Below are positions 1 to 31,626 of a stretch of DNA of 31,626 bases, in pieces; position 1 is the first letter of the stretch; every line of letters starts with the position of its first letter. The notes beneath the pieces are model-generated. The model had not been told where the DNA came from, searched no databases, and worked only from the letters and a program-made list of their open reading frames with translations. The DNA is taken from IMG/VR virus record IMGVR_UViG_3300046063_000017, positions 1 through 31,626 of that record, one strand, 5' to 3'. The position numbers and the translations under genes were made by a program. The stretch is from a virus (Duplodnaviria; Caudoviricetes).

Positions 1-92
1 CACAGGACGGGAGCGCCTGTGACAGCGCCACAGTCCACCGAGAGACGAGTCCGAGGACCGGACAGATGACGCTCTCGGCGTATTCGGACTGA
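1..92 (+). CDS. tnpB: 3' end of IS1341/IS605-type TnpB (partial)
   Basis: The frame from nt 3 reads QDGSACDSATVHRETSPRTGQMTLSAYSD* (TGA 90-92), resembling haloarchaeal TnpB C-terminal tails. It is immediately followed by a typical IS605-family right end. Confidence 0.65.
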   Translation, partial: QDGSACDSATVHRETSPRTGQMTLSAYSD

Positions 93-156
93 AACCTTCC
101 AAGCCGGATTCCCACCGTGTGGGAAGCCCCGCCGTTTACGGCGGGGAGGATGTCAC
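1..156 (+). mobile_element. Right end of an IS200/IS605-family element (omega/reRNA-encoding region)
   Basis: Hairpin TTCCCAC-cgt-GTGGGAA (109-125), subterminal hairpin CCCCGCCG-ttta-CGGCGGGG (127-146), then AGGATG and terminal TCAC (153-156). This is the characteristic haloarchaeal IS605/IS1341 right-end layout. Confidence 0.8.
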
Positions 157-168
157 GTGATGTAGTGA

Positions 169-657
169 CTACAGTTCGTTGGCGTCTGGGTCCAGATTCG
201 GTGCAGGGAACGTGATGGAGTGGACGCCATCGAATTCTTCGAGCGAGCTCTGTACGTCGACTATCGCACCAGACCGGTTCGCGGGAGACGGCGCCCATGT
301 GATATCGATATTGAGTATCGACTCAACACGTGGGTCCGCATCGGGGCCGATCGTCCGCCGAATCTCGCGACGGAACGAGCCCACCGATTCGCCGAGCATC
401 CGGAAGATGTCTCGACCATAGTCCGGCCGGATCGGATCAGACCGGGGTACGTCCGGGCCTTCTGGAGTGAGAAGTGCGACTTTGAGGTCTTGGATCACAG
501 CATCCTGATCATAAACGCGAGCAAAGCTCCCTCGCCGAACTATCAGGTCGCCGTCTGCGTCAAGCGCCAGTGCTTTTCCGTAGCGTGAACCGGGTTCGTA
601 TCCCTCTCGGCGTGCCTTGCGCTCGGCCGGCGTGAGAAGCTTATCGTCGTCTGACAT
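169..657 (-). CDS. Baseplate wedge subunit (gp25/gp46-like)
   Basis: 162 aa with LDADGDL...VIQDLKVALLT...PDYG...DPRVESI, a gp25/Mu gp46-like pattern. Lies downstream of the spike gene. Confidence 0.65.
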   Translation of the reverse strand: MSDDDKLLTPAERKARREGYEPGSRYGKALALDADGDLIVRRGSFARVYDQDAVIQDLKVALLTPEGPDVPRSDPIRPDYGRDIFRMLGESVGSFRREIRRTIGPDADPRVESILNIDITWAPSPANRSGAIVDVQSSLEEFDGVHSITFPAPNLDPDANEL

Positions 658-715
658 GGGTGGGGAAAGAGAGGTTACTGGTTCATCTCGTTCAACCTAT
701 CGGGCGAGCAGTTGC

Positions 716-2596
716 CTACCGACGAGCGATCCGAACTTCGTCGATATAGACTGTCCCTTCTTCAGCGTTGTAGGTGCAGACAGATCCGTCGTACCCGTTC
801 ACATCGTAGAACGCGTGCTGTGAGAGGATGTTGCCGCTCGGATCCTTCACTTCGTACCGGAAGTTGTAGTCAGTGAACTCAATCGTCGCAGTGTGGAAGC
901 TCATGTCCGATCCCATCGAGAATCCATTATCGTGGTGAAGACTGTTCCAGTCCCCGGTCTCGAACACATAGAGATCCTCGTCCAAGATGTCCAACCGGTA
1001 GAGCGGCCCCGATCCCGTTGCCGAGGTACCGAATCCGATATTTAACCGATCCGAGGTGGTCGAATCGTCGAACGCGAACGTCGTCTCCAGCTTCGTCCCT
1101 GGTTTTCCCGGACGGAAGTTGGGCGATCCCTCCCATCCGAGACGAGAGTTGTTGGCGCTATTGGTCGCACTCGCAGACCCAGAACTCGAGAGACTAGTCG
1201 TGGTCGTCCAAGCCGAGTCTGGATCTTGCCACCCACTAGCGAACGTGCCGCCGTCGAAGTTGTCGATACGTTCAAACGAAGGGGCAACAGGAGCGTCTGC
1301 GGGGGTGTCCTCCAGTTCCCAGATCCGGACGTAGTCGATCTCGGATTCTTCGGTCCACGACGACTGGAGATCAGCATTGCCGACTCGGTTGACGTGAGTC
1401 GTGAACTTGACATAAAGGTCGTTCCGGTCCGAGTCGTTCATCGTCCGCATGATATCGATGAGGTCGTGAGCACCAACGAATTCCCCGTCAATATAGAATT
1501 CGACTCGATCGGGGTACCATGCAGCCCCGTAAACGTGCATCTCGTCGGTGACGGCTTCGCCGTGATCATGCGAAAACCCTACCCCGAAGCTATTGGAGTC
1601 GTCGCCGGCCTGTCCAGTCGTCGTGCCGTGTGCTGACTGGTCGGTGACGGTGTCGTCCGGATCGCTCGAGGTCTGGAATAGCTCGTATATGTCGATTTCC
1701 GGCGGCCATGATCCAGACCCCACAGGATTCATCCAGAACGCCGGTAGCAACCCGTTTCTGGGGCCGGCTAGTTTTGCCCGGGTCTCAATATAGACGCCCT
1801 GATTCCCGGCCTTATACCCGACGTTCGCGTGGTAGCTCTGGTCTCCGGGGTACGTAGAGATCGGACCCTGATAACAGCCACCCGTTCCACTACCATCGCT
1901 CGTCACCTGGAGGGTACAGGTGCCATTCGAGACATCGACGAGCGAGTCATCTGCATCTGCGTCGTCGTTGAGGGGGTCTTTGGTTTCCCCACCGTTGATG
2001 CCCCACAGATCCGTATTGAGGCTATCGCCTTTGAATTCGTCCTGAACGACCAACTTCCAGTTCCCGGACGGCCCCTCCGGTGTAGGGGCTTCGGAGATAT
2101 CTCGCCACCCACGTGGTCCTTTCTCCCGGACGGTTGAACTTCCATGCCCTGATTGATCCACCCACAGAGCATCTTCCGACGCGTCGGTCGGTTCGGTGTT
2201 CTGGGGGATGATCTCGGTCCCGTTTACCTTGTGTGACCCGGACGACAGATCAGGGAAGTGGGGCGTTCCACCGTCGCTGGGGAACTTCGCCACCACTGAC
2301 CCGGTATTTGGATCAGAGAAAATCAGTTCACCAGAACTAGAGTCGTAATACCGTACGAGATCCTTGTCGGATCCAAAGTACGTCCGAGCATCGTCAGGGT
2401 GGAGCAACTGCGAGTCAGCGGTCCGTTCAGTCTTAACAAGTTCAGCAGCCCCGTCCTCGATCGCTCGCTGAATACGCTCCGTGTTCTTGACGGGGATGGC
2501 TGGTTTATTTTCTCCGACCTGATCTGGGTCGAACCAGATTCCTTCAACGTAACTCTGCTTCGGGCGAATATATACGACTTCTGGGTTGTCAGACAT
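716..2596 (-). CDS. Tail-associated glycoside hydrolase family 16 protein with C-terminal beta-sandwich domain
   Basis: WKLVVQDEF, PAFWM, WPPEIDIYE (intact ExDxxE), HVYGAAW..DRVEFYIDG and IDYVRIW are GH16 motifs. ATG 2596 follows a G-poor leader and is preferred over TTG 2659. Confidence 0.8.
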   Translation of the reverse strand: MSDNPEVVYIRPKQSYVEGIWFDPDQVGENKPAIPVKNTERIQRAIEDGAAELVKTERTADSQLLHPDDARTYFGSDKDLVRYYDSSSGELIFSDPNTGSVVAKFPSDGGTPHFPDLSSGSHKVNGTEIIPQNTEPTDASEDALWVDQSGHGSSTVREKGPRGWRDISEAPTPEGPSGNWKLVVQDEFKGDSLNTDLWGINGGETKDPLNDDADADDSLVDVSNGTCTLQVTSDGSGTGGCYQGPISTYPGDQSYHANVGYKAGNQGVYIETRAKLAGPRNGLLPAFWMNPVGSGSWPPEIDIYELFQTSSDPDDTVTDQSAHGTTTGQAGDDSNSFGVGFSHDHGEAVTDEMHVYGAAWYPDRVEFYIDGEFVGAHDLIDIMRTMNDSDRNDLYVKFTTHVNRVGNADLQSSWTEESEIDYVRIWELEDTPADAPVAPSFERIDNFDGGTFASGWQDPDSAWTTTTSLSSSGSASATNSANNSRLGWEGSPNFRPGKPGTKLETTFAFDDSTTSDRLNIGFGTSATGSGPLYRLDILDEDLYVFETGDWNSLHHDNGFSMGSDMSFHTATIEFTDYNFRYEVKDPSGNILSQHAFYDVNGYDGSVCTYNAEEGTVYIDEVRIARR

Positions 2597-2655
2597 GGGT
2601 TGTGTATTGTTTTCTTTATATTCTGTCCATTGGGGTCGGAGACCAGAGACGATAA

Positions 2656-3915
2656 TCAAAGCGTCTGAGTCACAACGATTGAACCAGATGTGTCGATCAT
2701 CTTCTTCTCTGCTGTCGACAGGTTAATCCACGTGTATCCAACCGGGAGAGTGTCGTTCGTCCTCCAGGCGTCGGGAACTTCCACATACCGCGGATCAGTC
2801 TCGTCTGTGACCGTTGGATCGGGGTCCTTCATCCGCCGTTCTGGGACGTGACGCCGAATCTCAAAGAATCCGTGGTCTACCGGGGCGACGGCGTCGACCG
2901 ACGCCGGATTGTCGTATTCCGTCTCGGCATCGTCCGACGGGTCAAGGATTGGCTCAACCGGTTCGCCGACTTCTTGGTAGTCTCGGGGGTCGTCTGAGTC
3001 GGTGTTTTCTGTCGTTCGATCTACCCGGTAGGCATCAGCATCACCTATCGCTGTTCGTCCGTCGACGGTTGTCTGTCCTGCGTCGTCAGCCGAAAGCGTT
3101 GCCCGTGGGTCCGTCGCGTGATCGTTGTATTCGTCCGGAAGCGATAGACTCACCTCTGAACGGCTGACACGCACGTCTACTGTCGATCCATCCGCACGTT
3201 CGACTGTTGCCTCGGCTGTATCTGAATCGGTCACAGACACCGTGTGGCCGTTTGGATGGACGATTCGAGCGCCGTTGGAAAGTTCGATCCGTTCTCCCGA
3301 GTTGGACCGTACAACAGCACCGCCGTCGAGATGCACTTCGTCACCACTGGAGTTGCGGATCCGAATCCCTACCTGATCGGAGAGGTGGAGGTAGTGACCG
3401 CCATTATGGATGATATCTATGACGCCATTGGTGGAGTCCGATGAGATCCGCATCCGAGAATCGGATTCGTGCCACAACAGATACTCGCCGGCGTCGTATC
3501 CTGTTGGCCCGGCCGCGCCGTCGAGAATCGTATCGACAGTCGGGACAGTGTCGTCGTCGTAATAAACTCGCGGGAGGAAAAACCCGTCTCGGATATGGTG
3601 TTGTCGCTGCTTGGCGACCGTCTCAAGCAGGAACCCCCGTTCGGTGAGATACTCGTCGATCGGATCTTTGAGGATGCAGAGGATTCCTTCAGACCCTTTG
3701 GAGATCGGGTATCTCTCTCCGAATCCATCGCCGGTATAGGGACTGGCGACCGGGATATTGTCTATCTCGACCCGTTCGTCGTCTTTTACCGCCACTGTCA
3801 CCCGATGCTGCTGTTCGGTGGTCTCTACTTCGGTGACACGGCAGAAGACGTGCGTATAGATCGATCTAAATTGGTTCCGGACCATACTCCGGAACGCGGC
3901 AGCAGCGTCGTCCAC
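2656..3915 (-). CDS. Baseplate central spike (gpV/Gp138-like N-terminal OB fold plus beta-repeat region)
   Basis: CRVTEV...IDNIPVASPYTGDGFGERYPISKGSEG...RQHHIRDGFF matches the Gp138/gpV N-terminus, followed by beta-strand repeats. Lies after the hub gene. Confidence 0.75.
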   Translation of the reverse strand: MDDAAAAFRSMVRNQFRSIYTHVFCRVTEVETTEQQHRVTVAVKDDERVEIDNIPVASPYTGDGFGERYPISKGSEGILCILKDPIDEYLTERGFLLETVAKQRQHHIRDGFFLPRVYYDDDTVPTVDTILDGAAGPTGYDAGEYLLWHESDSRMRISSDSTNGVIDIIHNGGHYLHLSDQVGIRIRNSSGDEVHLDGGAVVRSNSGERIELSNGARIVHPNGHTVSVTDSDTAEATVERADGSTVDVRVSRSEVSLSLPDEYNDHATDPRATLSADDAGQTTVDGRTAIGDADAYRVDRTTENTDSDDPRDYQEVGEPVEPILDPSDDAETEYDNPASVDAVAPVDHGFFEIRRHVPERRMKDPDPTVTDETDPRYVEVPDAWRTNDTLPVGYTWINLSTAEKKMIDTSGSIVVTQTL

Positions 3916-3917
3916 GA

Positions 3918-4850
3918 TTACGGGGAGAATTTCTTCAGTTTGTCAGACTTCTGTAGAAGCCGTTCTTTGAATTCATCCCCACCGGGGTATGGGGCGCTGT
4001 ACTGAGCACCGAGAGGGACGAGCGTCCCCGTCGTTCGGTGGTCTCCGGAGACTGTATCTGAGATGAATTCGACCTCTGCAACTCGGAACTCACCCGACGC
4101 AACTCGGGATTCCAATTCTACTGTCCCGTTTTTCCGTATCATCGGTTCGAGATACGCCTCAAATCTCAGTTCACGGGCGCCATCTTGAGACGACCCGCCT
4201 GTTGCATGGCCGGCCGCCTGGAGGTTCCCCTCGTTCCGATCAGACCACAGTCGGACGGTCTGGTTGATCGTCGTCGACTTCCGGTGGAAGTGGAGTTTCC
4301 CCCGCCGGGCAGACCAGATCCATTGCTCGTCGTCCATCTTCCCGGCTTCGTTTCGGAGCTGGCGCAGCCAGTGACGGACCGAACGGTCGTCCTTGACCGG
4401 CCACCGGCCATCGATTTTCTCACCGACGGATTCGATCACGCCCACGTCGGCACCGACTTCTGACGCGAGGTCTCGCGCAATGGCCCCGGGATCTTCGTCC
4501 TTGTAGGTCTTCGATATCTTAGCCGAGAACAACGAGAGTGAGGCATCCGTACCTTTCACCACATACCGCGTGTCGGCGTTGTTGTTCTTGGTGTCGATAA
4601 AGGTCTTTGTGATTTCACCAAAACAGACCTGTTCGACCTCGGATTCGGCCCATCCGAGTTGGATACTCACCGTGGATTGCTTCTCGATCTTTTGCCAGTC
4701 CGAATCGTTGAGGTTCCAGAGCCCGATCTCGAAGTTCAGACTCTCGCTTGTGGCACGGACGGACACGTCCATGTCTAGGTCGTTCCCACTGCCGTCCGCT
4801 ACGGCAGTGAGACCGCTCCCGAACACAACTCGGCGAACTTGCTGGTACAT
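3918..4850 (-). CDS. Baseplate hub (gpD/gp27-like)
   Basis: 310 aa with IGLWNL, VSIQLGW...FGEI and LEPMIRKNGTVELES...GEFRV..VEF. Typical hub pattern and position. Confidence 0.7.
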   Translation of the reverse strand: MYQQVRRVVFGSGLTAVADGSGNDLDMDVSVRATSESLNFEIGLWNLNDSDWQKIEKQSTVSIQLGWAESEVEQVCFGEITKTFIDTKNNNADTRYVVKGTDASLSLFSAKISKTYKDEDPGAIARDLASEVGADVGVIESVGEKIDGRWPVKDDRSVRHWLRQLRNEAGKMDDEQWIWSARRGKLHFHRKSTTINQTVRLWSDRNEGNLQAAGHATGGSSQDGARELRFEAYLEPMIRKNGTVELESRVASGEFRVAEVEFISDTVSGDHRTTGTLVPLGAQYSAPYPGGDEFKERLLQKSDKLKKFSP

Positions 4851-4856
4851 GGAGTA

Positions 4857-5258
4857 TCAGTTGTCGTCGAACGGGTAGGCTTCAGACCTCGTTCCCGGAT
4901 AGCATTCTAAGACGACCTTTTCCCCCAGGGTACGATGGTCGACGCGGGCAGACTCGTTGCTCGGGTCGACAAACCGAAACCGAACGATGTCTCGATAGTC
5001 GTATGGTCGGTTGAGAATAGCCGGCCCTCGAACCAACTCGCCCTCTGTCGTGTTCGCGATCCGGAACAACCACCGATTCGCGGGGTTAGAGAACTCGAAC
5101 TGAAAGAATAGGTCTTGCCCCGGCCACGGGTCGAAGTTGCGTATGATGAACGAGAATGCGATCTTATTCTTGATCTTCTCGATATCCTCGCTGAAGTCAA
5201 CGACAGCGACTCGTTCGTAGTCGTCCTCTCTGAATTCACCCGTCAAATGTTCGCTCAT
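4857..5258 (-). CDS. Small baseplate/plug-like protein
   Basis: 133 aa between the tube-initiator-like gene and the hub, translationally coupled. Function inferred from synteny only. Confidence 0.45.
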   Translation of the reverse strand: MSEHLTGEFREDDYERVAVVDFSEDIEKIKNKIAFSFIIRNFDPWPGQDLFFQFEFSNPANRWLFRIANTTEGELVRGPAILNRPYDYRDIVRFRFVDPSNESARVDHRTLGEKVVLECYPGTRSEAYPFDDN

Positions 5259-5777
5259 CTATTTTCTCCGGGAAGAAAGAGTGCGAGTCGGCACTCCACC
5301 GTCCTCGTCCGGTGAAGACGACTGTGGACCCGTGACTGGCTGTGCAGAGACCGAACTTGAGATCGTCGACCCCTGCTGGATCTGTCGTATGTTGACTTCT
5401 ACATCGTAAGCACCGGGGCGCTGCCCGCTCAACGACCGTGAGAGGTTCGTGACGGCTGCCGAGTCGAGAGAGATCGGGCCATAGACTGAGATGGGTTCGT
5501 TTGCATCACGGAGTGATTCGAGCGCCGTGTATGTCGGAGGATTCATCCAGATATTCATCGTGGCCTCGATCGGATCTGGACCGACCCGTGTCCCAAACGT
5601 GTATCCCTCGTCGACTTTTTTCGTCGGAACTTGTTGCCCGCCGCTGGCGGTCGCGTTGTAACACCCCTCTAGACTCACACCACCAACCACGGTCGTGTTC
5701 CCGGTCGGGCCGAGAGGGATGATCTCTACTGCATCTGTTCCATACCCACCGCCGGATCCTGAGCTATCTACGATCAT
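5259..5777 (-). CDS. Distal tail / tube initiator protein
   Basis: Immediately follows the tape measure gene. PTKKVDEG...GPDPIEATM...LESLRDANEPISV resembles Dit-like proteins. Confidence 0.55.
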   Translation of the reverse strand: MIVDSSGSGGGYGTDAVEIIPLGPTGNTTVVGGVSLEGCYNATASGGQQVPTKKVDEGYTFGTRVGPDPIEATMNIWMNPPTYTALESLRDANEPISVYGPISLDSAAVTNLSRSLSGQRPGAYDVEVNIRQIQQGSTISSSVSAQPVTGPQSSSPDEDGGVPTRTLSSRRK

Positions 5778-8700
5778 TCAGTACCCTTTCCCGGGTTTCG
5801 GCCCGACCCGCGACCGGCTGATGATCTGTGAGAGGATCGAATCTACCTGCCCCGTGTCGACGCCGATATCCGAGACAATCTTCCGAAGCCGCTGCTCGTT
5901 GAGAGACGTGGTGAGGTTGTTCTTGTTGGTAATATCTAGTTTCGTGTCACCTTCTCGGCCGCCGTGTTTGGCGATTGCCCGGCCGATCTCGTCCGCCGAC
6001 GGGAAGTCGCCACTCGGTGGCGGAGGAGGAACCACGTCCGTTTTTGTCGGAATCGTCGGTGAGACACCAACGTTAGCGATCGGCTGAGGGAACCCGCCAT
6101 CTAACGCGGCCGTGATATCAGCGCCGACAGACGACGTATCGCCGCCGAGACCAGGGGTCGGGAGCGACCCCGGGATCTCGTTGTGGAGGGACGCAACCAT
6201 GTTGGAGATGGCGTTAATCGCGATCCCCGACTGACCTTCGATCCCGAGTGCGAATGTTCCCGGGAGGGCTTTCCCCATGGCAGTCAAGTTAGACAGCGGA
6301 CCACGCTCGGCGTCAGAGCTCGGCATATAACTCGAGACGGATTGCATGATGCCCTCCCATGCAGACGTGACTATTCCACGACCGTCCCTTGAACCCTCGG
6401 CGAAGCCTTTCGCAGCTGCTTTCCCCGACTCACGGGCGGCATCCTCTTTGTCGAAACCGCGAACCGTGTGTTGTTCGGGGGTGTCGTTCTCCCCTCCGAA
6501 TGGCAGTACCGGGAGGTCCGGAAGCATCCCCAACAGATCCGAGACCGCATCTCGCATTCCCTCTACCGCCCGCTTGCCGGCGTCGAAGGCTTTGACAAAC
6601 GGCGAGATGGTGATCAGACCGATCTGGACGCCGAAGTCGTAAAGCCGCCCAAGTGCCTGATTCACCTGTTGGACCTTCGAGTCTACGTATTCGGAGACAT
6701 CGGCGATCGTCGAGAGGACAGGGGATAGCGCCCAGTTGGCGAATTGCTCACCCCGTTGGTAAAGATTCTCCACGACTCTCGTAGCGGACTCGACGCGCTC
6801 TCCCACATAGCCTGTGATGCCCGCGACTTCCTTCATCACCTGTGTGAACATCCAGTCACCGAACCCGGCACCGATGCTGTAGAGTCCTGCAACGACTCCA
6901 CTCGCTACCCCGGCCGCGTACGCCAACTCGTGCGTGGCTCCAGTTACGAACTCTAAGGCGGTCCCGAGAACCGTGAATTCTCCTAAGAGGGGCGAGAATA
7001 CACCGCCTCGGTTGGCGAATTCGAGGAATCCGATAAACGGATCGACGAACGACTGTAGAATCTCTGCTCCAGTTTCACCTACCTCATCCAGCATCCCTCC
7101 GACCGAGAGGTTCGGGTGTGAGAGATCGACCGAAAGATCGGGTACAGCAAACGAAACCGGGATCGAGACTCCGTCCTCGATTCCGCCCACTAAGTCATGG
7201 ACGGATAGCTCCGGGGGATCGACCGAAAGATCGGGTACAGCAAACGAAACCGGGATCTTGAATCCGTTTTCGAGCCCTTCGACTAAGTCTCGAACGGTGA
7301 GGTCCGGGAGATACTGTTCCAGACCGAATACGGAGGCCAGAGCATGAGCCAACGCACCGATCGGGAACAAGTCAATGATCTTTACATCGAGTAACGCGTC
7401 CCTGAGCGCCGCTTTCGGATTGATATCATTGATCCCCTCGGCCACCGCGTCGAGCTGGTCGGGGAAGCCCGCAATGAGAGAGAATAGGTCGCCCGCAGCG
7501 TCCGTCACCAGATCGATCTCTTCTGACAACGGCGAGAGCGCAACGCTAGCGACATCAACCAACCCGCCAGCGATCCACTCCAGCGCCTCCCCAAACAGGA
7601 GGAATGGCGCGAGAACTGTATCGATCGCTAACTGTCCAATGGCCGTAGCGATATTCCAGATCCCCTCTCCAACTTCCCACAACCACTGCCCGACGGGAGC
7701 CAGCGGATCGAGAAGGTCGAACAGAGCATCTCGGAGGCCCCACGTATTGGTCGCTACTAACCCGATCGCCGCTGCAAGGGCTACGAACAGAACTCCGACA
7801 GGACCACCGAGAGCAGACCACGCGAACGACGCCGCAGCACCGACGCTAGACAGCACACCAGAGAGCGTACCGAGAGCGCCAGAGAGAACGCCGGATGCAG
7901 TCGTCGCAGCGAACGCACTGGTTGAGAGCCCACCGAGCGACCCCGAGAGGCCGTATGTGGCGGCAGTCGCCCGAACTGCGTTCACAGTGAACGACGTGAG
8001 GAATTTCGCAAGCATCGGGATCACGGTTGCCGCTGTAGAGATCGACTTGTAGAGGTACAACGCACCAACCAGCGATCCGATTGCCTCAATCGCGGGACTG
8101 GCTGCGTTCACCAAGGCGTGGAGCGCACTCCCGAGTGCCGAAACTAAGGGAGACGCGATAGCCAGAACCTCTGCGAACCCATTTGCGGCGATAGCTAATG
8201 CCTCAAACACGGGGACGACGACAGAGAGCCCCGTGGCTCCGATGTCAGCAAGCGACCCGAATAGTCGACCAGAAGATTCAGTCAGCGAAATGATCTCTGG
8301 TCCGAGGGCTATCGCAGCATCAGTGAACATCCGGAGTAGTCCCGGGAGTGCAGCTAGAGCCGACTCCGTAAGACGGGTTACTAACGGGAGAAGACGGCGG
8401 ATCGAAGATTCGATCTGTGCGAAAAACTCGGCTTGGAGGCCCCCGTCCCACATCTCCGAAATACTCGACGCCACCCCCACGACCTCGCTCTGGAGAGAGG
8501 AGACGACAGCTATCCATGACTTCCATATGTCGAGCCCTTCGTTGAGAACGCCGAGGAACAGAGACGCCATCTCCGGGTTCCGGAGCGGTTCCATCGCTTG
8601 GAGCGCCTGTTTCCGGTAGTCCTTGAACAACGCCTCCATGCCTTCTGTAGCCGTTGTCACGTCGTCGAAGGCGGATTCCGCGGCACGGGCTTGACCGGCA

Positions 8701-9773
8701 GCGAGACCGCCAGCATAGGCAAGAGTCCCAAATGCGCTGGCGGCACCAGCCGCCCCTGCTGCAAGTCCACCGAGGGAGGCACCGACCCCTGACAGTCCAG
8801 CCGCGAGAACTGGTAGGAAGCGGATAATGTGGCGGATTGATTTAATCCGACCAGACAACGGCCCTAATCGGGCGTGGAAATCAATATCCGGGATCGACGC
8901 CATTACAGACGCGAGACGACTGAGTTCGTGATGGACGTCTTGGGCGTCACCGTCCATCTCCTTCAGAGCGTCACCGAATACTCCCGCAGAACCAGCAGCT
9001 TTCAGGAACGCGTTGAATAGCCCGCCGGTCCGGTCGTTATACTCCTCTAGTTTCTTTGCGTTCCGGAGGGCCTTCTTGCCCTGCTCGTCGATCTCCTCAG
9101 AGAGTGTTTCGACGCCAGTGGCCGCGTCCAAGGATGTGTCAAGAATCTTCTGTGCGGCTGGACTGAGGCTTTCAATCTCGTCAGTCGGAACATCAAGCTG
9201 GCCGAAAACCTCGGCCAGTTCTTCGGTCGACGAGACTGTCGCAGTGATCTCGTCCCCAGCATCCATCTGGTTCAGCGTCTCCGGAATTCCCTCAAGAGAT
9301 TCGTGGGCCTCTCGGACCTGTGAGGTGATTTGATCGATCTGATCGAGGTCGAGAACTTCCTCAGGGATTGCATCGATCGCTCCGGAAATATCGTCGATAT
9401 CGTTGGTGACCGCCGACATCTCCTTCCCGTCTTCCACCACTCCGTTCAGCGCCGTCGCAACCCGTTGGGCGCGTTCGGCGGACATATCGGCCTTCTCGCC
9501 CATGTCCTCAAACTCGTCCGCCGTTCCCATCGACTGGCGCTGGACGGCTTCCAGCTCGTCCTGCGTCAGATCAGCAGCAGCGGCAGCACCCCAAAACTTG
9601 TCTTGGAGATCGTCGGTCCCTTCGGCAAGATCGCCAGTAGACTGTTCTGTATTTTGGAGCGATTCTTTGACATCGTCGGCTTTCTCGTCAACCCTTTTCA
9701 GTCCCCGTTCGGCGTGGTCCGTATCTGCACGCACCACTACCGAAAGCCGCCTAATCGCGTCTATACTAGACAT
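5778..9773 (-). CDS. Tail tape measure protein
   Basis: 1331 aa, helical and Ala/Gly/Leu-rich with hydrophobic segments, GGPVG...NTWGLRD and a C-terminal PSSDAERGPLS motif. Lies after the chaperone genes. Confidence 0.9.
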   Translation of the reverse strand: MSSIDAIRRLSVVVRADTDHAERGLKRVDEKADDVKESLQNTEQSTGDLAEGTDDLQDKFWGAAAAADLTQDELEAVQRQSMGTADEFEDMGEKADMSAERAQRVATALNGVVEDGKEMSAVTNDIDDISGAIDAIPEEVLDLDQIDQITSQVREAHESLEGIPETLNQMDAGDEITATVSSTEELAEVFGQLDVPTDEIESLSPAAQKILDTSLDAATGVETLSEEIDEQGKKALRNAKKLEEYNDRTGGLFNAFLKAAGSAGVFGDALKEMDGDAQDVHHELSRLASVMASIPDIDFHARLGPLSGRIKSIRHIIRFLPVLAAGLSGVGASLGGLAAGAAGAASAFGTLAYAGGLAAGQARAAESAFDDVTTATEGMEALFKDYRKQALQAMEPLRNPEMASLFLGVLNEGLDIWKSWIAVVSSLQSEVVGVASSISEMWDGGLQAEFFAQIESSIRRLLPLVTRLTESALAALPGLLRMFTDAAIALGPEIISLTESSGRLFGSLADIGATGLSVVVPVFEALAIAANGFAEVLAIASPLVSALGSALHALVNAASPAIEAIGSLVGALYLYKSISTAATVIPMLAKFLTSFTVNAVRATAATYGLSGSLGGLSTSAFAATTASGVLSGALGTLSGVLSSVGAAASFAWSALGGPVGVLFVALAAAIGLVATNTWGLRDALFDLLDPLAPVGQWLWEVGEGIWNIATAIGQLAIDTVLAPFLLFGEALEWIAGGLVDVASVALSPLSEEIDLVTDAAGDLFSLIAGFPDQLDAVAEGINDINPKAALRDALLDVKIIDLFPIGALAHALASVFGLEQYLPDLTVRDLVEGLENGFKIPVSFAVPDLSVDPPELSVHDLVGGIEDGVSIPVSFAVPDLSVDLSHPNLSVGGMLDEVGETGAEILQSFVDPFIGFLEFANRGGVFSPLLGEFTVLGTALEFVTGATHELAYAAGVASGVVAGLYSIGAGFGDWMFTQVMKEVAGITGYVGERVESATRVVENLYQRGEQFANWALSPVLSTIADVSEYVDSKVQQVNQALGRLYDFGVQIGLITISPFVKAFDAGKRAVEGMRDAVSDLLGMLPDLPVLPFGGENDTPEQHTVRGFDKEDAARESGKAAAKGFAEGSRDGRGIVTSAWEGIMQSVSSYMPSSDAERGPLSNLTAMGKALPGTFALGIEGQSGIAINAISNMVASLHNEIPGSLPTPGLGGDTSSVGADITAALDGGFPQPIANVGVSPTIPTKTDVVPPPPPSGDFPSADEIGRAIAKHGGREGDTKLDITNKNNLTTSLNEQRLRKIVSDIGVDTGQVDSILSQIISRSRVGPKPGKGY
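7124..7257. repeat. 41-bp exact direct repeat, 93-nt period, inside the tape measure gene
   Basis: GATCGACCGAAAGATCGGGTACAGCAAACGAAACCGGGATC at 7124-7164 and 7217-7257, encoding IPVSFAVPDLSVD twice. Confidence 0.9.
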
Positions 9774-9818
9774 TTTTGATAAGAACGGGGCAGGTCCTCC
9801 GCCTCGATCGATAGAACG

Positions 9819-10250
9819 CTATTCGTCGTCTGCGAAGACGCCTTCCGCCCGCTTCTGTAGGTGCGCCCGGTCCTGGACCTCGTCGAAGATCTCAGTCACA
9901 CCGCACCAATCGAGTGCCGCAGTTGCGAGTACCACCGTCTGCCATGGCGTTAGCTCGGCCCGGACCTCATCTAGCGGGTCCGGACGATCGATTATGACCT
10001 GGAGTGCTCGCTGGCAGAGAAGAACCGGTTCTTCTGCCGCCATTACGAGAGTGAAGGATTCGTCGAAGGACTGGGGTTCAGAGACTTTGAACGTGAAGCC
10101 AGCGTATTCTAACTCTGCTTCTCGGTGGTCAGGGAGGACCGAGAGATCCTGTGCCTCGTAGTCAACAGACCCCGTTCCGTTCGACGGCTCAGGATCTGGA
10201 GCGTGTTCCCGAGGGCCGCTAGTCGGTGTGATCGTTGGATCATCAGTCAC
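9819..10250 (-). CDS. Hypothetical protein, probable second tail assembly chaperone paralog
   Basis: GTG 10250 overlaps the upstream stop (GTGA). YEAQDLSVL...LEYAGFTFKVSEP resembles YEDQDLDSL...YTHRGVKFLLAPP of 11008-11922. Confidence 0.55.
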   Translation of the reverse strand: MTDDPTITPTSGPREHAPDPEPSNGTGSVDYEAQDLSVLPDHREAELEYAGFTFKVSEPQSFDESFTLVMAAEEPVLLCQRALQVIIDRPDPLDEVRAELTPWQTVVLATAALDWCGVTEIFDEVQDRAHLQKRAEGVFADDE

Positions 10251-10483
10251 TGTCCATCCTCCGGTTTCAGCGAATAGTTCATCGTGACGAAGGCCTCCAG
10301 ACATTCGACGGAGCAAAACCTTCGGCTGGTGGTGTTTGGGTGCTTCCCACCGGAGTCGGTTTCTTCGACGTGTTCGTCTTTGTCCGACGCCGGCTTCCAT
10401 AGGACCTTTATCTCTTCATCCCACGGCTGGTAAGCGGAGTTGTGGGGCCGCATTTCGGCACCGCATTTAAAGCACTCTTTCAC
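10247..10483 (-). CDS. Small zinc-finger protein (CxxC...FCSxxC)
   Basis: KECFKCG...RFCSVECL. GTG start overlaps the upstream TGA; an alternative start lies at 10492. Confidence 0.6.
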   Translation of the reverse strand: MKECFKCGAEMRPHNSAYQPWDEEIKVLWKPASDKDEHVEETDSGGKHPNTTSRRFCSVECLEAFVTMNYSLKPEDGQ

Positions 10484-10797
10484 TCCGACCACCCTTCATC
10501 TTTGTGAGGCGGGGTTGCTGGCGCATCGAAATCCAGTTCGGGACTCGCGGGTTCTTCGAGGCGCTCTATTGATGTGGTGCCTTTCTCCGCTACTGTCTGC
10601 TCCAAGTTCAGCTCGTCAGGATAGTTGAAGCGAAGGGGAAAGCCACCCACTTCATTAGCCATCATCGCAAGTGCTTCGCTCATCCCGCTTCCCTGTGCAA
10701 CGATTACTTCGTCGTTCACAGTCCGATACACTACGGCGGTTTTGGTGCCGTCCTTGTGAACAGACAGTTCCGCTATTCCATTGTGGTTTTTAATCAT
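10480..10797 (-). CDS. Hypothetical protein
   Basis: ATG 10797 (MIKNHNG...) overlaps the stop of the chaperone -1 frame; coupled to the downstream gene. Confidence 0.55.
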   Translation of the reverse strand: MIKNHNGIAELSVHKDGTKTAVVYRTVNDEVIVAQGSGMSEALAMMANEVGGFPLRFNYPDELNLEQTVAEKGTTSIERLEEPASPELDFDAPATPPHKDEGWSE

Positions 10798-11053
10798 ATC
10801 TGCTCCGTTCTTTTTGTTCTGCTCGCTTCCATTCCTCTGGGGCGCCACTCTGTTGGAACCGAGTCATGGATGAGTCCTGTCGACGGCGCTCGTTTTCTTT
10901 CTCGATCCGGTGGGACACTAATGCGGCCAGAGCCTCACGCTCTCGCCAATCCAACCCGAGTACATCTAACGGAGACAGCGCACCGTACCGCTTGGCGATT
11001 GCATCTGCTATCTGAGCGTCTCGGGATCGAGCCCATCCTTGCGCTCTCTCGTA
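10790..11053 (-). CDS. -1 frame extension of the tail assembly chaperone (gpGT-like), not in the ORF track
   Basis: Open frame YERAQGWARSRDAQIADAIAKRYGALSPLDVLGLDWREREALAALVSHRIEKENERRRQD...ERSRYD* (TAA 10792-10790). It has no start codon at its 5' end and overlaps the end of the chaperone gene. Confidence 0.7.
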   Translation of the reverse strand, partial: YERAQGWARSRDAQIADAIAKRYGALSPLDVLGLDWREREALAALVSHRIEKENERRRQDSSMTRFQQSGAPEEWKRAEQKERSRYD

Positions 11054-11922
11054 AACCCCGACACGATATCCTGTAGGTAGTTTGCTGTCGCTGTTACAAG
11101 CGCGTTCTGGGTGCCATCAGGCCACTCCTCCCACTGGCTGTCGGAGATCTCTGGCGCACGCACGACGCGCTGGACGACCTCTTGCAACATCCGGTCGACA
11201 GTTTCCCGTTCGTGATCAGAGATTTCTTCGCCGTTCTGGAGCTTTTGCATGGCCCCCTGCATCTTCTGAAACTCCTCGCGAGCGTCGGTGGATTCAGTAG
11301 AGTCAGAGGCCGTCGTCGGAGGGGCTAGCAGAAACTTCACGCCCCGGTGAGTGTACTCGAACGCATCTGGCGTTTCCGAGAGCGAATCGAGATCCTGGTC
11401 TTCGTACTCGGCTAGCGGGTCTTCCGCACTTTCGGATTTACCTGCCTCCTCTCGGATGGCCTCTGCGTCTTCTGCTGCGGAGTTGAGGGCTTCTAGGCCC
11501 TCGTCCACATCTTCCTCGGGGACTTTGTCTTCTCCGTTCGTGGCAGCGTCTACGGCCGATTCCTCCGACGACACGTCCGTATCGCTGTCCTTAAACTTCG
11601 CTGCGTTCTCCTCGCTAAGCGAGTTGAGGAATTCTTCCGACGGTTCAGACGACGGCCGATCAGACTCGTCCGCAGCCGTCTGGATATCGTCGACAGACAT
11701 TCCCTCGGGGAGATCGTCGTCAGTGATGATCTTTCGCCCTCCCGAGGCAGCTTCCGTCTCCGCACTCTTCTGAACGCGGGGGTCGGCGGCATTACCGGCC
11801 GGCTCACCACCCCGTACATCTTCGCTGTCGGCGCTCTGGTCCGTAGCGTGCTGCGGGCGGCTATGCGATTCAACGAACAATTCCTCATCGTCGGCATCCG
11901 ATTCAGAGGGGTTTCCAGACAT
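11008..11922 (-). CDS. Tail assembly chaperone with long acidic N-terminus
   Basis: Directly after the tube gene, acidic, and overlapped by a -1 frame as in G/GT chaperone pairs. Confidence 0.7.
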   Translation of the reverse strand: MSGNPSESDADDEELFVESHSRPQHATDQSADSEDVRGGEPAGNAADPRVQKSAETEAASGGRKIITDDDLPEGMSVDDIQTAADESDRPSSEPSEEFLNSLSEENAAKFKDSDTDVSSEESAVDAATNGEDKVPEEDVDEGLEALNSAAEDAEAIREEAGKSESAEDPLAEYEDQDLDSLSETPDAFEYTHRGVKFLLAPPTTASDSTESTDAREEFQKMQGAMQKLQNGEEISDHERETVDRMLQEVVQRVVRAPEISDSQWEEWPDGTQNALVTATANYLQDIVSGFTRERKDGLDPETLR

Positions 11923-11972
11923 CGTTTTGTGTTATGAAAGCGGCACTGCGGTGCGCTGTGAAGCGCGTACTG

Positions 11973-11978
11973 AAAAAA
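11973..11978 (-). terminator. Possible oligo-U terminator after the tail tube gene
   Basis: T6 run on the minus strand about 50 nt after the tube stop; archaeal terminators are often U-tracts. Confidence 0.35.
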
Positions 11979-12026
11979 CAGGGATTGGTCTCGCGTCCGT
12001 GCGACTCTCCGAGTTATATCACCAGA

Positions 12027-12437
12027 CTAACGGATGTCAAACCCAGCGAAATCGAAGGAAATCGCTGGCATACTGTCGATCTCCACGGCGTCACGGGAGA
12101 ACGACTGAATCCGGCATCCGATCAGCGCAGAGCCCGATTCACCGGAGTCATCGGACGGGGAGAACGTTACGTCGAAGGTCTGCGAGTTCGCCCACAGCGA
12201 CTTGAGACTGTCGATGTTGGGGCTCGTCGCGTGGACCGCGCCGGTGCCTTCGACGCGGGGGACGTTGTCGACCCAGATGCCCGTACCGCCGAGGGCGTTC
12301 TCTTGGCCGTGGCCCTTGTCTCCGGAAATCTCGATCTGTGCTGCATCCACGAGAGTGACCGAGCCGATCGTGAGTTCGGCAGTTCTCGGGTTATACTCCT
12401 TGACGTTGGGGACAGGATCCCCAGATAGAGCAGCCAT
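12027..12437 (-). CDS. Tail tube protein
   Basis: 136 aa after the sheath, with KEYNPRTAELTIG...TSPNIDSLKSL. Typical myovirus tube size and pattern. Confidence 0.75.
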   Translation of the reverse strand: MAALSGDPVPNVKEYNPRTAELTIGSVTLVDAAQIEISGDKGHGQENALGGTGIWVDNVPRVEGTGAVHATSPNIDSLKSLWANSQTFDVTFSPSDDSGESGSALIGCRIQSFSRDAVEIDSMPAISFDFAGFDIR

Positions 12438-12512
12438 AGTAGAAGCGACCGCATTGATAGACCGCAGGCGTTCTCAACCGGGGAGGCCGGCGATTCTCGC
12501 GTCAGTCTCGGC

Positions 12513-14093
12513 TTACGCCGTCTGCGTAGTGTCGGGGCTACGGGTCCGAGTCTGGATATCCAGCTCGAACCGATGGACGCTTCCGTTGATCCGGTAAGTG
12601 ATATCGATGACTCCCCAGATACGATTGTCACGTCGGGTAGCGTCGATCTCGTCGGCCGGAGGAACGTTGATCTGGAGGTTCGAGTACGGACCAGACCGGT
12701 TGGCTGCCTTCGGCTTGAGGAGCTGCTTGGACCTCAGAGACGTCTTGTCCGTGGCCGTCGTGATGTCCGAATCGGTTTCGGAATCCGAGTCCGAGTCCGA
12801 GCCCGAGCCCGAGCCCGAGTCCGAATCCGAATCTGACCCCGACGTGGATTCTGTCGTCGAGTTGGGGTCGTACACACCCACCGTATTGTACCTTTCGAGG
12901 GTGTTCAGGAGCTCGTTGTGGATCATCACCCGCCCGCGCTTATTGAACGGGATCTGGGTATCGAGGCTGAGCGACACCAGCGCCGCGGTCGCCTTCTCCT
13001 CGACGAACGACTCCGTCCGACGCACGTCGAGATACCTGTATTCCGAACTGGCTCCGAGAGTCGTCAGATCATTGCTGAGGACCCACGTTCCCTGCACGTT
13101 TTCGAGAACGTTCATGGGTCCGACGTGCTCGGAGTTCGCCGTAGACATCCCGCCCTCGAACGTGTCTGACGTTTCGGGGTCGCCGATCATGGCGGTGTTG
13201 AAGCCCCCGTTGACACTCAGGCCCGAGAACCCACGGCCTTCCATGCTCGGGTCTTCCCAGACGCGCTGAGTGACGAGCAGACCAGCGATGTAGGCCGCAA
13301 GATCGTCAGAGGTCTTGTGGGCGGTGAAGGACACGTCCGCGCTCGGGACGTATCCAGCGATCTGGTGCATATCCTTCCGGTAGTCCCGATCAGAGGAATA
13401 GTCCGCCGCGTTGGCACCCACGAACGGGACGTGGATTCCGTTGCCACTGGCCCAGGCCGTCAGTTCGTCAGCGTCCCCGATTCCCGACTTGTTGAGCCGA
13501 GCGTTCGAGAGGGTAGCAACGTCCACTTCGTCTTGGTTGAGTTGGTCGAACGCGGGCGTCCAGTCGGTGTAAGTATAAGAGACCTGGATACCAGAACCGG
13601 TGCCCGAGGATGAGGTCCCCGTCACGACCTCTCCCGTGTCAGTGTTGACGTGTGCTTCCTCTGTACCCGGCGTGGTGTCGGAGTCCGGGGGAGATTCGGT
13701 CACGTAGATGACCGTCATACTCGTCCCGTCGACCGAGACAGTCACGTCAGCAGACTCCGAGATCGGAGTGTTAGATACCGTTCCGGAGCTGACACTCGTG
13801 GTGTCGGAATCGCCGAGAACTTCGTCGGTCACCGACGTGATCTCGGGAGCCAAGATCGTGTAGTAGGCTGCCCCCATGGCGTCGAGGGCCTGTGCGGAGA
13901 CGTGGGCATCACTGCCATCCCCGAAGTCGACCAATACGTCCTGTGCAGAGTCGTATCGGATCGGTTGGTTGAACGATGCGTCCCCTGGGGGTGCAGTCTC
14001 CATCGGACTGAAGATCACCACGTCGTTGAACGTCTCCCGCGGTACGGAGGCCGTGGTAGTAGACGTATTGATAGATACGCGAGGCGAAGGCAT
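12513..14093 (-). CDS. Contractile tail sheath protein
   Basis: RVSINT...RYDSAQDVLVDFG.GSDA at the N-terminus, YLDVRRT...IPFNKRGRVMI, and C-terminal RRDNR...ITYRINGSVHRFEL are sheath hallmarks. Confidence 0.85.
   Translation of the reverse strand: MPSPRVSINTSTTTASVPRETFNDVVIFSPMETAPPGDASFNQPIRYDSAQDVLVDFGDGSDAHVSAQALDAMGAAYYTILAPEITSVTDEVLGDSDTTSVSSGTVSNTPISESADVTVSVDGTSMTVIYVTESPPDSDTTPGTEEAHVNTDTGEVVTGTSSSGTGSGIQVSYTYTDWTPAFDQLNQDEVDVATLSNARLNKSGIGDADELTAWASGNGIHVPFVGANAADYSSDRDYRKDMHQIAGYVPSADVSFTAHKTSDDLAAYIAGLLVTQRVWEDPSMEGRGFSGLSVNGGFNTAMIGDPETSDTFEGGMSTANSEHVGPMNVLENVQGTWVLSNDLTTLGASSEYRYLDVRRTESFVEEKATAALVSLSLDTQIPFNKRGRVMIHNELLNTLERYNTVGVYDPNSTTESTSGSDSDSDSGSGSGSDSDSDSETDSDITTATDKTSLRSKQLLKPKAANRSGPYSNLQINVPPADEIDATRRDNRIWGVIDITYRINGSVHRFELDIQTRTRSPDTTQTA
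12767..12838. repeat. Hexamer tandem repeat (TCCGAG/CCCGAG-type) encoding a Ser-Asp/Ser-Gly tract in the sheath
   Basis: gaatccgagtccgagtccgagcccgagcccgagcccgagtccgaatccgaatc; protein SGSDSDSDSGSGSGSDSDSDSETDSD. Confidence 0.85.
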
Positions 14094-14109
14094 AGAGAGT
14101 GGTTAGGTA

Positions 14110-14460
14110 TGGTCTGCTCAGATTGCAGATGGGGTGGGCGAGCAACAACCACCCTTCTCGGAGTGCAATTCTGTGGGTCTCCGAAGATAGAGCATTGTTT
14201 CTTCGGGTCCACAACCGCCGGGATCGCAAATGAAGGGCACTTCCATGCACCCGTCAGGAGTTGAACCTGATAAGGGGCAACCTGCCCTCCAAGCGGATGC
14301 CCCACACCTCTCTATCAGAGGAGATCTATCGAGTGCAATATGGCCTCCAAATAGAGGCACAGCCCACGCCCGGCACGACCGGGCAGGCGGCGCTACCGCG
14401 TAGGCTTCTCGCAACCACTGTCGAGTAAACAGGTTGCCCCGTACGAAACGAGTGGCTGAC
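14110..14460 (-). ncRNA. Candidate ~350-nt highly structured RNA containing a tRNA-like domain
   Basis: Intergenic gap in a tightly packed operon with at least 10 helices, e.g. 14451-58/14412-19, 14379-84/14368-73, 14354-58/14343-47, 14200-06/14181-87, 14149-54/14132-37. G-U wobbles favour the minus strand. Confidence 0.65.
14246..14336 (-). other. 91-nt tRNA-like element (acceptor stem plus T-arm, non-canonical D and anticodon region)
   Basis: GCACTCG...CGGGTGC-A acceptor (7 bp) and TCAGG-TTCAACT-CCTGA T-arm. The interior has two hairpins but no canonical anticodon arm. Confidence 0.7.
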
Positions 14461-14462
14461 CG

Positions 14463-15116
14463 TCAGAAACGGACCTCGATCCGTTTCGGTTCAGCGTGCT
14501 GGCTGGCTTTGAGATCGATATCGAGTCCAGCCACCGTTTCGATCTCGTCGACGTACGTGAGGCTATAGTTCAACCGAAGCGAGATCGAGTATCTAACAAC
14601 GTCTTCGTCGCCCACATAGCCACTTACGTCCGTTGCAGACCCGATGTGCTGTCGGGGAATCTCGACGCGTACGTCGGTCGAATCTACAAGAGAGTCATCC
14701 GCTAGCTCATTCGGGAATTCGTACCGGAGATACCGTTCTAGCGGCGGTATGAACTGACTGGCCCGCTCGCCCGGTGACGTGTTCGTGATCTCGTGATTCC
14801 CTTTGATTACAGTGGTGAGATTGAGGGTGTCATAGACGGGCGTCCCATACACTTCCTCAACCGTCGTCGAAGTGCCGTCTCGGATCTCGCGTGGCCCTAA
14901 CGAGAGCTCGTCTGGATCCCGTACCACACCGGTCGGATCCAAATTCGCCATCAGCAGATGATAGACCTGCTGATCGGGTTCAGTGCCTTCGTTCTTCCAC
15001 TTCTGCGTGATCTCAAACCGTCCTTCCTGGGTTGTACCAGAGTCGTCGGTATAGGTGAGATCAAATGCGTCCGGGAGGGCGTCGAAAACCCGGTTCTGAG
15101 TTGAATATGGGATCAC
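14463..15116 (-). CDS. Tail completion/terminator protein
   Basis: 217 aa, the last neck gene before the sheath. Function inferred from synteny. Confidence 0.55.
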   Translation of the reverse strand: MIPYSTQNRVFDALPDAFDLTYTDDSGTTQEGRFEITQKWKNEGTEPDQQVYHLLMANLDPTGVVRDPDELSLGPREIRDGTSTTVEEVYGTPVYDTLNLTTVIKGNHEITNTSPGERASQFIPPLERYLRYEFPNELADDSLVDSTDVRVEIPRQHIGSATDVSGYVGDEDVVRYSISLRLNYSLTYVDEIETVAGLDIDLKASQHAEPKRIEVRF

Positions 15117-15128
15117 CAGCGAATACCT

Positions 15129-15548
15129 CTAGAGTTCCGTGAACCCGTCGTCGCCCGTTTCACCGCCACCAGCGTCATCTCCGGACGACCGCGGATCAGA
15201 TTCGGCTTCGACCAGCACGTACCGGAGGATGTTTTCTGTCCGGCCATGCTGTGGCCGCGTTAGCTTCAACGGCTCTCCCGTTCCGTCCGGGTGGGCCGCG
15301 TCGATTAGCACACCTCCCGTCTCTACATCCGACTTCTTCAGAAAGAACCCGACACAGCGATAGTGTTCTGATTCCCCGATAGAGAGGTTCTCACGTTCAG
15401 AATCGTCGTCTCGGAGAAGAGCAAGCACATCACGGGGCGAATCCGAGAACTCGTATTCGGTTCGACCATCCGAGTCGGTGTCGTCGTTTGAGACCAGATC
15501 GTAGAACTCGTGATTCCTCCCGAACTCTTGAATAACGTCCTCTAACAT
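15129..15548 (-). CDS. Head closure / neck protein
   Basis: 139 aa, beta-rich, in the neck cluster. Function inferred from synteny. Confidence 0.45.
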   Translation of the reverse strand: MLEDVIQEFGRNHEFYDLVSNDDTDSDGRTEYEFSDSPRDVLALLRDDDSERENLSIGESEHYRCVGFFLKKSDVETGGVLIDAAHPDGTGEPLKLTRPQHGRTENILRYVLVEAESDPRSSGDDAGGGETGDDGFTEL

Positions 15549-15566
15549 TTCCTCGGGAATCGTCCG

Positions 15567-16013
15567 TCAAATCGTGAGCGCGTCGATCAGCCGGCCAACC
15601 TGTTCCGTAGTCGAATCACGGAGTCGTCCACGGAGATATCGTGCCGTGGGCCTCATGACTGGACGAGCCGGGAGATTCTGTTCCGGAACACCGTATTCGT
15701 GTAGCGCCAGCAGTTCCTCGCTACGTTTGGTTGTCGGGCCGATCGCTGCGAGATTGGCATCACGGTCGATAGCCAACTCAATTTTCGACTTCATACGACC
15801 GGTATCGACGAGAATTCGATCGTTGCCTTTCTGCTCGATCGTGGTCGGGCTAAGAGGTTGCCACGGATCTCCGGTCGCGTCCTTTCCCTGAGACCAGTTT
15901 TCTTGCTGTTGCTCGTATCCGTCCCTCGCGGTCTCTGCGACCGCCTCGCCGGCTGCTTTAGAGAGTCCGTCGATGAGATCTGGAATGGAGTTCTCGTCAC
16001 GGACGTATCCCAT
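15567..16013 (-). CDS. Virion morphogenesis protein (Mu gpG / P2 gpS-like)
   Basis: GDPWQPLSPTT...RILVDTGRMKSKI...LHEYG....LPARPVM are the family motifs. Confidence 0.8.
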   Translation of the reverse strand: MGYVRDENSIPDLIDGLSKAAGEAVAETARDGYEQQQENWSQGKDATGDPWQPLSPTTIEQKGNDRILVDTGRMKSKIELAIDRDANLAAIGPTTKRSEELLALHEYGVPEQNLPARPVMRPTARYLRGRLRDSTTEQVGRLIDALTI

Positions 16014-16015
16014 CG

Positions 16016-16570
16016 CTATTCGATCTCGGAGGGGTCGACCTCGCGGACGATCGTTGCGCGTCCATTCTCGATGGCGTCGACCACGGGCGTAGTTAGTTCA
16101 ACCGTCACCTGTGTGCCCGGTTTGTCGATCCAGAGGCCAGGTGCGACGTACTCGTAGTGGCACCGAATAATGGCGTACTGCGTTGCATCCTCGGTTGACC
16201 CACTACCGTCGTCGTCGCCGTCGTCGTCGGAGGTCTGTGCGTCGAACGTCTTGGCCTTGGGTGTCTGAATGTCTAGATTGTCTCCCGACTCGGCGTCCAC
16301 GGTCGCAGTCGCAGTCGCGGTCGCGTCCGGGCTAGACGACTCCGCCGCTGCGTCCTCGTTAGGGTCGTCGACGATTTCTGCGCTCCCGCTGATTTGGGAC
16401 GCACGCTCCGGGCCGATCCCTTCGATCTGTTCGAGGTCTGCGGGGGTTGCTTCGCTCACGTCGTCGCGGGTTTCGTAACCCGCCTCACGAAGCCGATCAG
16501 CGTAGTCAGGGCCGATTCCAGTGATAGCCTGTAGCGATTCGTCTTGCGTGTCTGTTTCTGAATCGGACAT
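16016..16570 (-). CDS. Helix-hairpin-helix domain protein
   Basis: LQAITGIGPDYADRLREAGY...LEQIEGIGPERASQI (tandem HhH), an acidic linker and a ~50-aa C-terminal domain. ATG at 16570. Confidence 0.8.
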   Translation of the reverse strand: MSDSETDTQDESLQAITGIGPDYADRLREAGYETRDDVSEATPADLEQIEGIGPERASQISGSAEIVDDPNEDAAAESSSPDATATATATVDAESGDNLDIQTPKAKTFDAQTSDDDGDDDGSGSTEDATQYAIIRCHYEYVAPGLWIDKPGTQVTVELTTPVVDAIENGRATIVREVDPSEIE

Positions 16571-16642
16571 TGGTAGGTTTCTATTGATGGAGTGCTGCAC
16601 CGGTCGCGTTTCGGTTCAGAAGTATCACCCACGACTCCGGCA

Positions 16643-17035
16643 TCAGCGGCCGGATCGACGTGATTTCGTTCCTCTCCGGTCTCCGAGAGTGTGGAGATCG
16701 GGAACCGAGGTGTTCGACAGATCCGAAACTGCTTTTTCCCGCGCAATTTCTAATGAATCTATCCAGTCTGATACGTCGACAGATTTCTCGAGGTCGAGAG
16801 CCGATTTCTCGGATACGAACAGATCGCGGTTACCCGACGCAACCCGGTATGCAGCGATATCGATCACTGCAACGGCCAGCCTATCAGAAGAAATATCGTC
16901 GTCTGCCTCCGCACCCGCGATGACTTCAGCGTTGTCGATCGCCTGCTGTATTACATCATCTGCGACGACTGTCTGCGGAACATCGTTGAGTGCGTTCCGA
17001 ACGTCCTGTACGGAAACATTAGTTGATATTGTCAT
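16643..17035 (-). CDS. Head-tail adaptor
   Basis: SVQDVRNAL...DDVIQQAIDNAEV...VIDIAAYRV is a gp15/gp6-like helical pattern; position after the capsid genes. Confidence 0.65.
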   Translation of the reverse strand: MTISTNVSVQDVRNALNDVPQTVVADDVIQQAIDNAEVIAGAEADDDISSDRLAVAVIDIAAYRVASGNRDLFVSEKSALDLEKSVDVSDWIDSLEIAREKAVSDLSNTSVPDLHTLGDRRGTKSRRSGR

Positions 17036-17060
17036 CTGAGCGCGGTGCAGATCGGAGGCG

Positions 17061-17486
17061 TTACTTCGATCGTTCCTCGTCGAGAGCGTCGAGTGCTGTG
17101 GATCGGTTCTTGTTTTCCTTTTCGTACTCGATGGCAGCCTCGATCTCGTCCGAAGTGCGGCCGTCCTCCGTGGCCCACTCCTTCACGTCGTCGACCGAGA
17201 ACTCGTCGTAGTTATCCAGAATGGCCGCGGATTCCTCGCCGGACTCGGCCTCTGCTTCAACTTTAGAGTTCGTGTCAGCGGCGTCTTCGTCGCCATTACC
17301 TTCCTCGTCGCTGGACTCGCTGTCTGCCGACGCGTCCTCCGACTCGGCGTCCGTCTCGGTCTTTTCGAGATTGTCACCGAACGCTTCGAGAACAGCATCC
17401 GAGGGTTCGATGATCTCGCCGACCTCGTGGCTGCCGTCTGAGTGATATATCGGACTGTGCTTGACGCGGTAAAGATCGTCTGTCAT
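17061..17486 (-). CDS. Acidic capsid-associated accessory protein
   Basis: Small N-terminal domain, acidic linker and C-terminal YDEFSVDDV...IEYEKENKNRSTAL helical module; directly follows the MCP gene. Confidence 0.6.
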   Translation of the reverse strand: MTDDLYRVKHSPIYHSDGSHEVGEIIEPSDAVLEAFGDNLEKTETDAESEDASADSESSDEEGNGDEDAADTNSKVEAEAESGEESAAILDNYDEFSVDDVKEWATEDGRTSDEIEAAIEYEKENKNRSTALDALDEERSK

Positions 17487-17536
17487 GTATGAGAGTAAGT
17501 GTGTGAAGTTGTGTTAGAGAGGTGGTACGAGAGCCG

Positions 17537-18568
17537 TTACAGGCCAGTCGCGTGGACCACGCCCATCGAGCCGTCCGCCTGGCTCTTGAGACGCGGCGCC
17601 ATGAGTGACAGAACCTTGAACTGATTCTCCATGCCACCGTGAGACGACCACTGGATGTTCTGCGTGCCGTCCGGATCGCGAGCGATGTCGATGACTTCCG
17701 GAACCGGCTTCAGGAGCACGGCCTCGCCGTCCGGCATCCGCGGGACGTAGAGACGGTTCTGGATCTCAGACATCTGGTCGACCCGACCGGCGACCGACTT
17801 GTCACCGTCCGAGTCGTAGTCCTCTCGGAGCTTCGACTTGATCCCGGTCCCGTGGATCAGCCAGTAGCCCCGACCGCCGGCCTCGAAGTTGTTACGCTCC
17901 AGCCGCTCGATCATGGAGTTGAGGTCAGTCGTGACGTTGTCCGGAGTCGACCACGAGGAACCACTGTACTGCTCGCGGTCCTGGTGGTTGCGGAGTCCCG
18001 GGAGGTTCATCATGGTGCCGTTGTCCTGGATCTGGAGGTCCGGCAGGCCGTCGATCACCAGATCCTCCAGCGCCTCGGAGACCTTGCGGGCGGCCGAGCG
18101 AGCCATCATGGTGTCGAGGCCCGTACCCATGTTCCGGGATTCCTTCAGCTCTCGGTGGCCGATCCGGTAGTCCTTGTGGGTGAGCGGAACGGGGACGCCC
18201 TGCTTGGTGAAGGACACCTGATCCTCCTCGGACCGGGTCCGGGCGTCCATGTTGTGCTCTGCCTCGGTCAGATCGGTGGCGACACGCCACGTAGAGATCG
18301 TGTGCGCCATCGAGATGTCGGTCGTGAGACCGGCACCTTCGAGCGCCTGCACGAGATTGAGCTGATCAGCGAGAACCGGGAACACCGTCTCGTCGAGACG
18401 TTCCCACTCGCGGTCAGTCAGGGCCGTCTCGTTGGCCCGGATCTGACGGCGATCCTCTGCGCTGTTCGCGTTCATCTGAGACCAGGCCAGCCCGGTCCCG
18501 TCGACGTTACTGCTGAGAGTCTGCTGTACCGAACCAGTGCTACCGACGTTCTGAGAGATACCGCTCAT
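17537..18568 (-). CDS. Major capsid protein (HK97 fold, encapsulin/linocin-like)
   Basis: LTDREWERLDETV, VPVPLTHKDYRIGHREL..SR..G..LDT...AARKVSEALE, GLRNH and FKVL..MAPRLK. Strong codon bias. Confidence 0.9.
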   Translation of the reverse strand: MSGISQNVGSTGSVQQTLSSNVDGTGLAWSQMNANSAEDRRQIRANETALTDREWERLDETVFPVLADQLNLVQALEGAGLTTDISMAHTISTWRVATDLTEAEHNMDARTRSEEDQVSFTKQGVPVPLTHKDYRIGHRELKESRNMGTGLDTMMARSAARKVSEALEDLVIDGLPDLQIQDNGTMMNLPGLRNHQDREQYSGSSWSTPDNVTTDLNSMIERLERNNFEAGGRGYWLIHGTGIKSKLREDYDSDGDKSVAGRVDQMSEIQNRLYVPRMPDGEAVLLKPVPEVIDIARDPDGTQNIQWSSHGGMENQFKVLSLMAPRLKSQADGSMGVVHATGL

Positions 18569-18616
18569 TAGAGATTTACGTGAGAGAGAAGTTGGTTGTG
18601 AGCCGATCCGACCCGT

Positions 18617-19081
18617 TTAGAGCGTCTGGAAGCGGAACCGAGTCGCAGACGACGAACCGCTGTTGTCGACTGCCTCGGCCGCTTCCGCGATCACGTCTTC
18701 GTGAGACTCGCCCGTGTTCCCCGAGTTGAGGAGACGGAACGTCCCGTCACCAGCGGAGACGAGCTGGTCGCCCACAGCCACGGTCTCGCCACCAGCGAGG
18801 AGGCCGTAGAACTGGTACCCCGAGTCAGGGACGACGTACAGAACGGACTCGCTGTCTGAGTACGTGTCGTGTTCGCCGTCGGGGTCGTCGGCAACCATAC
18901 CGACCGACCGCCGTTCGATGGCGATCAGAGGCGCAGTCTTCGCGCCGGCCGTCGAGTGGACCTGCACGTTCTGGCCCGACTTCTCCAAGAGGTGCCCGGG
19001 GCGGACTTCACCGCTGGCCGGGGCCGAGCGGTATTCGAGTTCGTCGCTACCACGCAGAGTGATCGTACTAGGCTCAGGCAT
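18617..19081 (-). CDS. Capsid decoration/cement protein
   Basis: 154 aa before the MCP gene, with ASGEVRPGHLLE and LAGGETVAVGDQLVSAGDGT..A.A.EAVD patterns. Confidence 0.7.
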   Translation of the reverse strand: MPEPSTITLRGSDELEYRSAPASGEVRPGHLLEKSGQNVQVHSTAGAKTAPLIAIERRSVGMVADDPDGEHDTYSDSESVLYVVPDSGYQFYGLLAGGETVAVGDQLVSAGDGTFRLLNSGNTGESHEDVIAEAAEAVDNSGSSSATRFRFQTL

Positions 19082-19128
19082 GAGAGATCAGAGAGAGTGT
19101 TGAGATGGCTATGTGAATCGGTGAGTCG

Positions 19129-21840
19129 CTACTCGGAGTCCTGCCAGTCCGACATGGTCCCGACCGTCGAGGGACCGTCGGCATCAGACTCCTCCGCTCG
19201 GTTTCCGACCGTCGTTGTCGCCGACTCGGGCGTACGGGCGCCGAAGTCCGTCCCGGACGATGGCTGAAGCTCGCTCGCCGTTGCCTCCAGAGCGTCGTCA
19301 GACATGGCCTCGACAGTTTCCTCGTCGTACGCGTCCGTGTTCGAGAGGATCGTATTCTGGAGGCGCTCGCGCTTGGTCTGCTTTTCCTCGCGATGGTTGG
19401 CCGCGACCTCCTTGAGACCCTCCGACTCGAGCTTTGCGTCGATCTTGGACTCAACAGAATCCTCGAATTTCTCGGTGCCGCCGTTTTCGAGGACGCTGTC
19501 GAACTTCTCCTCCATAGCCTCTATCCGCTGTTCGAGGTCGTTGACGTCGGGCTCATCGTCATCCGAGTCGTCGCTGTCGTCCGAGGCGGCGTCGGGTTCA
19601 TCGTCGTCCGAGCCATCACCGTCGTCCGAGGCGGCGTCGGGCTCATCGTCGTCCGAGCCATCACCGTCGTTGGTGTCTGCCCCCTCCAGATCAGCGAGAT
19701 TGGAGAGCAGTTCGTCGTTCAGTTCCTTCAGATCGTCGACGGAGATGCCCGTCTTGTTCGAGATAGCTTCTAGGTCGAAGTCGCTCATGGATGATGTGTC
19801 GTTGTCGTTGTCGTTCGCGTCCGCCCCAGTGTCCGAGTCGTCCACGCCGGCGTCCGTACCGGTGGAGTCATCATCATCCGCAGAGGCGGACCCAGATTCG
19901 GTCACAGCACTATCTGTCCCCGAGTCGTCATTGTGGGAGTGGCCGTGGTCGGCACAGGTGCAGGCACCGCCATCCGACTCACAGCCACATCCTCGGGTTT
20001 CGATAGGGCCGGAGTCGGTGCTGGCCTCTGAACCCTCACCGGGAGAGTCCGCGACCGCCTCTCGACGGAGGGCATTGGCCAGCCGGTCGATCAGGCTGGC
20101 CTCGTTGGCGTTGGCTTCGACGTCTTCGGGATCGGGGAATTGCTCGATTTCAGTCAGAGTATCACGCCGAACAGTCTCCGTACTCCCGGAGTCAGACCAT
20201 TCCTCGCCATTGTCCGGTGTATAGGGTTGTACGAGAACGATAGCGTCAGATTCGTCCTCCAGTTCGTCCACAACGATACCAAATCGTTGTCCAGAATCCG
20301 ACTCCCAATTGACTGCATCCCCCTCCTTGACGTTGACTGTCGGAGAGTCCTCGGCAGAGTCTTCCCCGCCAGATTCCGTACCGGTAGGGCCACCCTCCGA
20401 AGACGGAGAGTCGAATTCGTTCAGAGTCGGCGTCTGCTCCCGTCGGAGTGCATCGGCGAAGGCGTTAGCCAGCCGATCGATGGGAGTCGACCCGTTAGCT
20501 TTGACATCTGACGCTTCGGGAAGCGCGTCGATCACGGTGATCTTGCCCCGACTAACGGTTATTTCCCCACCGACACGTTCCCACTCAGTGCCTTCTACTA
20601 ACGCGTACGGCTCAACCATTACAATCGCGTCCGACCGATCCTCTAAGGTGTCGACGATAGTACCGTACCGCTTCCCATCGTCTGTTTCCCAGTAGACCGT
20701 GTCCCCTTCCGACAGATTCACCGTCGGGGATGGGGAGTCGTCGGAGCCCTCGTCGGTCTGGTTCCCCTCAAACGACTGGTCGAACTCGTCTCGGAGCAGA
20801 CTCTTTGTCTTGCTCTCAACGGAGTCCGCCTGGTCCTCGGAAATTCCCGCAGATCCGAGAGTGGAGAGAACAGATTCCAGAGCACTCTCCGAAAGATCGT
20901 TCGAGGACGGGTCAACCACGGGGAAATACACCAGTTCGGTGTATTGATCCGCGTCCGGATCACCAAGAAGCGATTTCTTAGCGATCCACTCGGCGGCGTC
21001 CGACGAGAGATCGGATACATCGGACGGACGATCGTCCGGTTCGTTTGCGTCGGTGTGCGAGTAGTAGGCGCTGATGTAATCGTCGAGACTGGGTCGTTCC
21101 CATTCTTCGTCAGAGGTTGTACTGTCGTACTCGGGAGTCCGAGCGTTCTGTAGAACTTTGAGCTTCATGTTGAGATAGACACGCTCGGCGCTCTCGCCCG
21201 CAGGTCCGTCAGCGATGTAGCCTCCGACGAGAGGTTCGACCCCAAACTCAGACGAAGATTGGTCGGCATTGGCGACCGCGGCTTGCGTTCCGGTGCCACA
21301 ACCATCTTCGACGCTGCATTTACCGGGGCCGAGATCCCCCGGGAGTAGAGCGAGGTGGTCGGGTTTCAGATCGACCTTTACCTGTTGTCGGTACTCGCCA
21401 TCGTAGTACCCGGGTTCTCCTTCCTCGGCGCGGTAGGCCGTACTGACTTCCAACGGCTCTCCGTTTTCGAGCATATCCACGGCCATCTGGGCGTACCCAC
21501 CGATCGAACTAGATTGTTCGAGATCGATCCACAGCTCGCCATCAAGCGACCTCGTACTCGAATCGTAGTTGACCGAGTAGAAATCACCGACGACAGCGTT
21601 GTCGACGACCTCGCGGGAACGCGCCGAGATGTAATCGCCGTGGGCGTTGGTCGGATGGCCGATCGGAAGTGGCATCCGAGACCACTGCCATGCGCTCTTT
21701 TGCCATTCCTCGCCGGGGACGTAGCCCCCATTGAGATTCATGGCCCGAACGGCTGTCACATCCGTGACCAGATATTCACGGCCTTGGAGCGTCTCATAAC
21801 GCACGTCGGCCGTGTTGATCTCGTTTGTGACTAACTCCAT
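19129..21840 (-). CDS. Prohead protease (DUF2213-like) fused to extra domains and scaffold
   Basis: N-terminal W...PLPIGHP, LEVSTAY and LKPDHLALLP...GKCSVEDGCG motifs; C-terminal acidic coiled coil; position upstream of the decoration and MCP genes. Confidence 0.75.
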   Translation of the reverse strand: MELVTNEINTADVRYETLQGREYLVTDVTAVRAMNLNGGYVPGEEWQKSAWQWSRMPLPIGHPTNAHGDYISARSREVVDNAVVGDFYSVNYDSSTRSLDGELWIDLEQSSSIGGYAQMAVDMLENGEPLEVSTAYRAEEGEPGYYDGEYRQQVKVDLKPDHLALLPGDLGPGKCSVEDGCGTGTQAAVANADQSSSEFGVEPLVGGYIADGPAGESAERVYLNMKLKVLQNARTPEYDSTTSDEEWERPSLDDYISAYYSHTDANEPDDRPSDVSDLSSDAAEWIAKKSLLGDPDADQYTELVYFPVVDPSSNDLSESALESVLSTLGSAGISEDQADSVESKTKSLLRDEFDQSFEGNQTDEGSDDSPSPTVNLSEGDTVYWETDDGKRYGTIVDTLEDRSDAIVMVEPYALVEGTEWERVGGEITVSRGKITVIDALPEASDVKANGSTPIDRLANAFADALRREQTPTLNEFDSPSSEGGPTGTESGGEDSAEDSPTVNVKEGDAVNWESDSGQRFGIVVDELEDESDAIVLVQPYTPDNGEEWSDSGSTETVRRDTLTEIEQFPDPEDVEANANEASLIDRLANALRREAVADSPGEGSEASTDSGPIETRGCGCESDGGACTCADHGHSHNDDSGTDSAVTESGSASADDDDSTGTDAGVDDSDTGADANDNDNDTSSMSDFDLEAISNKTGISVDDLKELNDELLSNLADLEGADTNDGDGSDDDEPDAASDDGDGSDDDEPDAASDDSDDSDDDEPDVNDLEQRIEAMEEKFDSVLENGGTEKFEDSVESKIDAKLESEGLKEVAANHREEKQTKRERLQNTILSNTDAYDEETVEAMSDDALEATASELQPSSGTDFGARTPESATTTVGNRAEESDADGPSTVGTMSDWQDSE
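19545..19670. repeat. 45-bp tandem repeat (about 2.8 copies) in the scaffold region
   Basis: Units start at 19545, 19590 and 19635 and encode DGDGSDDDEPDAASD-like repeats. Confidence 0.85.
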
Positions 21841-21973
21841 GTGGTGTTGCCGAACCTGCTCGTAGAGCCGTCAGGGGACGATGCGCCGGGAATAGTCTGA
21901 TAGGTCATGTCATCGTTGCCCCGTGGGAGACCTCCGGACGTGGCCCGGGTACGGCCACCCCCGTCATTGGATA

Positions 21974-22016
21974 TGTCCTCGAACGGGATCGAACCGTTCT
22001 TGCCGCCATCAAGGAC
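21974..22016 (-). other. 43-nt mini-tRNA (t-element)
   Basis: GTCCTTG-ATGGCGGCAAG-AACGG-TTCGATC-CCGTT-CGAGGAC-A: 7-bp acceptor, 5-bp T-stem, canonical T-loop and discriminator A, with no D or anticodon arm. Confidence 0.8.
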
Positions 22017-22084
22017 CGATACACTCCAGATAGAGGAGAGAGGAGATAGAGAGGAAATGCCAGAGAGTAGATGCCTATGAGATC

Positions 22085-22253
22085 TGTGTCTTATCCGACA
22101 CACGTACAGAAGCCTCCGGTGGAACTGTTGGCTTACGCGAAGATGTTGGCCGCAGTTTTGCCGGCTTCCCACCGACGCCAGAGCATCTTGGGTCGCCACC
22201 GGAGAAGCCTCGGTCTCGCCGTGAGCGAGATGGCGGCGTCACCGCACCGAGGC
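22085..22253 (-). ncRNA. Candidate structured RNA upstream of the t-element
   Basis: Three-way junction at 22207-22253, 9-bp stem 22196-22204/22114-22122 enclosing nested stems, and hairpin 22085-22102. Confidence 0.55.
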
Positions 22254-22297
22254 GCCCGCAGATAGTTTACGACACTACCGATGTAATCCAGATAGAG

Positions 22298-22627
22298 TTA
22301 TGAAGAGTACGTCACAACGTACACCCGATAATCTGCCGACGAGGAAGCCGACGACGGTCTGGTAACCGTGATCCGTGCCTTCGGTGGGATCGTCTCCGGG
22401 GTCTGCCGCTGAGAAGTCTGTCCCGTCGCAGACGTGACCGGGTGCCAGATCTCTTGATTTTCGGAATAGACCTCAACCGAGAAGTCGTACGAACTAGGTG
22501 CGCTCCCTGTCCCGTCGTCGATAAATACCTGGATTGTGTCAGCTCTCCGAGTCTCCGCCTCAAGCGTCACGCTACCGCCAGGACTCAGAGTTTGTACGCC
22601 ATTCGTCTTGAGAGTATCCTCGATCAT
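22298..22627 (-). CDS. Hypothetical beta-rich protein (possible minor virion protein)
   Basis: 109 aa with ATG start, Ser/Thr-rich beta-sandwich-like pattern. Confidence 0.65.
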   Translation of the reverse strand: MIEDTLKTNGVQTLSPGGSVTLEAETRRADTIQVFIDDGTGSAPSSYDFSVEVYSENQEIWHPVTSATGQTSQRQTPETIPPKARITVTRPSSASSSADYRVYVVTYSS

Positions 22628-22656
22628 ATCGAAAACCGTTATCTATCGTACCGAAT

Positions 22657-22865
22657 TGGCCGGCCACAGAATCTCACTGCACGCTGGTTTGGCTCCTCGG
22701 GTTATCCCCGAGTTACTGCCTCTCACTCTGTAGGCGCACCATACCCACACAAATGGAGCGTCTACCATGTTCTGACCAGCGTTTGTCTCGGCCGGCCATG
22801 ACGGTTGTCAGAAACCGCCTACGCGAGCTACACACCCCTCGGTGGGGAAAACCCCACGTCATTGG
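22657..22865 (-). ncRNA. Candidate ~200-nt structured RNA
   Basis: Nested stems 22790-98/22657-65 and 22775-82/22681-88, inner stems 22753-60/22735-42 and 22707-12/22696-701, hairpin 22842-22857, and a crossing pair 22816-22/22730-36. Confidence 0.6.
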
Positions 22866-22877
22866 GAGAGCACCTGT

Positions 22878-23066
22878 TCAGTCGATCCGGCGTGACGCGT
22901 TTTCGGAGTCGGTTGCCACTGTCAGTTCTCCGCCACCGTCCGCGTTCCGCGTCTCCTCCGTGTCGTTCAGGTCGGAGGCGATTGCACGGAGCGCCTGTTT
23001 GCGCTCCGACACAGAGAGGTAGTCGTATTCCTCGACGAGTCTCTGAACCTCTGTCCGGAAACTCAT
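22878..23066 (-). CDS. Small hypothetical protein (62 aa)
   Basis: ATG 23066 overlaps the protease stop (ATGA). MSFRTEVQRLVEEYDYLSVSERKQALRAIASDL is helical and acidic. Confidence 0.55.
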   Translation of the reverse strand: MSFRTEVQRLVEEYDYLSVSERKQALRAIASDLNDTEETRNADGGGELTVATDSENASRRID

Positions 23067-24346
23067 GCAGACGTGGCCGAGCCAGCGAGGATCGGTTCGA
23101 CCAGAATCCGTTTTTCCACCAGCGACGGGACGCGGCGCCGCCCCTCGTCGTCGCACTTCACGATGCCCCACGACTGGAGTAGATTGATGTCTTGGCTCAC
23201 GTGGGTATCGTACCGGTCGGTCACATCCGCCAGATCCGAGATAGACGTGATGGTAGTGTCGTCGGACGCGAGCACGCGGAGGATCTCCCGACGGTTCTCT
23301 GTGAAGACGTAGGGAGCGATCGAGGCCGGAAGAACCAGCGAATCCTCGGCCGCCCACACCCCCTGACTCTGATGGGTAGTGTACCCGCCAGCGAACATCG
23401 GCTCTCCGGACAGGATTCGCACACCCAGTTGTTCCTCGACATGCGTGATCTTGTTAATGATCGAGTAGCCTCCGCCACCCGCGAACAGCATCCCGACGAG
23501 CTGTCCCGAATCGGACAGTAGCATCGGAGATCCGCTGTCTCCGCCCGCAGACTCGGCGTCCGTCACGAGTTGGTCTCGGAGCAGGATCGTGCCTGCATCG
23601 CCGTAGTTGACCTTGAGCGAAGCAGACGTAGAGACGATCTTCCCCTCGGTGACACCGGTCGTTCGGCCGGTCTTCACAACCGGTTCCGACTTCAGCGTCG
23701 AGTAGTCTTCCCGATAGACGCCGACCGGAGAGAGGTCGAGGTCGTGACACACGGCCGTCTCTCGTTCGGGAGCGACGGTCCTAGCCGCCGCGTCGGCGTA
23801 CTCCCCATCGTCGATCGGCACGTATCCCGCTAGACTCCCGACACGATCGTCGACGGAACCGCCGTCCATGGGCGACGGTTGGATCACGTCTTCGTCGAAG
23901 TCGGCCTTGTTGACCCGAGCGTAGACGTGGTTGTTGCTCAGACGAACGAACTGACCCTGGTCGACGCCCGAGTCCCACTTGGCAGACGACGCATCTGGAT
24001 CCGTAACGACCGCCGGATACGGTCCACCGGTCGCTGCTGTCGAGTTGGCATTGATCTCGGAGACGCCTCCCGGAATCGGACGGTGTCGTGTCTGCTTATC
24101 CGACTGCGCCTCAGGAATCTCTACGTCCACGAGAGGCTCAAACGCCTCGCGTTCCTCTCCCATCCCGAGATCGATCACGTCGGTATCTTCCTCGGTCTGA
24201 TTATCGACCAGCTCGGCATCAGGGAGATCGTCTTCCGGTTCTTTCTGCGAAACGAGAGTGACGACTTCTTCGGACTGCTCGTCGTACTCTACCGCCAGTA
24301 CGTTCTTACGATCAAGTAGATGCTCGTAGTTCTCAGTGTCAGCCAT
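23063..24346 (-). CDS. Trypsin-like (S1/Nal1-like) serine protease with C-terminal winged-HTH domain
   Basis: LSNNHVY (His), ADAA (Asp) and GGDSGSP (Ser) plus KTGRTTGVTEG. C-terminal FTENRREILRVL...SISDLADVTDR...VSQDINLL..WGIV...EGRRRVP. Confidence 0.8.
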   Translation of the reverse strand: MADTENYEHLLDRKNVLAVEYDEQSEEVVTLVSQKEPEDDLPDAELVDNQTEEDTDVIDLGMGEEREAFEPLVDVEIPEAQSDKQTRHRPIPGGVSEINANSTAATGGPYPAVVTDPDASSAKWDSGVDQGQFVRLSNNHVYARVNKADFDEDVIQPSPMDGGSVDDRVGSLAGYVPIDDGEYADAAARTVAPERETAVCHDLDLSPVGVYREDYSTLKSEPVVKTGRTTGVTEGKIVSTSASLKVNYGDAGTILLRDQLVTDAESAGGDSGSPMLLSDSGQLVGMLFAGGGGYSIINKITHVEEQLGVRILSGEPMFAGGYTTHQSQGVWAAEDSLVLPASIAPYVFTENRREILRVLASDDTTITSISDLADVTDRYDTHVSQDINLLQSWGIVKCDDEGRRRVPSLVEKRILVEPILAGSATSA

Positions 24347-24436
24347 AGTAGGTATTGAAAGGTAGTATTCAGCAGACGACGGCAGAGCCCCTCAACGGCC
24401 CGGGTGGGGCACCGGGCCGTCTCATCGGTAGTGTCG

Positions 24437-26512
24437 TCAGAACTCTCCGCGCCACCGAGTCGTCGCCAGCACCTTGTCCTTCATCTTGCTTGCCAGCCGT
24501 TCCGCCTGATCCTCCCCGTGCTCATCAGACAGGTCAGCGACCGCCGACCCCCACGTCCCCCCGATTGACGACCACCACTGTAACAGGGTCTCCCGGTCCC
24601 ATCCGTTGGGGAGGTCTCCGTCAGGAGTTTCGTTGATCCGGGGCGTGATCTGATACTCCATTGCGTCGGTCTCGGGAGACGGATCATACGCGGACTCTGT
24701 GAGCCCGGCACCGCGGTATGCAGCCGATCCGCCATCGGCAAGCGCGACGACATAGGCAGGAGTCCCCGTCGTTGCAGTCACCTTTCGCTTGTCGCCGTCC
24801 GGGGTCGGGAACGCAAACTCCTCGGTGAGCGTCGCGGTCACGACACCGAGCCCACTCCCTTTCACCTGAACCACATCTCCTGGCTCATGAAGCGGTTTTT
24901 CGTCTTGGATATAGTCAACGAGGTCCGACCGGTTCACATCCGAGGAGACGCCAATGTCGTCGTTCACGTCGCCGCCAGTCCGTTCGACCGCGGTTGCATC
25001 TTCACCCCGCTCCTCGGGGACTGATCCAGTCTCGTCGCCGAGGGCGCTCCCGATCTCCTCCTGTGAGAATCCAAGACGCTTGTAAACCAACTCGGTCGGC
25101 GCACCCAACGTGACCGCGTCCTCTGCTTGTTTGAACGCAGACGCCTCAGTCTGATGGAGGTCGGCCTTGTCTTGGCGGTCGAGTTGATACAGAGACGGCC
25201 AATCAACACTGTATTCTCCCTTCTTCGGTGGTGCAATTACACCGTACTTTTCGAGAAGGTCAATCGCCCGGCGAATGATAACGCTCGTGACGAACTGCGT
25301 CTGGCGTTCTTGGACCTGTGCGACCCAGTTAGCGGTGTCTTGGGACGACGCAAGATCTCCACGTTCCGATCCAAGAAGAATCCGTTTCGGAATCCCGACC
25401 ACCGAGACAATGTGCTCGATAATCTTGTCGATGATCCCCGATGGATCGACGGCCTGTCCGTCGATCACTTCGAGATCCATATTCCTCCCGTAAGCGGTGG
25501 TTCGCATCCCGTTCACCATCTCGTACATCTGCTCGTCGAATCGCTGTACGTCGCTTTGGTCGACGCCAGCTCCCTCAGCAGACGCGAAGAACTTGCGATC
25601 GGCGGATCCCCAATACATCTCCGCCGCCGCGCCCACTACTTTGTCGAGATCGACGAGCCGATTGAGAATCGGATACAGAACCGGTGTATGCTTGAGCACC
25701 GAGCTTTCGGGTTGTTCAGTCAGGTGGAGCACCCGACTGTGGTGTACCACTCGCTCGTCGTAATCCGAACTGTCTGCGTCGGCTTCGGGTTGGTCGAAGC
25801 GGATCTCATAGGTCTTGGGTAGCCCCGGTTCCCGAGAGTCTGACCCCGGTTGGGCGAGCTCCCAATCCGTCACGTCCACCTGCGAGAAAACCTCGATATA
25901 TTGGAGATCTTCAGGCCCGTTGATCTCCTCTGCATCTACGGGCTGAGAAATCCGTTTCCCATCGTCGAAGCCGAAGAAGATCAGACCATACTCGCCAACA
26001 CGCTGGAGTCTGTCTGCCCACTCACAATAATTAAAGAAGTCGCGCTGAAGATGAACGCCATCCAAAAGAGTTTTTATATCCTTCTCGAAGTCCGTCTGAT
26101 CGTCCGTCTCCGGCGTGTCCGTTATGCTCGGGGGTTCACGCCACGTCGCTTCTACTGGTTCCGTGATGATTGCCCGTGCGATATCCTGACGCTTGTACCT
26201 CTGATACAGGTCGTGAGCGTCAATATTCTCGTTCTCTGGGTACCCAAGCGTGCTCCAGATATCCCGATCCCCGTCATGAGAGATCCCGGGGCCGCCCATG
26301 GTCCGTCGCTGTGACTTGGCCTCTGCCAGCGACATGGCCTCGTTCACGAACAGCCCGACCTCGGCCGCCTGATCGTCGTTGACCTCCGGTGGAGACTGAC
26401 CGTTTGAGGCGGCCTGCATGGCCAAGAAACCCCGACCCGCCTCTGCATACTGGTCGTAGTCGCGAGAGGCCCGAAACTCGTCGGGGATCGTCTCAGAGGT
26501 GTCTGCGTTCAT
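24437..26512 (-). CDS. Portal protein (DUF1073-type) with C-terminal extension
   Basis: LGYP, YKRQDIARAII..PVEATW, VHHSRVLH, GIPKRILLGSERGDLASSQD..NW and WPSL; follows terL. ATG at 26512. Confidence 0.88.
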   Translation of the reverse strand: MNADTSETIPDEFRASRDYDQYAEAGRGFLAMQAASNGQSPPEVNDDQAAEVGLFVNEAMSLAEAKSQRRTMGGPGISHDGDRDIWSTLGYPENENIDAHDLYQRYKRQDIARAIITEPVEATWREPPSITDTPETDDQTDFEKDIKTLLDGVHLQRDFFNYCEWADRLQRVGEYGLIFFGFDDGKRISQPVDAEEINGPEDLQYIEVFSQVDVTDWELAQPGSDSREPGLPKTYEIRFDQPEADADSSDYDERVVHHSRVLHLTEQPESSVLKHTPVLYPILNRLVDLDKVVGAAAEMYWGSADRKFFASAEGAGVDQSDVQRFDEQMYEMVNGMRTTAYGRNMDLEVIDGQAVDPSGIIDKIIEHIVSVVGIPKRILLGSERGDLASSQDTANWVAQVQERQTQFVTSVIIRRAIDLLEKYGVIAPPKKGEYSVDWPSLYQLDRQDKADLHQTEASAFKQAEDAVTLGAPTELVYKRLGFSQEEIGSALGDETGSVPEERGEDATAVERTGGDVNDDIGVSSDVNRSDLVDYIQDEKPLHEPGDVVQVKGSGLGVVTATLTEEFAFPTPDGDKRKVTATTGTPAYVVALADGGSAAYRGAGLTESAYDPSPETDAMEYQITPRINETPDGDLPNGWDRETLLQWWSSIGGTWGSAVADLSDEHGEDQAERLASKMKDKVLATTRWRGEF

Positions 26513-26519
26513 GGGTAGC

Positions 26520-28055
26520 TCACCAAGGGTTCGTCTCGAACATTCCCGATGACTGCCGACCAGCCGCTTTCGGGTTGTCCATCTCCATCGCCCATACTGC
26601 CATCGACGCTGCATCCAGCAGGTCCGGCGACCGTCCGAGGCGGTCTCTTACTCCGGACTTCGTAGTCCGGAGCACTACATCCCCGCGGACAGATCGTTCG
26701 GTGAATTCCATTGCTCTCCCTGCCGCGTACAGTTCCTCCAACAGCCGGTCGTTATGCACCACGCCGCCATCTCGAAGGAACTGACCGAGCAGATCGTATG
26801 CCTCAGTCTTCTTGTCGTAGTATTCAGACCTCTGAAGCGCATTCGACGACGCCTTGAAGCGGAACGCGTTCGGATACTCCAGGTCTGCATCGTCAGCAGG
26901 TCCAGATCCCTCTCCGATGGCGTCGATCGCCAGGTGACCTTTCAACGGGGCCGCGTCCATCGTTTGGTCAATCAGACGCCGGTTCTCGTAATGGCGGTTG
27001 AACTGCTCGGTCGCAAAGACCACGAGGTGATTTCCCCGTACCTCTATCACCGTCGTTCTGTCCCCGCCCTGATGGCCAATGTCGATGCCAATTCCCTTCC
27101 GGACTAGCGGGATCTCATCTTTCGTGAGCGGCTCCTCGTCGTCTTCCGTAACCGTCGCGGCTGCCTCGTCGACGTGTTCGGGGTAAATCGGTCGGTGAAT
27201 CGTCCCGTCCGATGGGGGAATCTCCCCAAGACGTCTTCTGAACCACCGCGAATCGAGCGCGGGATCTCGACTGTCTCGGGCTTCCTCGAACCCGGGCCAC
27301 TCTTTCTGGTTCCACGACCGCCAGTTCTGCTTTATCTTCTCGAGGTTAACCAGTCCGGGGATTCGGTCTTTGTCTTGGTAGCCTTCGATCTCTGCATCGA
27401 TCTTGACGTTCCGACTCTCGAACGACGAGAACTGGACGACGTGCCAGTCGTCCTTCTGCATCAGATCGTAAACAATGTTCGACTCGTCTTTCGGCGGATT
27501 GGCGATAACAACCATCCGGTCCCGGTCGTCCGTAATCGTGGACTCTGCCGAGTCGATGTGTTCCTGCGTGATCGAGGGTTTGTCGGCCTCCTCGACCACA
27601 TACATCATATAGTCGTTGTGACGGCCCTCCAGATCGTCCGGGTTCCGCGGCGAAATCGCCTTCAGGTACCACTCGTCGTCAAGCTCCGTCAGAAGTTGGG
27701 GAGGACTCTCTAGCCGACGCCCTGGTAGACCGTACTCCTGTTTCGCGTGCTTGTGAAGTCCCTTCAGCGGCCGCCAGATCGTGTCTTCCAAAACCGAGTA
27801 CGATCCGGACGTGATGTTTACCGTCGAGTTGGGGTTACAGAACAGGAATCCCCCAGAGATCGACGAAACGCCGTAGGACTTCCCGACACCGTTTCCCGAG
27901 ACGATCAGTACCTTCCGATGGTTCGCTACCGCCCGATGGATTCGCTCCTGTGTCTCGCTGAGATCAAGACCAAAGATGTCTTCCGAGAACCGGATATACC
28001 GGTCTTCCCCAGCTCCGGGAGCATAGGGCGCGAGAGAGGGAGCGTCCGCTGCCAT
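26520..28055 (-). CDS. terL: Terminase large subunit
   Basis: Walker A SGNGVGKS, Walker B YVVEEAD, coupling motif IANP, nuclease GIDIG..GGDRT, IDAIGEG and SPDLLDA. Confidence 0.92.
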   Translation of the reverse strand: MAADAPSLAPYAPGAGEDRYIRFSEDIFGLDLSETQERIHRAVANHRKVLIVSGNGVGKSYGVSSISGGFLFCNPNSTVNITSGSYSVLEDTIWRPLKGLHKHAKQEYGLPGRRLESPPQLLTELDDEWYLKAISPRNPDDLEGRHNDYMMYVVEEADKPSITQEHIDSAESTITDDRDRMVVIANPPKDESNIVYDLMQKDDWHVVQFSSFESRNVKIDAEIEGYQDKDRIPGLVNLEKIKQNWRSWNQKEWPGFEEARDSRDPALDSRWFRRRLGEIPPSDGTIHRPIYPEHVDEAAATVTEDDEEPLTKDEIPLVRKGIGIDIGHQGGDRTTVIEVRGNHLVVFATEQFNRHYENRRLIDQTMDAAPLKGHLAIDAIGEGSGPADDADLEYPNAFRFKASSNALQRSEYYDKKTEAYDLLGQFLRDGGVVHNDRLLEELYAAGRAMEFTERSVRGDVVLRTTKSGVRDRLGRSPDLLDAASMAVWAMEMDNPKAAGRQSSGMFETNPW

Positions 28056-28085
28056 ATCTGTGTATGAAAACCGCTTCGGGGGTCG

Positions 28086-28613
28086 CTACTCGTACAGTTC
28101 TTCGACGCTGTCGTCGCCGGGATCGTTCCCGTCGTCGTCTTCGTCCATGTTGTGTTCGACCGCCGCTTCCAACCCGTCCTTCCACGTCATCTCGACCTCC
28201 TCTGGTTCTTCGTCGGTCAGACCAAGAGACTGGGAAAGCTCCACGTCAGTCTCAATGGCACGGTCGATCTGCCGGCGGACCTTGAGTTCCATCTCGAGGT
28301 TGCCTTCTTCGCGAGCTTTCCGGGCGAGTTGCTGGAGATTCTGCCGGTTCTGACGCTGTTCCCGAAGCCGCGAAACACCGGATTCGAGGCTCGAAGCGTC
28401 GAGTTTCGGGAGCCAATCGTCCATCCGGCTAATATCCGTCTCGATAGCCGACTCCGTCGCGTCGTACTTCTTGGCAATCGCCTGTACGACGTTCCGGTAG
28501 GACTGCCCATGGACTACTAGCCGCTGCCAGGTCTCTTCTCTACGGCTGACAAGTTCAGCATCCATGTCAGTCGGGCCGCTCTGTTCCTCGGTGTTCGTAT
28601 CGTCAGTAGCCAT
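28086..28613 (-). CDS. Terminase small subunit (HTH plus coiled coil)
   Basis: HTH-like IAKKYDATESAIETDI, coiled coil and QSLGL; directly upstream of terL. Confidence 0.7.
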   Translation of the reverse strand: MATDDTNTEEQSGPTDMDAELVSRREETWQRLVVHGQSYRNVVQAIAKKYDATESAIETDISRMDDWLPKLDASSLESGVSRLREQRQNRQNLQQLARKAREEGNLEMELKVRRQIDRAIETDVELSQSLGLTDEEPEEVEMTWKDGLEAAVEHNMDEDDDGNDPGDDSVEELYE

Positions 28614-28616
28614 GAT

Positions 28617-28636
28617 AGAGAGAGAGAGAGAGAGAG
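28617..28636. repeat. (AG)10 / (CT)10 microsatellite immediately upstream of the small terminase ATG
   Basis: agagagagagagagagagag, 3 nt before the start codon on the minus strand. Confidence 0.9.
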
Positions 28637-28643
28637 AAAGAAC

Positions 28644-29414
28644 TCAGTTGAGCGTCTCGTCAGAGTGGTACTGCACGAACCGCTTCCACTGACGTAGGTT
28701 GTGTTCGTCGATCTCGTCCGGATCGACCATCCGGTGATCGTCCGGCCGATAGTAGTCCTGCATCTCCTGTCCGTCGAACACGACCATTTTCCCGTTCAGA
28801 CTCCCGTTGAACAGCCACGACGTGCTGTCAGAGGAGTCGAAACCATACTGTTCCGGGTCTTCCAACGGAGTGAACCCGAGCGCGTGGACCTTACAGTCGT
28901 GTTCGTGCGCCTTCTCCGTGAACCACGGGAGAACTTTGAACTCGCCACTCGTGATCTCGCCGCCAGCGATCCCCCCGATGGCGACGTAATCATAGTCGCG
29001 GACGAGATCAAGCCATGCGTCCTTCCCGCGGTTCTTGTGCCAGACAGGGATGCAGTCCTTCCCCGTCCCCCGCTCCAGTCGGTTTCGGAGTTCGTGTACG
29101 CGCCCGAGACCGACCAACGAGTCGATGTCCAACTCGAAGAAGTAATCGAAGTCGTGCCGATTGATGAACTGGACGTAGTCGTCGACGTAGTCGTCCCAGT
29201 CGATATCTTCGGACCCACTGGCGTCCTGCATGAAGGTGAACGCCCCTGAGTCAAGCATGAACTGCTTGCAGTGATCCGACTTCGCGTACGCGACCTGCCA
29301 GTCCTCGATGTACTCGAACGATTCGAGCACGTACGGGAACTTGTGCTCGTAGAACGACTCCGCCTTTGTGTCCGTCCCGGCAACGTGAATCCGGAGGCCG
29401 TTCCACCCGGACAT
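28644..29414 (-). CDS. DpdA/TGT-like transglycosylase (7-deazaguanine insertion into DNA)
   Basis: MLDSGAFT, ELDID, IPVWH, YVAIGGIA, VHALG and FDSSDSTSW are TGT-barrel motifs; adjacent to que genes. Confidence 0.75.
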   Translation of the reverse strand: MSGWNGLRIHVAGTDTKAESFYEHKFPYVLESFEYIEDWQVAYAKSDHCKQFMLDSGAFTFMQDASGSEDIDWDDYVDDYVQFINRHDFDYFFELDIDSLVGLGRVHELRNRLERGTGKDCIPVWHKNRGKDAWLDLVRDYDYVAIGGIAGGEITSGEFKVLPWFTEKAHEHDCKVHALGFTPLEDPEQYGFDSSDSTSWLFNGSLNGKMVVFDGQEMQDYYRPDDHRMVDPDEIDEHNLRQWKRFVQYHSDETLN

Positions 29415-29419
29415 AGGAG

Positions 29420-30019
29420 CTATTCGATCTCGTGCTCGACGGTGAACTCCGTCTCACACTCCGGGCACTCGACGGCTATCTCGACGGTCTCCGTCTGTGT
29501 GTCGTCTCCGGTATCCTCGTCGTCTTCGTCGATCTCGTCGTCCTCCTCGAAGAAATCATCCAGACTAAACTCCGAGGTCTCCATCACGGCATCGACTTCG
29601 TCCTCCTCGAAGGCCGTGTCTTCGACCTCAAAGTCGTCTTGACGGTCGAGATCCTCGAATTCGACCGCCAGCGTATCCATGTCCCAGCCCGACTCCATGC
29701 TGGTCTTGTTGTCCGCGATCCGTGCGCCCTTGATCTCGGCCTCGTCCAGATCCGGTCGCGGGAGGACAGGAACCTCGTCCAACCCGAGACGCTTGAGGGC
29801 CTTGAACCGGCCGTGGCCCTTGATGATCTCACCGTCGCCATCGACTACGATCGGTTGATCCATCCCGTAGTTCTTAATCGACGACTGGATCTTTTCGATC
29901 TGCTCCTCCGGGTGCTCCTTCGGATTGTTGACGTACGGATGAACGTCGTCAGTCGACCAGATCTCGATCGTGTCTGCAACGGCCTTGGGGACCACGTCAC
30001 CGACGGTCAGCTCACTCAT
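29420..30019 (-). CDS. ParB-like N-terminal domain protein with C-terminal Zn ribbon
   Basis: PYVNNPKEH, SIKNYG..QPIVVD...IIKGHGR..A, RIADNK and CPECETEF. Confidence 0.85.
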   Translation of the reverse strand: MSELTVGDVVPKAVADTIEIWSTDDVHPYVNNPKEHPEEQIEKIQSSIKNYGMDQPIVVDGDGEIIKGHGRFKALKRLGLDEVPVLPRPDLDEAEIKGARIADNKTSMESGWDMDTLAVEFEDLDRQDDFEVEDTAFEEDEVDAVMETSEFSLDDFFEEDDEIDEDDEDTGDDTQTETVEIAVECPECETEFTVEHEIE

Positions 30020-30677
30020 CCGCCGACACCCCCTTCACCAGATCGAAAAACTCCTCTCGGAGCGCAGGATCCTCACGGGCCTTGCCCCGGAGGGCGCTGG
30101 TCCGAGTCATGGCATTGGGCTCCTGAACCCCCCGGAGCGCCATGCACTCATGCTCGGCCTCCAGGCAGACGATCACTGCCTGTGGATCGAGTTCTTCGTC
30201 GACAGCATCCGCGATCTGTGTAGTGAGCCGTTCCTGAACCTGTGGACGGCGAGCGTAGTCGTCGACTACGCGGGAGAACTTCGACAGCCCCACGATCTCG
30301 TCGCCGGGGACGTATCCGATGTGGGCCTGCCCTCGGAACGGGAGGAAGTGATGGGCACACATCGACGCAACATCGATCCCATCGACGATCACCATCTCGT
30401 GACTCCCGTCCGAGTCGAAAGTCGTCTCTAGATGGCGTCGAGGATCAACCCACAGTCCCGCGAACAGTTCTTCGACACGGGACTCCGCAACACGCCGCGG
30501 CGTCTCGTCGAGGTGTTCAGAGTCGCCGTTGAGGTTGAGTGCCTCGATAAAGTCCACGAACGCCGACTTGACCGGTTCTAGATCGGGCGTGCAATCCGTC
30601 TGTTTGGCCTCTGACGGCAAATCCGTGGGTGCGGTTGTTCCGTTCGGTTCGGGTGTAGGAGATGAGTTTTGATTCAT
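30012..30677 (-). CDS. folE: GTP cyclohydrolase I
   Basis: ETPRRVA, SMCAHHFLPF.G.AHIGY.P, GLSKFSR, RRPQVQERLT.QIA and HECMALRGV. Confidence 0.95.
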   Translation of the reverse strand: MNQNSSPTPEPNGTTAPTDLPSEAKQTDCTPDLEPVKSAFVDFIEALNLNGDSEHLDETPRRVAESRVEELFAGLWVDPRRHLETTFDSDGSHEMVIVDGIDVASMCAHHFLPFRGQAHIGYVPGDEIVGLSKFSRVVDDYARRPQVQERLTTQIADAVDEELDPQAVIVCLEAEHECMALRGVQEPNAMTRTSALRGKAREDPALREEFFDLVKGVSADE

Positions 30678-30707
30678 AGAGATTCCAACAAATAAACGCG
30701 AGATCCG

Positions 30708-31463
30708 CTATACCCCGGTCGCCTCGTCGTAGCCACTAACTTGCAGACGAGGAGAGAACTGGTATCCGTGCTCTTGGCACAGATCCATAACCTCGGGGTA
30801 ATTGTCAAGCAGATCGTCTCGGGACGCACCGGCCGGCATCAGCATAATATCCGACGGAGCGATCCCGAAACGCCGGGCGAGATCCTTAATCTCGTCTATG
30901 TCTTGGTCCCGGGAGACAACGAATTTGAACGTCGCTCGGGGGTCGGCCGCGAACCGGTTGATCGGTTCGGGGACGATCCGGCGTGACTCCGCCATCCCCG
31001 AGTTGGACAGTTTGACGCTGACGTTGTAGTGGTTGACGTAGTCGTCGAACGGAGTCTTGGGGCTGATCGTCCCGTTGGTCTCCACCTCAACGGAGATCCG
31101 CTCGTGTTCTTTGAGCAGCCTCCCGAGTTTGTCTTGGTGGAGCATCGGCTCTCCCCCCGTGAGGATCAGGTTCGCCGTCCCGTCGTTAAGCGACCCGAGA
31201 TGTCCATTCCGGACCCATTCATCGATCAGGTCCGTGGCGTTGACCGGTTCGGGATTCCGATATGTCTCTATCGTATCGCACAACCACGTGGCGTCGTCCT
31301 CGGTCTCCATCTCCTCTTGGGGATGATCCGGGTCATCCGGGTTACCGCACTTGAGATTGCAGTATCCGAGACGAAGGAACAACGCTGGTTTCCCGGCGGT
31401 CGGTCCCTCGCCCTGGATCGACATGAACTGCTCCGCAACCGGGAGCGTTATGTCGGGATTCAT
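30708..31463 (-). CDS. queE: 7-carboxy-7-deazaguanine synthase (radical SAM)
   Basis: FMSIQGEG, FLRLGYCNLKC...WLCDT (expanded CxxxC...C), LTGGEP, VETNGT and SPRLQ. Confidence 0.92.
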   Translation of the reverse strand: MNPDITLPVAEQFMSIQGEGPTAGKPALFLRLGYCNLKCGNPDDPDHPQEEMETEDDATWLCDTIETYRNPEPVNATDLIDEWVRNGHLGSLNDGTANLILTGGEPMLHQDKLGRLLKEHERISVEVETNGTISPKTPFDDYVNHYNVSVKLSNSGMAESRRIVPEPINRFAADPRATFKFVVSRDQDIDEIKDLARRFGIAPSDIMLMPAGASRDDLLDNYPEVMDLCQEHGYQFSPRLQVSGYDEATGV

Positions 31464-31470
31464 CCGTCCA

Positions 31471-31626
31471 TCATATGTCTGAATGGTGTCTTGACGTGGA
31501 GACTGAGTACGAAGACGTCTCGTGAAGCCTGATCTTGAGACTCTTGATCGGCAGTCGATCCATCAGCACGTCCGCAACGTATTCCACCGTGTTCTCGCAA
31601 GTGGGGTCGCCGGAGAGTACGACCGT
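31471..31626 (-). CDS. queD: 3' end of 6-carboxytetrahydropterin synthase (partial; not in the ORF track)
   Basis: Minus frame reads TVVLSGDPTCENTVEYVADVLMDRLPIKSLKIRLHETSSYSVS...*, with the PTxEN and ET motifs of QueD; upstream of queE. Confidence 0.75.
   Translation of the reverse strand, partial: TVVLSGDPTCENTVEYVADVLMDRLPIKSLKIRLHETSSYSVSTSRHHSDI

Follow-up and report, generated by a model that had tools for sequence, protein, structure and literature searches.

The 369-nt gap before the tail sheath gene of a haloarchaeal myovirus contains a tRNA-like domain that is probably a viral t-element, cut by host RNase P and tRNase Z so that the late transcript is split. The window, by which we mean the whole stretch of DNA analyzed, is a 31.6-kb fragment (31,626 nt) of this virus, and the coordinates of its features are collected in Table 1 with those of comparable elements from related viruses.

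A non-coding gap upstream of the sheath gene

The sequencing runs that contain window DNA are halite metagenomes; no RNA run is among those listed, which weighs neither for nor against expression. All genes used in the analysis (n = 30) are on the minus strand, and the gene content comprises 7-deazaguanine synthesis, terminase, portal, head, neck, sheath, tape measure, and baseplate. The sheath protein is 30–36% identical to those of phiH1, ChaoS9, and phiCh1 by tblastn. The 217-aa gene upstream of the gap had no match in family searches and shows 30% identity to the gene at the same place in genome G192. The gap between these two genes (14462-14094) is 369 nt long, compared with 19–36 nt in phiH1, phiCh1, and ChaoS9. 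It is present in two further sequencing runs, of which X2 spans the gap and X3 covers most of it (14207-14465), so it was not created by assembly. The contigs of five DNA runs show almost no variation, and therefore no population covariation can be read from them; a change at 14364 in one low-depth contig, which may be an error, breaks a pair of a 5' flank stem.

Two open reading frames of 98 aa and 42 aa cross the gap. Their codon scores were -0.23 and -0.18 per codon, under the first percentile of real gene stretches, and the lowest of the 30 real genes scored +0.056. A translated ORF across the gap is not likely, in agreement with the first-pass annotation, which had treated this region as non-coding.

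The sheath protein itself contains an insertion of some 60 aa made up of Ser/Asp/Gly repeats (window 12760-12850), whose position is common only to P0002 among the aligned relatives. The nearest proteins are P0002 and P0029 (52% and 60%).

Table 1. Positions of the genes and RNA features discussed in the text (window coordinates unless a record or locus is named)
Feature	Position	Strand	Basis or remark
Tail sheath gene, 526 aa	12513..14093	-	PHROG 205 and 20601; tblastn phiH1/ChaoS9/phiCh1
3' flank, 152 nt, hairpins	14094..14245	-	z -1.4, 15/200 shuffles as good
91-nt tRNA-like domain	14336-14246 (G14336 to A14246)	-	descriptor match
Domain acceptor stem	14336-14330 with 14253-14247	-	7/7 pairs
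Domain D-like hairpin			loop UGAUA, without GG
Domain extended arm, 30 nt	14303-14274	-
Domain T-arm	14270-14254	-	5/5 pairs, loop UUCAACU
Domain discriminator	A14246	-	CCA not encoded
5' flank, hairpin units 14458-14412, 14406-14361, 14358-14343	14338..14462	-	z -3.2, 1/200 shuffles as good
Alternative 5' half	14427..14454	-	gives ~209-nt tRNA-like fold, 3' end unchanged
217-aa gene in tail-completion position	14463..15116	-	ORF; position as tco of phiH1, phiCh1, ChaoS9
903-aa acidic gene opening head block	19129..21840	-	ORF; precedes decoration and major capsid genes
Second, minimal tRNA-like element, 43 nt	21974..22016	-	descriptor match
phiCh1 element, 78 nt	record 55078-55155; L088 15079-15156	+ (L088)	confirmed in named record
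phiH1 element	record 55043-55118; L089 40044-40119	+ (L089)
Two-member class, 136-140-nt inner part	L036 4213-4384, L048 2756-2923	-	haloarchaeal proviral contigs

A tRNA-like domain with an intact top half

The first-pass annotation had placed a tRNA-like domain within the gap, and this domain proved real. Its top half, composed of the acceptor stem and the T-arm, was found in none of 20,000 shuffles of the gap and in none of 200 shuffles of the whole window, which is far beyond chance. The T-arm has the GGTTCRANYCC motif of t-elements and was predicted with a probability of at least 0.93 in every folding context. When the domain was folded in isolation, the free minimum-energy structure was a cloverleaf. 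The remainder departs from a canonical tRNA: U8 is missing (positions 8-9 are A-U), the D-loop lacks GG, the inner part measures 59 nt, and a 5-bp anticodon stem with a 7-nt loop is absent. No bulge-helix-bulge splice motif was detected in the arm of the domain, and three loose matches elsewhere cross the cloverleaf helices. ARAGORN made no tRNA call for the domain, as had been anticipated in the first-pass annotation.

In equilibrium folding of the full gap with ViennaRNA, the acceptor stem had a probability of 0.01–0.02. In the nascent transcript, the value ranged from 0.12 to 0.85 depending on the upstream length, reaching 0.85 with 150 nt of the upstream gene. We considered the low equilibrium value as a refutation of the domain and rejected it, since genuine tRNA controls score low too; 8 of 20 genuine haloarchaeal tRNAs were below 0.05 in the same test.

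Folding of the flanks and an alternative fold

The whole region folds better than its shuffles (z -3.57, 0/100). However, the opposite strand gave z -3.46, and 7 of 143 windows of 220 nt in the genome reached z<=-3, the gap window being the second. Folding energy alone is therefore weak evidence, and we discarded the energy of the whole gap as a test that discriminates. Analyzed by segment, the predictions indicate that the 5' flank and the domain (z -3.0, 0/200 shuffles as good) are structured and that the 3' flank is not clearly so, with a score at the shuffle level. The first-pass annotation was right in calling the gap structured.

The stems named in the first-pass annotation are present at their minus-strand coordinates, and five of the six that were scored had pairing probabilities of 0.89–0.99 in the whole gap (CAGCCACU/AGUGGUUG, AGCCUAC/GUGGGCU, GCCCGG/CCGGGC, CCGAAGA/UCUUCGG, and UCUGC/GCAGA), whereas GCCUC/GAGGC reached only 0.2. 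The suggested tertiary pairs, CCGCC (14390-86) with GGCGG (14219-15) and loop AACAA with loop UUGUU, exist as sequence but fall within what chance supplies, as the gap contains 94 complementary 5-mer pairs versus 71 in shuffles; CCGCC is moreover predicted to be paired locally.

An alternative 5' half gives the domain a second possible fold, in which 14454-14449 replaces the 5' strand of the acceptor and 14440-14427 pairs with 14287-14274 as a 14-bp helix. Its 11-bp Watson-Crick helix was found in 12 of 1000 shuffles. The outer, 209-nt fold had a value of 0.84 when folding began at the stop codon and 0.05–0.13 when more upstream sequence was added, so the balance between inner and outer folds depends on the amount of upstream sequence included. 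The alternative 5' half could represent the true fold, a switch, or the remains of a duplication; in the models, the inner and outer folds predict an identical 3' cut.

A second element in the window and a counterpart in G192

The second element of the window consists of a 7-bp acceptor, an 11-nt linker, a T-arm, and a discriminator A, and it lies 133 nt before the 903-aa gene. A 122-aa frame overlapping it scores as non-coding (-0.11). The 903-aa gene had no PHROG match, while its neighbors match head decoration and major head families; from its position, it is likely a head maturation or scaffold gene. The surrounding 457-nt gap (window 21841-22297, minus strand) contains this element and a pyrimidine-rich tract, and its folding is at the shuffle level (z -0.77). 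About 600 nt upstream of the second element, another non-coding gap of 250 nt (window 22628-22877, minus strand) forms a long closing helix with a multiloop (z -2.7, 1/200 shuffles); it lacks a T-arm, and a search of 920 kb yielded no homolog of it.

We examined 25 sheath loci (22 distinct), with one further locus lacking a tblastn match. The gap upstream of the sheath gene was approximately 18–200 nt in 24 of the 25, and it was 369 nt only in L020 (genome G192), which is the closest sheath relative among the loci examined (52%). The L020 gap holds an acceptor and T-arm top half with a 15-nt linker (1/20,000 shuffles), and alignment of the window and G192 gaps showed no shared sequence. In G192, several small genes separate the tail-completion gene from the gap upstream of the sheath gene, which indicates that the element accompanies the sheath gene. 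The distance to the sheath ATG is 152 nt for the window element and 279 nt for the G192 element.

Three further elements were found in G192; one precedes a neck-region gene, and two follow a long gene that is putatively the tape measure. One of the latter two is an Rfam tRNA match with a 106-nt insert, and one G192 match relies on a distant acceptor alone, its local minihelix being mismatched. Gaps around G192 elements are structured (372 nt, z -3.45; 608 nt, z -3.57 with 20 shuffles). The 608-nt gap (L031 14520-15127, minus strand) is hairpin-rich and has a mini tRNA-like element at its end, 5 nt before an ATG.

Other searches extended the set of relatives little. IMG/VR scans with single proteins or the tail-completion protein yielded no close relative, a metagenome scan yielded one distant locus with a short gap, and a family-level search across 232 genomes contributed no more. 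A T-arm pattern search of IMG/VR gave 21 loci, and ARAGORN called tRNAs in 19 of them, the exceptions being L069 and L077, which were included in the nhmmer search for homologs of the gap.

Similar elements and covariation in other haloviruses

A strict descriptor of the element was applied to 16 halovirus and provirus sets (685,391 nt) and gave 13 matches, compared with 0.42 expected from shuffles. Matches between genes include those of phiH1, phiCh1, and HATV-3 and the "tRNA-Pro" of HF1; one match (G360) looks like an ordinary tRNA-Cys. Eight of the 16 sets, including CGphi46 and the second-closest sheath relative (L033), had no strict match, so related viruses can dispense with the element. 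The elements share a constant top half, and the length of their inner part ranges between 11 and 140 nt. Twelve of the 13 listed elements have A as discriminator, and CCA is encoded in none. Many elements end 2–26 nt before a start codon: 17 nt for HF1 terL, 2 nt for HATV-3, 25–26 nt for phiCh1 and phiH1, and 5 nt in G192. A class with an imperfect acceptor precedes the gene in the prohead-protease position of ChaoS9 and of four other loci. Judging from the sequences compared, only the tRNA top half recurs across viruses, between genes and with unrelated flanks.

Covariation was analyzed in two sets of four and two sequences, which are not orthologs of the window element and from which the structures themselves were read. 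In the four orthologs of the phiH1/phiCh1 element, 97.8% of cells were paired (0/500 shuffles for cells), and 7 of 23 pairs had compensatory changes on both sides; the "anticodon" loop of this element is only 4 nt. In the two-member class, 9 of 36 pairs were compensatory, three of them in the acceptor. Both members (L036 and L048) have a 12-nt motif before the T-arm and keep the inner sequence and pairs.

The phiCh1 and phiH1 elements are located inside the hypothetical ORFs PhiCh1_435 and PhiH1_455, directly before two transmembrane genes. A reference title cited in the available text of PMC4284463 states that phiCh1 contains DNA and RNA. If the elements act as proposed here, these annotated ORFs overlap an RNA element.

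Proposed cleavage of the late transcript

By its modeled structure, the window domain has the features of a t-element and likely works like one, with cleavage as a prediction. Host RNase P would cleave at the 14337/14336 junction, and host tRNase Z would cleave directly behind A14246. With both elements of the window cut, the transcript would fall into three messages with separate ends and stabilities: one for packaging, one of 7.6 kb for head and neck, and one for sheath, tube, and tail. In haloarchaea, RNA decay proceeds from ends that lack protection. The 5' hairpins would guard the 3' end newly formed on the upstream head-neck message, the 152-nt 3' flank would become the 5' leader of the sheath message, and the excised piece of 91 nt (or 209 nt in the alternative fold) would be a by-product.

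The element is on the coding strand, the same as all 30 genes used, and promoter scans found no TATA-like box in the gap; a sigma-70 promoter scan was set aside as not applicable to archaea. Among the five other sheath relatives scanned, four (L005, L015, L018, and L019) share a BRE/TATA-like box located 37–48 nt ahead of the sheath ATG; no such box is present at this place in the window or in G192. It looks as if promoter and t-element were two routes to a separate sheath message. In our analysis, the features kept among the elements are those read by tRNA-processing nucleases, namely acceptor length, T-loop, and discriminator A.

Published work on processing is compatible with this proposal. 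For t-elements, it is established that the top half is enough: in the available text of PMC4326828, RNase P and tRNase Z free an RNA that lies between two t-elements, in vivo in Haloferax volcanii, and PMC1920247 maps mRNA ends at t-elements of plant mitochondria. For HF2, the accessible part of PMC8707807 contrasts a 35-kb morphogenesis transcript with Northern species of 0.5–9 kb and suggests processing; these species fit a reading in which such elements are cut.

Some observations do not fit easily. The window copy and its G192 counterpart before the sheath gene are not placed near an ATG, unlike other copies, and the long structured flanks in the window and G192 exceed the needs of a cut signal. 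As the domain lacks the D-loop GG, recognition of its elbow by RNase P is uncertain.

Alternative explanations

We regard as rather unlikely a combined reading, in which diverse tRNA-like elements at module borders are a general means in tailed haloarchaeal viruses of having the late transcript carved by host RNase P and tRNase Z, and the sheath element is in addition a two-state switch between the 91-nt and 209-nt folds. The T-arm would be shared by both states, and the switch would set the amount of sheath message released or would free a functional structured RNA.

It is doubtful that the gap is a stand-alone structured RNA of 91, 209, or 350 nt, perhaps released by the tRNA-processing enzymes, packaged, or bound to a virion protein. 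The folding of the 5' flank, the well-predicted majority of stems, the long structured gaps around G192 elements, and the inner sequence and pairs kept in the two-member class point in its direction. GOLLD RNAs sometimes carry linker tRNAs, according to the accessible part of bioRxiv 2024.12.08.627333. However, Rfam (4227 families) had no gap match at E<=1, in line with the earlier view that the RNA belongs to no catalogued family. Searches of 50,697 phage records for a homolog of the gap returned noise only, and 401 haloarchaeal genomes gave only three matches of 30–36 nt, none inside the tRNA-like domain. The flanks likewise had no homolog in 920 kb of loci searched with nhmmer. Together with the shuffle-level 3' flank and the chance-level tertiary pairs, these results do not sustain the suggestion in the first-pass annotation of a single GOLLD-like non-coding RNA of about 350 nt. 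Furthermore, minimal 43-nt copies serve in comparable positions.

An element that acts in cis without being cut, or as a tRNA mimic, is improbable. It could be a translation enhancer, a fold switch tuning the sheath gene, or a tRNA mimic bound by a host tRNA-binding protein; the two mutually exclusive folds share their 3' half, the 14-bp helix is unusual (12/1000), and many copies abut start codons. Nevertheless, the kept features are those of a processing substrate, including the discriminator A, the window copy lies far from the ATG, and such elements are efficiently cut in Haloferax, as described in the available text of PMC4326828.

We consider it quite improbable that the domain is only what is left of a captured tRNA gene, in decay and without a function today. 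The distorted D and anticodon arms, the degenerate CACUC and GGGGCA repeats, which suggest local duplication, and the many relatives without the element would agree with decay. In contrast, all 12 pairs of the top half and the T-loop are intact while the remainder is reshaped, and this selective pattern recurs in several viruses with different sequences and compensatory changes.

It is very improbable that the domain is a working tRNA, with or without an intron, or that the gap encodes a protein: the isolated domain does fold as a cloverleaf and two frames do cross the gap, but the canonical tRNA features and an arm splice motif are missing, ARAGORN and Rfam are silent, and the codon scores are those of non-coding DNA.

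An attP site copied from the 3' end of a host tRNA is hardly credible and was largely refuted, although a partial tRNA-Thr serves as attP in viruses of the HF1 group (available parts of PMC7230728 and PMC8707807), because the 25-nt T-arm and acceptor sequence matched none of a sample of 201 haloarchaeal genomes with <=3 mismatches and the G192 counterpart matched only itself in its own host genome; in addition, several different copies per virus lie inside the structural operon, and the 31 ORFs scanned in this fragment include no integrase.

Comparison with known systems

The preferred reading, that the domain is a t-element cut out of the late transcript, can be compared with several known systems. 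The t-element upstream of the 5S rRNA of Haloferax volcanii (cited in the available text of PMC4326828) is likewise tRNA-like and lies within a longer haloarchaeal transcript. It is described as being processed by both RNase P and tRNase Z, whereas the window element is viral, lies between modules of a late operon, has a predicted cut, contains a 59-nt inner part, and has two occurrences in the window.

The t-elements of plant mitochondria, as presented in the accessible part of PMC1920247, are non-canonical cloverleafs with a GGTTCRANYCC T-arm; mRNA ends coincide with them, and leaders can be long (cox1, -241). They belong to an organelle and their ends are mapped, whereas the window belongs to an archaeal virus and its ends are predicted.

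The "tRNA-Pro(TGG)" upstream of terL in the HF1 group is likewise a conserved aberrant element between late genes. The available parts of PMC7230728 and PMC8707807 describe this atypical tRNA-Pro as aberrant, leave its function open, and contain no label as a processing signal. The HF1 record (L066 32858-32928) annotates it on the plus strand, but the orientation of its T-arm and acceptor is that of the minus strand and of terL. It is near-canonical in size, and no sequence similarity to the window element was found.

GOLLD and ROOL are likewise structured phage RNAs that lie near or contain tRNAs. In the accessible part of bioRxiv 2024.12.08.627333, they are bacterial, many GOLLD RNAs exceed 800 nt, and covarying pseudoknots and cage formation are described; the window gap has 369 nt and matches no covariance model in Rfam.

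Our literature search, with most subscription journals outside its coverage, found no account of viral mRNA being processed at t-elements. The mechanism that leads from a halovirus late transcript of 20–35 kb to short Northern messages is open in the available text of PMC8707807. If the window element is cut, it would represent punctuation by tRNA-like elements, in the style of mitochondria, in an archaeal virus, with the cut sites predicted to the nucleotide. Such cleavage would also account for the aberrant tRNA-Pro of the HF1 group. The viruses phiCh1, phiH1, HF1, and HATV-3, which carry such elements, are cultured.

Other features of the window

Two regions at the far ends of the window were also noted. 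At 28644-31463 (minus strand), genes resembling QueE, GTP cyclohydrolase I, ParB, and a tRNA-ribosyltransferase form what we take to be a 7-deazaguanine DNA modification cluster. At 9-169 (plus strand), a weak Rfam match to HgcC (37 bits, with a cut-off of 50) has a sot-type end and is presumably the end of an IS200/IS605-type element.

Follow-up and report, generated by a model that had tools for sequence, protein, structure and literature searches.

We found that an uncultured haloarchaeal myovirus carries a 43-nt mini-tRNA, here called element 1, between its terminase-portal genes and its capsid genes. Element 1 is probably an RNase P/tRNase Z processing mark like the t-element of Haloferax 5S rRNA. 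We consider this, one of two functions suggested by the first-pass annotation, the best reading because of its likeness to the host 5S element and because of its position. A second element, absent from the first-pass annotation, lies before the tail sheath gene.

The mini-tRNA and its gene setting

The window, that is, the whole 31.6-kb virus record analysed here, comes from halite metagenomes. All genes identified in it are on the minus strand, and its best cultured matches are haloviruses, with 30-42% identity. The nearest protein homologues (58-67%) are on short contigs; single-protein and pattern scans of viral_contigs and a pattern scan of metagenome_contigs gave no close relatives of the virus, and the region of element 1 had no blastn match among phages. 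The main features are listed in the order in which the minus strand is read.

26520-28055, minus strand: terminase gene
24437-26614, minus strand: portal gene
22298..22627, minus strand: 109-aa ORF with no family match, the last gene before element 1
22029..22056, minus strand: non-specific pyrimidine tract 5' of element 1
22015..22035, minus strand: 21-nt leader adjoining element 1, repeated at 22277-22297 (86% identical)
21974..22016, minus strand: element 1, the 43-nt mini-tRNA, recognised by pairing potential, descriptor and model R2
21841..21973, minus strand: 133-nt leader to the protease/capsid message, which would remain after a tRNase Z cut; it has G+C-rich hairpins
19129..21840, minus strand: DUF2213-type prohead protease/scaffold gene (903 aa), the first gene after element 1
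17537..18568, minus strand: major capsid protein gene
14246..14300, minus strand: element 2, with an acceptor (one G-U), a linker with GG and one hairpin, a T-arm with a TTCAACT loop, and discriminator A
12513..14093, minus strand: tail sheath gene, the first gene after element 2

The 903-aa protease/scaffold gene had no direct family match; PF09979 (DUF2213) is present in many of its homologues. Tape measure and baseplate genes were also identified on the minus strand. Between the portal and the prohead protease (22298-24346), this strand encodes a 427-aa protease with a C-terminal HVO_A0114 domain and the 109-aa ORF, and no match to a head-morphogenesis (MuF) protein was found there. Elsewhere, QueE, GTP cyclohydrolase I, ParB-like and TGT-like genes (28644-31463, minus strand) are likely a 7-deazaguanine DNA-modification cluster, and a 647-aa tail-region protein (716-2659, minus strand) has a stretch like glycosyl hydrolase 16. 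At 9-169 on the plus strand there is an HgcC-family match under the gathering score (37.1 bits, E 3e-5), which overlaps the 3' end of sot0042; RNAs of this kind are ends of IS200/605 TnpB guide RNAs.

Element 1 is intergenic and in sense orientation, 133 nt 5' of the protease/scaffold start in a 457-nt gap. Its acceptor joins GTCCTTG (22016-22010) with CGAGGAC (21981-21975) over 7 bp, with a single G-U at pair position 6, where the plus strand has a C-A mismatch. An 11-nt linker, ATGGCGGCAAG (22009-21999), with GG at positions 10-11, leads into a 5-bp T-stem, AACGG/CCGTT (21998-21994 with 21986-21982), and a TTCGATC T-loop (21993-21987); discriminator A is at 21974, and CCA is not encoded. The element can also be drawn with 6+6 bp, the register of its family. 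These results bear out the first-pass description of a minus-strand acceptor and T-arm with one G-U, a GG linker and a discriminator A. With an acceptor that can stack on a T-arm with a consensus T-loop, element 1 has the design of a t-element.

The same annotation had noted that element 1 lacks an anticodon, and this holds: the 11-nt linker takes the place of a decoding anticodon arm, and ARAGORN found 0 tRNA genes in the window. Rfam gave nothing relevant over element 1 and no tRNA or hammerhead match in the window. Element 1 is not a functional tRNA gene, as the cloverleaf with D and anticodon arms is absent. It is covered by contigs from two of four other halite runs (X2 and X5, from two studies) with no difference listed, and is therefore not an assembly artefact.

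The chance of meeting such a structure was assessed with a descriptor for acceptor plus T-arm, run on the window and on random sequence. The descriptor matched two places in the window, element 1 and 14246-14300, and none in 300 order-1 Markov windows under three settings; under the strict setting there were 0 matches in 24 Mb. The bare 10-mer T-loop motif was not enriched (7 found, 6.2 expected).

Folding predictions were less simple. The pairing potential behind the first-pass term 'perfect' mini-tRNA is real, but the half-tRNA fold is not the predicted minimum: for element 1 alone it reaches -12.7 kcal/mol against -16.9 kcal/mol, a gap of 4.2, and the T-stem has a predicted probability of 0.005. 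In longer contexts the T-stem rises to 0.67-0.88 and the acceptor falls to 0.04-0.09. The half-tRNA fold was dominant in 0 of 5 contexts, in predictions that leave out tertiary contacts and salt, and in the competing fold the linker pairs with the T-stem. The host 5S-upstream element, the HF2 copy at 4375-4415 and the HFTV1 copy, unlike element 1, reach the mini-tRNA fold directly.

The pyrimidine tract that had been described as preceding element 1 is present, but it is not specific to the element. A similar tract lies upstream of the gene whose end is at 28613, several genes have G-poor leaders, and in one predicted fold the tract pairs with the 3' strand of element 1. An 11-nt motif on the minus strand occurs in four copies (22015-22035, 22277-22297, 14346-14356 and 12420-12430) where 0.73 are expected. 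Two of these are inside the 21-nt direct repeat; the 240 nt between its copies, upstream of element 1, are structured (z -1.84). The motif is possibly a late promoter or a protein-binding site. A scan for sigma-70 promoters and terminators found nothing, with a sigma-70 model unsuited to archaea.

Element 2 is likewise intergenic and in sense, 152 nt before the tail sheath start in a 369-nt gap. Its 5' boundary is ambiguous: the shortest form has 55 nt, a start at 14336 makes it 91 nt long and one near 14454 about 210 nt, and the element is predicted to close with three different 5' strands. The 226-nt stretch at 14240-14465, in which the T-arm closes a much longer insert, has a better predicted fold than any of its 200 shuffled versions (z -3.24).

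Relatives among haloviruses and their hosts

We compared element 1 with other mini-tRNAs. HF2 has two copies with a 6+6-bp stack and GG at positions 10-11, at 2905-2946 and 4375-4415, both between sense genes; the same design was found once in HHTV-2, on four IMG/VR contigs, and, at about 42 nt and again with GG at 10-11, directly 5' of a 5S rRNA gene on Halomicrobium mukohataei pHmuk01. A nine-row alignment including element 1 had 98.1% of 108 cells paired and two-sided change in 10 of 12 pairs, counts that are partly circular because rows were chosen for pairing. Four members of alignments A5/A6 came from a pattern forcing GGCGGC. That GGCGGC-linker pattern had at least 120 matches in viral_contigs. 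Among the matches listed, 55 had no T-stem, 37 were of tRNA length, 20 had the T-arm only, 2 were at an edge and 6 were mini-elements; 4 of these 6 entered A5/A6, while L239 (16-nt linker) and L323 (weak pairs) were excluded.

Model R2 was built from eight rows (HF2, HHTV-2, IMG/VR and host 5S elements) with element 1 left out. In the window it gave element 1 as its sole clear match (21.9 bits, E 0.006), the next reaching 12 bits. The likeness to the haloarchaeal 5S-upstream element was found by way of the Halomicrobium sequence, with which element 1 also aligns, rather than that of Haloferax. Element 1 is alike in family to the host 5S element. Over 26 records, R2 matched 6, among which HHTV-2, HF2 and pHmuk01 are training sequences. 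A phiCh1 match (22.4 bits) was rejected, as it has no clean mini-tRNA fold. R2 also found an untrained copy in HFTV1 (39.4 bits), which fills the gp62-gp63 gap: an unannotated mini-tRNA at 35057-35098 (plus strand) of MG550112, with a linker closely like that of the host 5S element. A weaker mini-tRNA candidate lies before another gene in the same genome (26519-26566, plus strand). Run on 97 loci that surround distant DUF2213 homologues (1.23 Mb, largely non-haloviral), the descriptor gave four matches, all tRNA-length, and no mini-elements. Genomes from the phylum of G001, small and apparently non-halophilic, were left out.

The slot before the prohead protease gene held a tRNA-like fold in 15 of the 27 halovirus and provirus loci examined, many of them near-duplicates. 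The positive loci are ten ChaoS9-type IMG/VR loci, ChaoS9, a Halobacterium plasmid provirus, L113, CGphi46 and HFTV1; L113 is counted although its acceptor is imperfect and ambiguous, and so is CGphi46, whose acceptor pairs 6/7 by eye and is absent from its minimum fold. The element is dispensable, since 12 of the 27 loci have none at this slot (phiH1, phiCh1, Hardycor1, HATV-3, Humcor1, HJTV-4, L001, L099, L105, L108, L132 and L167); L001 among them is the closest named relative. The twelve ChaoS9-type loci amount to 8 distinct sequences, in which 87 of 87 cells are paired and 5 of 11 pairs show two-sided change. These relatives keep acceptor, T-arm and GG, and the middle arm varies freely. 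This result upholds the first-pass view that the element is not a decayed tRNA. The forms at the slot range from a 120-nt HFTV1 tRNA-like gene with a canonical D-arm (6434-6553), separated from the protease by two small ORFs, through four-arm and three-arm forms without an anticodon loop, to the 43 nt of element 1. The first-pass annotation had said that a full tRNA with random decay at this place in relatives would count against its reading. This is partly the case: HFTV1 does have a full-size tRNA-like gene at the slot, but it is intact and not decayed.

Element 1 occupies the same slot as the ChaoS9-type three-arm elements. The ChaoS9-type model R1 ranked element 2 top in the window (E 0.037) and gave no match to element 1 even with E allowed up to 10. 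Element 1 and the ChaoS9-type elements have slot and design in common, with no support from R1 for common descent. As R1 ranks element 2 first and misses element 1, the slot was apparently filled more than once and not inherited.

Several further observations were made at these loci. In the Halobacterium salinarum plasmid provirus (L166), the element adjoins the protease even though an HNH gene separates it from the head-morphogenesis gene. A 58-codon 'hypothetical protein' is annotated over this ChaoS9-type element (2310-2486) and is probably spurious. G415 C1 (15086-15190, minus strand; locus L186) has a tandem pair of mini-tRNA-like folds before a small membrane-protein gene, besides a further element before the protease. 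In HATV-3 (L119), a tRNA-Gln(TTG)-like cloverleaf, unannotated and recognised by eye, overlaps the annotated start of gp19 (about 13414-13473, plus strand).

Proposed processing of the late message and other explanations

If element 1 is a processing mark, a late transcript would read through from the terminase-portal block into the capsid block, and element 1 would fold in it as a half-tRNA with the linker GG docked on the T-loop. Host RNase P would cut at 22017/22016, before the first base, and host tRNase Z at 21974/21973, after the discriminator A. We place the cuts here because the retained parts are those that trimming enzymes read, and by analogy with Haloferax t-elements. The upstream message would then end beyond the pyrimidine tract, and the protease-capsid message would begin, at a new 5' end, with the 133-nt leader. 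Element 2 would be cut likewise, so that the packaging genes, head block and tail block are separated. Most speculatively, the pieces may decay at different rates; such decay, suggested by position alone, would uncouple the high-copy capsid and sheath proteins from the low-copy terminase and portal.

Previous studies offer precedents for such cleavage. The Haloferax 5S t-element is reported to be cut by tRNase Z (PMC4326828; PMC7714728), a crRNA with t-elements on either side to be freed from them in vivo by RNase P and tRNase Z (PMC4326828), and RNase Z to recognise the acceptor/T stack and need little else (PMC3790967). The halovirus RNA data published so far cut both ways for the processing reading. 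For HFTV1, the RNA-seq supplement names 'TSS gp63', 'TSS non coding RNA' and 'TSS gp15' and gives no coordinates (PMC12542753); the first belongs to the gp62-gp63 gap filled by the R2 copy, and the second lies between gp14 and gp15. The sole HFTV1 vtRNA is reported to accumulate as two small species that co-sediment with ribosomes (bioRxiv 10.64898/2026.09.13.751334). We infer that this vtRNA is the 120-nt fold at the protease slot; the source passages give no coordinates for it. The small species demonstrate release, yet they also favour a role for the free RNA. In HF2, primer extension mapped a 5' end at T-4384 (PMC8707807), which by our own coordinates is inside the linker of the element at 4375-4415 and at neither predicted cut, and RT-PCR detected uncut transcripts of up to 35 kb (PMC8707807).

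It is rather unlikely that message cutting is a by-product and that what matters is the free small RNA, a CCA-tailed minihelix that would bind or titrate tRNA-handling proteins, ribosomes or defence enzymes aimed at acceptor ends late in infection. G1-C72, the full acceptor and A73 would suit end-processing, a late promoter region would yield high output, and the HFTV1 species point the same way. Against this, acceptor sequences vary freely, with an A-C mismatch at pair 1-72 in many relatives, and a trans-acting RNA need not hold one slot before the protease gene. The absence of an anticodon loop leaves nothing for decoding or as bait for an anticodon nuclease; since the fixed intergenic slot also suggests a role in cis, the decoy for tRNA-targeting defences proposed at first reading has gained little support. 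A decoy for archaeosine enzymes, linked to the 7-deazaguanine genes, was set aside, as the element is also found in ChaoS9, whose first 50 kb have no 7-deazaguanine genes annotated. Less likely again is a cis structure that stays uncut. With a late promoter of its own upstream, it would serve as a 5' leader or an internal roadblock, making the capsid message more stable or acting on initiation or termination. The HF2 copy, which closely follows a mapped promoter and contains a 5' end (PMC8707807), would fit, as would the separate HFTV1 'TSS non coding RNA' (PMC12542753), the enriched upstream motif near both elements and the alternative folds predicted for element 1. But the 12-bp stack, the T-loop consensus and the GG, in exact tRNA geometry, are what trimming enzymes read and a roadblock does not need.

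We regard it as improbable that element 1 is a remnant of a tRNA gene or attP with no present function. Halovirus attP sites are reported to be partial tRNA genes (PMC8707807, PMC7230728), the HFTV1 slot has its full-size tRNA-like gene, and many relatives have no element. However, an attP keeps the 3' part of the host tRNA, whereas element 1 keeps both acceptor strands and loses the middle; no integrase was found among the 32 ORFs scanned on this partial contig, element 1 is flanked by structural genes, and a 22-nt T-arm stretch had no exact match in metagenome_contigs. Element 1 is very probably not an attP. The two-sided changes in relatives and the matching positions of the two elements also speak against a remnant. 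It is very improbable indeed that element 1 is a hairpin arisen by chance or belongs to a small protein gene. ORFs of 122 aa and 39 aa do run through element 1, and its fold is not the minimum; but the null sequence gave no match, D+E make up 6.6% and 2.6% of the two ORFs where the neighbouring genes have 12-25%, and the 122-aa ORF has no family match. Processing by the host enzymes remains the reading that we prefer for element 1.

More tentatively, tailed haloviruses of several families may use a mitochondria-like tRNA punctuation. An interchangeable cut mark at the protease slot would run from a full vtRNA (HFTV1) through the ChaoS9 and CGphi46 forms to the minimum of 43 nt, and virion protein ratios would be set by the cuts that host RNase P and tRNase Z make there. 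If so, some viral tRNAs of unclear use would be processing signals first.

Comparison with known systems

These elements bear on the question of why archaeal and bacterial viruses have partial or unusual tRNAs, and on the scarcely known processing of mRNA in archaeal viruses. If these folds are cut marks, viruses would be shaping their messages with essential host enzymes of tRNA trimming. What is new here is the presence of two elements before two high-copy structural blocks, together with a prohead-protease slot shared with cultured viruses. In the literature searched, mini-tRNAs without an anticodon are not described as viral processing marks, and the passages on tRNA in the papers on ChaoS9, the HF1 group and Hardycor1 make no mention of these elements. 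Unannotated copies are present in ChaoS9, CGphi46, HF2, HHTV-2 and HFTV1, and RNA-seq and ribosome profiling data are public for the last of these. 'Transcription starts' called from plain RNA-seq at such places could be processed ends.

The closest known system is the Haloferax volcanii 5S t-element (Hoelzle et al. 2008, 2012, as described in PMC4326828 and PMC7714728), which at about 42-43 nt, with an acceptor on a T-arm, is like element 1. The haloarchaeal version compared here, from Halomicrobium pHmuk01, likewise has a short linker with GG at 10-11 and no anticodon arm. Element 1 differs in being viral and in an mRNA region, 133 nt from a start codon, whereas the 5S element abuts rRNA. 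It also has a perfect G1-C72 where the host 5S fold has A-C, and its cleavage is a prediction. In plant mitochondria, t-elements are reported to be tRNA-like folds of untranslated regions at which RNase P and RNase Z set the ends of mRNAs (PMC3790967), and mitochondrial tRNA punctuation works through the same two activities (see also PMC1920247), as proposed here. Those systems use organellar or eukaryotic enzymes, whereas an archaeal virus would borrow those of its host.

Among viruses, the HFTV1 vtRNA-Thr(CGU) would hold the same slot, between the portal and the prohead protease block, and is reported to be expressed and to accumulate as small RNA (bioRxiv 10.64898/2026.09.13.751334; PMC12542753). 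It is described as full-size and ribosome-associated, with a D-arm and a predicted anticodon and intron, whereas element 1 has neither arm. The HF2 attP HrrHF2_450 resembles element 1 as a partial tRNA sequence in a halovirus genome. Such an attP has a 3' part identical to a host tRNA and lies beside an integrase; element 1 has both acceptor strands, and its neighbours are structural genes.

Top-half tRNA mimics read by RNase P also include mascRNA/menRNA, which form the ends of eukaryotic lncRNAs, and the tRNA-like domain of tmRNA, a bacterial rescue RNA. Element 2, in a window with no Rfam or ARAGORN match of this kind, resembles the three-arm form.
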